A stretch of 64,000 bases of DNA, from NCBI GenBank assembly GCA_009885795.1, contig VFKA01000010.1, positions 4,695 through 68,694 of the forward strand. The letters run 5' to 3'. Shown here piece by piece: positions 1 through 64,000 of the stretch; the first letter of the stretch is position 1; every line of letters begins with the position of its first letter. A program made the position numbers and the translations under genes. Below the pieces are notes generated by a model, which made no database searches, had not been told where the DNA came from, and was given only the letters and a program-made list of their open reading frames with translations. Origin of the DNA: Rhodospirillales bacterium. Lineage in GTDB: Bacteria > Pseudomonadota > Alphaproteobacteria > Dongiales > Dongiaceae.

Positions 1-492
1 GCTGGCGAAATTGGCCAGCACCTGTCCCTTGTCGCGGACGAGCGCGTGATTGAAGCGCGCGGTGAAGTGGCGCTCGCGCGGGCTAGGCGGGGTGTCCTCG
101 ACCGGTCGGCCCTCGGCCAGCCACTTCGGCAGACCGCCATCCAGCACGGCGACGTCGTCATGCCCGAACACGCGGAACATCCACCAGACCCGCGGCGCCG
201 ACATGATCCCGTGCCGGTCGTAGACGACGATGCGGTTGCCATCGCCGAGGCCAAGACGCCGGACGCGGGCCGCGAACTTCTCCGGGCTCGGCAGCATGTG
301 CGGCAGATCGGTCGCGGTATCGGCGATCTCGTCGATGTCGAAGAAGACGGCGCCGGGAATATGGCCGGCGTCGAACTCGGCCCGCGCGTCGCGGTTCTGG
401 CTCGGCAGGAACCAGGTCGCGTCGACCACGCGGATGTCGGGCGCGTCGAGCCGTTCGGCCAGCCACTCGGTGCCGACCAGACTGTCAGCCAC
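1..492 (-). CDS. sseA: 3-mercaptopyruvate sulfurtransferase / rhodanese-domain protein, N-terminal 164 codons (rest lies beyond window start)
   Basis: Not in the ORF track (GTG start at 492, runs off the window). My reverse-strand translation is VADSLVGTEWLAERLDAPDIRVVDATWFLPSQNRDARAEFDAGHIPGAVFFDIDEIAD..., a typical SseA/MST N-terminus. The frame is GC3-rich and overlaps the stop of the upstream gene by 8 nt. Confidence 0.75.
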   Translation of the reverse strand, partial: MADSLVGTEWLAERLDAPDIRVVDATWFLPSQNRDARAEFDAGHIPGAVFFDIDEIADTATDLPHMLPSPEKFAARVRRLGLGDGNRIVVYDRHGIMSAPRVWWMFRVFGHDDVAVLDGGLPKWLAEGRPVEDTPPSPRERHFTARFNHALVRDKGQVLANFAS

Positions 493-1204
493 GGAAGGCA
501 ACGTTGACACGGCGATTCTGCCGGCCCTTGCTTTCGATCTTGGCGACCTCGACGGCGCCGATCTCGGCCGTGCGCGCGACATGCGTGCCGCCGCAGGGTT
601 GGAGATCGACACCCTCGATGTCGAGGAGGCGCACGCGGCCCTGGCCGACCGGCGGCTTCACCGACATGGTGCGCACGAGTTCGGGCCGCGCCGCCAGCTC
701 CTCGTCGGTGATCCAGCGCGGCCGGACCGGATGGTCCTCGGCGACGAGGCGGTTGAGCTCGGCGGTGATATGCGCCTTGTCGAGCTGGGTGTCCGGCAGG
801 TTGAAATCGAGCCGGCCCTTGCCGTCGCTTACCTGCCCGCCGGTCACCTCGCCGGTGACGATCGCGCTCAGGAGGTGAAGGCAGGTGTGCATGCGCATGA
901 GGCGGTGGCGACGCTCCCAATCGAGCTCGGCCGTCACCTCGGCGCCGGCGGCGGGCAGGCCCACGCCGGGCGCCGGCACATGCCAGATCTCGTCGGGCCC
1001 GTCGCCCTTGCGGGTGTTGACGATGGCGATGGTGGAACCGTCGGCGAGACGCAAAGTGCCGGTGTCGCCGGGCTGGCCGCCGCTCTCGGCGTAGAAGACC
1101 GTGCGGTCGAGGCGGATGCCTCGCTCGCCCACGGCCTCGATACGCGCGGCGCAGGATCTCGCGTACGGGTCGTCGCGGAACAGTAACAGGGTCATGCCAG
1201 CCAC
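485..1204 (-). CDS. AlaX-type alanyl-tRNA editing protein (Thr/Ala-tRNA synthetase editing domain)
   Basis: 239-aa ORF with the HxxxH (MHTCLHLL) and CGGTH metal/editing motifs of AlaX/AlaRS editing domains. Start could be 1204 or 1195. Confidence 0.8.
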   Translation of the reverse strand: MAGMTLLLFRDDPYARSCAARIEAVGERGIRLDRTVFYAESGGQPGDTGTLRLADGSTIAIVNTRKGDGPDEIWHVPAPGVGLPAAGAEVTAELDWERRHRLMRMHTCLHLLSAIVTGEVTGGQVSDGKGRLDFNLPDTQLDKAHITAELNRLVAEDHPVRPRWITDEELAARPELVRTMSVKPPVGQGRVRLLDIEGVDLQPCGGTHVARTAEIGAVEVAKIESKGRQNRRVNVAFRG

Positions 1205-2193
1205 TCGGGGTAGGGAAGGTTCTTCGACTTCAAGAATGCCGGATTGAACAGCCGGCTCAGATAGCGCGTGCCGTAATCGGCGAGGATGGTGACGATGGTG
1301 TGGCCCGGCCCCATGTCGCGGGCAAGCCGCACGGCGCCGGCGACGTTGACGCCGCTCGACCCGCCGAGACAGAGACCCTCATGCTTCAGCAGGTCGAAGA
1401 TGCAAGTCACCGATTCCGCGTCCGGGATCAGGTAAGCGTCGTCGATCTTGGCGCCTTCGAGGTTCTTGGTGATGCGCCCCTGGCCGATGCCTTCGGTGAT
1501 CGAGCTGCCCTCGGACTTCAATTCGCCGTGCTTGTAGTAGTTGTAGAGCGCGGCGCCCGGCGGGTCGGCGAGGCCGACGCGGATCGCCGGATTGCGTTCC
1601 TTCAGGTACTTGCCGATTCCGGCCAGCGTCCCGCCGGTCCCGACCGAGCAGATGAATCCGTCGACCTTGCCGCCGGTCTGGCGCCAGATCTCGGGGCCCG
1701 TGCCGTTGTAGTGGCCGTCGCGGTTGGCGACGTTGTCGAACTGGTTGGCCCAGATCGCCCCGTTGGGTTCGCTTCCGGCAAGCTCCGCGGCGAGGCGCCC
1801 GGAGACATGAACATAATTGTTCGGGTCCTTGTACGGCACCGCCGGAACCTCGCGCAGGTCGGCGCCGCACAGGCGCAGCATGTCCTTCTTTTCTTGCGAC
1901 TGCGTCTCCGGGATGACGATCACGGTGCGGTAGCCGCGCGCGTTGGCGACCAGCGCGAGGCCGATGCCGGTGTTGCCGGCGGTGCCCTCGACGATGACGC
2001 CGCCGGGCCTGAGCTCGCCCTTGGCCTCGGCGTCGAGGACGATGTAGAGCGCGGCGCGGTCCTTCACCGAGCTGCCGGGGTTCAGGAACTCGGCCTTGCC
2101 CAGGATGGTGCACCCCGTCGCCGCCGACGCGCGCTGCAACTTGATCAGCGGGGTGTCGCCGATCGTACCGAGAAATCCGTCGCGAATGTCCAT
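1192..2193 (-). CDS. PLP-dependent cysteine synthase family protein (CysK/CBS-like)
   Basis: 333 aa with GDTPLIKL...LNPGSSVKDR (PLP lysine) and the SVGTGGTLAG loop. Confidence 0.85.
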   Translation of the reverse strand: MDIRDGFLGTIGDTPLIKLQRASAATGCTILGKAEFLNPGSSVKDRAALYIVLDAEAKGELRPGGVIVEGTAGNTGIGLALVANARGYRTVIVIPETQSQEKKDMLRLCGADLREVPAVPYKDPNNYVHVSGRLAAELAGSEPNGAIWANQFDNVANRDGHYNGTGPEIWRQTGGKVDGFICSVGTGGTLAGIGKYLKERNPAIRVGLADPPGAALYNYYKHGELKSEGSSITEGIGQGRITKNLEGAKIDDAYLIPDAESVTCIFDLLKHEGLCLGGSSGVNVAGAVRLARDMGPGHTIVTILADYGTRYLSRLFNPAFLKSKNLPYPEWLA

Positions 2194-2225
2194 GGCCGAT
2201 TTCTAGCCGGCTTTGGCCCCTTCGT

Positions 2226-3680
2226 TCAACGTTCGTAATGCGCCGGCACGTGGCGATAGGGATAGAGCGTCAGATCGGGGGAGGCGGGGCCGGGGGCGTC
2301 CACCTCGACGATGGCGGCCAGAATGGGCTGGAAGGCGGCGCGGAAGTGGTTCTTGGCCTTGGCGCAAAGCAGCCGCGTGGCGCCGAGATCGATGCCGTGC
2401 AGCGCGAAATAGGCGGGATCGTTGGGCGACTGGCAGCTTTCGGTCACGATCGCCTTGAGCGGGCCGGCGGTCAGCACGGCGGTGCGGCCGAGATCGACGG
2501 GAAGATGCGTCTCCATCGGCCCGACATTGCGGAAGCGCCCGCCGGTCAGGCGCTCGACGGTCCCGGCGAAGGGCACCGGCGGGCCGAATTGGCCGGTGAG
2601 CCGGCCGCCAAGCGGCCGGTCGATGGCGCCGCCGATCCCGGCACGATGAGCCGCGGCGACGGCCTCCGGGTCGCAAAAGAACGCGAAGACCGCCGGCACC
2701 GTAGGCCGTAGGTCCATGAGCGCTCGAAAAAGGCCCGGCGTATCGCCGATCCCGCCCGAGAGCGGGTTGTCGGCGGGATCGAGGACCGCGACCGCGCCGG
2801 GCGTCGCCAGCGCCTGGGCTATTCCCGAAGCAGGGTCCGGCAGCGACACGCGGAACCGGCCGCGCCGCGCCGCCAGGGCGGCGATCAACTCGCCGGCGGC
2901 AGCTTCCGCCAACGGGCGGTCGCCGTCGGCGTAGACGAGCGCGCTCGGGCCCGCGTGCGGTGAGTCGCCATAGGCGAAGCCGCCGAAGACGGTCGCCTCC
3001 AAGATTCCAGGCTTGCGCCGCCATTCGCGGGCCAGCGCCATCACCTCCGCCATCGGCCCGTCGGTCGTGCGCATGTTGAAGCTGCCGAGGATGGCCGGGA
3101 GCTTCGCCAGGGCGCCCGCCGGCCTGACGCGGCCCTCCGCCGTCAGAGCCAGAAGCCGCAGCGCCTCCGCCCCGGCCTCGAACATGTCGGTGTGCGGATA
3201 GGTCTTGTAGCCGACGGCGATATCGACCAGGTCGAGCAGCGGCGGCCCCAAATTCGCATGGAGGTCGAAGCTGGCGCCGATCGTGGCCTTACCGCACGCG
3301 CGCCGCGCCGCATCCAGAAGATAGAGGTCGGCGGCGGGCCGGGCGGGCGTCACCAGGGCGCCGTGCAGCGACAGATAGACCGCGTCCCAGGGTTGTGTTG
3401 CAAGGCCGCCGACGATTTCCTCGACGATCGTGTCGAAATCCTCGTCCGGGACCGGACCGCCCGGCGGAGCGGCGGCGCAGCGCAGGAACGTCACGTCCCA
3501 ATCGGCCCGCCGGCGCGCGAATTCGACCGCGGCGCCAAGCTCGGTGTTGGCGCCGTCGTAAAACGCCCACGCCGCGTCGCCGCGGACCCACTCCCGGCGG
3601 TGGAAGTCGGCAAGGCGCGTCGGCACCGGCGAGAACGAGTTGCCCTCATGCCAAAGACGGGCGATGGCGAGGTGTTTCAT
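2226..3680 (-). CDS. M81 family metallopeptidase (MlrC-like)
   Basis: ORF 2226..3743. Likely start is MKHLAIARLWHEGNSFSP, an MlrC-type N-terminus. The upstream 21 codons overlap a repeat element. Confidence 0.7.
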   Translation of the reverse strand: MKHLAIARLWHEGNSFSPVPTRLADFHRREWVRGDAAWAFYDGANTELGAAVEFARRRADWDVTFLRCAAAPPGGPVPDEDFDTIVEEIVGGLATQPWDAVYLSLHGALVTPARPAADLYLLDAARRACGKATIGASFDLHANLGPPLLDLVDIAVGYKTYPHTDMFEAGAEALRLLALTAEGRVRPAGALAKLPAILGSFNMRTTDGPMAEVMALAREWRRKPGILEATVFGGFAYGDSPHAGPSALVYADGDRPLAEAAAGELIAALAARRGRFRVSLPDPASGIAQALATPGAVAVLDPADNPLSGGIGDTPGLFRALMDLRPTVPAVFAFFCDPEAVAAAHRAGIGGAIDRPLGGRLTGQFGPPVPFAGTVERLTGGRFRNVGPMETHLPVDLGRTAVLTAGPLKAIVTESCQSPNDPAYFALHGIDLGATRLLCAKAKNHFRAAFQPILAAIVEVDAPGPASPDLTLYPYRHVPAHYER

Positions 3681-3736
3681 GTGGGACCGATGATGCCGCC
3701 GTAAGGTAGTTTCACTCGTACCCTGGTATAGCGACT

Positions 3737-3820
3737 TTGTCATCGCCGGGCGAAGACCCGGCGATCCACGGCGCCATGGCGAGACGGATGCCCGGCTCGG
3801 AGGCCGGGCAAGACAATATG
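3737..3820. repeat. Family C intergenic repeat (hairpin units GCCGGGC-N-GCCCGGC; translated signature ...PG.DPAIH...)
   Basis: tcatcgccgggcgaagacccggcgatccacgg followed by atgcccggctcggaggccgggcaagacaat. Related copies are at 26833, 26995, 41256, 41364 and 62637. Confidence 0.7.
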
Positions 3821-3874
3821 GACGGAGCCATATGTCGGAATTGGTACACGATTGTCACAATGAAAGGCGACGCC

Positions 3875-5110
3875 ATGGAGACGAGATTCGAGAAGCTGAC
3901 GTTCCCGGGCTCGATGGGTACGGCGCTGGCGGCGCGGCTCGAGCTTCCGGCGGCTAAGCCCACGGCCTTTGCCCTCTTCGCGCATTGCTTCACCTGCACC
4001 AAGGATATTTTCGCCGCCGGGCGCATCGCCGGCGCGCTGGCCGAGAAGGGCATCGCGGTCTTGCGCTTCGATTTCACCGGGCTCGGCGCCAGCGAAGGCG
4101 ACTTCGCCAACACCAATTTCAGCTCCAACGTCGCCGACCTGGTGAAGGCGGCCGACTTCCTGCGCGAGCGGTACCGGGCGCCAAGCCTGCTCATCGGGCA
4201 CAGCCTGGGCGGCGCCGCGGTTCTGGCGGCGGCGGGCGAAATACCGGAGGCGCTCGCGGTCGCTACCATCGGCGCGCCGGCCGACCCGGCTCATGTCGCG
4301 AAACACTTCACCGACGCGATCCCGGACATCGAGAAATCCGGCGAGGCCGAGGTGCTGCTGGCCGGGCGCCCATTCCGTGTCAAGAAGCAGTTCCTCGACG
4401 ACATCGCCGGCCAGCGGCTGAAGGAGCGCATCGCGCGTTTGGGCAAGGCGCTGCTCATCTTCCATTCGCCGACCGATACGATCGTCGGCATCGACAACGC
4501 GCGCGCGATCTACGAGGCGGCGCGGCACCCGAAGAGCTTCATATCACTCGACGACGCCGACCACCTCTTGAGCCGGCGCGCGGACGCCGTCTATGTCGCC
4601 GAGGTGCTGGCGGCATGGGCGGGCCGCTACATCGCCGAAGCCGGCGCGGCGGCGTCCGAGGCCGAGAGGCCGGAACCTGGCACGGTCTTGGTCGAGGAGG
4701 CGGGGACGGCCATCGGAAGGCTGGCCCAGACGATCCGGGCCGGGCGCCATCGGCTTGCCGCCGACGAGCCCACGGAGTCAGGCGGCGCCGACACCGGCCC
4801 CAACCCCTATGAGTATCTCCTTGCCGGCCTCGGCGCCTGCACCTCCATGACGCTCCGGCTCTATGCCGACCACAAGAAATGGCCGCTGGAGCGGGTCCGG
4901 GTGCGCCTCGCCCACGCCAAGATTCACGCCCAGGACTGCGCCGATTGCGAGACCAAAGACGGCAAGATCGACCGCATCGAGCGGCGGATCGAGCTCGCCG
5001 GACCCCTCGACGAAGGCCAGCGCCAGCGGCTTCTCGAGATCGCCAACAAATGTCCGGTCCACCGCACGCTGGAATCCGAGATCGGGATCGTGACCGCCCT
5101 GGCCGGCTGA
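3875..5110 (+). CDS. bifunctional alpha/beta hydrolase - OsmC-family protein
   Basis: ORF 3737..5110 with probable start METRFEKLTF. Has the GHSLGG nucleophile elbow and a C-terminal OsmC-like segment GPNPYEYLLAGLGACTSMTLRLYA. Confidence 0.75.
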   Translation: METRFEKLTFPGSMGTALAARLELPAAKPTAFALFAHCFTCTKDIFAAGRIAGALAEKGIAVLRFDFTGLGASEGDFANTNFSSNVADLVKAADFLRERYRAPSLLIGHSLGGAAVLAAAGEIPEALAVATIGAPADPAHVAKHFTDAIPDIEKSGEAEVLLAGRPFRVKKQFLDDIAGQRLKERIARLGKALLIFHSPTDTIVGIDNARAIYEAARHPKSFISLDDADHLLSRRADAVYVAEVLAAWAGRYIAEAGAAASEAERPEPGTVLVEEAGTAIGRLAQTIRAGRHRLAADEPTESGGADTGPNPYEYLLAGLGACTSMTLRLYADHKKWPLERVRVRLAHAKIHAQDCADCETKDGKIDRIERRIELAGPLDEGQRQRLLEIANKCPVHRTLESEIGIVTALAG

Positions 5111-5249
5111 CGGCCAAAGGATTTACTTGATCCAACGGGCGGTCCCTTGCATGCTACCTCCATTCCGGCCTGGGCTTACGCCATGGGCGGGTCTGCCGGT
5201 ACTGAGATTCGTGGATACGGCGACAAAACCCCGAGGGAGGAATCACTAA

Positions 5250-6932
5250 ATGAGCGAAGACCTTAAGAAAACACACTCGTATTTGCCGAAGCTCGTGGGC
5301 GAGCTCGGTTCGGGCAAGTTGGATCGGCGCGAGTTCCTGCGCATCTCGACGCTGCTCGGCATGTCGGCCGGCGCGGCCTATGCGCTGGTGGGCATGCAGG
5401 ATCCGTTCGGCAAGCCGGCAAAGGCGGCCATGGGCGGCACGGTTCGGATATCGATGCGCGTGCAGCCGATCGATAGCCCTCACACCTATTCGTGGATCCA
5501 GGATTCGATGATGTCGCGCAACGTCATCGAGTACCTGACGCTGACCGGCTCGGACAATGTCACCCGTCCGTGGCTGTGCGAGAGTTGGGAAGCGAGCGAC
5601 GATCTCAAGACCTGGACGCTCAAGCTGCGCCAGGACGTGAAGTGGTCGAATGGCGATCCCTTCGTCGCCGACCACGTGATCTGGAACATCAAGCGCTGCC
5701 TCGATCCGGCCACCGGTTCGTCGGTGCTCGGTCTCATGAAAGGCTACATGCTCAAGGACGTCGATACCGGCACGAAAGACGCCGAGGGCAATGCCGTCAT
5801 GACAACCGAACTCTGGGACGCCAATGCCATCGAGAAGGTGGACGACCATACCGTCAGGCTGAATGCACAGGCGGCGCAGTTGGCCGTGCCGGAACACTTC
5901 TTCCACTATCCGTTCCCGATGATGCACCCGAGCTCGGAAGGCAAGTTCACGGGCGTGGGCTCGATCGGCACCGGCTGGGCCGAGATGGTCGAGTTCGAGC
6001 TCGGCAAGAAATGCGTGGTGAAGAAGCGGCCGGGCTACTGGCACGGCGACGGCGCGCTCGACTCGGTCGAATACATCGACCATGGCGACGACCCGGCGGC
6101 GTCGCTGGCGGCGGTGGCTTCCGGCCAGGCGGACGGCATTTGGGAGGTGCAGACCTCGCAGATCGCCGCGCTGAAGAAAATGGAGAACATCACGCTCTAT
6201 GAGTCCGTGACCGCGCAGACCGCGGTGGCCCGCATGCAGCCGATCCACGATACCTGGAAGGATCCTCGGATCCGCAAGGCGATGCGGCTCTGTATCGACG
6301 GGGAGAAGGTCTTGCAGGTGGCGTATCTCGGCCTCGGCGTTCCGGCGGAGCATCACCACGTCGCGCCGGTTCATCCGGAGTACGCCAAGCTGCCGTTCAT
6401 GAAACAGGACATCGAGGGCGCCAAGAAGCTGCTGGCGGAGGCCGGCAAGCCGGACGGCTTCGAGTCGGAGCTGAACTGCAAGAAGGATCCGGACTGGGAA
6501 TCGCGCGCCTGCAACGCCATGGCGGAAATGTGGAAGCAGGCCGGGATCAACATCAAGGTCAATGTCCTGCCGTCCGACCAGTTTTGGAATATCTGGAACG
6601 CGGACACGAACCCGTTCGGCTTCACGACCTGGACGCACCGGCCGCTGGGCGTCATGGTGCTGGGGCTTGCCTATCGTACGGGCGTGCCGTGGAACGAGTC
6701 CTTTTGGTCGAACGCAACGTTCGACGAGCTCCTGTCCAAGGCCGAAGGCACCCTCGACGTCGACGCGCGTCGTGCCATTGTGCAGGAGATCGAGACCCTC
6801 ATGCAGGAAGAAGGTCCGATCGTCCAGCCGTTGTGGCGCTCGGTGTTCAACTGCATGGACAAGAAGGTGAAGGGTTTCGCCGGCCATCCCACGGGATACG
6901 TCTTCCCCTGGGATTGGTCGCTCGAAGGCTAA
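5250..6932 (+). CDS. ABC transporter substrate-binding protein, peptide/nickel (family 5) type
   Basis: 560 aa with a Tat-like DRREFLRISTLLGMSAGAAYA signal and a GAGGGAGG RBS upstream. It is followed by two permeases and a fused ATPase. Confidence 0.85.
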   Translation: MSEDLKKTHSYLPKLVGELGSGKLDRREFLRISTLLGMSAGAAYALVGMQDPFGKPAKAAMGGTVRISMRVQPIDSPHTYSWIQDSMMSRNVIEYLTLTGSDNVTRPWLCESWEASDDLKTWTLKLRQDVKWSNGDPFVADHVIWNIKRCLDPATGSSVLGLMKGYMLKDVDTGTKDAEGNAVMTTELWDANAIEKVDDHTVRLNAQAAQLAVPEHFFHYPFPMMHPSSEGKFTGVGSIGTGWAEMVEFELGKKCVVKKRPGYWHGDGALDSVEYIDHGDDPAASLAAVASGQADGIWEVQTSQIAALKKMENITLYESVTAQTAVARMQPIHDTWKDPRIRKAMRLCIDGEKVLQVAYLGLGVPAEHHHVAPVHPEYAKLPFMKQDIEGAKKLLAEAGKPDGFESELNCKKDPDWESRACNAMAEMWKQAGINIKVNVLPSDQFWNIWNADTNPFGFTTWTHRPLGVMVLGLAYRTGVPWNESFWSNATFDELLSKAEGTLDVDARRAIVQEIETLMQEEGPIVQPLWRSVFNCMDKKVKGFAGHPTGYVFPWDWSLEG

Positions 6933-7017
6933 GCGGAGGGGAAATGGGGCGGGTATCCGAAGGGATGCCCGCCCCTGGGGTCCCGCGTCGCGGCCGATCC
7001 GACAGCCGGGAGGGGGC

Positions 7018-7989
7018 ATGACGGCATTCTTCGCCAAGCGAATCGGCATGCTTTTCTTCATCATGCTCGTGGTGTCGTTTCTTGTATTCCTGACATTCGA
7101 GTTTTCGCCCATCGACCTGGCACGCAGCGTGCTGGGCCAGTTCGCGACCGAGGCACAGCTTGCGGTGTATCGTGCCGAGCACTGCCTCGAATGGCCGTTC
7201 CTGGAGCGGTATCTGGCTTGGCTCGGCGTCGTGCCCGACTGCAAGGGCGAGATCAATGGAATCCTCCAAGGCTATTTCGGCTATTCGTACCAGTTCAGGG
7301 CCGACGTCGACGTTTTCGTCTGGGACCGCCTCGGCAACTCGGCGATTCTGGCGCTGACGGCCTTTGCCATCATCGCCCCACTCTCGATCGTACTCGGCGT
7401 GCTTGCCGGCATGCGCGAAGGGTCGTGGTTCGACCGTGCCATCTCGCTGTTCAGCACCATCACCACCTCGGTACCGGAGTTCGGCACCGGCGCCATCCTG
7501 CTGACGATATTCGTGGTGTGGCTGAACGTGCTGCCCGGCACGACGCCGCTCGAGGAGAGCGGCGGCTGGTCCATCGCCTCGCAACTCGTGCTGCCGGTGA
7601 CGACGCTGACGGCCTATTATCTGGGCTATCTGGTGCGCATGGTCCGTGCCTCGATGGTCGAGGTGATGGCGCGCCCTTATGTCCGAACCGCCATCCTCAA
7701 GGGGCTGTCGTTTCGCGAGGTGGTCGTGAAGCACGCGATGCGGAACGCGTTGATAACGCCGTTCACGGCGATCCTGCTGCAACTCAACTTCCTCTTCACC
7801 AGCGTGGTCGTGGTCGAGGCCGTGTTCGGCTTTCCGGGCTTCGGGCGGATGCTGGTCGAGGCGGCGCTCAGGAGCGACGTGTCGACAGTGGAGGCGGCGT
7901 CGCTCTTTGCCGTGCTCGTCGTGGTGACGTCGCAGATCGCCGGCGATTTCGCCTACATGATTCTCAACCCCCGCATCCGTTTCAGTTGA
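7018..7989 (+). CDS. ABC transporter permease (DppB/OppB-like)
   Basis: 323 aa, multi-spanning hydrophobic, with a typical DppB-like N-terminus. In operon with the SBP. Confidence 0.85.
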   Translation: MTAFFAKRIGMLFFIMLVVSFLVFLTFEFSPIDLARSVLGQFATEAQLAVYRAEHCLEWPFLERYLAWLGVVPDCKGEINGILQGYFGYSYQFRADVDVFVWDRLGNSAILALTAFAIIAPLSIVLGVLAGMREGSWFDRAISLFSTITTSVPEFGTGAILLTIFVVWLNVLPGTTPLEESGGWSIASQLVLPVTTLTAYYLGYLVRMVRASMVEVMARPYVRTAILKGLSFREVVVKHAMRNALITPFTAILLQLNFLFTSVVVVEAVFGFPGFGRMLVEAALRSDVSTVEAASLFAVLVVVTSQIAGDFAYMILNPRIRFS

Positions 7990-7997
7990 GTAGGGAA

Positions 7998-8879
7998 ATG
8001 AGCGCGAACGCGATTCCTCGACAAACAGCACGCCGCGCCGTCTGGCCCGGATGGTTGGCCGGCGTGCAACGTCTGGGCGAGTCTCCGGTCGGCATGGTGG
8101 GGGCCGGCCTCGTGCTGTTCTGGTGCCTGGCGGCGATTTTCGCGCCGTGGCTCGCGCCCTATGACCCCAATGCCAACCACTTCGACGTGGGTCCGGTGGC
8201 GCCGCCCTCGGCGGCCTATTGGCTGGGAACCGACGATCAGGGGCGCGATATCCTGTCGCGCATCATCTTCGGTTCGCGCATCGTGCTGACGATAGCGCCG
8301 CTCGCGACGCTCTGCGCCTATGTCGTGGGCTGTGTCATCGGGCTGCTCGCCGGCTACTACCGTGGCTGGGTCGACACGGTGCTGATGCAGGTCTGCAATA
8401 TCATCCTGTCGTTTCCGGTCCTGATCCTCTACGTCATCATCATGGTGAAGTTCGGGCCCTCGGCCATCAACATCATCGCGGCGGTGACGTTCGTCGCCTC
8501 GCCGCAGGTGGCGCGCCTGGTGCGCAGCCAGACGCTGGAGCTGCGCGAGCGCGAGTATGTCGCCGCCGCCAAGATGCGGGGCGAATCCGCCTGGTACATC
8601 ATGCTGATCGAGATACTGCCCAACGCGCGGGGGCCGCTCATCGTCGATGCCTGCCTGCGCACCGGTTACACCGCCATCACCATCGGCACCCTCGGGTTCC
8701 TGGGCGTGGGCCTGCGTCCGCCCGATCCGGACTGGGGCGGCATGATCCGGGACACCTACGGCTTCCTTTTGGGCGGCGACGTTCACATGGCCTTGGCGCC
8801 GGCCTTCGCGCTTTCCTCGCTGGTCGTCGGGTTCAGCCTGCTGGCCGACGGCCTGCGCGAAGTCAGCATGCGGGATTAG
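7998..8879 (+). CDS. ABC transporter permease (DppC/OppC-like)
   Basis: Internal ATG of ORF 7191..8879 (MSANAIPRQ...). EAA-type loop AAKMRGESAWYIMLIEILPNARGPL. The upstream part of the ORF is a shadow frame of the previous gene. Confidence 0.85.
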   Translation: MSANAIPRQTARRAVWPGWLAGVQRLGESPVGMVGAGLVLFWCLAAIFAPWLAPYDPNANHFDVGPVAPPSAAYWLGTDDQGRDILSRIIFGSRIVLTIAPLATLCAYVVGCVIGLLAGYYRGWVDTVLMQVCNIILSFPVLILYVIIMVKFGPSAINIIAAVTFVASPQVARLVRSQTLELREREYVAAAKMRGESAWYIMLIEILPNARGPLIVDACLRTGYTAITIGTLGFLGVGLRPPDPDWGGMIRDTYGFLLGGDVHMALAPAFALSSLVVGFSLLADGLREVSMRD

Positions 8880-8884
8880 AGGAT

Positions 8885-10963
8885 ATGACCGAACCCGCCG
8901 CGACCGCGACCGGCCCGGTCCTCGAACTCGACAACGCGCGCATTTCCTATTTCACGCGCGCCGGCGAAATCAACGTCATTCCGGGCATCAGTTTCAAGCT
9001 CGGCCATGGCGAATCGCTGGGCCTCGTCGGCGAATCCGGCTGCGGCAAATCGACCGTCGCGTTTTCGATCGTGAACTATCTGGGAGGCGCGGGGCGGCTG
9101 ACCGGGGGGCGCATCCTGTTCGAGGGCCGCGACACGGCCCGCATGCCGGCCGAGGAGCTTCGCTCCATCCGCGGCGGCAAGCTCGCCATGGTTTACCAGG
9201 ACCCGATGTCGAGCCTGAACCCGGTCATTCCGGTCGGCCGGCAGCTCATGGAAGTTCCGATCATTCACTTAGGCGCGAGCGAGGAAGAGGCGCGCGAGCG
9301 CGCCGTGCGGATGCTGCGCGAGGTCAATTTGCCCGACCCGGAATCGCTGTTCGGGCGCTATCCGCATCAATTGTCCGGCGGCCAGCAGCAGCGCGTGGTC
9401 ATCGCCATGGCGCTGATGGCGGAGCCGTCGTTGCTGGTGATGGACGAGCCCACCACCGGTCTCGACGTGACGGTGGAGGCAGCCGTACTCGATCTCGTGC
9501 GCGAGCTGCGCCGGCGGCACAATACGGCGATCGTCTTCATCAGCCACAACCTCGGCACCGTGGTGCGGGTCTGCGACCGGATCGGCGTCATGTATGCCGG
9601 CGAGCTGGTCGAGGAAGGGCCGATCGGCGAGGTGTTCCGCGACCCGCGCCATCCCTATACGCGCGGGCTGCTGGAATGCATTCCGTTGTTGGGCACGGAC
9701 AAGCACTCGACCGCCCTGGTGCCGATCCCCGGCCAGGTGCCGCCGGCGCTCTACCGGCCGAAGGGCTGCGTGTTCGCGCCGCGTTGCGGCTTCGTGGACC
9801 AGGCACGATGCACGACCGAGCGCATCGCCACGACCTACGTCGCCGGTTCGCAAGGCCACCGCGCGCAGTGCGTGCGTAGCGCCGAGATACCGAAATGGCG
9901 GCGCCCGGCGGCGGCGGCGGGCGCGGCGGTGGGCAAGCGCGACAAGTCGGACGTACTCACCATCGACCGTCTGCGCAAGACCTACCGCCAGTCGGCCAGC
10001 ATCTTCGCCGGCGGGGGCGGTTACGACGTGAATGCGGTCAACGACATCTCCATGACGGCGGGGCGCGGCATGACGCTGGCGATCGTCGGCGAATCGGGTT
10101 GCGGCAAGTCGACCTTCGCCAAGGTGCTGACGGGCCTCGAGCCCGCTACCGCGGGGAAAGTCTATCTCGAAGGGGTCGATATCGGCGGGGTGCCGGTGGA
10201 GCGGCGCGACAAGCGCATGAAGCGCATGCTGCAGATGGTGTTCCAGAACCCCGATAGCACGCTCAACCCCAGCCATTCGGTCGGCTTCGCCATCGGGCGC
10301 TCGCTGCGGCGCTTGAAGGACATGGGGCGGCGCGAGGCGCGGGGCAGGTCGCGCGAGCTCATGGAGACGGTGAAGCTGCCGGCCGATTTCGTCGACCGCA
10401 AGCCGCGCCAGCTATCGGGCGGCCAGAAGCAGCGCGTGGCGATCGCCCGGGCGCTGGCAGGCGACCCCGATCTCGTCATCGCCGACGAGCCGGTCTCGGC
10501 GCTCGACGTGTCGGTGCAGGCGGCGATCATCAATCTCCTGATCGAGCTTCAGGCTTCGCGCCAGACCACCATGGTGTTCATCTCGCACGATCTGTCGGTG
10601 GTCCGCTATCTCGCGGACTTCGTGGCGGTCATGTATCTGGGCAAGATCGTCGAATACGGATCGGCCGACGACGTGTTCGCGCCGCCCTACCACCCCTATA
10701 CCGAGGCGCTGCTTTCGGCGGCGCCGATCCCGGACCCCGACATGCAGCAGAAGCGGATCGTGCTCGAAGGCGCGGTGCCGAGCGTCACCAACGTTCCGGC
10801 CGGCTGTCCGTTCTCCACCCGCTGTCCGCGTAAAGTGGGGACGATCTGCGAAACCACCCCGCCGCCCGAGCAGCTGACCGACACCGGCCACCGCATCGCC
10901 TGTCACATTCCCTTGGCCGAGCTGCGCGCGGTCGAGCCGGTCATCACCACGGCGGCGGAGTAG
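8885..10963 (+). CDS. fused double ABC ATPase (DppD/DppF-like)
   Basis: Start MTEPAATATGPVLELDN inside ORF 8219..10963. Two Walker A motifs (GESGCGKST twice) and two signatures (LSGGQQQR, LSGGQKQR). Confidence 0.9.
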   Translation: MTEPAATATGPVLELDNARISYFTRAGEINVIPGISFKLGHGESLGLVGESGCGKSTVAFSIVNYLGGAGRLTGGRILFEGRDTARMPAEELRSIRGGKLAMVYQDPMSSLNPVIPVGRQLMEVPIIHLGASEEEARERAVRMLREVNLPDPESLFGRYPHQLSGGQQQRVVIAMALMAEPSLLVMDEPTTGLDVTVEAAVLDLVRELRRRHNTAIVFISHNLGTVVRVCDRIGVMYAGELVEEGPIGEVFRDPRHPYTRGLLECIPLLGTDKHSTALVPIPGQVPPALYRPKGCVFAPRCGFVDQARCTTERIATTYVAGSQGHRAQCVRSAEIPKWRRPAAAAGAAVGKRDKSDVLTIDRLRKTYRQSASIFAGGGGYDVNAVNDISMTAGRGMTLAIVGESGCGKSTFAKVLTGLEPATAGKVYLEGVDIGGVPVERRDKRMKRMLQMVFQNPDSTLNPSHSVGFAIGRSLRRLKDMGRREARGRSRELMETVKLPADFVDRKPRQLSGGQKQRVAIARALAGDPDLVIADEPVSALDVSVQAAIINLLIELQASRQTTMVFISHDLSVVRYLADFVAVMYLGKIVEYGSADDVFAPPYHPYTEALLSAAPIPDPDMQQKRIVLEGAVPSVTNVPAGCPFSTRCPRKVGTICETTPPPEQLTDTGHRIACHIPLAELRAVEPVITTAAE

Positions 10964-10980
10964 GCTTGTTCCCAGCCGCC

Positions 10981-11072
10981 ATGCTTCGAGACGCCGCTTC
11001 GCGGCTCCTCAGCATGAGGTGATATTCCTCATCCTGAGGAGCGTTCGAAGAACGCGTCTCGAAGGATGGGCC
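10981..11072. repeat. Family A/B intergenic palindromic repeat
   Basis: Perfect inverted ends cttcgagacgc / gcgtctcgaag enclose ctcctcagcatgagg...cctcatcctgaggag. Related copies are at 12317, 16957, 21455, 26866, 29030, 55123 and 57108. Confidence 0.75.
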
Positions 11073-11100
11073 ATAGGTCTCGGGCACCCAAGATTCGACC

Positions 11101-12234
11101 CTAATTCCCCGCCGTTACGCCCATCGCCGCGGCCACCAGCGTGTGGAAATGGTGCACCGCGTGCTCGCTCATCTGGGTGCGCTCGCGGTCTACGATGAAG
11201 CGCCCTTGCGTGTAGCCGCGCGAGCGCAGGCCCCGCTGCACCGCCTCGCACAAATTGTTGTCCTCGACCTGGAGCGTGTTGTTGGCGTAGGCGATGCGCT
11301 CCTTGCGCTGCCCGTCCAACTTGCCGTCGAGATAATAATAATCCGCCACTTCGAGCGTGCGTTCGGGGCCGAGCGGCCGGATGTAGAACATCGCCATGTT
11401 GGGCTCGCCCGGCCCCACGTTCATCGTCGTGGTCGGCCACAGCCACCAGAACGCCGCCACCTGCGACCCGTCCTTGGGATCGAATTTATAGGCCTTGTTG
11501 TCGGGCCGGCCGCTGCGGCTGACATGGGTCGAATGGTTGGCGTGGGTGGTCGAGCGGTAGCTGTCCATGTCCACGAGCTGGGCGAAGGCCGGGTGCGCCG
11601 GCTCGCAGTGGTAGCATTCGAGGAAGTTGTCGATGACCACCTTCCAGTTGGCCTCGATCTCCCAGCTTTGCGAAGCCACCTTGGTGAGCCGGTCGAACTC
11701 GGGCGCAAACTTGCGGATTTCGTCCATGAGCCCGCCCGACTGGCTCGCGAGCGGCTCGGCGTTCCCGTCGAGATTGACGAAGACCATCGGCCCCATGGTT
11801 TCGACCCGGACCGGCTTCAGGCAGAATTCCTTGCCGTCGAAGCCGGCGACCTTTTCGCTGCCGCGCGCGGTCCGAAGCTCGCCGGTCAGGTGATAGGACC
11901 AGGCGTGATAGGGGCAGGTGATGACCCGCGCCTTGCCGGCGCCGCGCAACAGCTCGTGCGCGCGGTGCGAGCAGACGTTGTAGAAGCCGCGCAAAATCCC
12001 GTCCTTGCCCCGCGCGATGAAGATGTTCTGGTCGAGGATCATGGCGGTGATGTAGGCGCCGGGTTCCGCCAAATCCTCGACGTGGCCGACATATTGCCAG
12101 CTACGGAAGAAAATGGCTTCCGCCTCCTGCCGAAAGATGTCCGGCGAGGTGTAGTGGCGCGCCGGGAGCGTATAGGACTTGCCCGGATCGGCGTCGAGCC
12201 GGCGCTCGAAGGCGGGGCGGATGATCTTGGCCAT
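11101..12234 (-). CDS. Rieske [2Fe-2S] non-heme-iron oxygenase alpha subunit, quaternary-amine type (CntA/YeaW/GbcA-like)
   Basis: 377 aa with Rieske motif CSHRAHELL...CPYHAWSY. Also NWKVVIDNFLECYHCEPAHP and C-terminal VEDNNLCEAVQRGLRSRGY, which match my recollection of carnitine/glycine-betaine monooxygenases. Confidence 0.7.
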   Translation of the reverse strand: MAKIIRPAFERRLDADPGKSYTLPARHYTSPDIFRQEAEAIFFRSWQYVGHVEDLAEPGAYITAMILDQNIFIARGKDGILRGFYNVCSHRAHELLRGAGKARVITCPYHAWSYHLTGELRTARGSEKVAGFDGKEFCLKPVRVETMGPMVFVNLDGNAEPLASQSGGLMDEIRKFAPEFDRLTKVASQSWEIEANWKVVIDNFLECYHCEPAHPAFAQLVDMDSYRSTTHANHSTHVSRSGRPDNKAYKFDPKDGSQVAAFWWLWPTTTMNVGPGEPNMAMFYIRPLGPERTLEVADYYYLDGKLDGQRKERIAYANNTLQVEDNNLCEAVQRGLRSRGYTQGRFIVDRERTQMSEHAVHHFHTLVAAAMGVTAGN

Positions 12235-12316
12235 GGGAGATGTCTAGCAAGGGTAGCGCCCGGTTGCTACAGTTTCGACGGAGCAATTCAGGGGGCTATC
12301 GCATTTGAGCGCTACG

Positions 12317-12425
12317 GGTTTCCTCTCCCTTCGAGACGCGCCCATTCGGGCGCTCCTCAGGGTGAGGAAACCCCGAAAGTGCCTCATGGTGAGGAGGCCG
12401 CGTTAGCGGCCGTCTCGAACCATAA
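12317..12425. repeat. Family A/B intergenic repeat
   Basis: cttcgagacgcgcccattcgggcgctcctcagggtgagg ... cctcatggtgaggaggccgcgttagcggccgtctcgaac. Same motifs as 10981 and 57108. Confidence 0.7.
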
Positions 12426-12474
12426 GGCGCCGGCTGTGTCGAATGCGATAGCCCCGCAATTTAGGGGGGCCGCC

Positions 12475-14538
12475 ATGGCGCGCGATCCGCGATACGACGT
12501 TCTGTTCGAGCCGGTCAAGATCGGGCCGGTCACCGCCCGGAACCGCTTTTACCAAGTGCCGCATTGCAATGGCATGGGCCACGCGATGCCGCGGTCGCTC
12601 GCCGCCATGCGCGGCATGAAGGCCGAGGGCGGCTGGGGCGTGGTCTGCACCGAGGAAGTCGAGATCCACGCCAAATCCGACATCTCGCCCTTTCACGAAG
12701 GCCGGTTGTGGGACGATGGCGACATCGGGGGGCTCGCCCTGATGACCGACGCGGTGCACAAGCATGGCTCGCTCGCCGGGATCGAGCTTCAGTTTCACGG
12801 TCCTACCTCCGACAATCACTACAGCCGCGAGGTGGCGATGGGGCCGTCCCATTCGGTGGTCAGCAACTATGAACCGGCGCAGGCGCGGGCCATGACCAAG
12901 GCCGACATCCGCGACTACCGGGGCTGGCACCGCAAGGCGGCGCTGCGCGCCCGCGAGGCCGGTTTCGACATCGTCTATGTCTATGCCGGGCACGACCTGG
13001 CGCTGCCGCATCATTTCCTGCAGAAGCGCCGCAACCACCGGACCGACGAATATGGCGGCAGCCTGGAAAACCGCGCACGCCTCCTGCGCGAGCTCATCGT
13101 CGAGACCAAGGAAGCGGTGGGCGACACTTGCGCCGTCGCCGTCCGGTTCGCGGTCGACGAGATGATGGGGCCGGACGGCATGACGGCGGAGGGCGAGGGC
13201 CGCGAAGTCATCGAGATGCTGGCCGAGTTGCCGGACCTTTGGGACGTGAACGTCAGCGACTGGCCGAACGATTCGCAGACCTCGCGCTTCTCCGAGGAAG
13301 GTTTTCAGGAGCGCTACATTGGGTTCGTCAAGAAGCTCACCACCAAGCCGGTCGTCGTCGTCGGCCGCTACACCTCGCCCGACGCGATGGTGTCGCTGGT
13401 GAAGCGCGGCATCGCCGATTTCATCGGTGCGGCGCGGCCCTCGATCGCCGATCCGTTCCTGCCCAAGAAGATCGAGGAAGGCCGCCCCGACGACATCCGC
13501 GAATGCATCGGCTGCAACATCTGCGTGTCGGGCGATTACACCATCACGCCGATCCGCTGCACCCAAAACCCGACCATGGGCGAGGAGTGGCGCAAGGGTT
13601 GGCATCCGGAGATCATCACCGGCAAGGGCTCCGAGACGAGCGTGCTGGTCGTGGGCGCGGGGCCGGCTGGGCTCGAATGCGCGCGCGCGTTGGGTCAGCG
13701 CGGTTATCGCGTCAGCCTGGCCGAAGCGGGCGAGGCGCTGGGCGGGCGCGTCACACTGGAATCGAAGCTGCCGGGCCTCGCCGCTTGGGGCCGCGTGCGG
13801 GACTACCGCGACTATCAGATCGGCAAGATGACGAATGTCGAGGTGTTCCGCGCAAGCCGGATGGGCGCCGCCGAGGTGTGCGAGTTCGGTGCGGCCGAGG
13901 TCGTCATCGCGACCGGCGCCACATGGCGGCGCGACGGGGTAGGGCGCCAGCACCCCTTTCCGGTGCCGGGCTTCGACAGGCCCAATGTCCTAACCCCCGA
14001 CGACATCATGGCCGGCCGCCTGCCGCCCTCGCCGGTGGTCGTCTATGACGACGATCACTACTACATGGCCGGCGTGATCGCCGAGAAGCTGCGGGCTGCT
14101 GGCATCGCCGTGACGGTGGTGACGCCGGCCTATGGCGTCTCCGTGTGGACCACGAACACGCTCGAATTCAAGGCGATCCAGGGGCGTTTGTTGAAGCTGG
14201 GGGTCGAGATCGTGGCCCACCGCGAGATCACCGCCTTCCACGGCGACCGGGTCGAGACGGCTTGCGTTCATTCCGAACGGCCCAGCGACATCGCGTGCGC
14301 CGGGCTCGTCACGGTCACATCGCGACTGCCGGAGGATTCGCTCTACCAGGCGCTCGTCGGTGACTCGGCGGCGCTGAAGGCGGCGGGGATCGCCCGCGTC
14401 ACCGCCATCGGCGACTGCCTGGCGCCCGGTACCATCGCCGCCGCCGTCTATGCCGGCCACCGCTACGCGCGCGAGTTGGACGGCCCCGATCTCGGCGATG
14501 TGCCTTTCAAGCGCGAGCGCGTGGCGCTGACGGGTTAG
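12475..14538 (+). CDS. trimethylamine/dimethylamine/histamine dehydrogenase-family flavoprotein (FMN OYE-like domain + 4Fe-4S + ADP-binding domains)
   Basis: Internal ATG of ORF 11143..14538. N-terminus RDPRYDVLFEPVKIGPVTARNRFYQVPHCNG closely resembles TMADH as I recall it. Cys cluster CIGCNICVSG...RCTQNP and dinucleotide fold VLVVGAGPAGLECA. Confidence 0.75.
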   Translation: MARDPRYDVLFEPVKIGPVTARNRFYQVPHCNGMGHAMPRSLAAMRGMKAEGGWGVVCTEEVEIHAKSDISPFHEGRLWDDGDIGGLALMTDAVHKHGSLAGIELQFHGPTSDNHYSREVAMGPSHSVVSNYEPAQARAMTKADIRDYRGWHRKAALRAREAGFDIVYVYAGHDLALPHHFLQKRRNHRTDEYGGSLENRARLLRELIVETKEAVGDTCAVAVRFAVDEMMGPDGMTAEGEGREVIEMLAELPDLWDVNVSDWPNDSQTSRFSEEGFQERYIGFVKKLTTKPVVVVGRYTSPDAMVSLVKRGIADFIGAARPSIADPFLPKKIEEGRPDDIRECIGCNICVSGDYTITPIRCTQNPTMGEEWRKGWHPEIITGKGSETSVLVVGAGPAGLECARALGQRGYRVSLAEAGEALGGRVTLESKLPGLAAWGRVRDYRDYQIGKMTNVEVFRASRMGAAEVCEFGAAEVVIATGATWRRDGVGRQHPFPVPGFDRPNVLTPDDIMAGRLPPSPVVVYDDDHYYMAGVIAEKLRAAGIAVTVVTPAYGVSVWTTNTLEFKAIQGRLLKLGVEIVAHREITAFHGDRVETACVHSERPSDIACAGLVTVTSRLPEDSLYQALVGDSAALKAAGIARVTAIGDCLAPGTIAAAVYAGHRYARELDGPDLGDVPFKRERVALTG

Positions 14539-14993
14539 GCGGCGATTGGCGGATCACCGACCGCGTCTTTCGTCTGGACGACGGCAATCCACCAGAACAC
14601 GAGCCCACCAACGGTGCCGGCACCAAGGGCGGCTGGGGCTCCCAAAGCGTACGCAAAGATGAATCCTAAGACAACCAGATCTTCCGTCATCACCAGCACA
14701 AACAGGGCAAGTGCAGACGCGCCGATTACCATGCCGCGCAACATGACGAACCGCTTGGAGAACTTGCGCGGGTCGCGCGGACCGAATAGCAGGAACGCTC
14801 CCATGAAAGCGGCCGGAGCGGCGAATGGCAGCGTTACCAGGGCGCCCAATCCAATCAAATGAAAGATTCTTATGTAGGTCCGTAAACCCATGAGATCGCC
14901 GCATATTGGCGAGCAGTGGGCCGCGTTCGAGATTGCCTTGAAAACAACGACTCCAGTGATGCCAATCAGCGGTGCCAACAGAACCGCCACCAC
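14535..14993 (-). CDS. hypothetical integral membrane protein
   Basis: 152 aa with about 4 hydrophobic spans, in a visibly lower-GC stretch. No family recognised. Confidence 0.4.
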   Translation of the reverse strand: MVAVLLAPLIGITGVVVFKAISNAAHCSPICGDLMGLRTYIRIFHLIGLGALVTLPFAAPAAFMGAFLLFGPRDPRKFSKRFVMLRGMVIGASALALFVLVMTEDLVVLGFIFAYALGAPAALGAGTVGGLVFWWIAVVQTKDAVGDPPIAA

Positions 14994-15061
14994 AACGGCG
15001 GCAAGCCATCCAATGATACGACGTCAACGGCTCGGATGAAGGGGTGAATTCATATGCCCCT

Positions 15062-15469
15062 TCAACCCAAATCCTTGAGCAATTCAGGATGCTTGTCCAG
15101 GAGTCGGAAGAGATTGACGACGGCCGGGAGCGGGGCCGCTTCACCGCGTTCGTAGCGCGAGAAGGCGTTGTGGCCGCCGCCGGTCAGGCGCGCGGCGGCA
15201 ACCTGGCTCAAACCCAGTTTTCGCCGGATGCGGCGGATTTCCTTGCTCAGCCGCTCGCGGTCGCGCAGCACCAACTCGTCGCCCGCCGCCGCGTAGCGCC
15301 GCGCGCTGTCGGCGTCGAACTCGACTTCACTGCAGCCCGCGCATCGCCAGCCCGACAGACCGCCAACCTTCGCGGTCATGCCGGCATGTTCAATGGTGAA
15401 GGTCTCGCCCTTGAAGCGTGTCATGCCCTCGCGGGCCTCGCAGTTCAGACATTTCCGCGCCATGGTCAT
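15062..15469 (-). CDS. mqsA: MqsA-family antitoxin / transcriptional regulator (zinc ribbon + XRE HTH)
   Basis: 135 aa with CLNC...CAGC zinc ribbon and C-terminal HTH LGLSQVAAARLTGGGHNAFSRYERGEAAP. AAGGAG RBS upstream. Confidence 0.8.
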   Translation of the reverse strand: MTMARKCLNCEAREGMTRFKGETFTIEHAGMTAKVGGLSGWRCAGCSEVEFDADSARRYAAAGDELVLRDRERLSKEIRRIRRKLGLSQVAAARLTGGGHNAFSRYERGEAAPLPAVVNLFRLLDKHPELLKDLG

Positions 15470-15643
15470 TTCTCCTTGAACTGGATCACCGGCGCCGTGT
15501 CGCGCACACTTTAAGCATCTCCGCCGTGGTCAAGCCCATCAGCCGGCCGCCATCGAGGGCGGATTTCGTGAAAGCCGCCGCCCCGAGCCGCGCGACATCC
15601 GCCTGGATGCGTGCAAGATCGTAATGGGTGTGCGTTTTTCCAC
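15466..15643 (-). pseudogene. mqsR: mqsR-like toxin remnant (1-nt frameshift plus internal deletion of about 40 codons)
   Basis: Reverse-strand reading: GTG-EKRTP, then after a -1 shift in a C-run, HYDLARIQADVARLGAAAFTKSALDGGRLMGLTTAEMLKV. This aligns with the E. coli MqsR N-terminal half (MEKRTPHTRLSQVKKLV..TRSALL..LGL). A third frame ends ...PVIQFKEK-TGA (compare E. coli ...IVSFKEK) and overlaps the mqsA ATG as ATGA. Confidence 0.7.
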
Positions 15644-15653
15644 GAGTTGGAAT

Positions 15654-15673
15654 TACCCTATAAGGGTATTATA
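15654..15673 (-). promoter_or_regulatory. perfect palindrome TACCCT-ATA-AGGGTA overlapping a TATAAT -10 box (candidate MqsA operator/promoter)
   Basis: 15654..15668 is a perfect 6-3-6 palindrome 11 nt upstream of the mqsR GTG. The reverse strand of 15668..15673 reads TATAAT. It resembles the ACCT-N-AGGT palindromes bound by E. coli MqsA. Confidence 0.55.
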
Positions 15674-15674
15674 C

Positions 15675-16940
15675 TCAAGTCTGTTGATGGCTTCCGACCG
15701 AATGCCTCTCCTCCTCCGCACGCGGGTCGAGCTCGGGCGCGCCATAGGTGCCTTGGCTTAACGGCACGGGCACGAAGTTCTTCTGCTCCTTGGGGCTGAG
15801 CGCGCGGCGGATCACCATGCGGATCACGATGACGGCGGCGATCGCAAAGAGCATCGCCGCGACATAGGCGAAGAGTCCCTTCGCTCCCAAGGGCCGCATG
15901 ACCGCGGCGGCGATGGTGGGGCCGATGCTGGCGCCCAGACCCCAGGCGAAGAGCAGGCCCGCGCTCGCCGCCACGAAGTCCTTTTTCTCGATGTAGTCGC
16001 TGGCCTGGCCGACGCCCAGCGCATAGAGCGGCGCCGCCGCGCTGGCGATCGCGCCGATGAGCGCCAGCAAGGCGTAAAAGGAAAGCCCGTCGAACGCCAT
16101 GATCGCGAGCGCGGCGCCGGCGCCGAGAAGCGCGCAGATCAGCATGAGCGGCCGGCGGCCGAAATGGTCGGCGAGCACGCCGATGGGAAATTGAAACGCG
16201 AGCGCGCCGATCGTGCTGAGGCTCAGGAGCAGCGATAGCTTCGCCGCCGAATAGCCGGACGCCTCGGTATAGACCGGAAGCAGCGACCACAACGCCGTAT
16301 TGACCAGGCCGGACCCGAAGCAGGCAATGACGCCGAGCGGCGAGATGCGATAGAGGCGCCGAATCCCGAAATGCTCGCGGTGGCCGATCTCCGGATTGCC
16401 GATCTTGGTGAGCGACATCGGAATGATCGCCGCCGCCAGCATGATGGTGATGAGCGAGAACAGCAGGCTGCCGTCCTTGTCGTTCAAATTGAGGCCGAGC
16501 GGCCCGATGCCGCTCGCCGCCCAGGAGATCGTGGTGTAGAGCGCGAAGACGCGGCTGCGCTGGCCGGGCGCCGCCTTGTCGTTGAGCCAGCTTTCGGCGA
16601 TGACGAAGAGGCCGGCGAGCGCATAGCCGACGGCGGCGCGCAAAGCCAGCCAGACCCAGGGATCGCCGAAGACGGCGTGCAGCAGCGTGCCGATGGCGCC
16701 CACCGCCGCGAACACGCTGAAGGCGCGCACATGGCCGACGCGGTCGATAACGTGGTGGCAAGTGACGGTGCCGAACAGGAAACCCGCGAAGTAGGCCGAT
16801 TGAACGAGTCCGATCACCTCGGTCGCCGTCGCCCGGCGCATGAGTTGCACGCTGACCAGTGGCGACATGGCGCCCAAGGCCAATTCCATGAACACGACGG
16901 CGAGCAGGACCGCCGCGATGGAGCGAAGGGTGTTCACCAT
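15675..16940 (-). CDS. MFS transporter
   Basis: 421 aa with about 12 hydrophobic spans and a good GC3 frame. Confidence 0.8.
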   Translation of the reverse strand: MVNTLRSIAAVLLAVVFMELALGAMSPLVSVQLMRRATATEVIGLVQSAYFAGFLFGTVTCHHVIDRVGHVRAFSVFAAVGAIGTLLHAVFGDPWVWLALRAAVGYALAGLFVIAESWLNDKAAPGQRSRVFALYTTISWAASGIGPLGLNLNDKDGSLLFSLITIMLAAAIIPMSLTKIGNPEIGHREHFGIRRLYRISPLGVIACFGSGLVNTALWSLLPVYTEASGYSAAKLSLLLSLSTIGALAFQFPIGVLADHFGRRPLMLICALLGAGAALAIMAFDGLSFYALLALIGAIASAAAPLYALGVGQASDYIEKKDFVAASAGLLFAWGLGASIGPTIAAAVMRPLGAKGLFAYVAAMLFAIAAVIVIRMVIRRALSPKEQKNFVPVPLSQGTYGAPELDPRAEEERHSVGSHQQT

Positions 16941-16956
16941 GGAAAGGGCTCTTCGG

Positions 16957-17040
16957 CCTCGTCCTTCGACAGGCTCAGGACGAGGTTCATTCGTTGCAAA
17001 CGCTCATCCTCACACTGAGCTTGTCGAAGTGGGAGGATGT
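16957..17040. repeat. Family A intergenic repeat
   Basis: cctcgtccttcgacaggctcaggacgagg ... catcctcacactgagcttgtcgaagtgggagg. Confidence 0.7.
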
Positions 17041-17091
17041 GCGGACCGGTGTTGCAGCAGACTGCCAGGGCAGGCGGCGCCGATGCAAGAG

Positions 17092-18267
17092 CTACTCGAT
17101 CAACGCCGCCTGGCCGCGCTTCATCAGGCCGCGGGCGATGATGAGGCGCTGGATCTCGCTGGTGCCCTCCCAGATGCGCTCGACGCGAAGCTCACGATAG
17201 AACCGCTCGGCCACATTCTCGCGCATGTAGCCGCGCCCGCCGAAGATCTGCACCGCGCGGTCGGCGATGCGGTTCGACGCCTCGGAGGCGAAGAGCTTGG
17301 CCATGGCGCATTGCGCGTGGCTTGCCTTGCGGTCCTCGCCGCTGTCGATGGCCTCGGCCGCGCGATAGGTCATCAAGCGAGCGGCCCACAATTCGGTGGC
17401 GCTATCGGCCAGCATGAACTGCACGGCCTGGCGCTCGGACAACGGTTCGCCCTGGATCATGCGTTGACTAGCAAAAGCGCCGGCCTCGGCGATCAGCCGT
17501 TCCGAGGCTCCACAGCAGCGCGCCGCGATCATCAGCCTCTCGTACCGGAACCAGTCATAGGTGAAGTCGAGCCCGGCGCCTTCCTCGCCGATCCGGTTGA
17601 TGGCGGGCACGCGCACGTCCTCGAAGCGATAGATCGGATGGTGGAAGGCGAAGGTGTGGCTGTAAGCCGGCGTGCGCACGAGGTGGATGCCGGGCACGTT
17701 CATATCGACGAAGAACAGGCAATGCCGCCCTTCGTTGGGCCCGCCCGCGAGTTTCGCCTGGAAGACGAAATAGTCGGCGACGTTGGCGCTGGTGACGTGC
17801 CATTTCTCGCCGTTCAGCACGTAAGCGTCGCCGTCGCGCCGGGCGGTCGCCTTGATCGCGTCCAGGTCCGATCCGGCCTCGGCCTCGGTGATGGCATAGC
17901 ATTCGTGCCTTGTACCTTCGATGCTGGGCTTGACCCAGGTCTCGAATTGATGGGGCGAAGTCGCCTCCAGCATCCACGGCGCGGGGGAGGGGAAGCACCA
18001 GCCGAGCGCGTTGGTGACGCGGCCGATCTGCTCGTTCACCACCGCCTGCTCCAGCATGGTGAAGCCGGCGCCGCCGACCCGCGTCGGCATCGCCATGGCA
18101 TAGACCCCAATCTCGCGCGCGAGGCGGCGATGGCGCTCGCGCAAACCCGAGGGCAGTTCGCCCGCGTTCATCTCTGCCTCGACTTCGTGCGGAATGAGCT
18201 CGGCATCGACGAAGGCGCGCATGCGCCGCTTCAAATCGCGAGCCCGCGCGGGAAGGGGATAAGGCAT
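17092..18267 (-). CDS. acyl-CoA dehydrogenase family protein
   Basis: 391 aa with C-terminal IFGGRGYMRENVAERFYRELRVERIWEGTSEIQRLII. Confidence 0.9.
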   Translation of the reverse strand: MPYPLPARARDLKRRMRAFVDAELIPHEVEAEMNAGELPSGLRERHRRLAREIGVYAMAMPTRVGGAGFTMLEQAVVNEQIGRVTNALGWCFPSPAPWMLEATSPHQFETWVKPSIEGTRHECYAITEAEAGSDLDAIKATARRDGDAYVLNGEKWHVTSANVADYFVFQAKLAGGPNEGRHCLFFVDMNVPGIHLVRTPAYSHTFAFHHPIYRFEDVRVPAINRIGEEGAGLDFTYDWFRYERLMIAARCCGASERLIAEAGAFASQRMIQGEPLSERQAVQFMLADSATELWAARLMTYRAAEAIDSGEDRKASHAQCAMAKLFASEASNRIADRAVQIFGGRGYMRENVAERFYRELRVERIWEGTSEIQRLIIARGLMKRGQAALIE

Positions 18268-18270
18268 GCG

Positions 18271-19440
18271 TCAGACCGCCCGCGGCGGTTCGGCCAGGCG
18301 CGCCATCGGCACCGCGCCCCGGACCATATCGTGAAGCTGGCGCACGCAGATCTCCTTTTGCGACAGGTAACCGGAGCCATAGGAGGCGGACAGCAACCCC
18401 TCCTGCACCGATTCGATCAGGCCGTCATCTTCGCGCATGACCTGGGCGTTGATGCGTTGGCAGAGATACTGCGCGGCGCGAAGTGCGCGCGACGGGTTCG
18501 GGAGCCGATAGGCGCGACCGCGAACGCGGCACTGGCCCGGCGCGATCGGCATAATGGTGAAGTAGTCGATATGGTCGGCGTAGACGTCGAAGGTGACGTT
18601 CGGCAGCAAGCTATAATAGGCCCAGGCGCGCCGGCGGTCTTCCGGCAAATGCTCCTGGTCGGGCAGGAGTTTCTGATAGTGGCGCTCGCTCCAATTGCTC
18701 GATGGCGCCGGGCGCAGGCTATGCAGCGCGCGCGAGACGCCGGCCGGCGCCGTCTCCACGTCATAGCGGGTGCCGAACAAACGGAAGAGCCCCGGATGGC
18801 CGACGGGGACATGATAGCCTTCTAGGAAATTATCCATCGCGTTCTTCCAGTCCACCGGAAGGTCGGTGGTCCAGTGCGGGCCGAAAGGCTCCATCTCCTC
18901 GAAGCGGTAATGTGCGAGTTCGGAATCATAGGGGGCCATCCGTTCGGCGACGCTCGGCCCCTGCCCACGGAAGCGGACATAGACGAATCCGCGATAGACC
19001 TCGACCTCGATCGGTTTCAATCCGATGCTGGTCTTGTCGAGGCCGGGAAACGACGCCTCGCCGGGGATGGCCTTCAGCCGGCCGTCGAGGCCATAGGTCC
19101 AGCCGTGATAGAAACAGCGGATGGCGCCGTCGCAATGGCCGGCCTCGCCGCGCACGACGGCGGCCGCGCGATGGCGGCAGACATTGTTGAAGGCGCGCAA
19201 GGCGCTGTCCTCGCCGCGAACGACGAAGGCGCGCTCGCCCATCAACGTCAGCGCCGCGTAGTCGCCGGGTTGAGTGAGTTCGCTCACATGGCCGGCGATC
19301 TGCCAGGCGGACATGAACAGCCGCTCTTTCTCCTCGGCGAACATGCCGGCGTGGCCATAGGTCCATCCCGGCAGGGTTTCGAATGGCTGGCTGGCCGGAT
19401 CGAGGCGGGCGAGGTTGTCGGTCATGATGGCTCCCGTCAT
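18271..19440 (-). CDS. Rieske [2Fe-2S] aromatic-ring-hydroxylating-type oxygenase alpha subunit
   Basis: Internal start MTGAIMTDNLARL of ORF 18271..19698. Rieske motif CRHRAAAVV...CFYHGWTY. The ATG overlaps the TetR stop (TGATG). Confidence 0.8.
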   Translation of the reverse strand: MTGAIMTDNLARLDPASQPFETLPGWTYGHAGMFAEEKERLFMSAWQIAGHVSELTQPGDYAALTLMGERAFVVRGEDSALRAFNNVCRHRAAAVVRGEAGHCDGAIRCFYHGWTYGLDGRLKAIPGEASFPGLDKTSIGLKPIEVEVYRGFVYVRFRGQGPSVAERMAPYDSELAHYRFEEMEPFGPHWTTDLPVDWKNAMDNFLEGYHVPVGHPGLFRLFGTRYDVETAPAGVSRALHSLRPAPSSNWSERHYQKLLPDQEHLPEDRRRAWAYYSLLPNVTFDVYADHIDYFTIMPIAPGQCRVRGRAYRLPNPSRALRAAQYLCQRINAQVMREDDGLIESVQEGLLSASYGSGYLSQKEICVRQLHDMVRGAVPMARLAEPPRAV

Positions 19441-20081
19441 CAGGCGGCGCTGGCGGCCACGTCGAGAGCGAAGTGGCGCGGGAATGCGTGGACGAGAAAG
19501 GCGCGGCAGGTTTGCTTGGCAAGCGTGCGGTCGATCCCTTTCGGGTTCACGAGAATGTCGAGCCATAACCCGTCGATGATCGCATTGAGGCCGCGAGCGA
19601 CGAGGTCGGGATCGGTGCCGGCATAGCCGCCGGTCTCGACGAGGTCTTGGCAGAGAGCCCGGGTTTGCTCGAAATAGCCGTCGGACAGCCGCGCGCAAAG
19701 GCGCAGATACTCCGGCCGCCAGCGCGCCTCGCCCCAGAAGGCGTACCAGACCGTCACCTTCTTGCGGCTGGCGATGACCGGATCGAAATCGGCCTCGACC
19801 ATCGCCCAGAGGCGCTCGGCGGGGGAGGCGCCGGCCCGGGCCAGACGTCCGTGCCAGAATTCGTCGTACTCCTCGACCATATGGGCAAGCGTCGCGATCA
19901 ACAGCTCTTCCTTGCTGGTGAAGTAGAAATTCACGATGCCTTGCGAGAGCGTCGCGCGCCGCGCCACCTCGGCCAGCGTCAAATCGGCGAAACCATGCGC
20001 GGCGATGGCGCCAACGGTCGCCTCGATCAATTGCAGGCGGCGGTGTTGCTTAATGTCGGCGCGGGCCATGGGAGTACTCAA
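19440..20081 (-). CDS. TetR/AcrR family transcriptional regulator
   Basis: 213 aa with N-terminal HTH ADLTLAEVARRATLSQGIVNFYFTSKEELL. Confidence 0.9.
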   Translation of the reverse strand: MSTPMARADIKQHRRLQLIEATVGAIAAHGFADLTLAEVARRATLSQGIVNFYFTSKEELLIATLAHMVEEYDEFWHGRLARAGASPAERLWAMVEADFDPVIASRKKVTVWYAFWGEARWRPEYLRLCARLSDGYFEQTRALCQDLVETGGYAGTDPDLVARGLNAIIDGLWLDILVNPKGIDRTLAKQTCRAFLVHAFPRHFALDVAASAA

Positions 20082-20120
20082 TAGTTGTAGGCTCCATTAT
20101 GAATACTGCCATACAACGTA

Positions 20121-20168
20121 ATGTTTATCAACATATTTTGGTTTTTCGTTGAATGTTCGTACAATCAA
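20121..20168. promoter_or_regulatory. two near-palindromes in the AT-rich divergent TetR/ACAD intergenic region (candidate TetR operators)
   Basis: ATGTTtATcAACAT (20121..20134, 12/14 symmetric) and TTGAaTGTtC-GtACAaTCAA (20149..20168, 16/20 symmetric). Confidence 0.4.
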
Positions 20169-20255
20169 TTAGTTACGGACTTCGGGGGCCGCCGGACTGT
20201 GACGGTGTACCGCCACCCGGCAATTGCTATGGTGGTTCAGGGGACGGTGAGGTTC

Positions 20256-21416
20256 ATGGATTTTTCGCCAAGCGACGAGCAACGCCTTCTGGTCGATACC
20301 GCCAGGCAATTTGTCGAGCGCGAGTTGCTGCCGCACGAGCGCGAGGTCGAACGCCTGGGCGATGTGCCGGAGGAACTGGCGCGCCAAATCCGGGATCGCG
20401 CCAAGGCGCAAGGTCTCTATGCCGCCAACATGCCGGAGACCGCCGGCGGCGGCGGGCTCGACCCCGTCAGCCTCTCCATGCTGGACCGCGAGCTTGGCAA
20501 GGCGGGGTGGGGACTGCGCGGTCACGTCGGCCGGCCCTCGGCCATCCTCAACGCCTGCGAGGGCGACCAGCGCGAGCCCTATCTGCTGTCGGTCGTGCGC
20601 GGCGAGCGCAAGGAGTGCTTCGCCCTGACCGAGCCCGGCGCCGGCTCCGATGTCATGTCGATCGCGACCAAGGCGGTTCGCGATGGCAATGATTATATTC
20701 TTAACGGCGAAAAGCATTTCATTACCGCCGCCGGCGTGCCGGATTTCGCCATCGTCTTCGCCGTGACCGGCGTGGAAGAGACGCCCAAGGGTCCGCGCAA
20801 GCGCTTCACCTCCTTCCTCGTCGATCGCGGCACGAAAGGGCTCGCCGTCACCCGGGGCCCGCGCAGCGTCGGCTATCGCGCCTATCCCAATTTCCAGCTC
20901 GTCCTCACCGATTGCCGGGTCGGCAAGGGACAAGTGCTGGGCGAGGAGGGCAGGGGCTTCGAGGTCGCCAACGAATGGCTCGGCGACACGCGCCTACTGG
21001 TCGCCAGCACCTGCTGCGGCATGGCCGAACGGCTGCTCGATCTCGCCACCAAATGGGCGGCGACGCGGAAGCAGTTCGGCCAGACCATCGGCCGCTTTCA
21101 AGGCACGGGCTTCAAGCTTGCCGACATGGCGACCGAATTGCGGGCCGCGGACCTGCTTACTCTCAATGTCGCCTGGAAGCTCGGGCAAGGGACCATGGCG
21201 TCATCCGACGCCGCCATGGCCAAGCTGTTCGCGTCGGAGATGGTGGGCCGCGTCGCCGATCATGCGGTGCAGATCTTCGGCGGCATGGGGTTGATGGAGG
21301 AACTGCCCATCGAACGATTGTGGCGCGATGCGCGGGTCGAACGTATCTGGGACGGGACCTCGGAGATTCAACGCCACATCATCTCGCGCGCGCTGCTTCG
21401 GCCGCACGAGAGCTAG
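20256..21416 (+). CDS. acyl-CoA dehydrogenase family protein
   Basis: Start MDFSPSDEQRLLVDTARQF within ORF 20121..21416. C-terminal IFGGMGLMEELPIERLWRDARVERIWDGTSEIQRHII. Confidence 0.9.
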   Translation: MDFSPSDEQRLLVDTARQFVERELLPHEREVERLGDVPEELARQIRDRAKAQGLYAANMPETAGGGGLDPVSLSMLDRELGKAGWGLRGHVGRPSAILNACEGDQREPYLLSVVRGERKECFALTEPGAGSDVMSIATKAVRDGNDYILNGEKHFITAAGVPDFAIVFAVTGVEETPKGPRKRFTSFLVDRGTKGLAVTRGPRSVGYRAYPNFQLVLTDCRVGKGQVLGEEGRGFEVANEWLGDTRLLVASTCCGMAERLLDLATKWAATRKQFGQTIGRFQGTGFKLADMATELRAADLLTLNVAWKLGQGTMASSDAAMAKLFASEMVGRVADHAVQIFGGMGLMEELPIERLWRDARVERIWDGTSEIQRHIISRALLRPHES

Positions 21417-21454
21417 TACCAAGAATCACGGAAGCGTGATACGCAGCCCCAACT

Positions 21455-21532
21455 CTCATGCTTCGACAAGCTCGGCATGAGGGCCTCACGCCTCAAGCTT
21501 CCTCGTCCTGAGCTTGTCGAAGGACGAAGGAT
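21455..21532. repeat. Family A intergenic repeat
   Basis: ctcatgcttcgacaagctcggcatgagggcctc ... cctcgtcctgagcttgtcgaaggacgaagg. Confidence 0.7.
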
Positions 21533-21547
21533 AGAGGACCGCCATCG

Positions 21548-22393
21548 ATGTTCACGCCCGGATTGCTTAAGGACCGCCGCATCCTCGTCACCGGCGGCGG
21601 CACCGGCCTTGGGCGGAGCATGGGCCAGCGGTTCCTCGAACTGGGCGCGGAATTGGTGATCTGCGGCCGGCGCGAGGAGGTGTTGCGCGAGACGGCGGCG
21701 GCGCTGTCGGCGGCGACCGGCGGCAAGGTCGAAACTCAAGCGTGCGACATCCGCGACTCCGGGGCGGTCGAGGCGATGGTCGAGAGCATTTGGGCAACCC
21801 GCCCGCTCGATGCGCTGGTCAACAACGCGGCCGGCAATTTCATCGCCCGCAGCGAGGAACTGTCGCCGCGCGCCGTCGACGCCGTCGTCAACATCGTGCT
21901 TCATGGCAGCGCCTACGCGACGCTCGCCTGCGGGCGCCGGTGGCTGAAGGAAAAGCGTCCGGCGAGCGTGCTCAGCATCATCACCACCTACGCCTGGACC
22001 GGCTCGGCCTATGTCGTGCCCTCGGCCATGGCCAAGGCCGGCGTGCTCGCCATGACCCGAAGCCTGGCGGTCGAATGGGGCGGGCGGGGCGTTCGCCTCA
22101 ATGCCATCGCCCCCGGCCCATTCCCGACACCCGGCGCCTGGGAGCGGCTGGTGCCGCGCCCGGAGCTGGCCCAGGAATTCGAGACCAAGAATCCGCTCGG
22201 CCGCGTCGGGCGCCATGGCGAGCTTGCCGACCTCGCGAGCTTTCTTCTTTCCGACGGGGCCGGCTACATCAATGGCGAGGTCGTGACCATCGACGGCGGC
22301 GAGTGGCTGCAAGGCGCCGGCCAATTCAATTTCCTCGGCCGGATGATGACCGAAGCCGACTGGGACGCCCTGAAGCCGAAGAAACGCGGGTAG
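21548..22393 (+). CDS. SDR family oxidoreductase (2,4-dienoyl-CoA reductase-like)
   Basis: 281 aa with VTGGGTGLG Rossmann motif and a DECR-like PSAMAKAG active-site segment. Confidence 0.8.
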   Translation: MFTPGLLKDRRILVTGGGTGLGRSMGQRFLELGAELVICGRREEVLRETAAALSAATGGKVETQACDIRDSGAVEAMVESIWATRPLDALVNNAAGNFIARSEELSPRAVDAVVNIVLHGSAYATLACGRRWLKEKRPASVLSIITTYAWTGSAYVVPSAMAKAGVLAMTRSLAVEWGGRGVRLNAIAPGPFPTPGAWERLVPRPELAQEFETKNPLGRVGRHGELADLASFLLSDGAGYINGEVVTIDGGEWLQGAGQFNFLGRMMTEADWDALKPKKRG

Positions 22394-22405
22394 CGCGATC
22401 GCTCG

Positions 22406-23308
22406 TTACACCGGCTGGTCGGGCGGGGCTACCGGCTTGCCCAGCACGGCGATGCCGATCGAGGCCAGCGAGATTAGCGTGATGGCGATCCAGGCCCTGG
22501 GCTCGATGGTTTCCGCGAGAAGCGCGATTCCGATCACCGTCGCCACCACCGGTTCGAGCGCGATCACGACACCGTACTGCCTGGCCGGCATCCGGCCGAG
22601 CGCGAGGAATTCGAGCAAGAACGGAATCGCCGCCGAAAAGATCGCCACGCCCAAAATCGCGATGATTGTGGTTGCGTTTGCCATGGCGTCGCTCAGCGCC
22701 TGAAGGCCGGCCATCGGCAGAAGGATGACGGCCGATACTTGCATCGCCAGGGCGAGCCCGACACCGCCTTTCAGCGATTGACCCAAGCAGCGGCTCAGCA
22801 GGATGAAGCACGCCCAACCGGCGGCGGCGCCGAAGGCGAAGAGAACGCCGGCCGGATCGAGGGTCGTACCGACCGCCGGTGTCAGCAGCACGATCCCGGC
22901 CGCCGCCAGCAGAGCGCAAACGAAATCCACCAGCCGCCGCGACGCGATCAGCGCGACGCCCAGCGGCCCGACGAACTCGATCGTCACCGCGAGTCCGAGC
23001 GGTATGCGCGCGATGGATTCATAGAAGGCGATGCTCATCGCCGTCATGGCCAACCCCAGGAGGACAATGCCCATGGGCGCTTGCCGCAAGGCGCCGGCCA
23101 GCGCCTTCCCGTAGAGAAGGCAGAGAAAGATGCCGCCGATGGCCTGGCGCAGAAACAGAATGCCGAGCGGCTCGTAGACCGAAAACAGCGTCACCGCCAA
23201 GGCCGAGCCAAGCTGGATCGAGACGATGGCCGTCAGCACCAGGACGGACGGGGGAAACCGATTGAGTAGCATAAGCTTCGCGTTCGACCTGTCGTCCCGC
23301 CGTCGCAT
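22406..23308 (-). CDS. DMT/EamA family transporter
   Basis: 300 aa with about 10 hydrophobic spans. Start may be 23272. Confidence 0.75.
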   Translation of the reverse strand: MRRRDDRSNAKLMLLNRFPPSVLVLTAIVSIQLGSALAVTLFSVYEPLGILFLRQAIGGIFLCLLYGKALAGALRQAPMGIVLLGLAMTAMSIAFYESIARIPLGLAVTIEFVGPLGVALIASRRLVDFVCALLAAAGIVLLTPAVGTTLDPAGVLFAFGAAAGWACFILLSRCLGQSLKGGVGLALAMQVSAVILLPMAGLQALSDAMANATTIIAILGVAIFSAAIPFLLEFLALGRMPARQYGVVIALEPVVATVIGIALLAETIEPRAWIAITLISLASIGIAVLGKPVAPPDQPV

Positions 23309-23381
23309 CGGATCGCTTCTTATGTATTGGATTATAACAAGAATTGCGCCATAAGGGTCATGGTTAACGGGTTTTTCTGGC

Positions 23382-23415
23382 GATTTCGTTAACGATTCGT
23401 TAGGATTCTCTTAGG
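23382..23415 (+). promoter_or_regulatory. three tandem imperfect 11-bp direct repeats upstream of the lipoprotein-RR-HK operon
   Basis: gatttcgttaac / gattcgttagg / attctcttagg, head to tail at one helical turn, about 50 bp upstream of 23462. Confidence 0.35.
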
Positions 23416-23461
23416 TTAATGGGTTCCGAACGCGGCGAAACATGAACGGGCGGATCTTGAG

Positions 23462-23944
23462 TTGAACGCGAGAGGAATCATCGTTTCGTTCGGCTTCGCG
23501 GCCCTTCTCGGCGCGTGCGAGGCAATCGATGCGCGCCAGCCGGAGGTCGCGATTCCCCCGGCCACGGCGGCCACGGGCACGATCAACGCCGAGTCGGCGC
23601 TGCCGGCCGAACCCAGCGCATCGCAAGAACGGGTTCTCGCCATACCGGCGCACAAACCCAAGCTGGCCGAAGTCCCGCCCGCGATCGACCCCGATCGATT
23701 GGTTGGCCTCGACCGCGATGGCGTTCTCGATCTTCTCGGGCGGCCGGCGCTTGAAGAAGAGGCCGCGCCGGCGAAGGTATGGGTCTACAATGGAAAGAGT
23801 TGCGCGCTGCATGTCTTCTTCTACCCCGAGATCACGACCAAGGAATTCGAAGTTCTGACCTACGAGATCCGCAACGTCGAAGCGGACGAAAATGCGCGGC
23901 GGGTTTGTATCGAGGAGGTGCTGCAAGCCAATGCCGCCGGCTAG
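23462..23944 (+). CDS. hypothetical lipoprotein
   Basis: TTG start. Signal peptide with lipobox ...FGFAALLGAC. 160 aa, no family recognised. Confidence 0.55.
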   Translation: MNARGIIVSFGFAALLGACEAIDARQPEVAIPPATAATGTINAESALPAEPSASQERVLAIPAHKPKLAEVPPAIDPDRLVGLDRDGVLDLLGRPALEEEAAPAKVWVYNGKSCALHVFFYPEITTKEFEVLTYEIRNVEADENARRVCIEEVLQANAAG

Positions 23945-24692
23945 CGCCGAACGACACAGTCGCGCCGAGACCGCCCGGCGCATCGCCATCGTCGACGACG
24001 ACGCGCTATTTCGTGAATCGCTCGGCCTCAATCTGGTCGAGAACGGCTACGCCGTGGAGGAATTCGCGGACGGCGCCCTGGCGCTCGAAGCATTCATCGC
24101 CGGCGGCGTGCCGAGCGCGGTTCTCCTCGACTGGCGCATGCCCAATCTCGATGGGCCGGGGCTCCTGCGCTCGATGCGCGAGCGCGGGCTGGAGGCGCCG
24201 GTGATCTTCCTGACGGTCTTGGGCGAAGAGACCTACGAGGAAGCGGCGCTTCGCATCGGCGCCGTCGATTTCATCGACAAGTCGCGCAGCTTGTCGATCA
24301 TCCTGCAACGGCTGCGGATCATCACCGAGGGGAGCAAGACCGTCGGCGATCGGGCGGTGAACGAATCCGCGCCGATCGTGCGCGGTAAGTTGGAATTGCG
24401 CGACGATATCAGCCGCGCCTTCTACGATGGCCGCCAGCTCGACTTGACCCTAACCGAATTCAACATCGTTCGCCTGCTCGCCGGACAAGTCGACACCGAC
24501 GTGACCTACCGGCAGATCTACGACCTCGTGCGCGGCAAGGACTTCGTGGCCGGCTACGGGGAAGAGGGCTATCGCGTCAACGTGCGTTCCTTCATCAAAC
24601 GGATACGCCAGAAACTCAAAGAGGTCGACGACAATTTCGATTGCATCGCCAACTACCCCGGCTTTGGCTACCGCTGGGTCGATCCGAAGTGA
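23931..24692 (+). CDS. OmpR/PhoB-family response regulator
   Basis: Start MPPASAERH... within ORF 23892..24692. Receiver domain (IAIVDDD, LLDWRMPNLDG) and winged-helix C-terminus (...GFGYRWV). Confidence 0.85.
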   Translation: MPPASAERHSRAETARRIAIVDDDALFRESLGLNLVENGYAVEEFADGALALEAFIAGGVPSAVLLDWRMPNLDGPGLLRSMRERGLEAPVIFLTVLGEETYEEAALRIGAVDFIDKSRSLSIILQRLRIITEGSKTVGDRAVNESAPIVRGKLELRDDISRAFYDGRQLDLTLTEFNIVRLLAGQVDTDVTYRQIYDLVRGKDFVAGYGEEGYRVNVRSFIKRIRQKLKEVDDNFDCIANYPGFGYRWVDPK

Positions 24693-24714
24693 GCCGCGGG
24701 CCCCATCGAAAGCG

Positions 24715-26238
24715 ATGCGGCGCCGGCCGGCCCGCTCGCTCGTGGGCCGACTCATCCTGCTGCTCGGCGTGTTCGTCGCCGTGCCGGTGGCGCTCTATTA
24801 CAACTTCCTCGTCGCGGAACAGGAGCGCCGCGAGCTGCTTCAGCAAAGCGTTCTGAAGCAGGGACGCCTTGTCGCGGTGGCGCTGGCGCCGCTGCTGGCT
24901 CAGACCGATCCCTCGCCGTTGCCGGTGCTGGGCGAGGAGTTGAATCGCTTCGCCGACGCTTCCACCCGCATCCGGATTCTCTTGCGTCCGGTGGACAAGG
25001 CCGGCGTCGACAGCTTCTACTACGTCGCCTCGGCGCCGGCGGTGGCCACGGCGGCGCTGACGGCCGAGCGCGACGAACTGGTCAAACAGGGCATTCTCGA
25101 CAACGTGGCGCAAACCTGCATCGGCAATCAGCCGCTCGCCAACCGATACCTCGACCCCGACGGCCGCGAGGAAGTGCTGACTTCGCTGATCCCGCTGAAG
25201 ACCGCGGCCGGGTGCTGGGTCGTCGTGGTGTCGCATCCGATCGAAAGCTTGCTGGGCAGCAGTCTCGGCCAACCCTACTGGACGCGGGTCGAAGTCCGAA
25301 TCGCTGGCGCCGTCTATCTGGTCATGGCGCTGCTGACCTTCGGCGTGTTCTGGAGCATCCGGCGCGGCATGTTCCGCTTTCGCGCGGTCGCGCGCGCTCT
25401 GCGTACCGGCGATGGGACGGAAAGTTTCGCCGAGCGCAACGACATCGCCGAGCTTGATGGCGTCGCCGAGGAATTCGACCGCCTGATCCAGGCGCTTCGC
25501 AATTCGGCCGAGCGCATTCGCCAAGCGGCCGAGGACAATGCCCATGCCTTCAAGACTCCGATCGCCATCATCCGGCAGTCCTTGGAGCCGCTGAAGCGAA
25601 TCGTGCCGGCGGAAGAGGCGCGCGGCCGTCGTGCCCTCACGGTCCTCGAAAGCTCGATCGAACGGTTGGACCAACTCGTCTCGACGGCGCGGCGCATGGA
25701 CGAGGCGGTCGCCGAGTTGCTCTATCCGCCGAACCGGCCCGTCGATCTTTCGCAGCTGCTTCAACGCATGGTCCTGGCCTACGCCAATCTGGGCGAGAGC
25801 CGAGGCGTGCGCCTGACCGCCTCCATCGACAGCGGCATCGTGGTGCGGGCCAGCGAGGAGCTTTTCGAAACCGTGGTCGAGAATGTCTTCGACAACGCCG
25901 TCAGCGTGTCGCCGCGCGGCGCCGAGATAACGGTGGCACTGCGGCGCGCGACCGACATGGCAATCTTGACGATTCGCGATCAGGGTCCCGGCGTCGCTCC
26001 CCACGACATGGAAAGGATCTTCGAGCGGCGATACACCAAACGCCCGGAATTCATTAACGTCAGCGATGGCGAAAAATTGGAGGCCTTGCCGCATACCGGC
26101 ATCGGCTTGTGGATAGTTCGGCGCAACGTCGAGGCCATCGGCGGGCGCGTCTGGGCCGAATCCGCCGCTGGCGGCGGCCTGATCATGAATGTACGCCTTC
26201 CCTTGGATGGCAAATCCGAAAAATTAAAAAACACTTAA
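24715..26238 (+). CDS. sensor histidine kinase
   Basis: Start MRRRPARSLVGRLILLLGVF. H-box NAHAFKTPIAIIRQSLEPL and ATPase boxes NVFDNAVSVS, DQGPGV, GIGLWIVRR. Confidence 0.85.
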   Translation: MRRRPARSLVGRLILLLGVFVAVPVALYYNFLVAEQERRELLQQSVLKQGRLVAVALAPLLAQTDPSPLPVLGEELNRFADASTRIRILLRPVDKAGVDSFYYVASAPAVATAALTAERDELVKQGILDNVAQTCIGNQPLANRYLDPDGREEVLTSLIPLKTAAGCWVVVVSHPIESLLGSSLGQPYWTRVEVRIAGAVYLVMALLTFGVFWSIRRGMFRFRAVARALRTGDGTESFAERNDIAELDGVAEEFDRLIQALRNSAERIRQAAEDNAHAFKTPIAIIRQSLEPLKRIVPAEEARGRRALTVLESSIERLDQLVSTARRMDEAVAELLYPPNRPVDLSQLLQRMVLAYANLGESRGVRLTASIDSGIVVRASEELFETVVENVFDNAVSVSPRGAEITVALRRATDMAILTIRDQGPGVAPHDMERIFERRYTKRPEFINVSDGEKLEALPHTGIGLWIVRRNVEAIGGRVWAESAAGGGLIMNVRLPLDGKSEKLKNT

Positions 26239-26376
26239 TATCTCGGACAACACCCGCGCGCCAAGGGGCCACAACTTTGACGCAACCCGAGGCATCGCGG
26301 CGCCACTAATCTTCCCGCCTGTCCATGATCGATTCGCGCGTTACGTCGATCATGCTCGACTGTGAAGGAGATGGCG

Positions 26377-26829
26377 ATGGCGGTATCGATGAGCCGAGAG
26401 ATTTTTTCGACCGAGGCGCCGCTGCCGTGGACCGGGCGCCGGCAGGCATTTCCAATCGACTGCGACGAATTCGATCGCGTGTTGACCGGATTGCGGCGCG
26501 TCCATGTCCGGGTCTCGCTCGTGCGCCTCATGCTGCCGACCGCCGATGCGGCGCGCCGGGTCGCGGCATCGGTGCGTCACCCAAGTGTTGTCGCCGCGGC
26601 CGGCGCCGATGGCGGCCTGTCCGCGCTCTATGTCGGCCCGCGCGGTACGCGCGGCATGAAGAACGACCTCGCGGCCACGGACGTGGTGGCGGAAGTGCTG
26701 CTGCGCGCGATGAGCGCGGCTTGTGTCGAAGTCCCTATCGCGACGAAGGCCTTCGCGGTCCAGCATCGGTGGTCCGATGAGTTGTTCGGATTCCGGCCGT
26801 GGCTGAGCGAGATCGCGGCGGCGGCGTAG
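26377..26829 (+). CDS. hypothetical protein (orphan)
   Basis: GC3-rich frame. GAAGGAG RBS 6 nt before the second ATG (26377) of ORF 26362..26829. No confident family. Confidence 0.5.
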   Translation: MAVSMSREIFSTEAPLPWTGRRQAFPIDCDEFDRVLTGLRRVHVRVSLVRLMLPTADAARRVAASVRHPSVVAAAGADGGLSALYVGPRGTRGMKNDLAATDVVAEVLLRAMSAACVEVPIATKAFAVQHRWSDELFGFRPWLSEIAAAA

Positions 26830-26832
26830 CTT

Positions 26833-26868
26833 ACTGTCATGCCCGGCCCCCGAGCCGGGCATCCATCC
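26833..26868. repeat. Family C repeat unit, copy 1 of a perfect 36-bp direct repeat
   Basis: actgtcatgcccggcccccgagccgggcatccatcc is identical to 26995..27030. Contains a 7-bp stem GCCCGGC/GCCGGGC. Confidence 0.9.
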
Positions 26869-26940
26869 TTCGTCCTTCGACAGGCTCGGGACGAGGAGGC
26901 TTGAGGCCCTCATGTTGAGCCTGTCGAAACATGAGGGCCG
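26866..26940. repeat. Family A intergenic repeat
   Basis: ccttcgtccttcgacaggctcgggacgaggaggcttgaggccctcatgttgagcctgtcgaaacatgagggcc. Confidence 0.7.
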
Positions 26941-26994
26941 CAACTGCGTATCACGCATTTATGATTCTGGGTACTTGTCGGTCGATCCGACATG

Positions 26995-27078
26995 ACTGTC
27001 ATGCCCGGCCCCCGAGCCGGGCATCCATCCCGACCCACCGCGCCATGGATCGCCGGGTCACGCCCGGCGATGACAAAG
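26995..27078. repeat. Family C repeat, copy 2 of the 36-bp repeat plus a second unit
   Basis: Identical 36 bp followed by ccatggatcgccgggtcacgcccggcgatgacaaag. Confidence 0.85.
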
Positions 27079-27085
27079 AGTTGGT

Positions 27086-27577
27086 TTAATTCGAGCCGCT
27101 GGCCTCGAAATCGATTTCGCCCGATTCGAGCGCGAGTTTCAGGGCCTCGAATCCAAATCGTAATTCCTCGTAAGCCTCTCGGGCATGTCGGATCTGCGCG
27201 ACCTCGGCGCTGGTCGGCATGCCGCGCGCGGCCGTCCCGGCTTCGAGGACGCCGGCGAGGTAGCGGCCGCGCTGGCGCGCGATCGCGTGAACCAAATAGT
27301 GCATTTCTTGCGGCGTGACCGTGACGATCGCCTCGCGCGTCTGCTCGCCCAGGCTTCGCTTCAGCGTGCCGTTGAGCCGGAACAGGAACTGGCGGACATT
27401 GCCGACATCTTCGGTGGCGACAAGGTTGGCCGGCGGCCTTGGCTGGGCGGGCGGTAGCGGCAGGGAAACGGTCGTTGACGGCACGACGTTCATTTTGCTG
27501 CCGAAGATCGAGGGCCCGCTGGCCGCCTGGGCGTTGCGCGTGGCTGGCCGTGGGGATCGCAAGGAATTGGAAGCCAT
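27086..27577 (-). CDS. hypothetical protein (orphan)
   Basis: 163 aa in a GC3-rich frame, with a Pro-rich N-terminal third and a helical-looking C-terminal part. No family recognised. Confidence 0.5.
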   Translation of the reverse strand: MASNSLRSPRPATRNAQAASGPSIFGSKMNVVPSTTVSLPLPPAQPRPPANLVATEDVGNVRQFLFRLNGTLKRSLGEQTREAIVTVTPQEMHYLVHAIARQRGRYLAGVLEAGTAARGMPTSAEVAQIRHAREAYEELRFGFEALKLALESGEIDFEASGSN

Positions 27578-27681
27578 GAGCGGTCCGGTTGCCGGGAATG
27601 AATTTCAGGACGAGTCCAAGCAAGTCCGGTGCCAAGGGATCGATTTTCTATAATCCAGTTATTTCAATGCATTATCGCCCG

Positions 27682-27700
27682 AAACTAGAAAACGAAATCA
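27682..27700 (+). promoter_or_regulatory. tandem ACGAAATC direct repeat (11-bp spacing) in the AT-rich TRAP leader; TATAAT at 27649..27654
   Basis: aACGAAATCaacACGAAATCg. It shares the CGAAAT core with the repeat array downstream of the operon (31324..31434). Confidence 0.3.
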
Positions 27701-27801
27701 ACACGAAATCGACCCGACCGGCAGATTGTTCCTGGATGGTGTTGATGGATATCGGATGAAGGGCCATGATGGGCTCCGCTCAATCAATCAGGGAGGGAAC
27801 G

Positions 27802-28941
27802 ATGACCAAATCACGCTCGACCGGAACACCCAAGCCGGCCTCGCCGGCACGCCGCAAGTTCCTGGCGGCGGCGGCAGGGGTCGCCGGCGGTACCGCGGCG
27901 CTGGCGATGCCGCGCCTGGCCCGCGCGCAGGACACGGTGACGCTGAAGTTTCAGAGCACCTGGCCGGCCAAGGATATCTTTCACGAGTACGCGCAAGACT
28001 ACGTCAACAAAGTGAACGAGATGTCGGGCGGGCGTCTCAAGCTCGACCTGCTGCCGGCGGGCGCGGTGGCCAAGGCGCTCGAGATGCAAGACGCGGTCAT
28101 CGCCGGCACGCTCGATGGCGGGCACGGCGTGTGCGCGTACTGGTATGGCAAGAACAAGGCCTATTCGTTGTTCGGCACCTCGCCGGCCTTTAGCATGAAT
28201 GCCAACCAGATTCTCGGCTGGTTCAAGTATGGCGGCGGCCGGGAACTCTATGACGAATTGGTTCATGACGTTCTCGGCCTCGGCCTCGTCGGCTTCCTCA
28301 CCGGTCCGATGCCGACCCAGCCGCTCGGCTGGTTCAAGACACCGGTGGAATCGGCCGACGCGTTCAAGAATCTCAAGTATCGTACCGTCGGGCTCTCGGC
28401 GGATCTCTTCGGCGAGCTCGGCGCGGCCGTGACCATCATGGGCGGCGGCGAGATCGTTCCGGCGATGGACCGGGGTCTGCTCGACGCGGCGGAGTTCAAC
28501 AATCCGTCGTCGGACCGTCTCCTCGGTTTCCCCGATGTCAGCAAGAACTACATGCTGCAGAGCTACCATCAGCCGGCGGAGTTCTTCGAGATCATCTTCA
28601 ACAAGGGGAAATTCGACGCCTTGAGCGACGATTTGAAGGCGATCTTGAAATACGCCGCCGAGGCGCATTCGGCCGACATGTCGTGGAAGGCGATGGATCG
28701 ATACTCCAAGGACCTCGCGGGCATGAAGGCCGAGCAAGGCGTTCAAGTGCATCGTACGCCCGATTCGGTGTTGCAGGCGCAGCTCGCCGCCTGGGACAGG
28801 GTCGTCGGCAGGGTGTCGGCGGAGAATCCGTTCTTCGCCAAGGTGGTCGAATCGCAGAAGGCGTGGGCCAAGCGCGTGGTGACGTTCCATCTCGAGAACG
28901 AAGTCAGCCAGGACGTCGCGTTCAAGCACTTCTTCGGTTGA
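27802..28941 (+). CDS. TRAP transporter substrate-binding protein (DctP-type)
   Basis: Start MTKSRSTGTPKP within ORF 27766..28941. Tat signal SPARRKFLAAAAGVAGGTAALAMPRLARA. Followed by DctQ and DctM. Confidence 0.85.
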   Translation: MTKSRSTGTPKPASPARRKFLAAAAGVAGGTAALAMPRLARAQDTVTLKFQSTWPAKDIFHEYAQDYVNKVNEMSGGRLKLDLLPAGAVAKALEMQDAVIAGTLDGGHGVCAYWYGKNKAYSLFGTSPAFSMNANQILGWFKYGGGRELYDELVHDVLGLGLVGFLTGPMPTQPLGWFKTPVESADAFKNLKYRTVGLSADLFGELGAAVTIMGGGEIVPAMDRGLLDAAEFNNPSSDRLLGFPDVSKNYMLQSYHQPAEFFEIIFNKGKFDALSDDLKAILKYAAEAHSADMSWKAMDRYSKDLAGMKAEQGVQVHRTPDSVLQAQLAAWDRVVGRVSAENPFFAKVVESQKAWAKRVVTFHLENEVSQDVAFKHFFG

Positions 28942-29029
28942 GGCCGCCGCGGCCTCGATCTTGCGGGACTCATGGAGCGGCGAGGGGGCCGCTCCATGAC
29001 GCCCTTGTTCGGCTCTTGGGGGAAGCGGT

Positions 29030-29086
29030 CCTCATGCTTCGACAGGCTCGGCATGAGGCCTCATCCCGAGCCTGTCGAAGGATGAT
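29030..29086. repeat. Family A intergenic repeat (short copy)
   Basis: cctcatgcttcgacaggctcggcatgaggcctcatcccgagcctgtcgaaggatgatg. Confidence 0.7.
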
Positions 29087-29113
29087 GTCGAAGCGAGCTA
29101 AGGTGATAAACGG

Positions 29114-29995
29114 ATGAACGTCCGCCGGCTGTCGGATGGGCTGCTCGGTGGCGGGTTGCTGGCAATTCTCGCTGCCGTGGTCTGGTCGCTGCAATTTTAT
29201 GGCAACGCCGCGAGAGAACTGGCCAAGGCGGGATTGGCGGCCGGGCACTCGATCGCCTGTCTCTATGCCCTCGGCGGATCGTGCGGCATCGACGTCGAGT
29301 TGGCCGGTGGCGCGGATATCGCGCCCTATCTATTCTGGTTTGGCCTGTTGCTGTTCGTTGGCGGTTTTGCTTGGCGGTTCCTAGCGCCGAGCCGCTCGGG
29401 CGATGCATCGCCGACGCAGCAATTGCTGATTTTCACCGACAGCGTCAGCACCGGGGTCGGCCATCTTTTCGCTTGGTGCATCGTCATTCTGACCTTCGCG
29501 ATCAGTTACGAGGTGTTCTCCCGCTACGTCCTCCAGGCGCCGACGTCCTGGGCCTACGACGCCAGCTACATCCTCTACGGCACGTTGTTCATCATGGCCG
29601 GCGCCTATGCGCTCTGCCGCAACGGCCACGTGCGCGGCGATTTCCTCTATCGCATGTGGCCGCCTCGCGTACAGGCGGGCATGGATCTCGTGCTGTTCTT
29701 CTTGTTCTTCTTCCCCGGCATCCTCGCCTTCATCTATTCGGGTTACCAGTTCGCCGCCGCCTCGTGGGCGGTGAACGAGCATTCCTCCTACAGCCCGGCC
29801 GGGCCGCCGATCTATCATTTCAAGACCCTGCTGCCGATCACCGGGATTCTCATGCTGCTGCAAGGCATCGCCGAGGTCGTTCGTTGCCTGGTCTGCCTGA
29901 GGAGCGGGGCCTGGCCGCAACGGCTTCATGACGTCGAAGAGCTCGAGAAGGTCATCCTCGCGCGGCGTCAAGAGCAAGAAGCGAGGCCGTCGTGA
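29114..29995 (+). CDS. TRAP transporter small permease (DctQ) with N-terminal extension of about 100 aa
   Basis: 293 aa. The C-terminal about 190 aa are DctQ-like. The N-terminal part adds two hydrophobic spans. Confidence 0.75.
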   Translation: MNVRRLSDGLLGGGLLAILAAVVWSLQFYGNAARELAKAGLAAGHSIACLYALGGSCGIDVELAGGADIAPYLFWFGLLLFVGGFAWRFLAPSRSGDASPTQQLLIFTDSVSTGVGHLFAWCIVILTFAISYEVFSRYVLQAPTSWAYDASYILYGTLFIMAGAYALCRNGHVRGDFLYRMWPPRVQAGMDLVLFFLFFFPGILAFIYSGYQFAAASWAVNEHSSYSPAGPPIYHFKTLLPITGILMLLQGIAEVVRCLVCLRSGAWPQRLHDVEELEKVILARRQEQEARPS

Positions 29996-31311
29996 CCGAC
30001 CCGCAGATCGGCGTCCTCATGCTCGGGCTGTTCGTCGTCTTCATCCTGCTCGGGTTTCCGATCGCCTTCACGCTCATGGCCATGGGGGTCGGGTTCGGAT
30101 ATCTGGCGATGGGCGACGCCGTGTTCCAGCTTCTGGTCCAGCGCGCCTATTCGGTGATGTCGAACGACGTGCTGATCTCGGTGCCGCTGTTCGTGTTCAT
30201 GGGCTACGTGATCGAGCGCGCCAACATTCTCGACCGCCTGTTTCGAAGTATTCAGATCGCGGCGGGCGGCTTGCCGGCGTCGCTGGCCGTGGCGACGCTC
30301 GCCACCTGCACCCTCTTCGCGACCGCGACCGGCATCGTCGGCGCGGTCGTCACGCTCATGGGGTTGCTCGCCTATCCGGCCATGCTGCGGAACGGCTATG
30401 ACGAGAAGCTCGCCGCCGGCGTGGTGTGCGCCGGCGGGTGTCTCGGTATCCTGATTCCGCCCAGCGTGATGCTGATCCTCTACGGCGCCACCGCCGGCGT
30501 GTCGGTGGTGAAGCTCTATGCCGGCGCGTTCTTCCCCGGATTGATGCTCGCCGGCCTCTACATGGCCTACGTGATCGCGCGCGCGGTGATCGATCCGCGC
30601 CTTGCCCCGAAGCTCCCGATGGAAGAGCGCAATGTGCCGTTTGCGAAAGTGGCCTACGACCTGATGACGTCCTTCGTGCCGCTGGCCGCGCTCATTTTTT
30701 CGGTGCTGGGGGCGATCCTCTTCGGCCTCGCCACGCCGACCGAGGCCGCGGCGATCGGAGCCCTGGGCAGCCTGCTGCTGGCCGCCGGCTACCGCTCGCT
30801 CAATCTTCAAAAACTCAAGGAGGCGGTCTATCTGACGGCGCGGACATCGGCGATGGTGTGCTGGCTGTTCGTCGGCTCGTTCACGTTCTCGGCGGTGTTC
30901 GCCTATCTCGGCGGCGATTCGGTCATCAAGGACTTCGTGCTCGGCCTCGACATGACACCGTTGATGTTCATGATCGTGGCCCAGATCATCATCTTCATCC
31001 TCGGCTGGCCGCTCGAATGGACCGAGATCATCATCATCTTCATGCCGATCTTCCTGCCGCTGCTCGACCATTTCGGCATCGATCCGTTGTTCTTCGGTCT
31101 GCTGGTGGCGCTCAACATCCAGACGTCGTTCCTGTCGCCGCCGGTCGCCATGGCGCCCTTCTACCTGAAGGGTGTCGCGCCCGCCCATGTGTCGATCAAC
31201 CAGATCTTCGCCGGCGTCATGCCGTATCTGGCGATCATCGTGTTCGCGATGGTGCTGCTCTACATCTTCCCGCAGATCGGCCTGTGGCTCCCCTCGGTGC
31301 TCTACCGCTGA
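29992..31311 (+). CDS. TRAP transporter large permease (DctM)
   Basis: 439 aa, polytopic, with a 4-nt overlap with the DctQ stop. Confidence 0.9.
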   Translation: MTDPQIGVLMLGLFVVFILLGFPIAFTLMAMGVGFGYLAMGDAVFQLLVQRAYSVMSNDVLISVPLFVFMGYVIERANILDRLFRSIQIAAGGLPASLAVATLATCTLFATATGIVGAVVTLMGLLAYPAMLRNGYDEKLAAGVVCAGGCLGILIPPSVMLILYGATAGVSVVKLYAGAFFPGLMLAGLYMAYVIARAVIDPRLAPKLPMEERNVPFAKVAYDLMTSFVPLAALIFSVLGAILFGLATPTEAAAIGALGSLLLAAGYRSLNLQKLKEAVYLTARTSAMVCWLFVGSFTFSAVFAYLGGDSVIKDFVLGLDMTPLMFMIVAQIIIFILGWPLEWTEIIIIFMPIFLPLLDHFGIDPLFFGLLVALNIQTSFLSPPVAMAPFYLKGVAPAHVSINQIFAGVMPYLAIIVFAMVLLYIFPQIGLWLPSVLYR

Positions 31312-31323
31312 GGCGGATCGGGC

Positions 31324-31434
31324 AGGATTTCGTATTTCGGTGGTATTTCGGTGATTTCGGTGACAGTGCACTAAATAGGATATATATCTTAATTCATGCA
31401 CTGTCACCGAAATACACCCGAAATACACCGAAAT
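31324..31434. repeat. 111-bp dyad element: inverted arrays of ATTTCG(GTG) units around an AT-rich 26-nt spacer
   Basis: Four ATTTCG units on the left (31326, 31333, 31344, 31353) and three CGAAAT units on the right (31407, 31418, 31428). Perfect 17-bp stem 31353..31369 / 31396..31412. The spacer contains the GATATATATC palindrome. Confidence 0.85.
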
Positions 31435-31439
31435 AGGGG

Positions 31440-32252
31440 TCAGTCTCGATAACCGGGGTCGATGCGGTCGATGAGGCGGATGAGCGCGCTCCAGGGAAGG
31501 TCGGGCCAATCGAGCGGTCCCATGGTCGCCGTGTCGCCGCCGCTGTATTGGCGCTCCGTGTAGGCGCAGACATCGGGCGCCGGAATGATCGGCTCGACGC
31601 CCGTGGATTGCGCCGCGAGCTGCAACTCGCACGCCTTGTCCAGGTAATACATCAGCATGAACGCCTCGGCGGCGCTTCGCCCGCAGGTCAGCAGGCCATG
31701 ATTGCGCAGGATCATGACCCATTTCTCGCCGAGGTCGGCGACCAGGCGCCGGCGCTCGTCGAGATTCTCGGCGATGCCCTCGTAATCGTGATAGGCGACG
31801 CGGCCATGGAACTGCATCGCGATCTGATTGAGCGGCAGCAGGCCGGTCTTCAACGCCGCCACCGTCATGCCGGCCTTGGTGTGGGTGTGAAGGACGCAAT
31901 CGACGTCCGGCCGGGCGCTGTGAATGGCGCTGTGGATGACGAAGCCGGCATAGTTGGTGCCGGGACCGGCCTCGCCCACCGGGTTGCCGTCGAGATCGAT
32001 CTTTACCAGGTTGGACGCAGTGATCTCGTCGAACATCAGGCCGTAGGGATTGATGAGAAACTGGTCGTGGCTGCCCGGCACGCGCAGCGAGATGTGGGTG
32101 TAGATGAGATCGGTCATGCGGAAATGGGCGATGAGGCGGTAGCAGGCGGCGAGCTGGACCCGCGCGTCCCTCTCCGCCTTCGCCAAGCCCGAGGGCGGCG
32201 TGGCGCGGAGCGTCTTCTGGCTGGCGACTGACATGGTTGCGATCTCCTCCAA
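31440..32252 (-). CDS. class II aldolase/adducin family protein
   Basis: 270 aa with metal-binding His region DCVLHTHTKAG. Confidence 0.8.
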   Translation of the reverse strand: MEEIATMSVASQKTLRATPPSGLAKAERDARVQLAACYRLIAHFRMTDLIYTHISLRVPGSHDQFLINPYGLMFDEITASNLVKIDLDGNPVGEAGPGTNYAGFVIHSAIHSARPDVDCVLHTHTKAGMTVAALKTGLLPLNQIAMQFHGRVAYHDYEGIAENLDERRRLVADLGEKWVMILRNHGLLTCGRSAAEAFMLMYYLDKACELQLAAQSTGVEPIIPAPDVCAYTERQYSGGDTATMGPLDWPDLPWSALIRLIDRIDPGYRD

Positions 32253-32663
32253 CTACTTCTCGATAAACCGGTAAATGCCCATGCCCGCGGCCATGGCGGC
32301 GACGAACGCGAGCGATGGCGCGAGGCCGTAGGCCAGCGAGGCGATGGCCGGGCCGGGGCAGAATCCGACCAGCCCCCAGCCGACTCCGAACAGCAGCGCG
32401 CCGCCGATGAGGCGGGCGTCGATGGCGGTTTTGGCCGGCTTGTCGAACGCCTCGGCTAGAACCGGCCGCGCCAACCGCCGGCTCCACCCTATGGCGGGCG
32501 CCATCACGATGAGCGCGCCGGCCATCACGAAGGCGAGCGTCGGATCCCAGGCCCCGGCAACATCGAGAAACCCCAGAACCTTCGCCGGGTCCACCATGCG
32601 CGAGACCGCGAGGCCGAGACCGAACAGCATCCCGCAGACCAGGCTCGCCAAGACCCGCCGCAT
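32253..32663 (-). CDS. YeeE/YedE-family membrane protein, half-size
   Basis: Start MRRVLASLVCGMLFG within ORF 32253..32831. Motif GWGLVGFCPGPA. Confidence 0.7.
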   Translation of the reverse strand: MRRVLASLVCGMLFGLGLAVSRMVDPAKVLGFLDVAGAWDPTLAFVMAGALIVMAPAIGWSRRLARPVLAEAFDKPAKTAIDARLIGGALLFGVGWGLVGFCPGPAIASLAYGLAPSLAFVAAMAAGMGIYRFIEK

Positions 32664-32664
32664 G

Positions 32665-33090
32665 TCAGCCTCCCGCAACATGGCGCACGATATAGACCAC
32701 GGCCGCCGCCGCCGCCATGAACAAGACCGTGGCCATGATCGACCGGGGCGACAGCCTGGCGATCCCGCACACGCCATGCCCGCTGGTGCAGCCGCCGCCG
32801 AGCCGCGTCCCGAACCCGACCAGGACGCCACCGGCGATCAAGGTCGGCCAATGGCTGGTGACGTCGATCGCGTCGCTCATGCCGGAAGCGCCCCGATAGA
32901 GCAGGGCGCCCAGAACCAACCCGCCGAGGAACGCGGCGCGCCAAGCGATCGAGCCGGCGGCGGGACGCAGCAATCCGCCGGCGATGCCGCTGATGCCCGC
33001 GACGCGGCCGTCGAGCAGCAGTAAGAGAGCGGCGGCGGCGCCGATCATCAGGCCGCCGGCCAGGGCGGATAGGGGCGAGAACTCGGCCAT
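32665..33090 (-). CDS. YeeE/YedE-family membrane protein, half-size
   Basis: Start MAEFSPLSALAGG within ORF 32665..33237. Motif GGGCTSGHGVCG. Confidence 0.7.
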   Translation of the reverse strand: MAEFSPLSALAGGLMIGAAAALLLLLDGRVAGISGIAGGLLRPAAGSIAWRAAFLGGLVLGALLYRGASGMSDAIDVTSHWPTLIAGGVLVGFGTRLGGGCTSGHGVCGIARLSPRSIMATVLFMAAAAAVVYIVRHVAGG

Positions 33091-33133
33091 CCCTTGAAGG
33101 GCCTCCTGGTGTCCCGCCCCATCATACTCGGCT

Positions 33134-33337
33134 ATGATCCGCGCCATGATCGAAATCATCATCGAGCGCTGGGCCAATTTGGATCGATCGGTCGAGTATC
33201 TCTGGTCGGTGTGGCAAGAGGGGCGCCGCGTTCGCATGGGCGGGCCGCACGCCGCGCCCGAGCCATCGGAAGCCGAAGCGCACCGGTTTTGTCGGGACGC
33301 GCTCGAACGCGAGGCCGACCGGGTGACGCGGCTTTGA
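33134..33337 (+). CDS. small hypothetical protein (67 aa)
   Basis: Clean GC3-rich frame. Its stop overlaps the TTG start of the downstream hydrolase (TTGA). Confidence 0.45.
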   Translation: MIRAMIEIIIERWANLDRSVEYLWSVWQEGRRVRMGGPHAAPEPSEAEAHRFCRDALEREADRVTRL

Positions 33338-33942
33338 CCCAGGCCGCCTCCTTTAGCGTCACCTTTAGCGGCGGCAAGCTATACGGCTTGTCGGCCGGCA
33401 AACCCGCTGGCGCCCCGGTTCTTCTGCTGCACGGGCAGGTCTTCACGGCGGCCACTTGGAAGGATCTCGGAACTCTGGCGGTGCTGGCCGAGAATGGGGC
33501 GCGGGCCGTGGCGGTCGATCTGCCGGGCTTCGGCCAGTCGAAGGCCGCCAAAGCCGATCCCGCGACGCTTCTGGCCGAAATCATGCCGGCCCTGGTCGGC
33601 GATCGGCCCGTCATAGTCGCTCCATCCATGAGCGGGCGGTTTCTGTTCCCATTCATGATCCGGCATGCCGAGCGACTAGCGGGGGCCGTGCTGGTGGCGC
33701 CGGTCGGGTTCGAGCGCGTGGCGTCCGCGCTGCGAAACGTCAAGCTCCCGGTGCTCATCGTCTGGGGCGACCAGGATCGCGTGACCCCGGTCGGCGGCGC
33801 CAACCGGTTGGCCGCTTGTTTCGCCGGCGCCCGCGTCGTCATCCTGCGCGGGGCGCGTCATCCCTGTTACATGGACCGGCCGGCGGAATTCCACGAGGCG
33901 TTGCTGGCGTTCATCGAAGCAACCCGATCGCATATTGGGTAA
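33334..33942 (+). CDS. alpha/beta hydrolase
   Basis: C-terminal about 200 aa of ORF 33094..33942. Contains LLLHGQ..., the APSMSG nucleophile elbow and a C-terminal GARHPCY. The TTG start at 33334 is inferred because the upstream part of the ORF is Arg-rich shadow. Confidence 0.7.
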   Translation: MTQAASFSVTFSGGKLYGLSAGKPAGAPVLLLHGQVFTAATWKDLGTLAVLAENGARAVAVDLPGFGQSKAAKADPATLLAEIMPALVGDRPVIVAPSMSGRFLFPFMIRHAERLAGAVLVAPVGFERVASALRNVKLPVLIVWGDQDRVTPVGGANRLAACFAGARVVILRGARHPCYMDRPAEFHEALLAFIEATRSHIG

Positions 33943-33952
33943 GTTGCCCGCC

Positions 33953-35839
33953 ATGACGACAACGCAAATTCGGCCGGAAGCCGGGGCGAGGGGGCTCCGT
34001 GCATTGGTGGTGGGGGCAGTCGGCATCGTCTATGGCGATATCGGTACCAGCCCTCTCTACACGGTCCGCCAGGCGTTCAATCCGGAAGGCGGCTTGGTCC
34101 CGACCGAGGCGAACGTGCTTGGCGTGCTGTCGCTCATCGTCTGGGCGATCGTCATTATCGTGACGCTCAAGTATGTCGTCGTGATCCTGCGCGCCGACAA
34201 TCGGGGCGAAGGCGGCGTGCTCGCCTTGGCGGCGCTTGGCCTGCGAAGCGCCGGCAGCGGCAGGCTGCGTCATATCGTGATTCTGCTGTCGATCATGGGC
34301 TTGGCGCTTTTCGCCGGCGACGGCCTCATTACCCCGGCTATCTCCGTGCTCAGCGCGGTCGAGGGCATGGAGATCGTGGCCCCGGCGCTCGAACCCTATG
34401 TGGTGCCCGCGGCGATCGCGATCCTGGTCTTCCTGTTCATGATTCAATCGCATGGCACCGCCAGGGTCGGCCGGCTGTTCGGCCCGGTCATGTGCGTGTG
34501 GTTCGCCACGTTGGGCGTGCTGGGGCTCATCGAGATCGCGAAACAACCGGGGATCTTGCGCGCGGTCAACCCCGCCTACGCGCTGGGCCTCTTCGAGCAT
34601 GGCGGTTGGCAGGCCGTTATCGTCCTCGGCGCGGTCGTGCTGGCGGTGACGGGCGCCGAGGCGCTCTACGCCGACATGGGACATTTCGGGCGCCGGACGA
34701 TCCGCATTGCCTGGTTCGGCATCGCCTGTCCGGGCCTGCTGCTCAACTATTTCGGACAGTGCGCCTTGCTACTGCGCCATCCCGAGGCCGTGGAGCATCC
34801 CTTCTTCCTGTTGGTGCCGTCCTGGGCGCTGATACCGTTGGTCGTGTTGGCGACGCTGGCGACGGTGATCGCGTCGCAAGCCGTCATTTCCGGCGCTTTC
34901 TCGCTTACCCGGCAGGCGATTGCGCTCGGATACCTACCGCGCATGGAGACCCGTCACACCTCGGAAAGCACGATCGGCCAGATCTACATTCCGCGGGTCA
35001 ACTGGTGCTTGATGGCCGGCGTCGTCGCGCTGGTGCTGGGGTTCGGATCCTCGGAAGACCTGGCCGGCGCCTATGGCATCTCGGTCATCGGCGCCATGAC
35101 CGTGGATACAATTCTCGCCGGGATCGTGGCGGCACTCCTATGGCGGTGGAACGGATTTCTGGTGGCGGCGCTGTTCGGCGCCTTCCTGGTCGTCGATCTC
35201 GGGTTCCTCGCGGTGACGACGCTGAAGATTCCCGACGGCGGCTGGCTGCCGCTCCTCATCGCCGCCGCGGCGTTCATCATCGTCAAGACTTGGCGGCGCG
35301 GCCGCGCGGCGCTCTACCAACGCGTCTATCGCGATGCCTTGCCGATCGAGAAATTCATCGAGCGCCTCGGCCCCTCGGTTCAGCGCGTGGCTGGAACCGC
35401 CGTGTTCATGACAGGAAACGTGAAATTCGTTCCGCCGGCCCTGCTTCACAACTTGAAGCACAACAAGGTCATCCATGAGCGCGTCATCCTGATGACCGTG
35501 GCGACCGAGGATGAACCGCGCGTGGCCAAGGACCGGTCGTTCGCGGTCGAGGCGCTGGGCAAACGATTCCATAGCGTCACCGCGCGCCATGGTTTCATGG
35601 AGGAGCCGAACGTGCCGGCGGCGCTGGCGCTGTGCCGGACGCGCGGCCTCGACATCGACATGATGGAGACGTCGTTCATCCTCGGGCGCGAGACGCTGGT
35701 ACCTTCCTCCCGCTCCGATCTGTTGCCGTGGGAGGAACGGCTGTTCATCGCCATGTCGACGACCGCGCTCAGCGCCACCACCTTCTTCAAGATACCGCCG
35801 GGCCGGGTGGTCGAAGTCGGCGCGCAGATCGAGGTCTAA
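33953..35839 (+). CDS. kup: potassium transporter Kup
   Basis: N-terminal signature GAVGIVYGDIGTSPLYT. About 628 aa, polytopic with a cytoplasmic C-terminal domain. Confidence 0.9.
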   Translation: MTTTQIRPEAGARGLRALVVGAVGIVYGDIGTSPLYTVRQAFNPEGGLVPTEANVLGVLSLIVWAIVIIVTLKYVVVILRADNRGEGGVLALAALGLRSAGSGRLRHIVILLSIMGLALFAGDGLITPAISVLSAVEGMEIVAPALEPYVVPAAIAILVFLFMIQSHGTARVGRLFGPVMCVWFATLGVLGLIEIAKQPGILRAVNPAYALGLFEHGGWQAVIVLGAVVLAVTGAEALYADMGHFGRRTIRIAWFGIACPGLLLNYFGQCALLLRHPEAVEHPFFLLVPSWALIPLVVLATLATVIASQAVISGAFSLTRQAIALGYLPRMETRHTSESTIGQIYIPRVNWCLMAGVVALVLGFGSSEDLAGAYGISVIGAMTVDTILAGIVAALLWRWNGFLVAALFGAFLVVDLGFLAVTTLKIPDGGWLPLLIAAAAFIIVKTWRRGRAALYQRVYRDALPIEKFIERLGPSVQRVAGTAVFMTGNVKFVPPALLHNLKHNKVIHERVILMTVATEDEPRVAKDRSFAVEALGKRFHSVTARHGFMEEPNVPAALALCRTRGLDIDMMETSFILGRETLVPSSRSDLLPWEERLFIAMSTTALSATTFFKIPPGRVVEVGAQIEV

Positions 35840-36810
35840 ACGCGCGCGCCGCGCAGCATGAAGATGCCGGCGCCGGCGACGAGCGCCGCGCCCAGAATTG
35901 TCCAAAGGTCCGGCACGTCGCCCCACACGAGATAGCCCCACAGCACCGCCCAGACGATCGCCGAATACTCGAAGAAGGTGACCCGGTTGGCCTCGGCAAT
36001 GCGATAGGCATGGGTCAGCAGCCAGATGCCGGCAACGGATATCGGTCCGCACGCGGCCAGCAGCGCGAAATCGAGGGCGCTCGGCAGCGACCAGCCGCGA
36101 ACGAAGAACTCGAGGCTCGGATGACCGGAGCCGGCGAAGGCGCCGTGGCCGAGCAGCGCTCCCAGCACCAGCCCGCCGACGAGATAGACCGCGTTCTGGT
36201 AGAAGGCCATGACCGATGTCGTGGTCTCGCCGGAGCCCATCCGCCTGGCGATGATCTGGGCGACGGCATAGGTCATGGTTCCCATCAAGGGCAGCAAAGC
36301 GGCCCAATGCATGACTCCGCTACCCGGCCGCAGGATGACCAGCACGCCGGCGAACCCGATCGAGATGGCCAGCCATCGCTTGACCCCGACCCTCTCGCCG
36401 AGCATGGGGCCGGACAGCGCGGCGATGAAGAGGGGGGCGGAAAAACTGAGACTCACGATCTCGGCCAGCGACAAGACCGGCATGGCAAGATAGTACGCCG
36501 TATAGGCGCAGAGCATGAGCGCGCCGCGGCCGATCAGCAGGCGGAAACGATTCGACAGCAGGGAGCGCCAGCCGCCGTCGAAACGGACGATCAGAAGCAG
36601 GAATGGCAGGGCGAACACCCCGCGCAGCGTCTGGGCCTCCGCCAGCGGATAGTCGCCGCTGAGCCATTTGAGGATCACGTCCTGAAGCGAGAAGATCATC
36701 ACCCCGGCGCAGAGCGAGAACGCGCCCAAGGCGCCGTGCCGGGTCGGCGCGGCGCTCACCGCCGCGGCGGGCAATTGTTCTGGGACGAGCATGAATCGGG
36801 CGGGCGACAC
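35836..36810 (-). CDS. DMT/EamA family transporter
   Basis: 324 aa with 10 hydrophobic spans. Confidence 0.75.
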   Translation of the reverse strand: MSPARFMLVPEQLPAAAVSAAPTRHGALGAFSLCAGVMIFSLQDVILKWLSGDYPLAEAQTLRGVFALPFLLLIVRFDGGWRSLLSNRFRLLIGRGALMLCAYTAYYLAMPVLSLAEIVSLSFSAPLFIAALSGPMLGERVGVKRWLAISIGFAGVLVILRPGSGVMHWAALLPLMGTMTYAVAQIIARRMGSGETTTSVMAFYQNAVYLVGGLVLGALLGHGAFAGSGHPSLEFFVRGWSLPSALDFALLAACGPISVAGIWLLTHAYRIAEANRVTFFEYSAIVWAVLWGYLVWGDVPDLWTILGAALVAGAGIFMLRGARV

Positions 36811-36900
36811 GAAAGGGGGTTAGGGATTTTCAATCTAACAGAATATATCCAGGGCAGGCTATATTCCGGCAAGCCGCCGACGCGATACCGCGAGGAACCG

Positions 36901-38550
36901 ATGCCGGGACCGGCCACTCTCCTGGAGGCGATTATCATCCTGGTGGCCGCGGTCGCGGGCGTCGTCCTGCTACAGCGCCTGCGGCTCGGACCCATTCTCG
37001 GCTATCTGGCCGCTGGCCTCGCCATCGGGCCGGCGGGCCTTGGGCTGGTGCAGGACCCCGAGGCCATCGCCGGCCTGGCCGAATTCGGGGTCGTGTTCCT
37101 GTTGTTCGCCGTTGGGCTCGAACTGCCGATGGAGCGCATCAAGGTGATGCCGGCTGGAATCCTGTGGCTCGGCACGGCGCAGATTCTTGTGACCGGGCTG
37201 CTCGTCTGGCTCGGCGCCGTGGTGGTGGGCGCCGGCGCCCCGGCGGCGTTCGCGATCGCGGCGGCGCTGACATTGTCCTCGACCGCCATTGTGCTGCGCC
37301 TGCTGTCCGATGCGCGCGAGCTCAGCACCCGCTTTGCCCGCGCCGCCTTCGGCGTTCTCATCCTCCAGGATCTGGCGGTCGGTCCGCTCATCATCCTGGT
37401 GCTTTCGTTCGGCGCGGGCGAAGGCGGGCAGGCGCTTGGGCTCGGCCTGTCGCTCCTGAAGGCGGCGGCCTTCGCGGCGGCGATGCTGCTCGGAGGCCGG
37501 TATGCGGTGCGGCCGCTCTTCACCGCCGTCGCCGCCACGAAAACGCCTGAGATATTCGCTGCCTTGACGTTGCTGGTGGTGCTCGCCGCCGCGCTGGCGA
37601 GCGAGAGCCTCGGCCTGTCGATGGGGCTGGGCGCGCTTCTGGCCGGCATCATGCTGGCAGAATCGCCCTACCGCCATCAGGTCGGCGCCGAGATCGCGCC
37701 ATTCCGCGGGCTCCTCCTCGGCCTCTTCTTCATGACCATCGGCATGTCGTTCGACGTCGAGTACTTCAGTCATCGGCTGGCCACGACGGCTCTGCTCGCG
37801 CTCGGCCTGATGACCGGAAAGGCGGCGATCATGATCGCGCTTGCCTGGTGGCTGCACTTGCCGCCCGCGCAGGCGCTTCGCTTCGGCCTGCTGCTGTCGC
37901 AAGGCGGGGAGTTCGCCTTCGTGCTGCTCGCCGCCGCCGCCGGGGAAAATCTCGTATCCGACGGCGACCGACAGCTTCTGACCGCCGCCGTCGTGCTGAC
38001 GATGATGCTGACGCCGCTGGCGGCGTTCGCGGGCCGCCGGCTCGAGGCGGCGGCCATGCGGGTACTGCAAGCGCGAGGGATGCTGGGCGCGCCCGACGAA
38101 GCGGAATTGGATCGCCTCGGCGGCCATGTGATCATCGCCGGTTTCGGGCGGATCGGCCGCGCCGTGTCGCGGCAGTTGAGCGAATCGGGTTTGACCTGGG
38201 TAGCCATCGACTCCGACACGGCGTGTGTCAAGGAAGCGAGGGCCGCGGGTTTGCCGGTCTATTTCGGCGACGCCTGGCGCCTGGACGCGCTCGAATCCCT
38301 GCACGTCGATCGGGCGCGCGCGGTGGTGGTGACGGTGAACAGTCCGAGGGCCGCGTTGCAGCTCGTGGCCACGCTGCACTATGTCCTGCCCGGGATGCCG
38401 ATCATGGCGCGCGCCTATGACGAGGCCCACGCGGAGGAATTGCGCCTGGCCGGCGCCGAGGACATCGTGCTCGAAGGCACGCCGGTCGGCGATCGACTGG
38501 CGGATTTCGCCCGCGCCGCGTTTCGGTCGAAGGACGGCGGAGCCGCGTGA
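36901..38550 (+). CDS. CPA2 monovalent cation:proton antiporter, Kef-type with C-terminal TrkA-N/RCK domain
   Basis: Start MPGPATLLEAIIILVAAV inside ORF 35632..38550. Rossmann motif HVIIAGFGRIGRAV. Confidence 0.85.
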   Translation: MPGPATLLEAIIILVAAVAGVVLLQRLRLGPILGYLAAGLAIGPAGLGLVQDPEAIAGLAEFGVVFLLFAVGLELPMERIKVMPAGILWLGTAQILVTGLLVWLGAVVVGAGAPAAFAIAAALTLSSTAIVLRLLSDARELSTRFARAAFGVLILQDLAVGPLIILVLSFGAGEGGQALGLGLSLLKAAAFAAAMLLGGRYAVRPLFTAVAATKTPEIFAALTLLVVLAAALASESLGLSMGLGALLAGIMLAESPYRHQVGAEIAPFRGLLLGLFFMTIGMSFDVEYFSHRLATTALLALGLMTGKAAIMIALAWWLHLPPAQALRFGLLLSQGGEFAFVLLAAAAGENLVSDGDRQLLTAAVVLTMMLTPLAAFAGRRLEAAAMRVLQARGMLGAPDEAELDRLGGHVIIAGFGRIGRAVSRQLSESGLTWVAIDSDTACVKEARAAGLPVYFGDAWRLDALESLHVDRARAVVVTVNSPRAALQLVATLHYVLPGMPIMARAYDEAHAEELRLAGAEDIVLEGTPVGDRLADFARAAFRSKDGGAA

Positions 38551-38656
38551 GCGCCGAGGTCGCGGACTCGACGCATTGAGGCGTATCCTAAGCCGGTGTT
38601 AACGCGACGGCTGCGAGATCGCGGACGCAATGGCAAACGCTTGAAGCAAGGCGGCA

Positions 38657-38976
38657 GTGGCCAAGCTAACCCGATGCTTTGCCCGGCGGCATGGCTCCCG
38701 GTGGGAGGCGATCTGTCTCGACTTCGATCTTGCCGTGCAGGGCGAAAGCTTTGAAGAGGTTTATGGCTCTCTCGCCACCGCTGTCGAAGAATACCTGAGA
38801 TACGTTGACAGCATCGAGGATCCGGCCGAGCGCGAAGCCTTCTTGAATCGGCGCGCCCCATGGCCGGTGCGCCTGAAATTCACCTTGGCTCTTTGCTGCT
38901 TACCGATGGCGCGGCCCACCGGCGCGACGGGGGCCACGGCTTCGGCACCGGGTTTACCTTGCCTGCCGCGGCGTGA
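38657..38976 (+). CDS. hicB: HicB-like antitoxin (3' end uncertain, possibly frameshifted)
   Basis: The N-terminal about 75 aa (...WEAICLDFDLAVQGESFEEVYGSLATAVEEYLRYV...FLNRRAPWPVRLKF) look like the short HicB-like family. The track ORF then runs on through hicA. An alternative frame ends ...GFTLPAAA-TGA and overlaps the hicA GTG as GTGA. Confidence 0.5.
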
Positions 38977-39269
38977 AGTTTCGCGATTTGATCGCGATCC
39001 TATCCAGGAACGGATTTTTATAGGTCCGTCAAAAGGGAGATCATCACCAGTTCGAGGGATACGTGGACGGCAGGCGCCGCATGGTGACGATTGCCTACAG
39101 CCGCTCCGGCGACGACATCATGCGCAATAATCTGGCCTCGATGATCCGCCAATCGGGACTGCCGAAGAAGCTGTTCCGGCAACGCTCTCAACGGCGATTC
39201 CCGACCTCGACAGCTGGCGTTTGTTCGACTCTGTCAATGAGGATGAAACTCTTTGCCGCGTCGCCGTGA
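38973..39269 (+). pseudogene. hicA: hicA toxin gene with in-frame amber codon
   Basis: VKFRDLIAILSRNGFL-TAG(39021..39023)-VRQKGDHHQFEGYVDGRRRMVTIAYSRSGDDIMRNNLASMIRQSGLPKKLF. HicA fold signature (GxHH) in a single frame interrupted by one stop. Confidence 0.7.
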
Positions 39270-39910
39270 AACACCGCCTCGAAGTCCTTTCGGAATCCGG
39301 GGCGCCCAAGGCGATTGTGGTTTGCGTGGCCACCGATCGCGTTGGCGATGAAATCGGCGACCTCGATGCACTCATCGCGGGCGGATTTCGGCATCACGCA
39401 TTTGTGCACCGGAATCGGTTTTCCATCGACATGGGCAACTAACGGCCCGGTATAGCGTTCGACAAGACGATTGCCCCGTTCCGACGACTCGAAAAGGAAC
39501 GCGATCTCCGTCGGCGGGGGAATGCACTTGTTCGCGATCTCCTGGAAACGGTTACGTAGGGATAGAAGCACGATTTCAGCCGCCGACGTATTCGCGGGCA
39601 CAGTGGAGGTATCCTTGATGGCTACGCCAAAACTGGCGAATTGTCGATTTCGAAAGAACTCGCCCAGCGCGGCATATTACTCGGGCGACAACTGCCCGAT
39701 GTCGCCGGCATGAAGGGGTGACTCTGCCCCCCCGAAGTGACGGTCTTTCATCGTCCGCCACGGGTTCCGAATCTCAATGTCCATTTTTGTCGCCAACGCG
39801 GCGCATCCGCCGAATCCGTACACGGGGAAATTGGGATCGGCAAACGTCTCATGCCCGGTCTCATCGACAAAGAACACGAGGCAGTTAGGCTGAACGGTCA
39901 ACTCGATCAT
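39188..39910 (-). pseudogene. DUF3800-family gene with in-frame ochre codon
   Basis: ORFs 39677..39910 (MIELTVQPNCLVFFVDETGH...) and 39188..39601 are in the same frame (offset 309 nt). They are separated only by TAA at 39677..39679, with an open frame between. Confidence 0.65.
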
Positions 39911-39953
39911 ATCGGCAAGAACCTTAATGCGGTGGTAACTTGGTGCCGACTTG

Positions 39954-39990
39954 TAAGAAAAGGGCGCCGGCGGGATTTCCGCCGACGCCC
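39954..39990 (-). terminator. rho-independent terminator downstream of tRNA-Asn
   Basis: Reverse strand reads GGGCGTCGGCGG-AAATC-CCGCCGGCGCCC-TTTTCTT (12-bp stem with one G-U), 8 nt after the CCA end. Confidence 0.8.
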
Positions 39991-39998
39991 TGTAAAGA

Positions 39999-40073
39999 TT
40001 GGCTCCCCGGGTTCGAATCGAACGAACGACCTAGCGGTTAACAGCCGCTTGCTCTACCGCTGAGCTACCGGGG
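39999..40073 (-). tRNA. tRNA-Asn (anticodon GTT), CCA encoded
   Basis: Hand-folded cloverleaf: TCCCCGG-TA-GCTC-AGCGGTA-GAGC-A-AGCGG-CTGTTAA-CCGCT-AGGTC-GTTCG-TTCGATT-CGAAC-CCGGGGA-G-CCA (75 nt). Confidence 0.9.
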
Positions 40074-40458
40074 AACAGTGGCCGGCAAGCCTTGGCTCCG
40101 GCGGCGACCTTATATCAGGGGCTGGGGTTGCCTGCAAATCGTTACCCCAGCGCCTGCACGATGCATTCGGCGACCGGCAGATAGTCGGAGTTGGGCAGGT
40201 GGAAGCCCCACAGAAAATCGCCCAAGGTCAAGCGCCCGTCGAGGAAGGCTTCGAGGATCATCCGGCTGACCGGGTGAAGCCGCGCCGGCAGGCAGGCGAG
40301 AACGGCGACAGGCAAGGCGTGAATCCCTTCGCGGGCCGGCCGGCAGAATATGGGGCGCGGCCCCGGCCTGTCCATGGCCGTTGACTAGGCTTGGGCATTT
40401 CCACATTCTCCGCCCTCCGCGTTCACAGGCGGGTGATTTCTCAATCGTAGGACTCTCG

Positions 40459-41202
40459 ATGAGGGCTGTTCTGCTGAGTGCCGGGCAAGGGTCGCGGCTG
40501 CTGCCGCTGACCGCGGACCGGCCGAAATGTCTCTTGGCCCTTGCCGGCCGGCCGCTCATCGAATGGCAGGTGCGCGAACTTGCCCGCGCCGGCATCGATG
40601 ACATCGCGGCCGTCGTTGGCTTTCGCGCCGAGCTGGTCGAGGAATGTCTCGCCGGTCTCGCCCGTCCGGGCCTTGCGTTGCGCGCCCACTACAATCCCTT
40701 CTACGCCGTGGCCGACAATCTGGGCAGCTGCTGGATCGCGCGCGGCGAAATGGACCGCGACTTTCTCCTGGTCAACGGCGACACGGTGTTTCGGGCGGCG
40801 ATCGCGCTGAAAGTGCTGGCCGCGCCTTCAGGCAAGCCGATTGTGGTCGCGATCGACCGAAAATCCGCCTACGACGCCGACGACATGAAGGTGCGGGTCG
40901 AGGGGACGCGGCTCCACGAAATCGGCAAGACGCTGCCCGGCGACCGCGTGAACGGCGAATCGATCGGCATGTTGCTGTTTCGCGGCGACGGACCGCGCCT
41001 CTTCCGCGACGAGGCCGAGCGCGCCTTGCGCGGCGGCGAAGGCATCAAATGGTGGTACCTCAAGGTCATCGACGCGTTGGCCCGCCGCGGTCTCGTGGAT
41101 ACGGTGTCGATCGAGGGACTACCCTGGGGCGAGGTCGATTATCGCCACGACCTCGAGCGCGCCGACGAGTTGGCCCGGCGCTGGCTCGCGGAGGACTCCT
41201 AA
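40459..41202 (+). CDS. alcohol/sugar-phosphate nucleotidyl(cytidylyl)transferase, LicC/IPCT-like
   Basis: Start MRAVLLSAGQGSRLLPLTADRPKCLL within ORF 40381..41202. Its layout resembles CTP:inositol-1-P / phosphocholine cytidylyltransferases, e.g. DDMKVRVEGTRLHEIGKTL and WGEVDYRHDLERA. Confidence 0.65.
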   Translation: MRAVLLSAGQGSRLLPLTADRPKCLLALAGRPLIEWQVRELARAGIDDIAAVVGFRAELVEECLAGLARPGLALRAHYNPFYAVADNLGSCWIARGEMDRDFLLVNGDTVFRAAIALKVLAAPSGKPIVVAIDRKSAYDADDMKVRVEGTRLHEIGKTLPGDRVNGESIGMLLFRGDGPRLFRDEAERALRGGEGIKWWYLKVIDALARRGLVDTVSIEGLPWGEVDYRHDLERADELARRWLAEDS

Positions 41203-41255
41203 GGGCCCGTAAGCCAATAAGCGATTCGATTTGAGCCGTGGGACGCCAAGTAAAG

Positions 41256-41398
41256 CTGTCGTCGCCGGGCTTGACCCGGCGATCCATCGGCGTCGCACGC
41301 GTGGTGATGCGCCCGATCGCAATGACGACCGGCGCGATTCTCCCGGCGAAGTTGCCGACTTTCACCATGGATCGCCGGGTCAAGCCCGACGATGACAA
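41256..41398. repeat. MITE-like unit: two Family C repeats in inverted orientation flanking about 75 bp
   Basis: tgtcgtcgccgggcttgacccggcgatccat (41256..) versus the reverse complement of ccatggatcgccgggtcaagcccgacgatgacaa (..41398), which is ttgtcatcgtcgggcttgacccggcgatccatgg. Confidence 0.7.
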
Positions 41399-41472
41399 TT
41401 GGGAGGTAGCGCGGGACAACATGAATCGAAAAGAACGGGACTTCCATCGCTTATTTTCTGACAAACCCTAAC

Positions 41473-42276
41473 CTACAAATCGTCGCGGCGCCGCAAGATA
41501 GCCTCGGCGAGGACCAGGTCCTCGGGCTTGTCCACGTCGATCGATGCCTCGGCGAACGGAAGCCGCACCGCGCGCACCGTGGCGCCGATGCGCCGCGACA
41601 CGACCTCCATCGCGCCGTCGAGCGTGAGGCGGCCGAGGAGGAATTGCACCAGCGGGGCAATCCCGATCGCCGCGATCAACCGCCAGGGCTGCTTGCGGAA
41701 CCGCTCGAGGTCGGTCCAGAACGCGGCGGCGCGCAAGGAAGCGGGCGTCGTCAACAAGAACAGGTTGCACCCGCTATAGCCTTCTCCCGCCAGACGGTAA
41801 AACGTGCGCGCGGCGTCGGGATAGGCCGCGCGAACGATCTCGGCCGTGGCCACCGCGACGGCCACGTCGGCGCCGCCGGCCAGGGCCTCCTTGTGGAAAT
41901 GCTCGATCATGGCCCGAGTGAGCAGCGGATGATCGCCGGTCGTCACCAGCATCGGCCATGGCGTCGAAGCCCCGGCGAGCGTTCGGCGCACGCTGTCGCT
42001 GGGCGACGTTCCCGCCGGGGCGAATTCAACCCGGCCGGCGCGGTGCAGCGCATCGAGCTCGGGCATGTCCTCCAACTCCGAGGCATCGGTCAGCGATAGA
42101 AGTATGCGCCCGATGGCCGGAGTCGCCAGCAGCGTTCGAACGACACGAACCAGCATCGGCACGCCGGCAATCGGCACCGCCACCTTGAAACGCTGGCCGA
42201 ACGCCGCCGCGACGGGGTCGCTCGCCGCGCGCTGCCCGGCCAGCACCAGGGCGGTCACTGTTCCATCGCCGGTCAT
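41473..42276 (-). CDS. nucleotidyltransferase family protein (MobA-like / NTP_transf_3 fold)
   Basis: 267 aa. N-terminal TALVLAGQRAASDP...AVPIAGVPML pattern. The ATG overlaps the stop of the upstream GNAT gene (ATGA). Confidence 0.55.
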   Translation of the reverse strand: MTGDGTVTALVLAGQRAASDPVAAAFGQRFKVAVPIAGVPMLVRVVRTLLATPAIGRILLSLTDASELEDMPELDALHRAGRVEFAPAGTSPSDSVRRTLAGASTPWPMLVTTGDHPLLTRAMIEHFHKEALAGGADVAVAVATAEIVRAAYPDAARTFYRLAGEGYSGCNLFLLTTPASLRAAAFWTDLERFRKQPWRLIAAIGIAPLVQFLLGRLTLDGAMEVVSRRIGATVRAVRLPFAEASIDVDKPEDLVLAEAILRRRDDL

Positions 42277-43436
42277 GCCAAGGCCTTTTCATAGATCCGG
42301 TAAGTCTTGTAGGCGCGCCCGCCGACGCCTTCGATGAGGCGCCTGGCCGCGACATTGTCGTCGAGGATCCAGGACAATTCGGCGCGGGCAAACCCGAGCC
42401 TGACCACGGTCCGGCGCAGATTTTCGAGAACGATGAGCCCAAGGGCGGCGCCTAGCGGCGTGCCGTGATAGCGCCGCCTTACGCCGAAAAGCGGCACGCG
42501 CGCCGTGCGCAAGCCCTTGATCTTCAGCCGCCACAGGAGCTTCACCCACCCCGTGGGCAGCAGCCGCCCGCCGAGATCGGCGATGGCTTCCGCCAGATTG
42601 GGAACCGCGACGATCATGCTGGCGGCCTCGCCATCCACTTCCGCGATCCAGACGAGATCGGGCAGCAGGACGGGCCGCAACCCTTGCGCCGCCTGGGTCA
42701 CTTCATCGGCGGTGAAGGGCACGAATCCCCAGTTTTCGGACCAGGCATCGTTGAAGATGTCGAGTATCATGGCGAGGTCGGCGTCGTAGCGCCGTTTGTC
42801 GAGGTTTCGCACGCGCACCCTGCGGCCATCGGCGGCCTTGGCGAGCCAGCGTTCGGCGAGGATCGGCTTTGCCGTCGCCATATCATAGTCGTAGGCGATG
42901 AGATCCTTGGCCTTGGCATAGCCCTGCTCGGCCAGGCGCCGGCCGGCATAAGGCGGCGCATAGGGCATCATCAACATCGGCGGCGCATCGAACCCTTCGG
43001 CCAGCAGTCCGGCTTCTTCATTGATCGAGGGATTGAACGGCCCGCGCACCCGGACCATGCCGCGCTCTTTCAACCACGTCTCGGCGGCGGCGGCGAGCGC
43101 CGCGAAAACGTCCCGATCGTCCACGGCATCGAGGAACCCGAAATATCCGATGGCGCCATGGCGCTCGAGCGACAGGCGATCGATCTGAGCGGAGATCCGG
43201 CCGACGGCCTGTCCGCCGCGCGATGCAATCCAGAACCTTGCCTCGGCATGCTGGAAATAGGCGCTGCGCGCCGGGTCGAGAAGCTTTCGCATTTCGCTCA
43301 AGAGCGGCGGCGCGTAGCCGCGGGCACCGGCGTAAAGCGTCATGGGCAAGGCAAGGAATTGCTCCAGTTGACGCGGAGAATCCACGGCCAGGATCGAGAG
43401 CGGCGCGGCCGTGGGCGCGATGCCGCCGCCGGTCAA
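42273..43436 (-). CDS. GNAT-fold N-acyltransferase, candidate bacterial ceramide synthase (bCerS-like)
   Basis: 387 aa with a C-terminal GNAT core (...ELSWILDDNVAARRLIEGVGGRAYKTYRIYEKAL). The TTG start overlaps the lptG stop (TTGA). The functional call rests on the sphingolipid gene neighbourhood. Confidence 0.5.
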   Translation of the reverse strand: MTGGGIAPTAAPLSILAVDSPRQLEQFLALPMTLYAGARGYAPPLLSEMRKLLDPARSAYFQHAEARFWIASRGGQAVGRISAQIDRLSLERHGAIGYFGFLDAVDDRDVFAALAAAAETWLKERGMVRVRGPFNPSINEEAGLLAEGFDAPPMLMMPYAPPYAGRRLAEQGYAKAKDLIAYDYDMATAKPILAERWLAKAADGRRVRVRNLDKRRYDADLAMILDIFNDAWSENWGFVPFTADEVTQAAQGLRPVLLPDLVWIAEVDGEAASMIVAVPNLAEAIADLGGRLLPTGWVKLLWRLKIKGLRTARVPLFGVRRRYHGTPLGAALGLIVLENLRRTVVRLGFARAELSWILDDNVAARRLIEGVGGRAYKTYRIYEKALA

Positions 43437-44515
43437 TAGCCCTCCATCCGCAGCAGCGCCGCGCCGCCGACACTGCCGAACAAGATCGCCGGGCTCCAGG
43501 CCGCGAGGACCGGTGGCAAGATACCGGCCTCGCCCAGCGCCAATGAAAAACCGTCGGTGACGAAAAAGAGGAATCCGAGGCCCAGGCCGATGGCGATCCC
43601 GGTGGCGAGGCCGCCTTGGCGGCGCATGGCCTGGGCGACGGGTGCCGCAAGCAGCAGCATCAGCAGGGCCGACGCCGGAATGGCCAAGCGCTTGTGGAAC
43701 GCCGTTTCATAGAAATAGGGCGCGAAAGCGCCCACGTCGGGGGTCGAGACGTACCGATAGAGCTCGGCCAGCGAGAGGCTGGCCGGCGTCGCCGCGCGCT
43801 CGGAAAAATGGCCGGGGGCAAGGTGGGTCTTCCATTCCTGCTGTGCCGTGCGCCGATACGTACCGCCCGATCCGGTCGATGGGATGAAGACCTCGACGCC
43901 CAGCAGGGTCCAGCTGCCTTCACGGTAGCGGGCGCCGTTGGCGGTGGTGCGGGCGGCCAGGCGCCCGGCCTCGTCGCGGGAGAAGATGGTGACACCGGAC
44001 AACTGGCGGCCATTGTCGAACACCCCGGCGACGCGGACCATGACCCGGCCGTCGTGAATCCAGATCGCCTGATCCACGTCGGGCGCGGCATAGCCCTGAT
44101 CCCCGATCCCCGAATCCCAGGCCATCAGGGCACGGACGGAAGCGGGCGCGACCTGGTCGCTGGCAAAGAGGTGCAGCAGCGATACGCCGAGGACGACCGG
44201 CAGGAAAGCCAGCAGCAGCCGGTAATAGGGCAGTCCCGCGGCCTTGAGGGCCAGCACTTCGTTATGGAGAGCAAGACGGCTGAGCGCGATCAGGCACGCC
44301 ATCAGCACCGAAAACGGCATCATGAGAATGACGACTTCGGGCAAACGCAGCACCGTGTACCGGGCAAGGGCGGTCACGGCATTGCCATGACGCGCCATGA
44401 TATCGGGCGCGTTGTTGAGCAGATCGAACAATTGCAGCAGCGATACGAAGCCGAGCAGCGAGAACACCAGCTGCACGAGAAACAAACGGGTCGCATAGCG
44501 AAAAAGGGTGGCCAT
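43433..44515 (-). CDS. lptG: LPS export ABC transporter permease LptG (YjgP/YjgQ family)
   Basis: Start MATLFRYATRLFLVQLVFSLLGF within ORF 43433..44674. The ATG overlaps the lptF stop (TGATG). Confidence 0.8.
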   Translation of the reverse strand: MATLFRYATRLFLVQLVFSLLGFVSLLQLFDLLNNAPDIMARHGNAVTALARYTVLRLPEVVILMMPFSVLMACLIALSRLALHNEVLALKAAGLPYYRLLLAFLPVVLGVSLLHLFASDQVAPASVRALMAWDSGIGDQGYAAPDVDQAIWIHDGRVMVRVAGVFDNGRQLSGVTIFSRDEAGRLAARTTANGARYREGSWTLLGVEVFIPSTGSGGTYRRTAQQEWKTHLAPGHFSERAATPASLSLAELYRYVSTPDVGAFAPYFYETAFHKRLAIPASALLMLLLAAPVAQAMRRQGGLATGIAIGLGLGFLFFVTDGFSLALGEAGILPPVLAAWSPAILFGSVGGAALLRMEGY

Positions 44516-45798
44516 CAAGCGCCCGTCAGGGATCGCGCGAGGCCGCGGCGGCCCCGTTCCACGGCATCGAGCGTCGATTCGATCGCGACCGTGAACACAT
44601 TGTATCCGGGCCGGCTGTTCGACGAATGGAAAGCCCAGACGCTGAACCACGAAAAGCAGAGGAACGGCACCCACATGGTCAGCCAGGGGCTGAGATTCGT
44701 TGCTTGGCCGAGGTTATTCCCAAGCTGCAGCACGTGGTGGTAGAGTACGATGATCACGATGGCGAGCCCGAAGGCGATGGTGCGGGATGCGCGCCGGGAC
44801 GCGGTCCCGAGCGGGATGGCCAAGCATGGCAAGAACAGCAGGGAAAGTATGCGCACCACGCGTTCGTGCAGCTCGCGCTTCAATCCGTCGGTGCTCAGGC
44901 CCGGCGGCGGGTCGCTCAGCGAATTCCAAAGCTCGACCAAGGTAAATTCGTTGTAGCCGCGGCCACGTTGGCGAAACGGCGTCGGGACCAACGAGAAATC
45001 GAGCGGCAGGTTGAGGTTGTCGAAGGTGACGACCGTCGAATTGCGGCTGGCGACGTCGTTTTCGATCCGCAACCCGGACTCCAGGCTCAAGATCAGCCGT
45101 TCATTGTCCGCCGAGCGGTACACGTTGCCCTTCCTCGCCGTGGTGGTGATCGAGCCGCCGTCCGGCTTTTGCTCGTGGATGAAGATTCCGGCAAGGCTGC
45201 GGCCGCCGTCGCCGATGTCGTCCACCATGATGGTCATGTTGCCGAAGCCGCTGAAGAAGGCGCCGCGCTCGAGCGCGATGTCCCAGGCGGTGTTGGTGAC
45301 GATGTGCACCAGCGCGCGGTAGGCGTATCGCGTCAAGGGTTGCATGAAGCCGACGATGACGGTGCTGCCGATCACCAGAAGCATCGCCACCACCATCAAC
45401 GGCATCAGAAGACGCCCGTAGCCGACGCCCACCGCGTGAATGGCGTCGAACTCGTTGTCGCTGCTGAGCCGCGCGGTCGCCAACAGGATGCCGATGAAAA
45501 AGGCGGCCGGCAGCGCCAGCCCCAGATATTGCGGAACAAGGTAGGCGAGCATGCGCAGCAGCAAGTAAAAAGGCCCGCCTTCGTTGACGACGATGTCGAG
45601 AAGACGAACGGTCCGTTCCAGCATCAACGCCAGCAGGGCCACGCCGAGCGAAGCGAAGAGCGGCCACAACGTCTTGCCGATGATGTACCGGTCCAGCAGC
45701 CGCATCGGAACATGCAGGGCGAGCCGGCCGAGGGCGAGGGACATCGGCCCGCTCGCGTGTTCTTCCGCGCGCCCCGGCGGTTTGCGTGGACCGGTCAT
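44515..45798 (-). CDS. lptF: LPS export ABC transporter permease LptF (YjgP/YjgQ family)
   Basis: Contains MRLLDRYIIGKTLWPLFASLGV. The ATG at 45798 overlaps the metallophosphoesterase stop as ATGA. Alternative starts are 45744 and 45705. Confidence 0.8.
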   Translation of the reverse strand: MTGPRKPPGRAEEHASGPMSLALGRLALHVPMRLLDRYIIGKTLWPLFASLGVALLALMLERTVRLLDIVVNEGGPFYLLLRMLAYLVPQYLGLALPAAFFIGILLATARLSSDNEFDAIHAVGVGYGRLLMPLMVVAMLLVIGSTVIVGFMQPLTRYAYRALVHIVTNTAWDIALERGAFFSGFGNMTIMVDDIGDGGRSLAGIFIHEQKPDGGSITTTARKGNVYRSADNERLILSLESGLRIENDVASRNSTVVTFDNLNLPLDFSLVPTPFRQRGRGYNEFTLVELWNSLSDPPPGLSTDGLKRELHERVVRILSLLFLPCLAIPLGTASRRASRTIAFGLAIVIIVLYHHVLQLGNNLGQATNLSPWLTMWVPFLCFSWFSVWAFHSSNSRPGYNVFTVAIESTLDAVERGRRGLARSLTGA

Positions 45799-46739
45799 GC
45801 GGCCAGGCGGCGGGCGCCGGGAACGGCGAGCTCGAATCCGCCTTCGCGTTCGAAACGGTCGAGCGACGGCGCCACGCCCCTGACCTCGACCGCGAGGCGC
45901 CAGCCATTGGGCTCGCGCGCGACCCGATAGAGATGGTAGCGGGCATGGTCCTTGCCGCGATGCGGCCGCGCCGAGGCGGACGGTACGCCAATCGCCGGCG
46001 CGGTGCCGAAGGGCGTGTCGAGCTTGCCTAGCACCGACAGGTGGGTATGCCCGAATATCACCAGTTCCGCCCCGGCCCGCGCCACGACCTGGCGGAACGC
46101 TTGCGAATCGAGAAGCCGCTTGCGCCGGCTCGCGGACCCCGCCAGGGGCGGATGATGAATGAGCACGACGCGAAAAAGGTCGCGGGTGCCCAGCCGGGCG
46201 AGAGTGTCCTCCAGCGCCTGCAACTGCGCCGGTCCGACGCGCCCGGCCGCCATGTGCAAGGGCATGGGCCGAGCCGTCGATACGCCGACGAGGGCAAGGG
46301 GACCTCGCAGCCGGACGAAGGGGAATCCCTCGGGGCCTGGGACCGGGCGCTCGGCGCCGTCGAGCGTGCTACCCAAGCCGGTCATGTTGCCGCTCCAAAG
46401 CCCGACGGACCGATCCCAGGCAACCGGAACGTAGGCATCGTGGTTGCCCGGAACGACCGTCACGGTCCCGGGCTCGCCCAGCGATGCCAGCCACCTTGCC
46501 GCACGCTCGAACTCCTCGGGCAGGGATATATTGGTAATGTCGCCGGTGATGGCGATGTGGTCCGGCCGCTGGCGTGCCAGATCCTCCACCAGTGCCGGCA
46601 GAACCGGGCCTTCATGCACCGGGCGTCGGCGGACCATCCAGGAGATCAGCCCGAGACAACGCTTGTTCAAGAGATCGCCGAGGGCCGGCCAGCCCATATC
46701 GCCGAGATGCGGGTCGGAAAGATGCGCGAGAGTGAACAT
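45795..46739 (-). CDS. metallophosphoesterase (calcineurin-like)
   Basis: 314 aa with motifs LSDPHLG, ITGDITN, VPGNHD, and GHTH in FGHTHLS. Confidence 0.8.
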   Translation of the reverse strand: MFTLAHLSDPHLGDMGWPALGDLLNKRCLGLISWMVRRRPVHEGPVLPALVEDLARQRPDHIAITGDITNISLPEEFERAARWLASLGEPGTVTVVPGNHDAYVPVAWDRSVGLWSGNMTGLGSTLDGAERPVPGPEGFPFVRLRGPLALVGVSTARPMPLHMAAGRVGPAQLQALEDTLARLGTRDLFRVVLIHHPPLAGSASRRKRLLDSQAFRQVVARAGAELVIFGHTHLSVLGKLDTPFGTAPAIGVPSASARPHRGKDHARYHLYRVAREPNGWRLAVEVRGVAPSLDRFEREGGFELAVPGARRLAA

Positions 46740-46784
46740 TTCGCTTTATACAATGCCCGAGGCGATATATGCGGTCGTTCTTGT

Positions 46785-46855
46785 CTTGGACATGGCCGAA
46801 GGTCAAGGTTTCTTTGATTCTACCGGCTTCTAGAGGGTTACTTGGACATGGCCGA
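46785..46855 (+). promoter_or_regulatory. perfect 15-bp direct repeat duplicating the start-codon context; the upstream copy opens a 13-codon uORF
   Basis: cttggacATGgccga at 46785..46799 and 46841..46855. The first ATG (46792) gives MAEGQGFFDSTGF-TAG (46792..46833). The second ATG (46848) starts the CDP-alcohol transferase gene. Confidence 0.6.
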
Positions 46856-48026
46856 CGCACGCGACAAGGACGGCGGGCCAAGCGCCTGGATCGTGGGAAA
46901 GTGCGACGTCGCCCTTTGGGGACTGGACGCAACCTTACGCTGGCGGCGCTGTCTTGGCCGCGCGGGTGTCACTGCCTGCCAAGTGGAACCGGCGCCGATC
47001 GAGGCCGCCGGTCGGGTTCTGCTCGTGCGCGCCGATGCCGTGGCGCAAGAGAGCCTGGTCCAGGCCCTGGTCGCGTCCCCCGATACCGTCCTCGCGCTTT
47101 CCGGGGCAGCGGATTCAAGCTGCGTGCCGCTGGCGGCTCATGTGCCGGCCGATCTCGCGGGCTTCGTCGCCGGCGCGATGCGGCGCGGTCGGTGCGAGAC
47201 CGCCGAACTCGCCGGGCGCGGCCTCGCGGTAAAAGATCCCGATGAGCTCGGATCGTCCTATCACCATGCGCTGCGAAAGCGCGCCGCGCCGTTCGCGATG
47301 CTGGTGACGGCGGCTTCGGCGCCGGACATCGAACGGCGCATGTTCGCCGCCTCGTATAAGGGTGTCACCGATCTGGTCACGAAATGGCTGTGGCCGGTTC
47401 CGGCGCGCTGGGTGACGGGTTGGGCGGCGCGGCGCGGCATTTCCGCCAACGCGGTCACCTGGCTGAGCCTCGTCTTCGTCGTCTTGGCCTGGTGGTTGTT
47501 CGCCGCCGGCGAATTCGTTCTCGGCCTCGCCGCGGCTTGGGCGATGACGTTTCTCGACACCGTCGACGGCAAGCTGGCGCGCGTCACCCTGACTTCCAGC
47601 AAGTTCGGCGACGTCTTCGACCATGGCATCGATCTGTTGCATCCGCCGTTCTGGTACGTGGCCTGGTGGCAGGGGCTTGCCGACGGAAGCCCGGCGCTGG
47701 CGGCGGCGATGTGGATTGTCGTTGCCGGCTACATCCTCGGCCGGGTCATCGAAGGTTGGTTCATCTGGCGGTTCAAGTTCGAGAGTCACGCCTGGCGGCC
47801 GATCGATTCGCGATTCAGGCTGATCACGGCGCGGCGCAACCCGAACCTGATCCTGTTGACGGTCGCCGCGATCCTCGGCCAACCGGCATTCGGCTTGGTC
47901 GCGGTTGCGGTGTGGACGGTTCTGTCGCTGATATTTCACCTCGTCCGGTCGGGGCAGGCCGAGGCGGCGAACCGGCGCGGCTCGCCGCCGCGTTCGTGGC
48001 TTACGGAAGCAGCGCCGCCGGCATGA
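46848..48026 (+). CDS. CDP-alcohol phosphatidyltransferase family protein with soluble N-terminal domain of about 170 aa
   Basis: Family motif DTVDGKLARVTLTSSKFGDVFDHGID, i.e. D-x2-DG-x2-AR-x8-G-x3-D-x3-D, in a polytopic C-terminal half. No family recognised for the N-terminal domain. Confidence 0.8.
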   Translation: MADARDKDGGPSAWIVGKCDVALWGLDATLRWRRCLGRAGVTACQVEPAPIEAAGRVLLVRADAVAQESLVQALVASPDTVLALSGAADSSCVPLAAHVPADLAGFVAGAMRRGRCETAELAGRGLAVKDPDELGSSYHHALRKRAAPFAMLVTAASAPDIERRMFAASYKGVTDLVTKWLWPVPARWVTGWAARRGISANAVTWLSLVFVVLAWWLFAAGEFVLGLAAAWAMTFLDTVDGKLARVTLTSSKFGDVFDHGIDLLHPPFWYVAWWQGLADGSPALAAAMWIVVAGYILGRVIEGWFIWRFKFESHAWRPIDSRFRLITARRNPNLILLTVAAILGQPAFGLVAVAVWTVLSLIFHLVRSGQAEAANRRGSPPRSWLTEAAPPA

Positions 48027-48988
48027 TGCGCGTCGGTGTCATCTCGAATCCGCGCAGCCGGCGCAACCGCGATGGCATGGACAAGATCCGCGCCGTGCTT
48101 GCCCGCCATGGCGACATCGCGCATGCGGAATTGAGCCGCATGGCCGAGTTGCCGGCGGCGGTTCGCCGGTTCGCCGATTCGGGCGTGTCGCTGGTGGTCG
48201 TGAACGGCGGCGATGGAACCGTGCATGCCGTCCTCAGCGAAATCTTGAACGGCGTGCTTCTCGCCGATCCGCCCCGGCTCGCGGCCTTGCCATCGGGCAT
48301 GACCAATCTGATCGCCGTCGATGTCGGCCTCGCCGGGCGGCCGGACCTGTCGCTTGCGAACCTTTTGTCGCGGGTCCGCGACGGCGGCGAACTGACGGTC
48401 CGGCGCCGGCCGGTCTTGTCGTTGACGCCGGCGCCGGGCGCGCGGGCCAGTCATGGCATGTTCTTCGGCACCGGCGCCTTCTATCGCGCCGTCATGGCCA
48501 GCCGCCGGCGCATCCATCCGACCGGTGTCCGGCACGATCTCGCCACCGCCCTCTCCGTCGGATTGTTCATCGCCGGAATGTTGCTGCGTCGTTCGTCGCC
48601 CGGTTCGCCTTATCGCGGCGACGGCATGACGATCCGCCGGGATGGTGGGGTCGCCCGAACCGGCACTCATCTCGGAATGGTCGCGACGACCTTGGAGCGG
48701 CTTTCCATGGGCCTCGACCCGTTCTGGGACGGGACCGAGGGCCCGATGCGCTACACCCTGCTGCCGTTTCCGCCCCATCGCTTCGGCTCGGCCATGGTGC
48801 CGATTCTTCTCGGGCGGCCGCTCCCGTGGATGGCGGGGAAGGGCTATGAGAGCGGGCGGGCGGCCGAGCTCGCCTTTACGATCGACTGCCCGCTGGTGCT
48901 GGATGGCGAGGTGTACGCGGCGCCGACGGGCGCGCCGGCGGTGCTTCGCGCCGACCGCGAGGTCGAGTTCGTGACCATTGATGGATGA
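48023..48988 (+). CDS. lipid kinase, DAGK-catalytic/LCB5 family (candidate ceramide kinase)
   Basis: Start MMRVGVISNPRSRRN (ATGA overlap with the upstream stop). Has the VVVNGGDGTVHAV motif. Confidence 0.7.
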   Translation: MMRVGVISNPRSRRNRDGMDKIRAVLARHGDIAHAELSRMAELPAAVRRFADSGVSLVVVNGGDGTVHAVLSEILNGVLLADPPRLAALPSGMTNLIAVDVGLAGRPDLSLANLLSRVRDGGELTVRRRPVLSLTPAPGARASHGMFFGTGAFYRAVMASRRRIHPTGVRHDLATALSVGLFIAGMLLRRSSPGSPYRGDGMTIRRDGGVARTGTHLGMVATTLERLSMGLDPFWDGTEGPMRYTLLPFPPHRFGSAMVPILLGRPLPWMAGKGYESGRAAELAFTIDCPLVLDGEVYAAPTGAPAVLRADREVEFVTIDG

Positions 48989-49907
48989 GATATCGGTGAC
49001 CGACGCCCGGCAAGACATAGACCGCCTGATCGCCGCGGAGATCGGCTTGTCCGTCGCGGCATCGGTGCGCGCGGCGGCCGACGACATTCGCGCCCGGTTG
49101 GGCGGACACGCGCGAGCGATCCTTTTTTATGGATCGTGCTTGCGCCGGGGCGGCGATCCGGCGGAGGACGATGATTCGGTTCTCGATTTCTATGTGCTGG
49201 TCGAGGGCTATGCCGACCTCTATGACAACCGCCTCCTGGCGCTCGCCAACCTGCTCCTGCCGCCCAACGTCTTCTACGCGGAGGTGCCATGGCAGGGGCG
49301 GAGCCTGCGCGTCAAATACGCCATCGTTTCCGAAGCCTCGTTCCGGCGCGGCTGCACGAGCCGTAGCTTGCATTCGTTGCTGTGGGGCAGGTTCGCGCAA
49401 CCCGTGCGCCTGGTGTACGCGCAAGACGAGCCGGCGCGGCGCAATGTCACCGATGCGCTCGGCGACGCGGTCGTGACGCTTCTAGCGGCCGCGCTGCCTC
49501 TGGTGCCGGCGGATGGTTCGGCCTTGGAACCATGGACTCGCGCGCTCGAGGAAAGTTATCGCACGGAGTTGCGGACGGAACGCGCCGGCCGGGCCGGGGA
49601 CATCGTCGCCGCGGATGGCGCGCGCTACGCGGCCTTGACGCCGCTGGCGATGACGCTCGCGCGTCCCGTGTCGCCGGCGCGCGCCCGCGCGCTCTGGGCC
49701 TTGCGGCGCGCGATCGGCAAGCCGATGAGCGTGGCGCGGCTGGCGAAGGGCGTCTTCACCTTCACCGGGGGCCAGAGCTACATTCTGTGGAAGCTTCATC
49801 GCCATTCGGGCGTGACGCTGGCGCCCACACCCTGGCAGCAGCGCCACCCGCTGCTGTCGGCGCCGGTCTTGGCCTGGCGCCTCTATCGCCGCGGCGCCTT
49901 TCGCTGA
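48981..49907 (+). CDS. Tam41/Mmp37-like nucleotidyltransferase (mitochondrial-type phosphatidate cytidylyltransferase family)
   Basis: About 308 aa. ILFYGSCLRRG...LDFYVLVEGY, NVFYAEVPWQGRSLRVKYAIVSEASF, LLWGRFAQPV and ESYRTELR align block by block with yeast Tam41 as I recall it (FGYGSGVF, GVYFNPF..VKYGVVS, YLAGRLQKPV, LSYAGDIR). Overlaps the kinase stop by 8 nt. Confidence 0.6.
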   Translation: MDEISVTDARQDIDRLIAAEIGLSVAASVRAAADDIRARLGGHARAILFYGSCLRRGGDPAEDDDSVLDFYVLVEGYADLYDNRLLALANLLLPPNVFYAEVPWQGRSLRVKYAIVSEASFRRGCTSRSLHSLLWGRFAQPVRLVYAQDEPARRNVTDALGDAVVTLLAAALPLVPADGSALEPWTRALEESYRTELRTERAGRAGDIVAADGARYAALTPLAMTLARPVSPARARALWALRRAIGKPMSVARLAKGVFTFTGGQSYILWKLHRHSGVTLAPTPWQQRHPLLSAPVLAWRLYRRGAFR

Positions 49908-49979
49908 CCCTTCTCCAGATCCGTGGCGGTCATTCTAGGTGTCATTGACACATATGCCGTTGACGCATATATTGCGGCC

Positions 49980-50318
49980 ATGTCGATCGTGACCGTTGTC
50001 GAAACGCTGGAATTTCAGCGCCGGGCCGACGAACTCATGAGCGATGAAGAACGCCAGGAAATCATCGACTTCATCGCCCGCAACCCTGGTGCCGGCGTTT
50101 CCATCGAAAGCGGCGTGCGCAAGGTGCGTTTTGCCCGGAAAGGCGGCGGAAAGAGTGGCGGCTACCGGGTCGTCCATTTCCATGGCGACGACGCGAGGCC
50201 AATCTTCCTGCTGACGGTGTTCGCGAAGAACGATAAATCGGCCCTGACCCGATCGGAGACGGACGCGATCAGAAAGCTAGGCAAGGTGCTGTCGGATACC
50301 TACGGGAGACCAAGATGA
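49980..50318 (+). CDS. RelE/ParE-superfamily toxin (Gp49/HigB-like)
   Basis: Start MSIVTVVETLEF within ORF 49923..50318. Contains ...GGYRVVHFHGDDARPIFLLTVFAKNDKSALT. ATGA overlap with the antitoxin. Confidence 0.75.
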   Translation: MSIVTVVETLEFQRRADELMSDEERQEIIDFIARNPGAGVSIESGVRKVRFARKGGGKSGGYRVVHFHGDDARPIFLLTVFAKNDKSALTRSETDAIRKLGKVLSDTYGRPR

Positions 50319-50608
50319 GCAAGGCATTCAAGAGCATCGAGAGAGGCCTCAAGGAGGCCATCGCCCATGCCAAGGGCACGCGGCTCGGCATCATCCACGA
50401 GATCGATGTACCCAAGCCGGACGTGTCGGCGATCCGGGCGAAGACCGGATTATCGCAGGCGGTCTTTGCCAAGAGCATCGGCGTCAAGAAGGGCACGGTC
50501 TTGAACTGGGAGCATCGGCGCCGATCCCCGGACGGCCCGGCCCGCGTCCTGCTCGCCCTGATCGACAAGGATCCGAGCATCGTCCAGCGCACCCTCGCCC
50601 GGCGCTAA
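50315..50608 (+). CDS. XRE-HTH antitoxin (HigA/NadS-like)
   Basis: 97 aa with GLSQAVFAKSIGVKKGTVLNWEHRRRSPDGPARVLLALI. Confidence 0.75.
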   Translation: MSKAFKSIERGLKEAIAHAKGTRLGIIHEIDVPKPDVSAIRAKTGLSQAVFAKSIGVKKGTVLNWEHRRRSPDGPARVLLALIDKDPSIVQRTLARR

Positions 50609-50638
50609 CCGGCGCGGGCGCCTTTCGCCGACCTTCGG

Positions 50639-51856
50639 TCAGGCGACCGCAGCTTCGGAGGGCGCTTCGAGCAGGCCGGTCGCATAAGCGACGCCGGTGA
50701 GCGCCCGGATGATGGTCTCCAGTTGTTCGCGGTCATGCGCGGCGCAGACGCTGCAACGCAGCAGCGCCGTGCCACTGGGTGTCGCGGGCGGCAGCGCCAG
50801 GTTCATGTAGACGCCGGCATCGAGCAGCGCCTTCCACACCGCCACCCCCATCTCGGCGCTCGGCAGATGCACGGCGACGACCGGGCCCTTCCGCGGTCCG
50901 AGATCGAAGCCTTGCCGCTGCAACCCGTCATAGAGAATGCCGACGTTCGACCACAGCCGCGCGCGCAACTCCGGGTGCGCGACCATGACCTTAAGCGCGG
51001 CCCGAACCGAGGCGACGATGGAAGGCGGCAGCGATGCCGTGAACATGTAAGGGCGGCTCACAACTCGCATGATGTCGAAGTCGGGATGATCGGACACGCA
51101 ATAGCCGCCGATGGCCCCAAGGCTCTTGCTGAAGGTACCGGTGATAAAATCGACGTCGGCTTCGAGGCCCTCGGCCTCCGCGAGGCCGCGCCCGGTGCGC
51201 CCGAGCACGCCCATCGAATGCGCTTCGTCGACCAGGAGATAGGCGCCGTGACGGCGTTTCACCTCGACGAATTCGGCCAGCGGCGCCTGATCGCCCAGCA
51301 TGCTGTAGATGCCTTCGGTGACGATGATCTTGTTGCCGGGCTTGCCGGCCAGCCGCGCCAGGCGCTTGTCGAGATCGGCGGCGTCGTTGTGCCGGAAACG
51401 AATCACGGTGGCCTGCCCCAGGCGCGACGCGTCGTAGATGCTGGCGTGGCAATCCGCGTCCAGCATCAGAAAATCGTCCGGTCCGGCGATCGCCGATATG
51501 ACGCCTAGATTGGCCTGATAGCCGGTCGTGAACACCATGCAGTGCTTGCGGCCGTAAAACGCCGCCAGTTCGTCTTCGAGCAATTGGTGCCCGTCGTAAC
51601 TGCCGTTGGCGATGCGCGAGCCGGTGGTCCCGGTGCCGAACGATTCCGCCGCTTCCGCGGCCGCGTCCACGCAGGCGGCGTCGAAGGTCAGGCCGAGATA
51701 GTTGTTGGTGCCGGCGAGGATGGTGTAGCAGCCATTGACGATGGCCTCGGTCGGCGACAGCACCTGATCCATCTTGACCGCGAATGGCTCGGCGCCGCTC
51801 GCGCGAAACCGCGCGCAGACATCCTTCTGTACCTCGTAGCGATCGAACAGGCCCAT
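50639..51856 (-). CDS. spt: serine palmitoyltransferase (alpha-oxoamine synthase family)
   Basis: Start MGLFDRYEV (or GTG at 51865) within ORF 50639..52171. PLP-lysine motif GTFSKSLGAIGG, plus LGTNNYLGL-type, DEAHSMG and PPATP...LLRCS motifs. It resembles Sphingomonas SPT end to end from memory and has a dedicated ACP immediately upstream. Confidence 0.8.
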   Translation of the reverse strand: MGLFDRYEVQKDVCARFRASGAEPFAVKMDQVLSPTEAIVNGCYTILAGTNNYLGLTFDAACVDAAAEAAESFGTGTTGSRIANGSYDGHQLLEDELAAFYGRKHCMVFTTGYQANLGVISAIAGPDDFLMLDADCHASIYDASRLGQATVIRFRHNDAADLDKRLARLAGKPGNKIIVTEGIYSMLGDQAPLAEFVEVKRRHGAYLLVDEAHSMGVLGRTGRGLAEAEGLEADVDFITGTFSKSLGAIGGYCVSDHPDFDIMRVVSRPYMFTASLPPSIVASVRAALKVMVAHPELRARLWSNVGILYDGLQRQGFDLGPRKGPVVAVHLPSAEMGVAVWKALLDAGVYMNLALPPATPSGTALLRCSVCAAHDREQLETIIRALTGVAYATGLLEAPSEAAVA

Positions 51857-51861
51857 ATGCG

Positions 51862-52122
51862 TCACGCCCCCCCTTTGATCCGCGCCACCGTGGCCGCCAA
51901 ATCGGCAACCGAGTGGATCTCCGGCACCAGATTGAGCGGGATCGAAATATCGAACCGCTCCTCCAGCTTCATCATCAAATCCATCACCGCCAGGGAATCC
52001 AGATTGAGATCCCTGGCGATATCCGTCTCTCCGGTAATGGATCCGCCCGCCTGGCGGAACGGCTCGAGAAGTTCGATGACTTGGCCGATAAGCGCTTGTG
52101 CTTCTTCCCGCTGGCCACTCAT
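51862..52122 (-). CDS. acyl carrier protein (sphingolipid-dedicated type)
   Basis: Start MSGQREEAQ within ORF 51862..52212. Phosphopantetheine site DLNLDSLAVMDL. Confidence 0.8.
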   Translation of the reverse strand: MSGQREEAQALIGQVIELLEPFRQAGGSITGETDIARDLNLDSLAVMDLMMKLEERFDISIPLNLVPEIHSVADLAATVARIKGGA

Positions 52123-52241
52123 CCCCATCTCCGCCGCAACGCCACCACGCGGCTGAACCCGCGTTTCCCACCGAATCATAGCCCGGCGCCCGGCCCCCAC
52201 TACCAAGCGCACTTATCCGGAATCGCAGGGCAAAGCTGAAA

Positions 52242-52266
52242 TAACAAATTGTTACAGATTGTTACA
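52242..52266 (-). promoter_or_regulatory. AT-rich palindrome/tandem repeat between cerR-like gene and acp
   Basis: TAACAA-A-TTGTTA perfect palindrome (52242..52254) overlapping tandem ATTGTTACA x2 (52248..52256, 52258..52266). It is a local AT island in a GC-rich genome. Confidence 0.4.
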
Positions 52267-52304
52267 AATAGGTTCTAACCCAGCCGGCCGGCGCCTTCCC
52301 GGCC

Positions 52305-53252
52305 TCAAAGCCATCCGGCGGCGCGATACCAGGCGACGGTCTCGCGGAATCCCTCGGCGACCCCGATTCGCGCCCACCAGCCCAGCTCCGCCAGCAACCG
52401 GTCCTCGCGGCAAACCCAATCCGGGTGGCGGACTTCCCTCAGCTTGCCCGGCGTCAGGGTCGGCGTCCGGCCCGCCAGCCGCGCCAGCGCCACCGCCAGC
52501 CCGGAGGCCAGAACCTGGACCGGCATTGCCACCGGCACGGAAATCGGACTCCTACCGACGGACTGGGCGCCGAGCGCCACCAGTTCGGACCAGCCATATC
52601 CGCCACGCCGCCCATCGTCGATCTCGATGATGGCGCCGCCGGGGTTGAGCCGTTCGAGGACGGTCACCACGGCCGCCGCCAGATCGGCCACATGAAGGAA
52701 CGACAGCCGGGCGCGCTTTGGCGCCGGCAACAAGACCCAGCCATTCCCGATGCAGCGAAAGAACAGCAGCGTCTCGCGGTCGCCGGGGCCGTAAACCACC
52801 GGTGGCCGCAGCGCGGTCCAGCGCAACCGCCCGCCCTGTGCCGTCAAGGCCTCCTCCGCCGCGCTCTTGCTTGCGGCGTAGGGGGAAATCCCGGGCTCGC
52901 GCGCGGCCAGCGAGGACATGTGGAGAAAGTGAGCCGACGGCGCTTGGCGAACCGTCGCGGCGGCAAGGGCGGCCGTTCCTTCGGCATTGACCCGGCGGAA
53001 GTCGGCGCGCCGCCGGGCCTTGACCAGGCCGGCGCAATGCACGACGGCGTCGGCGCCGATCACGAGTTCTTCCAGGCTGGCGGGATCGCCGAGGTCGCCG
53101 ATCGCCACGTCAAGCGTGAGCCCGGCAAAAAGCGGTCCGGCCGGGATGCGCCGGCTAAGGATGCGAACCCGCCACCCCGCCGCCGCCAGGGCCGCGACCA
53201 CGTGACCGCCGATGAAACCGGTGCCGCCGGTGACGGCGACGAGGCGCGGCAT
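52305..53252 (-). CDS. NAD(P)-dependent epimerase/dehydratase-family reductase (CerR-like candidate)
   Basis: 315 aa with VTGGTGFIGGHV Rossmann motif. Starts 3 nt after the stop of the upstream ligase. The functional call rests on synteny with spt/acp. Confidence 0.65.
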   Translation of the reverse strand: MPRLVAVTGGTGFIGGHVVAALAAAGWRVRILSRRIPAGPLFAGLTLDVAIGDLGDPASLEELVIGADAVVHCAGLVKARRRADFRRVNAEGTAALAAATVRQAPSAHFLHMSSLAAREPGISPYAASKSAAEEALTAQGGRLRWTALRPPVVYGPGDRETLLFFRCIGNGWVLLPAPKRARLSFLHVADLAAAVVTVLERLNPGGAIIEIDDGRRGGYGWSELVALGAQSVGRSPISVPVAMPVQVLASGLAVALARLAGRTPTLTPGKLREVRHPDWVCREDRLLAELGWWARIGVAEGFRETVAWYRAAGWL

Positions 53253-53255
53253 GGA

Positions 53256-55025
53256 TTAGCGCCCGGCGGGGGCCGAAACGGCCAGCTTCCGGTCGTCGCC
53301 GCCAGGCGGAGAGCCATGGAGGCCGGCGAGGAAGTCGGTCTTGGCCTTGCCGCGGCTGAGCTTGCCCGACGAGGTTTGGGGCAGGGCATGGGGCGCCACC
53401 AGAACGACCTCCGTTTCAACCGCGAAAGACCGGCGCAAGGTCGCCGACACTTCGGCGGCCAGCGCCTGTCGGGCCGAGGGCTCGATCAGGCGGCATTGCA
53501 CGAGAACGACGACATGCTCGCCGGCATCGTCATCCTCGACCGAAAATGCCGCGGCATCGCCGCGACGCAAAGCCGGTATTTCCTCGACCGTCCACTCCAG
53601 GTCTTGCGGCCAGATGTTGCGGCCGTTGACGATGATGAGGTCCTTGGCACGGCCGGTGATGACGATCTGGCCATCGACGAGGTAGCCGAGGTCGCCGGTA
53701 TCGAGCCAGCCCCGATCGTCGAACACTTGGCGCGTTGCTTCCGGCTCGTTGAAGTAACCGGCGGTGATGCTCGGGCCCTTGGCGAAAATCCGCCCTAGCC
53801 TGCGCTCCGGCAGACTCTGCCCGTCGGCCCCACGGACCTCGATATGATGGCCGCCGAGCGGGCGCCCGCACAGAACGAACTCGCGCGAGCGTGTGCCATC
53901 GCCGTCGCCCGCGGGCTCGGCGATCTTGTCCTCGGCCAGCCGGCGGCGGTCGACGCGGTCGAGCAGGACGCCGCGGTCGAGGGCCGAGAAGCTGAGCGCC
54001 AGCGTCGCCTCGGCCATGCCGTAACTGGGCACGAAGGCCTCGGCGCGAAAGCCGTAGGGGCCAAAGGCCTCGGCGAACCGCGCCAGGATACTCGGGCGTA
54101 TCATGTCGCCGCCGATGCCGGCGACGCGCCAGCGGCGAAGGTCGAGTCCCATTGCCGATGCATCGGCAGCGCGGCGCGCGCAGAGCTCGTAGCCGAAGGA
54201 CGGGCTGAAGGCCAAGGTGCCGCCATGGCGCGAAAGAAGTTGCAGCCATGTCAGCGGCCGGCGCGCGAAATCCCGCGTGGTCATGGTGTCGACCGACATC
54301 TGCGCGAAGAGCGGCGTCAGCAGGAACCCGACCAGCCCCATGTCGTGATAGAGCGGCAGCCACGACGCGCACCGGTCGCCGGGAACCATCCTAAGACCAT
54401 CGACGACGATGGCGCGGCAATTCGCCGCCAGCGCGCGCTGGCGGATATCGACCCCGAGCGGGAACCGCGTGCTGCCGGAGGAGTATTGCAAGTAACTCGA
54501 CTCGTCGGGCCCGAATGGCCGCGGATCGACGCCGCCTTCGGGCAAGGCCTCGAAATCGGCGGGCGATCCGACCAGCGCCAGTCCCAGCCCCGCGCCGGCC
54601 TCGCGCAAATAGTCCATGAGTTCCGGCGGCGCCATGGCGGCGCTTGCGCCCGAACCTTCGATCTGCCGGCGCAACGCGCCGATATAGGCATCCTTGCCGC
54701 CAAGCCCGATCGGCAGCGCGACCGGGACCGGCAGAATGCCGGCGTACTGACAGGCCATGAACATGATGACGAAGGACGGGTCGGTATCGGCCAGCATCAG
54801 GAACCGCGCGCCCTTGGCTAGGCCGGCCCGGATCAAGCGGCGCGCTTGCGCCACCGCCAATTCGCGCAGCTCCGCATAGCCGAGTGCCCGCGCCAGTTCC
54901 CCGCGCACGGAGAAGAAGTTAAGCCCGGTTCGTCCGCGCGCGGCGTAATCCAACGCTTCCGCCAGCGTATCGAACGCGGCGGGGCGAAGGGGCAGGGTGT
55001 CGTTGGTTGATGGTGTCGGGTCCAT
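53256..55025 (-). CDS. fatty-acyl-AMP ligase / acyl-ACP synthetase-like (AMP-binding family)
   Basis: ORF 53256..55091 (start 55091 or MDPTPSTNDT at 55025). AMP-binding motif LQYSSGSTRFP and C-terminal ...TSSGKLSR. Confidence 0.75.
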   Translation of the reverse strand: MDPTPSTNDTLPLRPAAFDTLAEALDYAARGRTGLNFFSVRGELARALGYAELRELAVAQARRLIRAGLAKGARFLMLADTDPSFVIMFMACQYAGILPVPVALPIGLGGKDAYIGALRRQIEGSGASAAMAPPELMDYLREAGAGLGLALVGSPADFEALPEGGVDPRPFGPDESSYLQYSSGSTRFPLGVDIRQRALAANCRAIVVDGLRMVPGDRCASWLPLYHDMGLVGFLLTPLFAQMSVDTMTTRDFARRPLTWLQLLSRHGGTLAFSPSFGYELCARRAADASAMGLDLRRWRVAGIGGDMIRPSILARFAEAFGPYGFRAEAFVPSYGMAEATLALSFSALDRGVLLDRVDRRRLAEDKIAEPAGDGDGTRSREFVLCGRPLGGHHIEVRGADGQSLPERRLGRIFAKGPSITAGYFNEPEATRQVFDDRGWLDTGDLGYLVDGQIVITGRAKDLIIVNGRNIWPQDLEWTVEEIPALRRGDAAAFSVEDDDAGEHVVVLVQCRLIEPSARQALAAEVSATLRRSFAVETEVVLVAPHALPQTSSGKLSRGKAKTDFLAGLHGSPPGGDDRKLAVSAPAGR

Positions 55026-55122
55026 GATCGGCGATGCGGAAAGACGGGGGCTCGGATCGGCCGGCGCCGGTGCCCTCTTAGCAAATTCCATTGCCGCGCC
55101 ACAAGCGGATTGGCCGATTGAA

Positions 55123-55192
55123 GTGCCTCATGGTGAGGAGTCGGCGAAGCCGGCGTCCTCATCCCGAGCTTGTCCAGGGACGAACCATGAGA
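55123..55192. repeat. Family A/B intergenic repeat
   Basis: gtgcctcatggtgaggag...gtcctcatcccgagcttgtccagggacgaaccatgag. Confidence 0.7.
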
Positions 55193-55206
55193 CCGCGGTC
55201 GCGGAT

Positions 55207-56973
55207 TTAAGAGGCGGCCACCCGAATCGCCGCCCGCGGCATCTCGACGACCCGTTCGTCCTGAATCTGGTACACGCGGTCGGCCATGTCGACCCAGGCC
55301 GGCTGATGGGAAATGGCCAGCAGCGTCAAGCCGCTACGCTCCGACAGTTCGCGCAGGTTGCGGCAAATGGCGGCCTCCGTCTCGGGATCGAGCGCGCTGG
55401 TCGCCTCATCGAGGATGATGAGCGTCGGCCGGTGAATGAGCGCGCGCGCCACCGCAATGCGCTGACGCTGGCCGCCCGACAGAAAGCCGCCGCGCTCGCC
55501 GATGATGGAATCGATGCCCTCCGCGAGCCGGGACACGAAATCCCATGCCCCGGCGGCCTCGAGCGAGGCCTTGGCATCCTCCCGGGTGAGCGCCGGATCG
55601 TCGAGCGTGACGTTGGCGAGCACGGTGTCGTGAAAGAGGATGACTTCCTGGGGGACGTAACCCACCATCCCGCGCCATTGCAGAAGATCGACGGCGCGCA
55701 AGGAGCGGCCATCGAGACGAACGTCGCCGGAATCCGGTTCGTACAGCCCGAGAATGAGATCGGCGATCGTCGTCTTGCCGGCGCCCGACGAGCCGATGAT
55801 GGTGGTGACCTTGCCCGCGGGGATAGTCAGGCTGACATCGGCGAGTACCTGCTTCGCGCCGAAGGCAAAGGAGACGCGGTCGAATTCGCAGGCGCGCGCG
55901 AGGCTCGGCGTCTCGCTTCCGGCCAGCGTCTCTCGGGCTTCCCTGGCCTCGGCGATCGTGTCCAGCATGTTCCAATAGGCGGTCTCGTGAATGGCGGCCG
56001 ACTGGAAGTCGAGCTGGGCCTTGCCGACCGCGGCCACGGTGCGGGTGAGCAGCAATCCCATGACGATCAGCTCGGCAACCGGCAAATGCCAAACGGTGAT
56101 CGCGACGTACAATGCGCCCGCGAGAAATATGCCGATCATGGGCTCTTGCAGATTGCGGGCGGCCTGCTTGCCGAAGACTTGCTTCCGCAGGGCGGTGTTG
56201 AGGTCGCGCAGATAGCCCGCGAACAAGATGCCAAGCTGCAGGTGCTTGGTCATGGCCTTCAGCGCCTTGATCCCGCCGAGCAAGTCGGTCAACCGCGCCA
56301 CCAGGGTCTGCGTGTGGCGAGTCTGCTGCTTGCCGGCCCGCCGCGAGAGATTGACGACGCGATTGAGCGCCAGGATCATGACCGATCCGATGACCGCGGC
56401 GAGCAGGCACAGCTTCCAGGAAATAAGGAGCGCCAGCAACAGGTAGACAACCGTCTGCACCGAGCCCGCGATCAGCAGCGAAACCGACAGGAACGCCTGC
56501 GAGGCGCGCGTGGCCTCGCCGCTGATGGCGTTGGCGAACCGGCCGATCGGCTGTTTGGTGAAATAGCTCCATCGGACTTCGAGTAGCCGCTCGACCAGGC
56601 TGAGCCGCAAGCCCGTGGCGATTTCGGCGACCACGTAGCCGACGTAGTTCATGGTCAGCAGTATCAACGCCGACTTGGCCAGCAGCCCGAAAACGACAAT
56701 CAGCAGCAGAACCCCGATATCGACCGGCAGGCCGAGCGCGCCCAAGACATCGGTGACGGCGCTATGGATGGGCGATTGATCGGTGCCGGCGTCGCCCGCG
56801 GCCAGACTGAGGACGGGAAGCAGGCTGGCGATGCCGACGCCCTCGGCCAGGCTGGCGAGCAGCAGGCAGCCGACCACAATGTATTGGCGCCGGGGCGCGA
56901 TGCCGCGAAAGATGGCCAGCACACCGCGTCGGGGCGTGGCGATCGGAGGCGTCGATGTGGCGGGGTGACGCAT
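55207..56973 (-). CDS. ABC exporter, fused TMD-NBD (MsbA-like type I exporter)
   Basis: 588 aa with a six-span N-terminal half, Walker A GSSGAGKTT, signature LSGGQRQR and Walker B LIILDEATS. Confidence 0.85.
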   Translation of the reverse strand: MRHPATSTPPIATPRRGVLAIFRGIAPRRQYIVVGCLLLASLAEGVGIASLLPVLSLAAGDAGTDQSPIHSAVTDVLGALGLPVDIGVLLLIVVFGLLAKSALILLTMNYVGYVVAEIATGLRLSLVERLLEVRWSYFTKQPIGRFANAISGEATRASQAFLSVSLLIAGSVQTVVYLLLALLISWKLCLLAAVIGSVMILALNRVVNLSRRAGKQQTRHTQTLVARLTDLLGGIKALKAMTKHLQLGILFAGYLRDLNTALRKQVFGKQAARNLQEPMIGIFLAGALYVAITVWHLPVAELIVMGLLLTRTVAAVGKAQLDFQSAAIHETAYWNMLDTIAEAREARETLAGSETPSLARACEFDRVSFAFGAKQVLADVSLTIPAGKVTTIIGSSGAGKTTIADLILGLYEPDSGDVRLDGRSLRAVDLLQWRGMVGYVPQEVILFHDTVLANVTLDDPALTREDAKASLEAAGAWDFVSRLAEGIDSIIGERGGFLSGGQRQRIAVARALIHRPTLIILDEATSALDPETEAAICRNLRELSERSGLTLLAISHQPAWVDMADRVYQIQDERVVEMPRAAIRVAAS

Positions 56974-57107
56974 GTCGAGCGGCGATGCGGATGCCTAGTG
57001 AGAGGATACCAGGCCCTTAGATGCGCCGTTCGGCGATCATCCGCAAGTCGGCCTTCCCAGGGCCTTCTTAAGGCCCGTGGACCCAAGGCGTCAAGTTGAC
57101 GCCGGCC

Positions 57108-57233
57108 CTCTTTCGAGACGCGCCCTTGGCAGGGCGCTCCTCAAGATGGGGAAAGCCAACGACAAGCCTCATGGCGAGGAGGCTGCGGCAGCTTCCGTCC
57201 TCATCCCGAGCTTGTCGAGGGACGCACCATGAA
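57108..57233. repeat. Family A/B intergenic repeat (long composite copy)
   Basis: ctctttcgagacgcgcccttggcagggcgctcctcaag ... cctcatggcgaggaggctgcggcagcttccgtcctcatcccgagcttgtcgagggacgcaccatgaag. Confidence 0.75.
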
Positions 57234-57328
57234 GCCGCCAGTCGGCAAATGCGATAGCCCTGGGCCCGCGCTTGTCTGGCCCGTACGGCTGGTGTATCAA
57301 GCGCGGCCGTCGCCAAGGAACCACATTC

Positions 57329-58606
57329 ATGACGATTCAATCGGCCTGGAGCGAGACTCGGGTCAAAGCGATGCTCGCGGCGTATAGCTTCCGCTATCAG
57401 AACGTGGAGCTGCCCTACGGCCTGCAAACCGGCGGCAATGACCGTTCGCCGACGGCGAACAGCATCTTCCCGGCGGACATGACCGGAAAGTCCGTGTTCG
57501 ATCTCGGTTGCATGCACGGCTATTTTCTGTTCGAGGCGGAGCGGCGCGGCGCTACGAGGATCTTCGGCGGCGATATCAACCCCGAGAACGTCGCCAAGTG
57601 CAAGATGCTTGCCGACTGCAAGGGTTCGCGGGCGGAGTTCGCGAAGTTCGACATCGAGCGGGACGCGATCCCCGGTAAGTTCGACTACGTGCTCTGCCTC
57701 AACGTGCTGCATCACTTGCGCAATCCTCTGGCGGCGCTCGAGAAGCTCATCGACGCGACCAAGGAATGCCTGGTCCTGGAAGTGGCCGCCTTCAACAAGA
57801 AGGCGCGGAATGAATCCTGGGTGCCTTACTGGTTCGGCGGACTGCTCAACCGCCTGCCCATCTTCTATGTCGGCGGGGCGAGCCGGGACGCCAAGGGAAG
57901 CCGCGGTTTTTTCATGACCGAGAGCGCCATCGTCGCGCTTCTCAACCACCACCGGCGCGATTTCGCGCGCGTGAAGATCGTGCATGTCGGCGGCCAGAAA
58001 GGGCTCGGCAAGGGGCGGTTCATCGCCATCGCGCCCAAGCGGCGGATCGAGCATCTCCATATTTTCGCCGGCACGAACACGATAGGAAAATCGACTCTGC
58101 TCGAGAGTTTCCGGCGCGGCGAGAACCCGCTTGTCGCCGAGAAACTGGGTCTGGGTCCGGTCGCGGATTGGCGCCACCAGATGTACAACAAGCTGCCCCA
58201 GGCGCCGGAAGCCGAAATGCCCCACATGCTGCTCGAATACAACATCGGCAAGTATCTGTTCGACGGCCCGCTGCATCACTACGAGCGCGGCGTGCTGGAC
58301 CTCATCAAGGTCGCGGAAAAAGTGACCATTACGACGTTCTGGCTGCGGCCCGAAATCTTGCATGAGCGCTACATGACGCAGCGCGTGCCGGAATCGTGGT
58401 TGAAACGCCGCCTGCGGTCCTCGCGCCGGCGCCGGATGGAACGCAAGCTCGGTGCCCTCTATGCCGATCCGGCCCGTTTCGAGGCGATGTATCGCGATTG
58501 GTTCGCGTTCGCTCGCCGGCACGCCGCCGTCAACCACGTCATCCTGCAGGAAAACGGCTATCGTGTCGTATCGATCGAGGATTGGGAGCGTGGCGAGCGC
58601 GGCTGA
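57329..58606 (+). CDS. fusion protein: class I SAM-dependent methyltransferase + P-loop domain of unknown function
   Basis: Start MTIQSAWSE within ORF 57272..58606. Motif I VFDLGCMHGYF and post-I FGGDINPE. The C-terminal half has Walker-A-like FAGTNTIGKSTLL. Confidence 0.6.
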   Translation: MTIQSAWSETRVKAMLAAYSFRYQNVELPYGLQTGGNDRSPTANSIFPADMTGKSVFDLGCMHGYFLFEAERRGATRIFGGDINPENVAKCKMLADCKGSRAEFAKFDIERDAIPGKFDYVLCLNVLHHLRNPLAALEKLIDATKECLVLEVAAFNKKARNESWVPYWFGGLLNRLPIFYVGGASRDAKGSRGFFMTESAIVALLNHHRRDFARVKIVHVGGQKGLGKGRFIAIAPKRRIEHLHIFAGTNTIGKSTLLESFRRGENPLVAEKLGLGPVADWRHQMYNKLPQAPEAEMPHMLLEYNIGKYLFDGPLHHYERGVLDLIKVAEKVTITTFWLRPEILHERYMTQRVPESWLKRRLRSSRRRRMERKLGALYADPARFEAMYRDWFAFARRHAAVNHVILQENGYRVVSIEDWERGERG

Positions 58607-59615
58607 GAGGGCGCCGTCCCGCGGTTTCCTGGGGATGGTGCTGGCCATCGTCCTCGGGGTCGCGCTGTCCGCGGGGGTGCTGGAGCTCGCCGTGCGTTTC
58701 GTGCTCGATGACGGGCTCAATTTCGATCTTGAGATGTGGAAATACGCCAAGGACCTGAAGGCGGTGAGTCCTACGCCCGGCGTCGGGCACGAGCATGTTC
58801 CCGACACATCGGGGATCTACATGGGCGTTCCCGTATCGATCAACTCGGCGAAACTGCGAGACCGGGAAATGCCCCTGGCCAAGCCGGCGGGTATGATCCG
58901 CATCGCCATGGTCGGCGATTCGTTTACGTTCGGTTGGGGCGTCCGGGTGGAAGATACGATGGCGAAAATGCTGGAAGCGAAGTTGAACGCCGGATTGCCC
59001 GCCCCGCGCTTCGAGGTCGTCAATTTCGGTGTCGGCAACTACAACACGTCCATGGAGGTCGCCTCGTTCCTGCACGATGGGTACCGGTTTCAGCCGAACG
59101 TCGTGATTCTCAACTATTTCATCAATGACGCGGAGGAGACGCCCAAGCGCGGCAACAACGTTCTCGCCGAACACTCATACGCCGCCGTCTACATCGCCGG
59201 ACTCGTCGACGTTGTGATGAGGACATATTTCGGCAAGAGCGATTGGCGCGCCTACTACGACGGCCTCTACGAAACGGACGCGCCCGGATGGCGGCGCGCC
59301 CGGCAAGCGATCGCCGATCTGGCCGGCTTCTGCCGCGAGCGCGGCATCGGGCTGCTCGTGGTCAACCTGCCCGAGCTCCACCAGCTGGACCCCTATCCCT
59401 TCGAACGCGTGACCGCGGCAATCGGCGCTCTGGCCGCGAAAGAGCGCGTGCCCTTTCTCGATCTGCTCCCGGCGATACGCGGCCATGAGCCATTGAGCCT
59501 TTGGGTGACGCCGACCGACCCTCACCCCAATGCGACCGCCAACCGGGCCTTTACCGACGCTATTGCGGCGAAGCTTGGCGCGGATTTTCCCGATTTGGCG
59601 ATCGAGGGCGATTGA
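58590..59615 (+). CDS. SGNH/GDSL hydrolase-family protein, N-terminally membrane-anchored
   Basis: GTG 58590 (or ATG 58635) within ORF 58452..59615. Block I MVGDSFTFG, block III GVGNYN, block V DPHPN. Confidence 0.7.
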   Translation: MASAAERAPSRGFLGMVLAIVLGVALSAGVLELAVRFVLDDGLNFDLEMWKYAKDLKAVSPTPGVGHEHVPDTSGIYMGVPVSINSAKLRDREMPLAKPAGMIRIAMVGDSFTFGWGVRVEDTMAKMLEAKLNAGLPAPRFEVVNFGVGNYNTSMEVASFLHDGYRFQPNVVILNYFINDAEETPKRGNNVLAEHSYAAVYIAGLVDVVMRTYFGKSDWRAYYDGLYETDAPGWRRARQAIADLAGFCRERGIGLLVVNLPELHQLDPYPFERVTAAIGALAAKERVPFLDLLPAIRGHEPLSLWVTPTDPHPNATANRAFTDAIAAKLGADFPDLAIEGD

Positions 59616-59630
59616 CCCGAGGCCGGGCGG

Positions 59631-60764
59631 TCACTTTTTCCACGCCGCCTTGAGCATCTCGACGAGCTTGGCCGTGCCGATCGGCGACAGATGTCCCTGG
59701 TTCACATAGAGCGGCAATCCGCCGAAGGGCGACCCCGCTTCCTCCCGCGCCGCGTTGGTGGCGTCGAGGAAATCGACGACCGTGAAGCCCGCTTGCCTCG
59801 CGGCATCCAGAACCGCGCGCTTCTCCTCCCGGAAATAGGGAAAGTCCCAATGGCTGTGGCCGCGGACCCGCATGACGTCGGGCGCCGCATTGTAGATCTT
59901 CGGCAAATAGACAAGCGTCAGGCGGTCGAGCGCGTTTCGCTTGGCGAATTCGGACAGAAAGGGAATGAGTTCCTCCGGACGGCCGTAGGGCTCGCCCGGC
60001 GCGTGGTCGTTCTCGGAGAAGAAGTAGACGACCTCGCGGATGCCGCCCGCATATCGCCGTTCGGCGCGTTCGAGCATGCAGACATTGTCCTTGGCGGCGG
60101 CGCCGTTGACGCCGATGTTCACGTATTGCCGGGTGTCGTCTCGCGCCTGCAGCTGCGAGGCGAGGGTCTCCCAGTCGTTCACCATCGAACCGTTGGCGAT
60201 GCTGGACCCGGTCACGAGCACCTTGCGCGGCGACTCGACAGAGGGAAGCGTCAGGCGCTCGCCCTCGGCGTTGCTCCGGTGTCGAATTTTACGGAAGGCA
60301 TAGCGGTCCAGGAACTGTTGGAGACGCGGCGGCAGCACCCTGGCCGTGTCGTAGAAGGCGTTCATCGGGTCGAAGCTATTGAACAAAGTCGATCGCAAGA
60401 GAACCATGGTCTTGTCGATATTGGGACGCTGCGACCAGCAGCCGTCGATCTCGATATTGGCGCTGGCTGCTTCCGTCTTGAGTTCGGCATAGGGCGCGTT
60501 GCCGAGGCCGACGCCGTTGGCCTTCATGTCGTCGATCATCGATTCGAGTTCGTCCAGACTCGAAATCGTCAGCAGCCTGTCGTCGGCCGGCAGTTCGGCA
60601 TCGCTTCGCTTTTGGTCCTTCAAGAGATTACTGACGAACCAATAGGTGACGCTGGTGTCCGGCTTCTTGAGCCGTGCGACGGCATAGAGACCCTCGCCAG
60701 CCAACAGGATGACGACGAGGACCAGGACGACAGTCATCGCCGCGAAGAGGTGCTGCTTGCGCAT
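59631..60764 (-). CDS. membrane-anchored hypothetical protein, possibly SGNH/AlgX-like fold
   Basis: 377 aa with an N-terminal TM anchor. Weak GDS-like VTGSSIANG and C-terminal NQGHLS. Coding frame is clear; function is uncertain. Confidence 0.4.
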   Translation of the reverse strand: MRKQHLFAAMTVVLVLVVILLAGEGLYAVARLKKPDTSVTYWFVSNLLKDQKRSDAELPADDRLLTISSLDELESMIDDMKANGVGLGNAPYAELKTEAASANIEIDGCWSQRPNIDKTMVLLRSTLFNSFDPMNAFYDTARVLPPRLQQFLDRYAFRKIRHRSNAEGERLTLPSVESPRKVLVTGSSIANGSMVNDWETLASQLQARDDTRQYVNIGVNGAAAKDNVCMLERAERRYAGGIREVVYFFSENDHAPGEPYGRPEELIPFLSEFAKRNALDRLTLVYLPKIYNAAPDVMRVRGHSHWDFPYFREEKRAVLDAARQAGFTVVDFLDATNAAREEAGSPFGGLPLYVNQGHLSPIGTAKLVEMLKAAWKK

Positions 60765-60774
60765 GAACGTCTCT

Positions 60775-61698
60775 CTACGCCGAATAACCGAACAAAGGTA
60801 CCAACCGGATTCGCACCATCGCCTCCATCGCGGCGATTTCGGTGGGCGTGAAATAATCGCGAAATCCGCCGATCTTGCCGCGCCGGACCTTGAACGAATC
60901 GGGGTTGGAGGGATCCCGCGCCGAAAGGCGGCGCGAGCCGAAATGGTCGCCGCGCTCCATGTCCTTCAGGCGCTCGAAGGAGGCGAAGGCCACGGCCTCC
61001 GCGATCTGCTCGTCGGTGAAGGAGTCGCCGATGAAATCCGCGATCCGCTTGAGTTCCGCGGCCGGTTCCTTGCGCATGTCTTCGTAGCGGACCAGCAGGC
61101 CGCGCTCGATGCGGGCCAGAATCCCCGCCCATTCGTTGAGGTAGCCGATGATGAACGGCAGGCCGTGATCCTTGCTCATCACGAAGTCGACAAGCGGCAT
61201 GTCGGCGATGTTCGCGGGCAGGTTCACGATGTCGCGACGGTAGGATTTCGTCCGATGCACGGAATGGAAATAATAGGAGACGGCGATATCGCAAGGGTGG
61301 CGTGCCAGGAAGATCGTCTTCTTGCCGTCGAATTCGGTCTCGGGCGGCGGCAGGCGGCTGGCGATCCGCGCATAGGTGCCGTGCGCGAACAGGAACACCG
61401 GTATCGCGGAATTCATCCCGTGGTAGTTGTCGGACTGAAGCAGCGCGTCGGCGGGAAGGCCGAACTTCACCTGGTAGAGCCGCGACAGCATGACCCTGAG
61501 CCAGGTGCGCCCGCTCTTGGCGAAGGCCATCACCGCCAAATCCGCGCGCCGCAGCCGGCGAAGCTCGCGCCGGCCCCGCTGCCGGCGCTGGAGGTAGAGC
61601 CGCGTCGGCCGCGGCAAGGGCGACAAGGCCGCTTGCGCGACGCGCGCGGCGATCTCGCGAAAAAGCCTTCGCATCGGGGGCGGCTCCGGGGAAGTCAC
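60775..61698 (-). CDS. PAPS-dependent sulfotransferase (cytosolic Sulfotransfer_1-type)
   Basis: 307 aa with 5'-PSB loop FAKSGRTWL, 3'-PB motif LARHPCDIAVSYYFH, and RRGKIGGFRDYF. Confidence 0.85.
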   Translation of the reverse strand: MTSPEPPPMRRLFREIAARVAQAALSPLPRPTRLYLQRRQRGRRELRRLRRADLAVMAFAKSGRTWLRVMLSRLYQVKFGLPADALLQSDNYHGMNSAIPVFLFAHGTYARIASRLPPPETEFDGKKTIFLARHPCDIAVSYYFHSVHRTKSYRRDIVNLPANIADMPLVDFVMSKDHGLPFIIGYLNEWAGILARIERGLLVRYEDMRKEPAAELKRIADFIGDSFTDEQIAEAVAFASFERLKDMERGDHFGSRRLSARDPSNPDSFKVRRGKIGGFRDYFTPTEIAAMEAMVRIRLVPLFGYSA

Positions 61699-61840
61699 GA
61701 AGGAACTATCGCGAATTTATAGCCTTGCCACCCTGGACAAGGGAAGCGCGGCGTCGCCTTGCCGGCAATGAAGACGGCTTGAATTATCGTCTCGTTATGG
61801 GTTCGATAGCGGACCGCTTTCGAAGGAAAGGGACCGGCCC

Positions 61841-62603
61841 GTGGAAATGCACCAGGTGCGGTACTTTCTCGCCGTCTGCGAGACGCTGAACTTCACGCGC
61901 GCGGCCGAGGCCTGCCATGTGTCGCAGCCGTCGCTCACCCGCGCCATCAAGGCGCTCGAAGGCGAGTTGGGCGGGCTGTTGTTCCGGCGCGAGCGCGTCC
62001 ACACGCAGAATGTGCACCGTGGGGCCGCAACAATTGGCGGCCTTTCTCGCTCGGTTCTTGCAGCGCCATCCCGGCATCCAACTGAACCTCCAGGAGGTGG
62101 CGCCGAATGCCCTGGACGACGAGCTTCTGGACGGCAAGCACGACGCCGCGATCGTCGCCTCGCCCGTTCCGCTGCACGAGCGCTTCGACGCCAGGACGCT
62201 CTACCGGGAACGCTACGTGATCGCCTTTCCGCCCGGACACCGGTTCCGCGCCCTGAACCGGATCGAGGTGAAGGATCTCGACGGCGAGCGCTACCTGACG
62301 CGCACGAATTGCGAAGCCCTGAAATTCCTGGGCGACATGATCGAACGCCATGGCGCCAAGGTCAGCGAACCCTATCGCAGCGAGCGCGAGGACTGGATTC
62401 AGGCGATGGTGCTGGCCGGCATGGGTATCTGCTTCATTCCCGAGCAACTGGCGACGCTCCCCGGGCTCATGACCCGGCCGGTCGACGATCCGCTGGCGAC
62501 ACGCGACGTCCGGCTCGTCACCGTCTCCGGGCGCGAACACGGCCCGGCGCTCCGCGCCTTCCTGAAGGAGGCGAAGGGCTTCGACTGGCAGGGGTCGAAC
62601 TAG
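61841..62603 (+). pseudogene. LysR-family regulator with internal deletion/frameshift
   Basis: HTH frame [56 protein letters not shown] (frame of 61841) switches near 62008 to the frame of ORF 61917..62603 ([29 protein letters not shown]...). About 40 residues of linker/start of the effector domain are missing. Confidence 0.65.
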
Positions 62604-62636
62604 AGCGTATTCACGCTGGCTGGAGATATCATCCTA

Positions 62637-62678
62637 CCCCTGTCGCCCCGGCGAAAGCCGGGGCCGGTATGACAATGC
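62637..62678. repeat. Family C-like repeat
   Basis: cccctgtcgccccggcgaaagccggggccggtatgacaatgc (hairpin CCCCGGC/GCCGGGG). Confidence 0.6.
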
Positions 62679-62728
62679 AACGGGAAAGCCGGATGGAGAG
62701 ATTCCAGTCAGCGCGGAGCCGCTCCGAA

Positions 62729-64000
62729 TCAGTCGGTCCACTTTAGGCCATCGCGCGCCAGGCCGTCCATGACCGCGCCGATGGCCGTCCGCAAGATATC
62801 CGCCGCCTCGTCCACTTGCGCGCGGGTGATGATGAGCGGCGGGGACAGCACGACGAGATGCCCCATCGGGCGCACGACGAGACCGCGCTTCGCGGTCTCC
62901 TCGATGATGCGCCGCGGAAACTCCCAGTCGGCCGGGATCGGCTCCTTGGTCGCTCGGTCCTTCACGAACTCGATGCAGGTCATCAGGTGCATGCCGCGCA
63001 CGTCGCCGACAATCGGCAGGTCGGCGAGGCCGGCAAGCCGTTCCTGGAAGTACGGCCCGATGTCGCGAACCCGGCCGCATAGATCCTCGCGCTCGATGAT
63101 GTCGAGATTCTTCATCCCGGCGGCGCAGGCGACCGGGTGGGCGGAATAGGTGAAGCCGTTGGCGAAGAACCTACCCTTGGCCTCGGGTCCGGTCAGGCGC
63201 GCGTAGAGCCGGTCGGAGACGAGGAAGGCGCCCAGCGGCACGTAACCCGAGGTCAGGCCCTTGGCCGTGGTGATGATGTCGGGAACGATATCGAAGACCG
63301 GCTCGGAGGCGAAAATCGCGCCCAGGCGCCCGAACCCCGTCACCACCTCGTCGGAGATGTAGAGCACATCGTGCTTCCGGCAGACTTCGAGCGTGCGGCG
63401 GTGATAGCCCTTGGGCGGCACGATGACGCCGCCCGAGGCCATGATCGGCTCGGCGATGAAGCAGGCGACCTTGTCGGGCCCGATCTCGATGATCTTGTTC
63501 TCGAGATCGGCGATCTTGGTATCGAGAAAGTCGGCTTCCGACTGCCCCTGCGGACGCCGGTAGGGATTGGGCGCCGGCAGGTGATGGACGGTGTCGGTGA
63601 CGAAATCGAGCAGGCCGCGGTCGCCGGGCTTGCCCGACACGGACGCGCTCAGGAACGTGCTGCCGTGATAGGCGTACTCGCGGGTGATGATGTGCTTCTT
63701 CGCCGGCTGGCCGATGAAATTGAAATAGAACTGGACGAAGCGCAACGCCGAATCGACGGCGGTCGATCCCCCGGTCGTGAAGAAGACGTGTTTGAGATCG
63801 CCCGGCGCGTATTCGGCAAGACGGCGCCCGAATTCGATCGCGGGCGGCGTCGAGAGGGTGCCGAACGGCGAGAAATAGCAGAGCCGCCGCGCTTGGTCGG
63901 CGATGGCGTCCGCCATCTCGTCGCGCCCGTAACCGATGTTGACACACCACATGCCGCCGATGCCGTCCAGCATGCGGCGGCCGTCGGAATCGTACACGTA
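62729..64000 (-). CDS. class III (omega) aminotransferase, N-terminus beyond window end
   Basis: ORF 62729..63997 continues to the window edge. Contains ...[12 protein letters not shown]..., [13 protein letters not shown] and [14 protein letters not shown] (PLP lysine). Confidence 0.85.

Follow-up and report, generated by a model that had tools for sequence, protein, structure and literature searches.

Five co-directional open reading frames lie on the minus strand of the window (i.e., the whole 64,000-nucleotide stretch of DNA analysed in this work), with the coordinates and in the order given by a preliminary description: metallophosphoesterase, lptF, lptG, GNAT acyltransferase and nucleotidyltransferase (Table 1). 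As also described there, this block is divergent from a head-group triad on the plus strand, beyond which lies a ceramide core operon; an inserted RelE/HTH toxin-antitoxin pair separates the cpgC-like gene from spt. The intergenic region between the two divergent operons presumably carries the promoters of both; it shows no match to the sigma-70 consensus, and a 15-nt exact direct repeat occurs once within it and a second time at 46841-46855. Inside the block, no promoter-like or terminator-like signals were found above shuffle expectation.

Table 1. Features of the block and its flanking operons (positions within the window)
Feature	Position	Strand	Remarks
Second nucleotidyltransferase	40381-41202	+	CC_1152 counterpart; convergent with the block; Pfam NTP_transf_3 and NTP_transferase
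MobA/CofC-like nucleotidyltransferase	41473-42276	-	CC_1153 counterpart; last gene of the block; ATG overlaps bCerS stop (ATGA)
GNAT / bCerS	42273-43436	-	Tandem-GNAT acyltransferase; TTG start overlaps lptG stop (TTGA); CCNA_01212 / CC_1154 counterpart
LptG2-type permease	43433-44515	-	360 aa; ATG shares one base with lptF stop codon (TGATG)
LptF2-type permease	44515-45798	-	Maximal ORF, 427 aa
Metallophosphoesterase	45795-46739	-	Calcineurin-like; first gene of the block; CC_1158 / CCNA_01216 counterpart
Divergent intergenic region	46740-46841		102 bp between phosphoesterase and head-group operons
Head-group operon	46842-49907	+	Three genes; divergent from the block
CDP-alcohol phosphatidyltransferase	46842-48026	+	CC_1159/CpgA-like; Pfam CDP-OH_P_transf
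DAGK-family ceramide kinase	48023-48988	+	CC_1160/CpgB-like; DAGK_cat called on identical Logan contig
CC_1161/CpgC-like protein	48978-49907	+	
Ceramide core operon	50639-56973	-	Five genes
Spt	50639-51856	-	Pfam Aminotran_1_2; 62% identical to Caulobacter Spt
ACP	51862-52122	-	Pfam PP-binding
CerR reductase	52305-53252	-	Pfam Epimerase
Acyl-ACP synthetase	53256-55091	-	Pfam AMP-binding
MsbA-like ABC half-transporter	55207-56973	-	Pfam ABC_membrane and ABC_tran; CC_1166-like putative flippase

The block had been taken for a single operon joined by four start/stop overlaps and, as regards gene order and single-operon architecture, this reading of the sequence is sound. All four strings are present on the minus strand (ATGA at 45795-45798, TGATG at 44513-44517, TTGA at 43433-43436 and ATGA at 42273-42276), and the lptF/lptG, lptG/GNAT and GNAT/nucleotidyltransferase junctions are credible as start/stop overlaps. 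The lptG ATG at 44515 puts the beginning of the Pfam domain at residue 6, no start codon other than the TTG precedes the conserved N-terminal block of the GNAT (GGAGG lies 5 nt upstream of this TTG), and the nucleotidyltransferase ATG is 9 codons ahead of the domain. Among related loci, a start with a 4-nt overlap is possible at lptF/lptG in 36 of 43, and for the GNAT/nucleotidyltransferase junction the figure is 41 of 56; these two couplings are thus conserved rather than due to chance. The phosphoesterase/lptF overlap, however, depends on an uncertain start codon and is doubtful, since in the nearest homologues the maximal ORF starts at the position of Met32 in the window protein. Alignment of the N-termini with these homologues puts MRLLDRY at Met32 (ATG at 45705, giving 396 aa), a start that homology favours and that would leave ~89 nt between phosphoesterase and lptF; the NCBI version of LptF starts at Met19 (45744; 409 aa), and the gene call on Logan contigs at Met1. 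Other four-base overlaps in the window are found at 48023-48026 and 29992-29995.

The proposal that the GNAT protein is a ceramide synthase of the Caulobacter type (bCerS) is borne out by its 47-49% full-length identity to the proteins in the same position in the Caulobacter genus, with collinear reciprocal hits. It belongs to a family of 7567 members and matches Pfam Acetyltransf_1 (26.3 bits), and its AlphaFold model (pLDDT 86) has tandem-GNAT proteins as top PDB fold matches. The host organism is closest to MAGs of Rhodospirillaceae (63% bCerS identity) and Dongiaceae (59%). The nucleotidyltransferase of the block (Pfam NTP_transf_3, 46.8 bits) immediately follows bCerS in 56 of the 74 loci with enough flank. 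The second nucleotidyltransferase is 45-55% identical to its same-position Caulobacter counterpart and, with a domain beginning at residue 27-29, likely starts at the ATG at 40459. The phosphoesterase (Pfam Metallophos, 52 bits) is 40-43% identical, with a reciprocal hit, to the same-position gene in two Caulobacter loci (L061 and L069), and the nearest solved sequence is that of the glycerophosphodiesterase GpdQ, a weak match.

Both permeases resemble the canonical LptB2FG(C) components (E. coli LptF/LptG; PDB 6MIT, 6MHU, 5L75) in their full-length PF03739 match (215 bits for LptF, 240 for LptG), in the adjacency of F and then G genes with overlapping stop/start codons, and in the coupling-helix glutamate, which is kept in LptF (E116, equivalent to E. 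coli LptF E84) and in LptG (Glu86, equivalent to E. coli LptG E88). The hydropathy of LptG shows 3+3 transmembrane segments around a ~160-aa periplasmic domain, like that of E. coli LptG, and the transmembrane topology of the pair agrees with that of E. coli LptF/G. On the canonical profiles, LptG exceeds the NCBIfam equivalog cut-off (TIGR04408; 260.6 against 240) and LptF is 11 bits short of its own (TIGR04407; 218.6 against 230), both outscoring the Caulobacter, Roseomonas and Phenylobacterium F2/G2 proteins; canonical S. meliloti reaches 290 and 315 bits (the latter for LptG). In neighbour-joining trees with canonical references from five species (S. meliloti, Shinella, Methylobacterium, E. 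coli and P. aeruginosa), LptF nevertheless clusters with Caulobacter, Phenylobacterium and Roseomonas LptF2, apart from canonical LptF, in 200/200 bootstraps, and LptG joins the LptG2 clade in 155/200 (78%). Identity is 18-25% to canonical alphaproteobacterial LptF/G (the same range for S. meliloti) and 22-23% to E. coli, versus 32-35% to Caulobacter LptF2/G2. The genomic context also differs, sphingolipid genes taking the place of pepA, holC or lptD (the canonical alphaproteobacterial arrangement is pepA<>lptF-lptG-lptD). By sequence, then, the pair is a member of an LptF2/LptG2 paralogue clade travelling with sphingolipid loci, and not an LPS permease moonlighting; a separate canonical lptFG is assumed in this genome. 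The preliminary description had suggested that the pair also handles anionic sphingolipids, which is essentially right about the cargo, but the pair is a dedicated paralogue.

The linkage recurs when loci are compared. LptF/G are found within 10 kb in 50 of 80 bCerS loci from many phyla, and the linkage is kept across Alpha-, Beta- and Gammaproteobacteria; all five genes are present in 32 of the 80 loci, with the exact order of the window in 19 and the alternative GNAT-NT-MPE-LptF-LptG in 11. Reciprocal tblastn between the window and Caulobacter sp. Root343 (L069) gives one-to-one, collinear matches across 13 genes, including the head-group triad (33-45% identity). Judging from this synteny, the region is a gene-for-gene orthologue of the Caulobacter crescentus CC_1152-CC_1166 sphingolipid locus, itself part of CC_1152-CC_1168 (CCNA_01212-CCNA_01226), where LptG2 is CC_1155/CCNA_01213 and LptF2 is CC_1156/CCNA_01214. 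Content, order and orientation match from the CC_1152 counterpart to the CC_1166-like ABC protein. Both loci have a divergent head-group operon and lack an LptB gene (no LptB-type gene was found anywhere in the window), and in Root343 there are also 4-nt overlaps at lptF2/lptG2 and lptG2/bcerS. The differences are an amino-acid identity of 32-62%, an uncultured alphaproteobacterium as the host of the window, the RelE/HTH pair as a feature of the window, the lack in it of a CC_1157-type gene between phosphoesterase and lptF2 (a gap of ~1.1-1.2 kb in Caulobacter), and no LptC2 or CC_1167 counterparts among the annotated ORFs past the ABC gene. The megaplasmid locus of Roseomonas mucosa (NZ_CP034903.1) likewise carries phosphoesterase, LptF, LptG, bCerS-type and nucleotidyltransferase genes in this order, running divergently from its head-group triad, its pair being named 'LptF/LptG family permease' by PGAP; that plasmid-borne locus, however, is interleaved with DUF2141, HIT and sterol desaturase genes, and its pair is 34-35% identical to that of the window.

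The region very probably serves transport and the late steps of synthesis within a complete bacterial sphingolipid locus, with LptF2/LptG2 as the sphingolipid-dedicated paralogue. By analogy with Caulobacter, ceramide would be made by Spt, ACP, the acyl-ACP synthetase, CerR and bCerS. Its conversion to an anionic ceramide (di)phosphoglycerate would need the three head-group proteins (kinase, CpgC and CDP-alcohol transferase) as well as the phosphoesterase and both nucleotidyltransferases. This lipid would probably be flipped by the MsbA-like ABC protein, and LptF2/LptG2, docked on LptB, the only such ATPase of the cell (the presumed partner of this pair, as in the canonical system), would draw it, rather than lipid A, out of the inner membrane and pass it on towards the outer one. 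The five genes of the block are probably co-transcribed, lptF2-lptG2 and bcerS-nucleotidyltransferase being ancient translationally coupled pairs, and the lptG2/bcerS overlap a further addition in this lineage.

For function, the main evidence was obtained in a different genus, whose proteins are 32-35% identical, and some of it is in a preprint. In Caulobacter, CC_1152, CC_1153 and CC_1158 act in the conversion of CPG to CPG2, the first two being each required for CPG2 formation, whilst in the CC_1158 mutant CPG builds up and less CPG2 is formed (PMC11324152). LptF2/G2 can be deleted only if spt or cpgB is absent, and LptF2 and LptG2 co-purify as a pair and also with LptB (bioRxiv 10.64898/2026.04.12.717747, a 2026 preprint). 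The linkage noted in the preliminary description was already drawn, with CC_1155/1156 named LptG2/LptF2, in 2024 (PLoS Pathogens, PMC11324152), where a dedicated pair moving anionic sphingolipids was proposed, and the genetics and pull-downs of 2026 tested and supported this; the locus is real but ordinary, i.e., a copy of the Caulobacter-type sphingolipid locus.

The pair could instead be the only LptF/LptG of the organism, extracting both LPS and sphingolipid. The profile scores of LptG and LptF, higher than those of other locus-embedded pairs, would fit this, the comparison made here covers the window rather than the whole genome, and there is a precedent in Sphingomonas wittichii, where a single pair, reportedly the sole one, is near the sphingolipid genes, the remainder of which are scattered over about six regions. 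S. wittichii, however, has no LPS, whereas the present organism would be an LPS maker. The clade shared with Caulobacter second-copy pairs, the low identity to canonical alphaproteobacterial proteins and the far higher scores of those of S. meliloti make this unlikely, and Caulobacter, the characterised organism with the same layout, retains both pairs (PMC11324152; bioRxiv 10.64898/2026.04.12.717747).

It is very improbable that an ordinary LPS exporter was placed in a sphingolipid operon only to keep the expression of LPS export and of sphingolipid synthesis at a constant ratio, the second suggestion of the preliminary description. The tight packing of the operon, in which stop codons overlap start codons, speaks for it, but the phylogeny sets the pair apart from canonical LptF/G, the same embedded pair recurs in those 50 bCerS loci, and in Caulobacter it is dispensable without sphingolipid synthesis, which an LPS exporter would not be. 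That genome compaction brought together five unrelated genes that share no function is scarcely credible: overlaps of four bases are frequent in high-GC genomes, and this window has two others, but the comparative data (linkage kept across three proteobacterial classes, and conserved lptF/lptG and bcerS/nucleotidyltransferase overlaps) refute it, and every Caulobacter counterpart mutant has a sphingolipid phenotype.

The five genes lie within a complete sphingolipid locus: the lptG-like gene abuts that of the GNAT protein, a putative bCerS (bacterial ceramide synthase), and the genes for the serine palmitoyltransferase Spt, acyl carrier protein (ACP), CerR, an acyl-ACP synthetase and the head group are all found at most 12 kb away. 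The other 40 kb of the window hold ordinary metabolism and transport genes, and a scan of the rest of the window turned up neither another PF03739 gene nor any for LptB or LPS. Bar one uncertain start codon, the block is real as observed. The families that the preliminary description had assigned to its five genes are borne out by Pfam and NCBIfam matches, and the four strings in which it had seen start/stop overlaps are all present exactly where it had placed them. Three of these overlaps are credible as such. The ATG of lptG lets the Pfam domain begin at residue 6, the TTG of the GNAT gene is the sole start codon 5′ of the N-terminal block conserved among 24 aligned homologues and is preceded, five bases 5′ of it, by GGAGG, and the ATG of the nucleotidyltransferase gene stands nine codons ahead of its domain. 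The fourth overlap, between the phosphoesterase gene and lptF, appears doubtful from the alignments, as the start of lptF is uncertain. In the closest homologues, maximal LptF ORFs start at M-[KRT]-x-x-D-R-Y, which corresponds to Met32 of the window protein (ATG at 45705), and the alignment of Caulobacter LptF2 to this protein likewise starts only at Met32; with this start, there would therefore be a gap of ~89 nt between the two genes. The NCBI version starts lptF at Met19 (409 aa), and Met1 is the start called on the short Logan metagenome contigs (SRR8670872, SRR8670873 and SRR8670883) that carry exact protein matches. At this point the DNA of the Logan contigs and that of the variant contig L090 are identical to the window, so that the different start is a mere choice of the gene caller. 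Scanning the inside of the block for promoters and terminators gave nothing above shuffle expectation, and the same scan plus Rfam over the block and its surroundings gave nothing beyond chance except a tRNA gene at 40003-40074 (minus strand), just outside the locus and adjoining the CC_1152-like gene.

Features of the sphingolipid locus in the window
Feature	Position	Strand	Remarks
Second nucleotidyltransferase	40381-41202		convergent with the block
MobA-like nucleotidyltransferase	41473-42276	-	267 aa; NTP_transf_3
GNAT protein	42273-43436	-	387 aa, TTG start; Acetyltransf_1
LptG-like permease	43433-44515	-	360 aa, ATG at 44515; PF03739
LptF-like permease	44515-45798	-	427 aa from first ATG; PF03739
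Calcineurin-like metallophosphoesterase	45795-46739	-	314 aa; Metallophos domain
CDP-alcohol phosphatidyltransferase, DAGK-family kinase and third gene	46842-49907		divergent from the block across 102 bp
Spt, acyl carrier protein, epimerase-family reductase, AMP-binding acyl-ACP synthetase and MsbA-like ABC half-transporter	50639-56973	-	

The GNAT protein, whose 387 aa fall in the range of about 385-400 aa expected of a bCerS, carries Acetyltransf_1 (26.3 bits, above the cut-off of 20.7), and its AlphaFold model has a tandem-GNAT fold (pLDDT 86.1, pTM 0.85), whose best PDB matches are the tandem-GNAT structures 2wpw and 7q3a and the mycothiol synthase MshD (E 4e-15 and weaker); a PDB search with the bCerS sequence found no meaningful relative. 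The family is large, with 7567 matches at E<=1e-5, the nearest relative being 63% identical. The window belongs to an uncultured alphaproteobacterium whose closest kin are MAGs of Rhodospirillaceae and Dongiaceae. With Caulobacter congeners standing in for C. crescentus NA1000, residues 4-386 of the protein match those of three Caulobacter species with 47-49% identity, its counterpart is syntenic in both species for which flanking sequence was available, and reciprocal tblastn against the Caulobacter counterpart gives 47.6% identity (E 3e-110). The earlier suggestion that this GNAT is of the ceramide-synthase type and related to CCNA_01212 is thereby upheld. Judging from its sequence, its modelled fold and its linkage to spt, acp, cerR and an acyl-ACP synthetase gene, the window protein has everything by which a bCerS can be recognized computationally and is a strong candidate for one. 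CCNA_01212 is bCerS itself, an enzyme working at the cytoplasmic face of the inner membrane, and the biochemistry comes from this Caulobacter enzyme. Homologues of bCerS in NCBI MAG records are often labelled ‘dATP pyrophosphohydrolase’ (e.g., P0033, P0043, P0060, P0081 and P0109), which looks like a propagated misannotation.

Both permeases are intact members of their family, with PF03739 matched over positions 1-351 of 353 in LptF (E=1.6e-63) and 1-353 of 353 in LptG (E=3.6e-71), and with 3+3 TM segments flanking a periplasmic domain of ~160 residues; their genes are adjacent, F then G, and NCBIfam ranks its LptF model top for the former and its LptG model top for the latter. We compared them with canonical pairs from E. 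coli K-12, from a record of P. aeruginosa and from three chromosomes that PLSDB lists as plasmids, those of S. meliloti (UIJ96124/UIJ96123, in the classic pepA<>lptF-lptG-lptD context), Shinella and Methylobacterium. Over 352 aligned columns, the identity of window LptF is 35% with Caulobacter LptF2, against 18% with its S. meliloti and 22% with its E. coli namesake; for window LptG the figures are 32% with Caulobacter LptG2, 25% with S. meliloti LptG and 23% with E. coli LptG. In a neighbour-joining tree (a distance method; 122 domains, 352 columns, five canonical species only), window LptF groups with the embedded LptF of Caulobacter, Phenylobacterium and Roseomonas to the exclusion of all canonical sequences in 200/200 bootstraps, and window LptG falls in the LptG2 clade, canonical sequences again excluded, in 155/200. 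The canonical context, with pepA/holC divergent upstream and often lptD downstream as in S. meliloti and E. coli, is absent at the window pair, which is flanked by the metallophosphoesterase and bCerS.

Against TIGR04407, the LptF equivalog, the window protein scores 218.6 bits and misses the cut-off of 230 (S. meliloti LptF 289.8; the F2 proteins of Caulobacter, Roseomonas and Phenylobacterium 185-205), and against TIGR04408, the LptG equivalog, it scores 260.6 bits and passes the cut-off of 240 (S. meliloti LptG 315.3; other G2 proteins 206-218), which places the pair above the other embedded ones (185-218) and below the canonical one (290, 315). Because window LptG exceeds it, the LptG cut-off cannot by itself separate the paralogues in this lineage, and NCBIfam scores alone were rejected as a discriminator. 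Were the embedded pair the only LptF/LptG of the cell in this lineage, extracting both lipid A and the anionic sphingolipid, a transporter with two cargoes, instead of a dedicated paralogue, would explain these unusually canonical-like scores and the joining of the pair to the ceramide synthase in one coupled operon; set beside the bootstrap values and the identities, this seems quite improbable to us. The preliminary description was right in substance with the first of its two possibilities, that the pair handles anionic sphingolipids; what it missed is that, by tree and identity, the pair seems to be a dedicated LptF2/LptG2 paralogue. LptF E116 aligns with E. coli LptF E84, and LptG E86 with LptG E88, the coupling-helix glutamates that engage LptB. 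A dedicated LptB-like ATPase gene was sought in the window and none was found. With these glutamates, and with no dedicated ATPase gene in the locus, the pair would be expected to dock on LptB.

All five genes of the block have named Caulobacter counterparts with a phenotype, and the whole arrangement is already known from the literature. The C. crescentus locus was drawn as CC_1152-CC_1168 by Olea-Ozuna and colleagues in 2024 (PMC11324152), who named CC_1155/CC_1156 LptG2/LptF2 and proposed that they move phosphosphingolipids to the outer membrane. The same work shows that the conversion of ceramide phosphoglycerate to ceramide diphosphoglycerate (CPG2) requires CC_1152 and CC_1153, with a contribution of CC_1158, an orthologue of which was found in none of six comparison species (PMC11324152). 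Uchendu, Isom and Klein (2026) report that lptF2, lptG2 and lptC2 tolerate deletion only in the absence of spt or ceramide kinase, that LptF2 and LptG2 co-purify and both bind the single LptB, and that many sphingolipid loci of alpha- and gammaproteobacteria contain such pairs (bioRxiv 10.64898/2026.04.12.717747). The loci of Caulobacter endophyticus, Caulobacter sp. Root343 and Phenylobacterium share the order and orientation of the window, head-group and spt operons included, and a Roseomonas mucosa megaplasmid has the same order plus a few additional genes. Reciprocal tblastn between Root343 and the window is collinear and one-to-one, the phosphoesterase and the nucleotidyltransferase matching their counterparts in this locus (L069) with 39.7% and 34.6% identity. 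These two genes, of CC_1158 and CC_1153 type, have the expected domains and are syntenic beside lptF2 and bcerS, respectively; a PDB sequence search with the phosphoesterase returned only a weak match to GpdQ.

The spread of the arrangement was surveyed with one genome per species, by tblastn of fifteen window proteins against the loci of the best 80 of at least 598 bCerS matches, which span Alpha-, Beta- and Gammaproteobacteria, Desulfobacterota and Nitrospirota. The resulting fractions are approximate and probably low, as they come from the best 80 of at least 598 matches and many contigs end early. LptF/G lies at most 10 kb from the GNAT in 50 of these 80 loci, and so does Spt in 50 of the 80. 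The synteny from GNAT through lptG and lptF to the metallophosphoesterase, which the preliminary description had proposed to look for in other genomes, does recur: among the best 80 of at least 598, the full five-gene set is found in 32 loci, in the exact order of the window in 19 and as GNAT-nucleotidyltransferase-phosphoesterase-LptF-LptG in 11, and the nucleotidyltransferase directly follows the GNAT on its 3′ side in 56 of the 74 with enough flank. In this same sample (best 80 of at least 598), a start giving a 4-nt overlap is available at the lptF/lptG junction in 36/43 loci and at GNAT/nucleotidyltransferase in 41/56, at only 4/9 abutting lptG/GNAT junctions and at only 1/8 close phosphoesterase/lptF junctions. 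The window, therefore, has two anciently coupled pairs packed more closely into a single run; in its nearest relatives, an additional 0.5-3.5 kb of sequence stands at the lptG/GNAT and phosphoesterase/lptF junctions.

Other features of the surveyed loci are worth recording. A CC_1158-type metallophosphoesterase is found in 49 of the 80 (best 80 of at least 598), 30 of these being upstream of lptF2 on the same strand, and the gene thus appears commoner in bCerS loci than reported (PMC11324152). Three Caulobacterales MAGs, independent of one another, have LptF2 fused to LptG2: one ORF between spt and bCerS (L071 3383-5677, L060 6752-9049 and L067 7401-9992) encodes 764-863 aa and comprises both LptF/G domains in full, and these three loci are devoid of the phosphoesterase and head-group genes. 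We know of no description of a single-chain LptFG. A Dongia sp. MAG (L022) has two tandem LptF2-type genes (4422-5612 and 5557-6834) followed by one LptG2. The LptF/G pairs of the Desulfobacterota and Nitrospirota bCerS loci (L019, L027, L042, L051, L057, L064, L073, L077, L078 and L081) fall outside the LptF2/G2 clade, with ~25-35% identity to gammaproteobacterial canonical LptFG and ~17-27% to F2/G2, and may be the sole pair of those organisms or an independent recruitment.

If orthology is a guide to function, Spt would condense serine with acyl-ACP and bCerS would add the second chain at the cytoplasmic face, after which the MsbA-like protein probably flips the lipid and CerR would reduce it. 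The kinase, CpgC, the CDP-alcohol transferase, the two nucleotidyltransferases and the phosphoesterase would then assemble the anionic head group, and the product, bound for the outer membrane, would be extracted from the inner membrane by LptB2-LptF2-LptG2. With the exporter genes set between those of the late head-group enzymes and of the ceramide synthase, and with stop and start codons that overlap, export would be matched to synthesis, which fits with Caulobacter, where the anionic sphingolipid is lethal without its exporter. Only recently has an answer been proposed to the question of how sphingolipids reach the Gram-negative outer membrane; this answer, a duplicated LptFG pair using the LptB of the LPS pathway, is based on one model organism. 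To this the window contributes a second case, independent and distant (32-35% identity), in which the layout is the same and the packing tighter, and the survey extends the linkage well past Caulobacter, with conserved lptF2-lptG2 and bcerS-nucleotidyltransferase overlaps and a CC_1158-type phosphoesterase common in the locus. This is useful as supporting comparative data and is not a discovery; among its by-products, how widely the linkage extends, which overlaps are conserved, how frequent the phosphoesterase is and the fused LptF2-LptG2 of some Caulobacterales could possibly deserve a footnote.

Several smaller observations concern the surroundings of the block. The divergent intergenic region holds an exact 15-nt direct repeat, CTTGGACATGGCCGA, at 46785-46799 and 46841-46855, 56 bp apart, the second copy overlying the start codon (TTG) of the CDP-alcohol transferase gene. 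The repeat lacks conservation in the five related loci checked, and could be an operator specific to this lineage or a small duplication. The cpgC-like gene and spt are contiguous in Caulobacter; in the window they are separated by an inserted pair (49923-50608) made of a RelE-family toxin gene (49923-50318) and an overlapping HTH antitoxin ORF (50237-50608). Past the MsbA-like gene come a class I methyltransferase gene (57233-58606, plus strand), two GDSL lipase/acylhydrolase genes (58404-59615, plus; 59631-60764, minus) and a sulfotransferase gene (60775-61716, minus), which may be lipid-modifying accessories of the locus replacing Caulobacter CC_1167/CC_1168. An MqsA-type antitoxin gene is found at 15062-15529 on the minus strand.

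Follow-up and report, generated by a model that had tools for sequence, protein, structure and literature searches.

Three adjacent genes in the window (the whole stretch of 64,000 nucleotides analysed here) very probably form a cpgABC operon within a complete cluster for sphingolipid synthesis and export, whose product would be an anionic lipid of the ceramide phosphoglycerate type. They represent a further copy of the known cpgABC system, in this case from an uncultured alphaproteobacterium related most closely, among named groups, to Dongiaceae. In Caulobacter crescentus, cpgABC (CCNA_01217-01219, or CC_1159-CC_1161) lies inside the CC_1152-CC_1168 sphingolipid cluster and adds an acidic phosphoglycerate head group to bacterial ceramide.

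Gene order of the sphingolipid cluster

The three genes are co-oriented and translationally coupled, and they encode a CDP-alcohol phosphotransferase, a lipid kinase with DAGK_cat domain and GGDGT motif, and a protein without a Pfam match of its own. Both overlaps described in the original prediction are found in the sequence: the ATGA at 48023-48026 combines the ATG of cpgB with the TGA of cpgA, and the 8-nt ATGGATGA at 48981-48988 holds the cpgC ATG and the cpgB TGA. The features of the cluster are the following:

40459..41202, + strand: cpgD-like (CC_1152-like) cytidylyltransferase, presumed CDP-glycerate synthase for CpgA (Pfam, PDB)
41473..42276, - strand: CC_1153-like MobA/CofC-like nucleotidyltransferase (Pfam NTP_transf_3, IspD)
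42273..43436, - strand: bCerS-like ceramide synthase, GNAT (Pfam Acetyltransf_1; position and synteny of CC_1154)
43433..45798, - strand: two LptF/LptG paralogues (43433-44674 and 44515-45798), presumed sphingolipid export permeases (Pfam LptF_LptG, 6e-71 and 2e-63)
45795..46739, - strand: CC_1158-like calcineurin-type metallophosphoesterase, divergent from cpgA (Pfam Metallophos, 1.6e-13)
46848..48026, + strand: cpgA-like, AF2299-type CDP-alcohol phosphotransferase, 392 aa (Pfam, signature, AF2 model, Foldseek)
48023..48988, + strand: cpgB-like lipid (ceramide) kinase, 321 aa (Pfam DAGK_cat, synteny)
48981..49907, + strand: cpgC-like, Tam41-like nucleotidyltransferase-fold protein, 308 aa (AF2, Foldseek, profile)
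49980-50318, + strand: RelE-family toxin (Pfam RelE, 3e-10)
50315-50608, + strand: HTH antitoxin (Pfam HTH_3, 2e-5)
50639-51856, - strand: spt (Pfam Aminotran_1_2)
51862-52122, - strand: acpR-like ACP (Pfam PP-binding)
52305-53252, - strand: cerR (Pfam Epimerase)
53256-55091, - strand: aasR-like acyl-ACP synthetase (Pfam AMP-binding)
55207-56973: MsbA-like ABC transporter, after aasR

The resulting order (cpgD-like, CC_1153-like, bcerS, lptG2/F2, CC_1158-like, cpgABC, spt, acp, cerR, aasR) agrees with that of CC_1152-CC_1165 in C. crescentus, as given by the published map and domain descriptions (PMC11324152, PMC9393093), and the same arrangement was assembled independently in two metagenome runs. 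Because of this shared order, and with three domain types in the same succession, the triad would be the counterpart of Caulobacter cpgA-cpgB-cpgC on synteny and domain content, which bears out the resemblance to the cpgABC-spt region pointed out in the original prediction. The expected Caulobacter neighbours are present (spt, acpR, cerR, aasR, bcerS, lptF2/G2, the CC_1158 phosphoesterase, CC_1153 and cpgD), the sole missing member being the HIT (CC_1157-like) gene between the phosphoesterase and lptF2. Contrary to C. crescentus, the window has an MsbA-like ABC transporter after aasR in place of a Wzx-like flippase, its host belongs to another order (Dongiaceae-like), and a RelE/HTH toxin-antitoxin pair (49980..50608) is inserted between cpgC and spt. 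This last pair had been correctly placed between the triad and the ceramide core genes, which together span 50639..55091 on the - strand; in many relatives spt starts about 0.9-1.0 kb past the cpgC start, so that both genes are directly adjacent there. A promoter-like site is located at 49945-49973, between cpgC and the toxin-antitoxin pair.

The cpgD-like protein matches the same three Pfam families reported for CC_1152 (NTP_transf_3, NTP_transferase and IspD; PMC11324152), and its PDB matches include the CTP:phosphocholine cytidylyltransferase 1jyk. The CC_1153-like protein, whose closest PDB match is 2dpw, is unrelated to it when both are compared in sequence, and its gene adjoins bcerS, as in C. 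crescentus (PMC11324152). The LptF/LptG paralogues of C. crescentus are the subject of a 2026 preprint, and CC_1158 contributes to CPG2 formation in that organism (PMC11324152).

The three proteins of the operon

The kinase assignment of the original prediction (DAGK-catalytic/LCB5-type) is confirmed by the Pfam DAGK_cat match of the CpgB-like protein (51.4 bits against a cut-off of 23.6, E 1e-13) and by the GGDGT motif at residues 62-66 (nt 48206-48220). C. crescentus CpgB has been shown biochemically to be a ceramide kinase, which in vitro phosphorylates DAG as well as ceramide (PMC10331486). Against the NCBIfam lipid-kinase equivalogs (YegS, DgkB-type, MamU), the CpgB-like protein reaches at best 31 bits for a cut-off of 274; against those of phospholipid synthases (PIPS, PgsA/PssA), the CpgA-like protein reaches at best 41 bits for a cut-off of 180. 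By sequence, both would be relatives, rather than members, of these named equivalogs, even though CpgA homologues are often automatically annotated as phosphatidylglycerophosphate synthase.

The CpgA-like protein carries the full motif attributed to it, D237-x2-D240-G241-x2-A244-R245-x8-G254-x3-D258-x3-D262 (nt 47556-47633), with a match to Pfam CDP-OH_P_transf (PF01066) of 33.6 bits for a cut-off of 22, and this catalytic signature is invariant in 35 homologues (alignment A3). A cytosolic cytidylyltransferase-like domain occupies residues 1 to about 185; it has no Pfam match and had been left unassigned. About six transmembrane (TM) helices come after it. In the AF2 model (pLDDT 89.7), this N-terminal domain is packed on the six-TM core, as in enzymes of the AF2299/DIPPS type. 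The best Foldseek matches are AF2299 (4o6m/4o6n/4q7c; E about 5e-11, TM-score 0.63-0.77) and the IPCT-DIPPS 4mnd, both spanning the two domains. The N-terminal domain alone gives weak matches to the stand-alone IPCT 2xme/2xmh, and its motif LWGL..ER.RR..RAG aligns with the N-domain of AF2299. It can be assigned as the cytidylyltransferase-like cytosolic domain of AF2299/IPCT-DIPPS; it has no G-x-G-x-R nucleotide loop and is probably inactive.

These Archaeoglobus fulgidus enzymes share with CpgA the two-domain architecture at full length, the intact signature on a six-TM core, and a partner cytidylyltransferase, separate or fused, making a small soluble CDP-alcohol, which is CDP-glycerol or CDP-inositol in A. 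fulgidus and would be CDP-glycerate for CpgA. They differ in that CpgA lacks the nucleotide loop, is bacterial, has only 12-14% identity to them and presumably uses a membrane lipid (CPG) as acceptor. AF2299/IPCT-DIPPS enzymes take soluble CDP-alcohol donors. Irrespective of the donor, soluble acceptors have been associated with the six-TM architecture (PMC4634129), an association that is hard to square with CPG as acceptor and counts against the route favoured here.

The CpgC-like protein matches nothing on its own in Pfam (E<=1) or NCBIfam, Tam41_Mmp37 (PF09139) included. The original prediction had named the lack of a significant Mmp37/Tam41 match as grounds for its own refutation; even though this match is literally absent, the resemblance is real at the level of profile and fold, where CpgC is a remote Tam41 homologue. 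The AF2 model (pLDDT 92.5) has Tam41 structures (6ig2, 6ig4, 7ecd) as its first four Foldseek matches (E 2.5e-7 to 3e-6), with TM-scores of only 0.47-0.58. The CpgC family profile A2 matches 6ig2 with E=7.9e-5, the family member P0172 does so by phmmer (E=3.7e-6), and hhalign against Tam41 gives E=3e-5 with a probability of 73%. Tam41_Mmp37 is itself matched by 12 of the 112 CpgC relatives at E<=0.01 (best 34.3 bits, cut-off 24).

Among 112 diverse representatives, Y50, G51, D69, K112, R137, Q140, E196, R198, E200, Y267 and K271 are invariant. In the A2-6ig2 alignment, YGS, D69, K112, R137..QP and Y193..E196-x-R198-x-E200 of CpgC stand opposite YGSGV, MIDFIF, KYGV, GRFQKPV and LSYLGDIR..AEN of Tam41, and the aligned residues G51, S52, D69, K112, R137, P141, Y193, E196 and R198 show no variation, or hardly any, across the representatives, which argues for a retained active site in CpgC. 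Of the acidic residues in the classical nucleotidyltransferase (NTase) triad, CpgC has a single one, as has been reported for Tam41 (PMC11646218). The C-terminal module (residues 263-308, 46 aa) is basic, with nine K/R and no D/E. No other part of the protein is as conserved, Y267 and K271 in this module being invariant and R274, H275 and G277 nearly so; it fits a role in membrane or lipid-phosphate binding, by analogy with the C-terminal amphipathic helix of Tam41.

Compared with the Tam41/Mmp37 CDP-diacylglycerol synthases (Schizosaccharomyces pombe 6IG2/6IG4; Firmicutes 7ECD), CpgC has the NTase-fold core, the helical domain and the basic C-terminal region, as well as YGS, the single Asp, KYG/KYA, GRxQKP/ARFAQP and SYxGDxR/TYxxELR. 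An anionic lipid phosphate at the membrane surface is the substrate of Tam41 and the predicted one of CpgC. However, identity is only 13-16%, the Pfam model does not recognise the protein of the window, conservation of the C-terminal module goes far beyond that of a simple anchor, and the substrate indicated by genetics is ceramide-1-phosphate (C1P), not phosphatidate (PA). C. crescentus CpgC is likewise domain-less by ordinary search yet has Tam41 affinity. CpgA, CpgB and CpgC are of the CDP-alcohol phosphotransferase, LCB5/DAGK and Tam41-like type, respectively, which the original prediction could not confirm for CpgA and CpgC.

Two probable modules and a proposed route to the lipid

The conservation of the genes was surveyed in the best 80 of 583 loci from a genome scan, with neighbourhoods of +-10 kb. 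In this set, which spans Alpha- and Gammaproteobacteria, Desulfobacterota, Nitrospirota and Calditrichota, 76-77 of the 80 loci have cpgB as the gene just before cpgC, and across phyla the two genes, or all three, sit within spt/bcerS/cerR clusters. One representative is a fusion of the kinase with CpgC. Only 40 of the 80 have cpgA near cpgBC, and the three genes are contiguous in 40. Setting loci with cpgA against those without it, and with phylogenetic relatedness ignored, cpgD is found within +-10 kb in 16/31 against 0/21, the metallophosphoesterase in 29/31 against 8/21, and HIT in 18/31 against 0/21. We infer that cpgB-cpgC is a conserved core module and cpgA a second, optional one, together with cpgD, the metallophosphoesterase and the HIT protein.

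This division agrees with the genetics of C. crescentus. ΔcpgB lacks C1P, ΔcpgC keeps C1P and lacks CPG (PMC9393093), and in ΔcpgA CPG is still present while CPG2 alone is lost (PMC9393093, PMC11324152), so what CpgC makes can be consumed in the absence of CpgA. A 2025 study showed that CpgD (CCNA_01210) makes CDP-glycerate (PMC12275187). Biochemical characterisation is therefore not confined to the kinase step, as had been believed, and ΔcpgD has the phenotype of ΔcpgA (PMC12275187, PMC11324152).

In the favoured route, CpgB would use ATP to convert ceramide into C1P, as shown for the Caulobacter enzyme. CpgC would then act as a peripheral-membrane Tam41-like nucleotidyltransferase, and most likely the phosphate of C1P attacks the alpha-phosphate of CTP to give CDP-ceramide and pyrophosphate; given the likeness to Tam41, nucleotide activation of C1P appears the most natural chemistry. 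Glycerate or phosphoglycerate would next be joined to give CPG, which a housekeeping transferase or CpgC itself could do. Finally, the cpgD-like cytidylyltransferase (40459-41202) would make CDP-glycerate, from which CpgA would transfer phosphoglycerate to convert CPG into CPG2, a step suggested by Caulobacter genetics; fold, gene neighbours and the CpgD result all point to CDP-glycerate as the donor. The idea of CDP-ceramide is reasonable and finds support in the modelled structure, but it is not the new biochemistry it was taken for, since Olea-Ozuna et al. in 2024 had noted the Tam41 InterPro domain in CC_1161 and proposed an NDP-activated ceramide (PMC11324152, Conclusions, S1 Text). In the 2026 literature, CpgC still acts by an 'unidentified mechanism'.

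Alternative readings of the triad

A smaller but appreciable chance is left to CpgC releasing no liponucleotide, either joining glycerate directly to C1P, as originally proposed by Zik et al., or passing through a tightly bound activated intermediate, with the basic C-terminal module as part of a second half-site. The genetics show only a need for CpgC between C1P and CPG (PMC9393093), no dedicated transferase for CDP-ceramide and glycerate is conserved beside cpgBC in the best 80 of 583 loci, and the conservation of the 46 C-terminal residues exceeds what a membrane anchor needs. However, the direct condensation of C1P and glycerate is energetically unfavourable, as noted by the authors (PMC11324152), the residues conserved family-wide appear to be those common to the nucleotide site of Tam41, and a second catalytic site has no structural precedent in the Foldseek matches.

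The linear order of the original prediction, in which CpgA moves ceramide-phosphate from the CDP-ceramide made by CpgB and CpgC to a soluble alcohol, in parallel to PA to CDP-DAG to PG/PI, is unlikely. It would account for the coupling and contiguity of the triad, the intact signature of CpgA, an architecture said to take soluble acceptors and the lack of another transferase conserved beside cpgBC in the 80 loci; its last step is nevertheless poorly supported, because ΔcpgA still makes CPG, the ΔCC_1159/1160 mutant regains CPG with the kinase alone (PMC11324152, PMC9393093), half of the 80 loci have cpgBC without cpgA within +-10 kb, cpgA co-occurs with cpgD, and the closest structural relatives of CpgA take soluble CDP-alcohol donors. 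Less probable still is that the genes serve as a second, back-up route to glycerophospholipids (DAG to PA to CDP-DAG to a PG-like lipid) and merely happen to lie beside sphingolipid genes. The activity of CpgB on DAG, the CDP-DAG made by Tam41 enzymes and the automatic annotation of CpgA homologues would speak for it, whereas the embedding in sphingolipid clusters across phyla and the scores far below the PgsA, PIPS and lipid-kinase cut-offs speak against it, as does the finding that ΔcpgB leaves PA levels unchanged (PMC10331486) and cpg mutants lose specifically C1P, CPG or CPG2 (PMC9393093, PMC10331486). Taken as a whole, the original prediction is partly supported.

The cpgABC-like triad within a sphingolipid cluster

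A full bacterial sphingolipid gene cluster surrounds the triad; its features are as follows.

Features of the cluster in the window (coordinates, strand, description)
40459-41202, plus strand: NTP_transferase/IspD-type cytidylyltransferase, cpgD-like, opposite strand to the CC_1153-like gene
41473-42276, minus strand: MobA/CofC-like nucleotidyltransferase, CC_1153-like, upstream of the triad
42273-43436, minus strand: GNAT-type ceramide synthase, upstream of the triad, divergent
43433-45798, minus strand: two LptF/LptG paralogues, upstream of the triad, divergent
45795-46739, minus strand: calcineurin-type phosphoesterase, upstream of cpgA, divergent
46848-48026, plus strand: cpgA-like gene, 392 aa, Pfam CDP-OH_P_transf match above cut-off
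48023-48988, plus strand: cpgB-like gene, 321 aa, Pfam DAGK_cat match, GGDGT
48981-49907, plus strand: cpgC-like gene, 308 aa, product alone without a match in the Pfam or NCBIfam scan
within 49945-50608, plus strand: RelE-family toxin and HTH antitoxin, between cpgC and spt
55207-56973, minus strand: MsbA-like ABC transporter (ABC_membrane and ABC_tran), beyond the acyl-ACP synthetase gene

The ORF overlaps and the Pfam matches bear out the original prediction of three co-oriented, overlapping genes that include a CDP-alcohol transferase and a GGDGT kinase. The cpgB ATG (48023) sits on the cpgA TGA in an ATGA overlap, and the cpgC ATG (48981) stands 8 nt ahead of the cpgB TGA, where the overlap reads ATGGATGA. 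Residues 237-262 of the cpgA product carry the full D-x2-DG-x2-AR-x8-G-x3-D-x3-D signature, which is invariant in 35 homologues and is the sole such motif within the 64-kb window. At 46848-47123, the public assembly starts cpgA inside the gene and calls it as 300 aa (556-1458 of L082, a locus holding the window's own sequence); since the 35 homologues conserve the N-terminal domain, the longer form of 392 aa, which starts at 46848, is the more probable.

Three differences aside, the gene order is identical, gene for gene, to that of Caulobacter crescentus CC_1152 to CC_1165 (PMC11324152). The C. crescentus cluster lacks the toxin-antitoxin insertion carried here between cpgC and spt, its HIT gene CC_1157 has no counterpart in the window (at 45795-45798), and its flippase is the Wzx-like CC_1166, whereas the window has the MsbA-like transporter at that place. 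This transporter, whose homologues are found nearby in 14 of the best 80 of 583 related loci, is a possible alternative sphingolipid flippase. The toxin-antitoxin pair has its own strong promoter-like site, TTGACA-17-TATATT (49945-49973), and intervenes in the window between two genes that are directly adjacent in many relatives. Downstream of it, and convergent to the triad, lie the genes for serine palmitoyltransferase, acyl carrier protein, ceramide reductase and acyl-ACP synthetase. The gene at 41473-42276 was also considered as cpgD, which a PDB search and tblastn ruled out in favor of 40459-41202. Two metagenome runs gave this arrangement in independent assemblies, and the closest named relatives of the cluster proteins, among the matches listed, are Dongiaceae. 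The identity of the triad and its overall role as cpgABC carry high confidence; the locus represents another case of a genetically characterised system, and its most interesting hypothesis has already been published.

Family assignment of CpgC and CpgA

The predicted structure of CpgC (AlphaFold model built on 32 homologues, pLDDT 92.5) was compared with the PDB, and Tam41 structures from S. pombe and Firmicutes, the family named in the original prediction, were its four best matches (E 2.5e-7 to 3e-6, TM 0.47-0.58), with aminoglycoside nucleotidyltransferases ranking next at much lower TM-scores. No structure of a Cpg protein was found among the PDB entries searched. At the sequence level, a narrow profile of 32 sequences gave no Tam41 match against the PDB sequences; a broader one (112 representatives, 50% identity) reached Tam41 at E=7.9e-5, and one family member (P0172) matched it alone (E=3.7e-6). 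Pfam Tam41_Mmp37 was matched by 12 of the 112 family members, the best of them above the curated cut-off. Aligned by hhalign with a Tam41 fragment, the CpgC family gave E=3e-5, in a test that used a single Tam41 template and in which the S. pombe fragment search for the family alignment gave three hits. CpgC is therefore a Tam41-like protein, a remote homologue whose kinship stands by profile and fold and escapes the ordinary Pfam/NCBIfam domain search.

Nine residues (Y50, G51, D69, K112, R137, Q140, E196, R198 and E200) are invariant among the 112 representatives and align with the Tam41 blocks YGSGV, MIDFIF, KYGV, GRFQKPV and LSYLGDIR..AEN; judged from these alignments, CpgC retains a Tam41-type nucleotide site. 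Of the three acidic residues that make up the classical nucleotidyltransferase triad, the family, like Tam41 (PMC11646218), has only one. The last 46 residues of CpgC are its most conserved part and are strongly basic (9 K/R, no D/E), which would be compatible with membrane or lipid-phosphate binding similar to that of the C-terminal amphipathic helix of Tam41; such strong conservation suggests that they do more than anchor the protein.

Both domains of the CpgA model (pLDDT 89.7) match AF2299 and the bifunctional Archaeoglobus IPCT-DIPPS, CDP-alcohol phosphotransferases with an N-terminal cytidylyltransferase-like domain (E about 1e-10, TM at most 0.77). Its N-domain alone weakly matches the stand-alone CTP:inositol-1-phosphate cytidylyltransferase, and its N-terminal motif LWGL..ER.RR..RAG aligns with the N-domain of AF2299. 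On these fold and motif matches, the N-domain, previously left unassigned, is the cytidylyltransferase-like cytosolic domain of the AF2299/DIPPS subtype; it lacks the G-x-G-x-R loop and is probably not catalytic. Small soluble CDP-alcohols are the donors of AF2299 and DIPPS, and the six-TM core has been linked to soluble acceptors, a loose end for the lipid acceptor of CpgA (PMC4634129). By analogy, CDP-glycerate would fit as the CpgA donor.

Two modules across related loci

The CpgC family comprises about 1,600 representative clusters and, among the best 80 of 583 loci, occurs in Alpha- and Gammaproteobacteria, Desulfobacterota, Nitrospirota and Calditrichota. In 76-77 of these 80, cpgB lies immediately 5' of cpgC, the exceptions being mostly cut contigs. 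One representative-library protein (P0261, 662 aa) joins a cpgB-type kinase and a cpgC-type protein in one ORF; an internal Met stands at the junction, so overlapping genes may have been read through in sequencing or gene calling and the fusion may not be real, and little weight is therefore placed on it. By comparison, cpgA is adjacent to cpgBC in only 40 of the 80 loci, and the CDP-alcohol phosphotransferase motif is missing within ±10 kb in 39 of them.

Co-occurrence was counted in the 52 of these best 80 loci that extend 9 kb or more upstream (31 with cpgA, 21 without); phylogenetic relatedness among the loci makes the counts only nominal. The cpgD-like gene is found in 16/31 loci with cpgA and 0/21 without, the phosphoesterase in 29/31 and 8/21, and the HIT gene in 18/31 and 0/21, in agreement with earlier reports of a split arrangement in Sphingomonas wittichii and Hyphomonas neptunium. 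The picture is one of an almost inseparable cpgB-cpgC pair across phyla, for the first head group, and of a second module of cpgA, cpgD, phosphoesterase and HIT, for the second phosphoglycerate, cpgA going with cpgD and not with cpgC. The CC_1153-like gene tracks bcerS rather than cpgA in the 52 loci (together 29, CC_1153 alone 2, bcerS alone 9) and is also present in 9 loci without cpgA.

The HIT gene, which is small and CC_1157-like, occurs at L010:6051-6506 (-) and in 20 other loci among the best 80. HIT enzymes act on nucleotide alpha-phosphates; given this chemistry and the restriction to cpgA-bearing loci, the gene may be part of the CDP-glycerate/CPG2 module, CPG2 being ceramide phosphoglycerate (CPG) with the second phosphoglycerate. 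The Caulobacter paper considers CC_1157 'probably unrelated'.

Clustering of all ORFs in the 80 loci gave no extra conserved transferase beside cpgBC among those recurrent unlabelled families which, on scanning, matched Pfam: HIT, cpgD-like, fatty-acid hydroxylase, ACP and DUF2141. A fatty-acid hydroxylase gene lies near cpgBC in 25 of the loci (L010:1545-2324 (-) and 24 others) and a DUF2141 gene in 13 (L058:8196-8798 (+) and 12 others); by tblastn, representatives of neither had a match in the window.

Proposed head-group pathway and competing readings

Thanks to its anionic ceramide phosphoglycerates, Caulobacter can live without lipid A, and in this bacterium polymyxin/colistin targets these lipids. 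Among the reactions of the pathway, the main one still to be solved is the step that turns ceramide-1-phosphate (C1P) into the first phosphoglycerate, and the comparative and structural evidence narrows what to examine in it. In C. crescentus, whose cpgA, cpgB and cpgC are CCNA_01217-01219, ΔcpgB lacks C1P, CPG and CPG2, ΔcpgC keeps C1P and loses CPG, and ΔcpgA keeps CPG and loses CPG2 (PMC9393093; TLC confirmation PMC11324152). Biochemical work has shown CpgB to be a ceramide kinase, and in vitro it accepts DAG too (PMC10331486). We consider it very improbable that the triad serves as a back-up route for glycerolipids. CpgD (CCNA_01210 = CC_1152) converts CTP and phosphoglycerate into CDP-glycerate and is the proposed supplier of CpgA (PMC12275187).

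In the proposed mechanism, CpgB would phosphorylate ceramide to C1P, as shown for the Caulobacter enzyme, and CpgC would activate C1P with a nucleotide, which homology and energetics suggest to be most likely CTP, yielding CDP-ceramide. Glycerate or a phosphoglycerate would then displace CMP to give CPG, and CpgA, as the genetics suggest, would use the CDP-glycerate that CpgD has been shown to make to form CPG2. We regard formation of an NDP-ceramide by CpgC as somewhat favored. The original prediction instead had CpgA consume CDP-ceramide by transferring ceramide-phosphate to an alcohol. The phenotype of ΔcpgA, the way cpgA is distributed among the loci and the kinship of CpgA with AF2299 speak against this step, which is for these reasons considered improbable.

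A more tentative reading, which we would not expect to hold, takes cpgB-cpgC as a self-contained CDP-ceramide module spanning at least five phyla, which would supply a branch-point donor without a dedicated partner, CpgA/CpgD being a separate, DIPPS-like phosphoglycerate adder. CDP-ceramide would then be the sphingolipid counterpart of CDP-diacylglycerol, and housekeeping CDP-alcohol phosphatidyltransferases or the basic C-terminal module of CpgC could complete the head group. If true, this would represent the first nucleotide-activated sphingolipid intermediate. More generally, CDP-ceramide, if confirmed, would bring something new to lipid biochemistry, namely a sphingolipid-series liponucleotide, and would tie the synthesis of head groups on bacterial sphingolipids to the Tam41 family of mitochondria.

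The idea itself is not new. Olea-Ozuna et al. in 2024 noted an InterPro Tam41/Mmp37 domain in CC_1161 homologues and printed the hypothesis as 'NDP-activated ceramide' (PMC11324152), so that the central idea of the original prediction was already published; the literal term 'CDP-ceramide' did not occur in the literature searched, and in a preprint of May 2026 the mechanism of CpgC is still described as 'unidentified'. Four things are added here: the Tam41 link gains support from structure and profile, the nucleotide-site residues prove invariant in different phyla, cpgB and cpgC are seen to pair almost without exception, and the N-domain of CpgA is assigned and cpgA itself placed in the cpgD module.

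Some relatives carry a second cpgA-type gene, absent from the window, whose product of about 400 aa has an N-terminal cytidylyltransferase-like domain, carries the motif DSVDGKLARLTF... and shares 37-41% identity with CpgA. In the lineages concerned, this gene could supply the transferase for the first head-group step, or its product could add further phosphoglycerates. Among the best 80 of 583 loci, it is found in 12, mostly of Dongia/Dongiaceae, on the minus strand about 6.5-7 kb upstream of cpgC (L005, L006, L008, L010, L014, L017, L020, L022, L023, L032, L034 and L064), and in two Nitrospirales loci (L018 and L019) at 11.2-12.4 kb, directly 3' of cpgC.

Follow-up and report, generated by a model that had tools for sequence, protein, structure and literature searches.

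The four-gene ceramide operon aasR-cerR-acpR-spt is already a well-described system and a published genomic marker, reported in some Rhodospirillales (PMC10411912). In Caulobacter it belongs to the published locus CC_1152-CC_1168 (ccna_01210-01226), where spt, acpR, cerR and aasR correspond to CC_1162-CC_1165, the operon is convergent with cpgA-cpgB-cpgC, and bcerS (CC_1154) lies beside lptG2 (CC_1155). E. coli B/BL21 carries a yghO-aasR-epi-acpR-spt cluster with lptF/lptG paralogues adjacent, whereas the pathway genes of Sphingomonadales are scattered rather than clustered (PMC11324152). The eukaryotic de novo pathway (SPTLC1/2, KDSR and CerS) follows the same chemistry, in which serine and an acyl thioester give 3-ketosphinganine before reduction and N-acylation. 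However, the bacterial locus has an NDUFA9-like reductase where eukaryotes use KDSR, a soluble GNAT-type ceramide synthase in place of a Lag1/TLC membrane protein and, unlike the eukaryotic pathway, a dedicated acyl carrier protein (ACP) as acyl donor; these three components have been described as hallmarks of a ceramide synthesis that evolved convergently in bacteria (PMC11087976, PMC9386255). The gene functions used below are drawn from PMC9393093, PMC11324152, PMC9386255, PMC11087976, PMC13228409 and bioRxiv 10.64898/2026.04.12.717747.

The region described here adds one more instance of this system. Within the 64-kb stretch of DNA analysed (the window), positions 40459-56973 (16.6 kb) very probably represent a complete Caulobacter-type sphingolipid locus with an aasR-cerR-acpR-spt operon, carried by an uncultured alphaproteobacterium. 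Of the 17 genes in the Caulobacter locus, 14 have a counterpart here, and these follow the Caulobacter order and orientation. Caulobacter loci were fetched via a published spt primer and compared by direct tblastn and BLASTP, followed by a reverse search; nine of the 14 counterparts were confirmed by this direct comparison, at 34-62% identity. The 8-kb Caulobacter pieces stop short of the ABC exporter, of bCerS and of both nucleotidyltransferases, so these were assigned via YghO, relatives, domain type and position. Each of spt, acpR, cerR and aasR is the sole match in the window and reciprocally unique, and in the reverse search from Caulobacter to the window the assigned partners were the only matches. 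The original prediction had read a minus-strand run of ligase, reductase, ACP and synthase as having the content and order of the Caulobacter ceramide genes. Four intact minus-strand open reading frames are indeed found there, with the same order and orientation as in Caulobacter, including the convergence with cpgA-cpgB-cpgC, and with identities of 62% for Spt (E 1e-164), 53.5% over 570 aa for AasR (E 1e-179), 41% over 312 of 315 aa for CerR (against the C. vibrioides orthologue, E 4e-65) and 40% for AcpR (E 2e-11).

The window differs from Caulobacter in having neither CC_1157 nor CC_1167, nor a recognisable LptC2 (CC_1168), in carrying a RelE/HTH toxin-antitoxin pair between cpgC and spt, and in the placement of the cpgD-like gene on the strand opposite the CC_1153-like gene. 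Compared with E. coli B/BL21, it holds the same five ceramide genes (Spt 55% identical); however, in the E. coli locus compared, neither genes of the cpgA/B/C type nor a metallophosphoesterase are annotated, and the divergent bcerS homologue sits immediately upstream of aasR. The same architecture was found in four related genomes and, in part, in Roseomonas, Pseudomonas and E. coli. The gene order, kept across at least four related genomes, argues for purifying selection.

The synthase gene spt (50639-51856, minus strand, 405 aa) encodes a serine palmitoyltransferase of the Caulobacter type, as indicated by its family assignment, its identity to Caulobacter Spt and its conserved catalytic residues. 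Its product scores 655.5 bits against the NCBIfam serine palmitoyltransferase equivalog NF047599 (cutoff 500), a cutoff also passed by the experimentally characterised Spts of Caulobacter and E. coli B. Other alpha-oxoamine synthases, namely BioF, Kbl, ALAS, CqsA-type enzymes and the sulfonolipid cysteate acyltransferase, have the same fold and PLP-lysine motif, and if the protein were one of these the cluster product would not be a sphingoid base. The NCBIfam models for bioF (321 bits), Kbl (291), ALAS (210) and CqsA-type synthases (191) do match significantly, a PDB cysteate-C-fatty acyltransferase matches at 184 bits, and a sulfotransferase gene lies 4 kb past the cluster. Nevertheless, these matches are weaker and all four models stay below their curated cutoffs, whereas the Spt model is exceeded; identity is only 29-32% with E. 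coli BioF and Kbl but 62% with Caulobacter Spt; genes for biotin, threonine degradation or haem are absent from the vicinity of the synthase, and its neighbours are orthologues of ceramide and ceramide phosphoglycerate (CPG) genes. A phylogenetic tree likewise groups the synthase with Spts, apart from BioF and Kbl. We consider it scarcely credible that the enzyme is one of these other alpha-oxoamine synthases, in line with the earlier impression that it does not look like BioF, Kbl or HemA.

The whole-length resemblance to Sphingomonas SPT that was originally claimed is borne out by the S. paucimobilis and S. wittichii enzymes (PDB 2jg2, 2jgt and 2x8u), which are 52-53% identical over approximately 375 residues; 2jgt and 2x8u score 441-462 bits, compared with 172-200 bits for Kbl, BioF and ALAS structures. 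The GTFSKS motif noted at the PLP lysine is present as GTFSKSLG; in the alignment, Lys244 of this motif falls on K265, the PLP lysine of S. paucimobilis SPT (SpSPT). H137, D210, H213 and an arginine matching SpSPT R390 are conserved together with K244; on the SpSPT side the features kept are the PLP lysine, His159, Asp231, His234, Arg390 and the PPATP loop. By contrast, SpSPT Arg378 and Tyr73 are replaced by Leu and Asn, respectively, and the same substitutions occur in Caulobacter, Roseomonas, Pseudomonas and Dongiaceae Spts. At 496 bits the protein falls short of the cutoff of 670 for the NCBIfam 'AlphaP' Spt model but clears that of the 'BetaP' model, a pattern shared with Caulobacter Spt. 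Its nearest sequences are from Dongiaceae, Rhodospirillaceae and Geminicoccaceae, and the eukaryotic SPTLC2 is also homologous (163 bits).

The remaining operon genes lie upstream on the same strand. The fatty acyl-AMP ligase (acyl-AcpR synthetase) gene aasR (53256-55025, minus strand, 589 aa) encodes a Pfam AMP-binding protein that scores 798 bits against NF006624 'fatty acyl-AMP ligase' (cutoff 600). It is separated by 181 nt from the ABC exporter gene and by exactly the 3 nt originally noted from cerR (52305-53252, minus strand, 315 aa), which encodes the NDUFA9-like SDR ceramide (3-keto) reductase. CerR has Pfam Epimerase/NAD_binding_10 domains and conserves GxTGFxG, YAASK and a C-terminal WYRAAGWL; its top PDB matches are complex-I NDUFA9-type subunits, in agreement with the published CerR-NDUFA9 relationship (PMC11087976). 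The dedicated ACP gene acpR (51862-52122, minus strand, 86 aa; start MSGQ...), whose coordinates follow the gene call on identical public contigs, lies 5 nt upstream of spt. Its product has a Pfam PP-binding domain, and the DSL phosphopantetheine site that had been pointed out lies within DLNLDSLAVMD. AcpR is below the cutoff of every NCBIfam housekeeping ACP model, scores 50-58 bits against AcpRs compared with 36 bits against E. coli AcpP, and contains an LExxFDISIP motif common to the Caulobacter, E. coli and Pseudomonas AcpRs. The 182-nt spacer between cerR and acpR (52123-52304, minus strand) holds an AT-rich island with the core ACAATTTGTTATTTC at 52238-52252. The motif (G)TTACAATTTGTTATTTC occurs once in the window and is kept at the same spacer position in the close relatives L091 and L092, whereas Caulobacter does not show it in this form; it may serve as a promoter or operator for acpR-spt.

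The four genes first singled out are only part of the ceramide set, as a fifth gene had been overlooked 7 kb away, with headgroup and transport genes between. This gene, bcerS (42273-43436, minus strand, 387 aa), encodes a GNAT-type bacterial ceramide synthase (Pfam Acetyltransf_1) that is 41% identical over its full length to E. coli YghO (E 1e-106), the published homologue of CC_1154 (PMC9386255). It is 54% identical to the product of the gene after lptG2 in L100, it adjoins lptG2 as CC_1154 adjoins CC_1155, and its C-terminal IYEKALA resembles VYEKAL, which the reverse primer for Caulobacter bcerS encodes. The headgroup genes include, on the plus strand, a cpgA-like CDP-alcohol phosphatidyltransferase (46842-48026, Pfam CDP-OH_P_transf, 46% to the Caulobacter counterpart, E 1e-89), a cpgB-like ceramide kinase (48020-48988, Pfam DAGK_cat, just 34%, E 1e-33) and a cpgC-like gene (48981-49907, 308 aa) whose product is 39% identical to that of the gene at the CpgC position (E 7e-53). 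The cpgC-like product has no Pfam domain and no NCBIfam match, as reported for CCNA_01219 (PMC9393093). The CC_1158-like metallophosphoesterase gene (45795-46739, minus strand, Pfam Metallophos) matches the Caulobacter gene beside cpgA at 41% (E 8e-60). The cpgD-like, CC_1152-like cytidylyltransferase (40459-41202, plus strand, Pfam NTP_transferase) is assigned by position and domain type only; its PDB matches include the LicC CTP:phosphocholine cytidylyltransferase, and it is 53% identical to the cytidylyltransferase beside aasR in Roseomonas. The CC_1153-like nucleotidyltransferase (41473-42276, minus strand, MobA/CofC-like, Pfam NTP_transf_3) is assigned because it fits the account in PMC11324152 in both position and domain type, and it is 44% identical to the nucleotidyltransferase of the Pseudomonas pPNP1 sphingolipid cluster.

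Transport genes are represented by the sphingolipid-locus paralogues lptF2 (44515-45705) and lptG2 (43433-44515), both on the minus strand with Pfam LptF_LptG domains. LptF2, whose start was refined from alignments, is 34% identical to a partial C. segnis copy and 51-62% identical to relatives; LptG2 scores 259.9 bits against TIGR04408 (cutoff 240) and is 50-61% identical to relatives, its role being taken from bioRxiv 10.64898/2026.04.12.717747. An MsbA-like ABC exporter (55207-56973, minus strand, Pfam ABC_membrane and ABC_tran), the positional CC_1166 counterpart, is a candidate sphingolipid flippase after PMC11324152, and both L091 and L092 have a gene 61-65% identical to it at this position. 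Between cpgC and spt is inserted a RelE/HigB-like toxin gene (49980-50318, Pfam RelE) with an HTH antitoxin gene (50315-50608, Pfam HTH_3), both on the plus strand. This pair, missing at that position in Caulobacter, L091, L092, L099 and L100, is a passenger outside the pathway, and its insertion indicates that the locus has been rearranged.

Orthology to the characterised Caulobacter proteins suggests how these products may act together. AasR would adenylate a free fatty acid and load it onto the phosphopantetheine arm of AcpR, and Spt, with PLP on Lys244, would condense acyl-AcpR with L-serine to 3-oxosphinganine. The GNAT-type bCerS would add the amide-linked acyl chain and the NDUFA9-like CerR would reduce the 3-keto group, giving dihydroceramide; the order of these two steps is disputed, with acylation (PMC11087976) or reduction (PMC9386255) placed first. 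The cpgA-cpgB-cpgC operon, the CpgD-like and CC_1153-like nucleotidyltransferases and the metallophosphoesterase may then convert ceramide through ceramide-1-phosphate and ceramide phosphoglycerate to the diphosphoglycerate form, and the ABC exporter and LptF2/LptG2 may carry the lipid on towards the outer membrane. The comparison establishes gene content, order, orientation, orthology and the conservation of catalytic residues; enzymatic activities, expression and lipid product are all predictions.

E. coli is not known as a sphingolipid producer, yet 4145 of its 5426 complete genomes carry the four-gene module, so the presence of the genes does not prove an abundant product. The locus might accordingly be orthologous but silent or incomplete, or yield only a truncated product (for example, with no phosphoglycerate headgroup or no outer-membrane delivery), so that the host is not a meaningful producer; the LptC2 homologue not recognised within the window and the insertion beside spt are compatible with this. 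We judge it unlikely, as all 14 genes are full-length and without frameshifts, their third codon positions are as GC-rich as is typical for coding sequence of the host, and their order is conserved among relatives. LptC2 may also lie beyond the window, since pathway genes can be scattered, as in Sphingomonadales (PMC11324152).

The complete locus also appears native to its chromosome. Pseudomonas and Roseomonas carry their sphingolipid clusters on plasmids, a horizontal spread into gammaproteobacteria has been suggested (PMC11324152), and a tRNA-Asn gene (40000-40074) marks the left edge of the cluster; on these grounds the cluster might be imagined to be a recent horizontal acquisition or a product of chimeric binning or assembly. 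However, GC content and skew stay uniform throughout the window, the base composition of the locus equalling that of its flanks; host-type REP-like repeats are found both in the cluster and in other parts of the window; a flanking aminotransferase is 79% identical to the syntenic gene of the related MAG L092; and independent Logan assemblies contain the same contiguous sequence. Such an acquisition or chimera is accordingly highly improbable. The exact same proteins are present in NCBI and Logan assemblies, showing that the four genes are not assembly artefacts.

The suggestion that the host is an unrecognised producer is fair for this uncultured organism, although the operon is a published genomic marker and is on record for some Rhodospirillales. 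The expectation that generic annotation would miss the pathway holds for part of the operon. JGI names close Spt homologues '8-amino-7-oxononanoate synthase', and older RefSeq records use 'aminotransferase class I/II-fold PLP-dependent enzyme'; current RefSeq, however, labels the E. coli module 'spt: serine palmitoyltransferase', 'NAD-dependent epimerase/dehydratase family protein', 'acyl carrier protein' and 'fatty acyl-AMP ligase', so that Spt is now named while CerR, AcpR and AasR are still generic. Generic names also persist for the bCerS and Cpg proteins.

[quoted passage not shown] In the direction of transcription these are AasR, an adenylate-forming enzyme of 589 aa (53256-55025); CerR, a Rossmann-fold protein of 315 aa that begins 3 nt past the ligase stop (52305-53252); AcpR, a carrier protein of 86 aa preceded by a 182-nt spacer (51862-52122); and Spt, a class-II aminotransferase-fold protein of 405 aa that follows 5 nt after the ACP (50639-51856). 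The predicted gene positions needed a single correction, to the start of the ACP, which calls on identical public contigs put at 52122. Both of the motifs that had been cited, GTFSKS around Lys244 of the synthase and DSL in the carrier protein, are present. Contigs encoding the window proteins occur in the Logan assemblies SRR8670872, SRR8670873 and SRR8670883, and the window has a uniform composition with a GC content of ~65%.

The evidence supports the identification of the synthase as a putative bacterial serine palmitoyltransferase, predicted to condense serine with an acyl thioester. It scores 655.5 bits against the NCBIfam Spt equivalog NF047599 (cutoff 500) and falls below the cutoffs of the rival models, namely bioF (321 bits, cutoff 426), Kbl (291, 460), ALAS (210, 339) and CqsA-type (191, 428); the same pattern of passes and failures is given by the Spts of Caulobacter and E. 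coli B, both of which have been biochemically characterised (PMC9386255). The likeness to Sphingomonas SPT that had been suggested is borne out by the top PDB matches, the SPTs of Sphingomonas wittichii and S. paucimobilis (462 and 441 bits, ~53% over ~375 residues), which are followed by Sphingobacterium SPT (280 bits) and then by Kbl (~200), BioF (~187) and ALAS (~172). The window Spt is 62% identical to Caulobacter Spt at ~500 bits, far more than other alpha-oxoamine synthases score, and its E-value of 1e-164, which comes from a small database, lies below the published discrimination threshold for SPT of E < 5e-68 to the Caulobacter enzyme (PMC10411912). In a neighbour-joining tree of 12 sequences (without ALAS; 60 bootstraps, with support values unreliable at the deepest split, between the Spts and BioF/Kbl), the synthase grouped with the Caulobacter and Sphingomonas SPTs, and E. 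coli BioF and Kbl (29-32% identity) fell outside on a long branch, in line with the original separation from these two enzymes. Readings of the synthase as BioF, Kbl, ALAS, CqsA or a cysteate acyltransferase were rejected on the basis of the curated cutoffs and identity.

Alignments to 2jgt and 2x8u indicate that H159, D231, H234, K265 and R390 of the S. paucimobilis enzyme (SpSPT) are all kept in the window Spt (as H137, D210, H213, K244 and the matching Arg). Two further positions differ in the alignment with characterised enzymes, with Leu at SpSPT Arg378 and Asn at SpSPT Tyr73. In Sphingomonas SPT, Arg378 binds the substrate carboxylate, whereas the Caulobacter-type Spts, including that of the window, have Leu there. 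Because both replacements are common to the Caulobacter, Roseomonas, Pseudomonas and Dongiaceae Spts, we regard them as a mark of the Caulobacter type and not as a defect. Among the NCBIfam models for Spt, the Caulobacter-type enzymes match the 'BetaP' version instead of the 'AlphaP' version, although they are alphaproteobacterial.

For the operon partners, 8-kb Caulobacter genomic pieces were fetched with the forward primer for spt given in the PMC11087976 supplement and searched by tblastn with the window proteins; these pieces stop short of bcerS, the ABC exporter and CC_1152/1153, so that comparison of those genes was limited to E. coli YghO and relatives. AasR, the first gene of the operon, scores 798 bits against NF006624 (cutoff 600) and matches Caulobacter AasR (CC_1165) at 53.5% over 570 aa (E 1e-179). 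Caulobacter AasR acylates its cognate AcpR and not CoA or AcpP (PMC9386255); the window protein, clustered with acpR-spt and orthologous to CC_1165, is supported as a putative acyl-AcpR synthetase. CerR, encoded between aasR and acpR, matches Caulobacter CerR (CCNA_01222/CC_1164) at 41% over 312/315 aa (E 4e-65), each being the sole match of the other, and it keeps the motifs GxTGFxG (GGTGFIGG), YAASK and the C-terminal WYRAAGWL. Its top PDB matches are NDUFA9-type complex-I subunits (9g83_P, 6x89_A9 and 7ar7_P), which agrees with the published homology of CerR and NDUFA9 (PMC11087976). No obvious N-terminal signal peptide was seen by eye in the window CerR, and the Caulobacter orthologue has a similar start. 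The orthology, gene position, motifs and PDB matches support its assignment as a putative bacterial ceramide reductase, an extended SDR of the NDUFA9-like kind whose NAD(H) site is conserved. The carrier protein has the PF00550 PP-binding domain, and its position immediately 5' of spt in one operon is the arrangement described previously for acpR (PMC9386255). It matches Caulobacter AcpR at 40% over 58 aa (E 2e-11), and scores 50-58 bits against the AcpRs of Caulobacter, E. coli, Roseomonas and Pseudomonas versus 36 bits against E. coli AcpP. It shares the FDISIP motif with other AcpRs and reaches none of the NCBIfam AcpP cutoffs; its assignment as a putative AcpR, nearer to AcpRs than to E. 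coli AcpP, is thereby supported. The reverse search, of Caulobacter against the window, returned the assigned genes only, and aasR-cerR-acpR-spt lie on one strand in both genomes, as the proposed synteny had implied. The Caulobacter orthology and gene order, the NDUFA9 match of CerR and the FDISIP motif of AcpR together support the original reading of all four genes.

Beyond what that prediction had seen, the four-gene operon is the centre of a far larger orthologous locus (40459-56973). The Caulobacter locus comprises 17 genes, CC_1152-CC_1168 (PMC11324152, PMC9393093, bioRxiv 10.64898/2026.04.12.717747, PMC13228409), and 14 of these have counterparts in the window, in the same order. From the left, they encode a CpgD/CC_1152-type LicC-like cytidylyltransferase (40459-41202, plus strand); a CC_1153-type MobA/CofC-like nucleotidyltransferase (41473-42276), the PF00583 GNAT protein bCerS (42273-43436), LptG2 (43433-44515), LptF2 (44515-45705) and a CC_1158-type metallophosphoesterase (45795-46739), all on the minus strand; CpgA (46842-48026), CpgB (48020-48988) and CpgC (48981-49907) on the plus strand; the four-gene operon on the minus strand; and, at the CC_1166 position, an MsbA-like ABC exporter (55207-56973, minus strand). 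Comparison with Caulobacter DNA confirmed CpgA (46%), CpgB (34%), CpgC (39%), the phosphoesterase and LptF2, at identities that range from 34 to 46%. The three cpg genes, in the same order as their counterparts, form an operon adjoining spt and have the domains of the described module CCNA_01217-01219, in which a PgsA-like transferase and an LCB5/DAGK-like kinase are accompanied by a protein lacking domains (PMC9393093). Over its full length bCerS shares 41% identity (E 1e-106) with E. coli YghO, the homologue published for CC_1154, the ceramide synthase of Caulobacter (PMC9386255), and its C-terminus, IYEKALA, compares with the VYEKAL encoded by the Caulobacter bcerS reverse primer, the only part of Caulobacter bCerS compared. 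Because bCerS and CpgA/B/C are found beside the operon, all five ceramide genes and the headgroup genes for ceramide phosphoglycerate (CPG) are present in the window.

Counterparts of CC_1157 and CC_1167, which are considered unrelated to the pathway (PMC11324152), are missing from the window. The locus includes paralogues of LptF and LptG; no LptC-like domain was detected among the scanned window ORFs, and an LptC paralogue (LptC2) may lie outside the window. Inserted between cpgC and spt is a toxin-antitoxin pair (49980-50608), made up of a RelE/HigB-like toxin with an HTH antitoxin, which neither Caulobacter nor the four related genomes have at this position. No structure of Caulobacter CpgB, CpgD, bCerS or CerR was found in the PDB for comparison. 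The only RNA gene in the window, which has no rRNA, is a tRNA-Asn (GTT) at 40000-40074, immediately left of the cpgD-like gene at the left edge of the locus.

From gene identity and arrangement, orthology would assign all the activities of a pathway in which AasR charges AcpR with a fatty acid and Spt condenses the acyl-AcpR with serine to give 3-oxosphinganine. bCerS would then N-acylate and CerR would reduce the keto group, in an order that is disputed between an acylation-first scheme with CerR in the periplasm (PMC11087976) and a reduction-first scheme (PMC9386255). By the step roles described for the Cpg proteins (PMC9393093, PMC11324152, PMC13228409), CpgB would phosphorylate the ceramide, CpgC would add glycerate, and the CpgD-like enzyme would supply CDP-glycerate to CpgA for the second phosphoglycerate, with assistance from the CC_1153-type and CC_1158-type proteins. 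Outward movement of the lipid would fall to the ABC exporter and LptF2G2, for which a transport role has been described (bioRxiv 10.64898/2026.04.12.717747).

The nearest Spt homologues (70-89% identity) are environmental, and those that are named belong to Dongiaceae, Rhodospirillaceae and Geminicoccaceae. Four relatives were compared, namely Rhodospirillaceae bacterium SYSU D60014 (GCA_003576685.1), the MAG GCA_964411425.1, a Logan contig and a 3.9-Mb JGI contig (L100). All four have ABC exporter-aasR-cerR-acpR-spt followed by cpgC-cpgB-cpgA (except in L100), the phosphoesterase and lptF2-lptG2. A fatty-acid desaturase gene (L100 11324-12451) occupies the cpgCBA position of the JGI contig, between spt and the phosphoesterase, an arrangement suggesting that headgroup or modification genes have been swapped in particular lineages. 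Plasmids of Roseomonas and Pseudomonas carry parts of the locus as well, as does E. coli, in which 4145 of 5426 complete genomes contain the cerR-acpR-spt segment; in the E. coli locus used for comparison, this segment is flanked by yghO, aasR and lptF/lptG paralogues.

The cerR-acpR spacer (52123-52304, minus strand) contains an AT-rich island, TATTTGTAACAATCTGTAACAATTTGTTATTTCAG, the core of which, (G)TTACAATTTGTTATTTC at 52238-52252, contains the inverted repeat TAACAA-T-TTGTTA and is unique in the window. The core is kept at the same place in two of the relatives (within L091 9598-9744 and the MAG L092 9637-9740); the Caulobacter spacer differs. The TTACAATTTGTTATTTC element is a candidate promoter or operator for acpR-spt; that it serves as the operator for a sphingolipid regulator is a low-probability reading. 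A scan for promoters and terminators yielded nothing over shuffle expectation on the relevant strand. An intergenic repeat of ~65 nt with the core GACAAGCTCGGGATGAGGAC is a REP-like element of the host, with 7 copies in the window versus 0.01 expected (55155-55174, 57197-57216, 21465, 21499, 26879, 29041 and 29057), including near-identical copies upstream of aasR and of the ABC exporter.

The identification is correct; published work already covers the pathway, the signature of its operon and how widely it is distributed, and no new question is opened. An operon of four genes with SPT at its end has been published explicitly as a marker and has been found in some Rhodospirillales (PMC10411912), the co-occurrence of spt with acpR and aasR has been reported across alpha-, beta- and gammaproteobacteria (PMC9386255), and the whole cluster for the diphosphoglycerate form, CPG2, is known to be conserved in other proteobacteria (PMC11324152). 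Mildly new, and nothing more, are the conserved AT-rich element upstream of acpR-spt in this clade, the presence of CpgC-type genes beyond Caulobacterales and Sphingomonadales, from which such genes were originally described (PMC9393093), and a loose, unproven association of sulfotransferase and GDSL-like genes with the locus. A further uncultured lineage of alphaproteobacteria, with an Spt nearest to those of Dongiaceae and Rhodospirillaceae, joins the probable makers of ceramide and ceramide phosphoglycerate.

The expectation that generic annotation would miss the pathway holds in part. Near Spt homologues are named '8-amino-7-oxononanoate synthase' by JGI, and in related clusters PLSDB/RefSeq gives 'aminotransferase class I/II-fold PLP-dependent enzyme' for Spt, 'NAD-dependent epimerase/dehydratase family protein' or 'SDR family oxidoreductase' for CerR, 'acyl carrier protein' for AcpR and 'fatty acyl-AMP ligase' for AasR, all close to the names predicted. 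Spt itself, however, is already 'serine palmitoyltransferase' in some NCBI records, and the current RefSeq E. coli module reads 'spt: serine palmitoyltransferase | NAD-dependent epimerase/dehydratase family protein | acyl carrier protein | fatty acyl-AMP ligase'. Within the pathway only Spt has a dedicated NCBIfam model, AasR and AcpR receiving generic names; release 20 contains no model naming CerR, bCerS or CpgA/B/C, and no model passes its cutoff for these proteins. LptG2 scores 259.9 bits against TIGR04408, the model for LPS LptG, and so exceeds its curated cutoff of 240; pipelines will therefore label it an LPS export permease, as RefSeq does for the LptG of the sphingolipid locus in Pseudomonas and E. 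coli clusters. The practical value of the analysis lies in the annotation of CerR, bCerS, Cpg, AasR, AcpR and LptG2.

Just past the ABC exporter end of the cluster lie genes for a GDSL/SGNH-like protein (59631-60764) and a PF00685 sulfotransferase (60775-61698), and within 58452-61698 these two adjoin a methyltransferase gene and a second GDSL gene. Homologues of the sulfotransferase (43%) and of the GDSL-like protein (46%) are found inside the sphingolipid cluster of the related genome L099 (5663-6499 and 18425-19567), the former directly upstream of aasR and the latter between lptG2 and the hydroxylase/bcerS pair. In L092, an unrelated sulfotransferase and an ATP-grasp gene follow lptG2. Such locus-travelling genes might further decorate a Caulobacter-type phosphosphingolipid in this clade, for example by sulfation or O-acyl remodelling, and a sulfated bacterial sphingolipid would be a lipid class new to alphaproteobacteria. 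We consider this improbable, and the sulfotransferase linkage is kept only as a low-probability reading because none of three further sulfotransferase homologues examined lies beside an spt cluster; the association of the sulfotransferase and GDSL-like genes with the locus is loose and unproven.

The rest of the window carries ordinary chromosomal genes, including those for ABC/TRAP transporters, acyl-CoA dehydrogenases, a two-component system, Kup and a Kef-type exchanger. An MqsA-type antitoxin gene (15062-15529) is distant from the cluster. At 61841-62746, a LysR-type regulator has its HTH_1 domain on the ORF 61841-62746 and its LysR_substrate domain in another frame, on the ORF 61917-62603, which means either that the gene is a frameshifted pseudogene or that the sequence contains an error.
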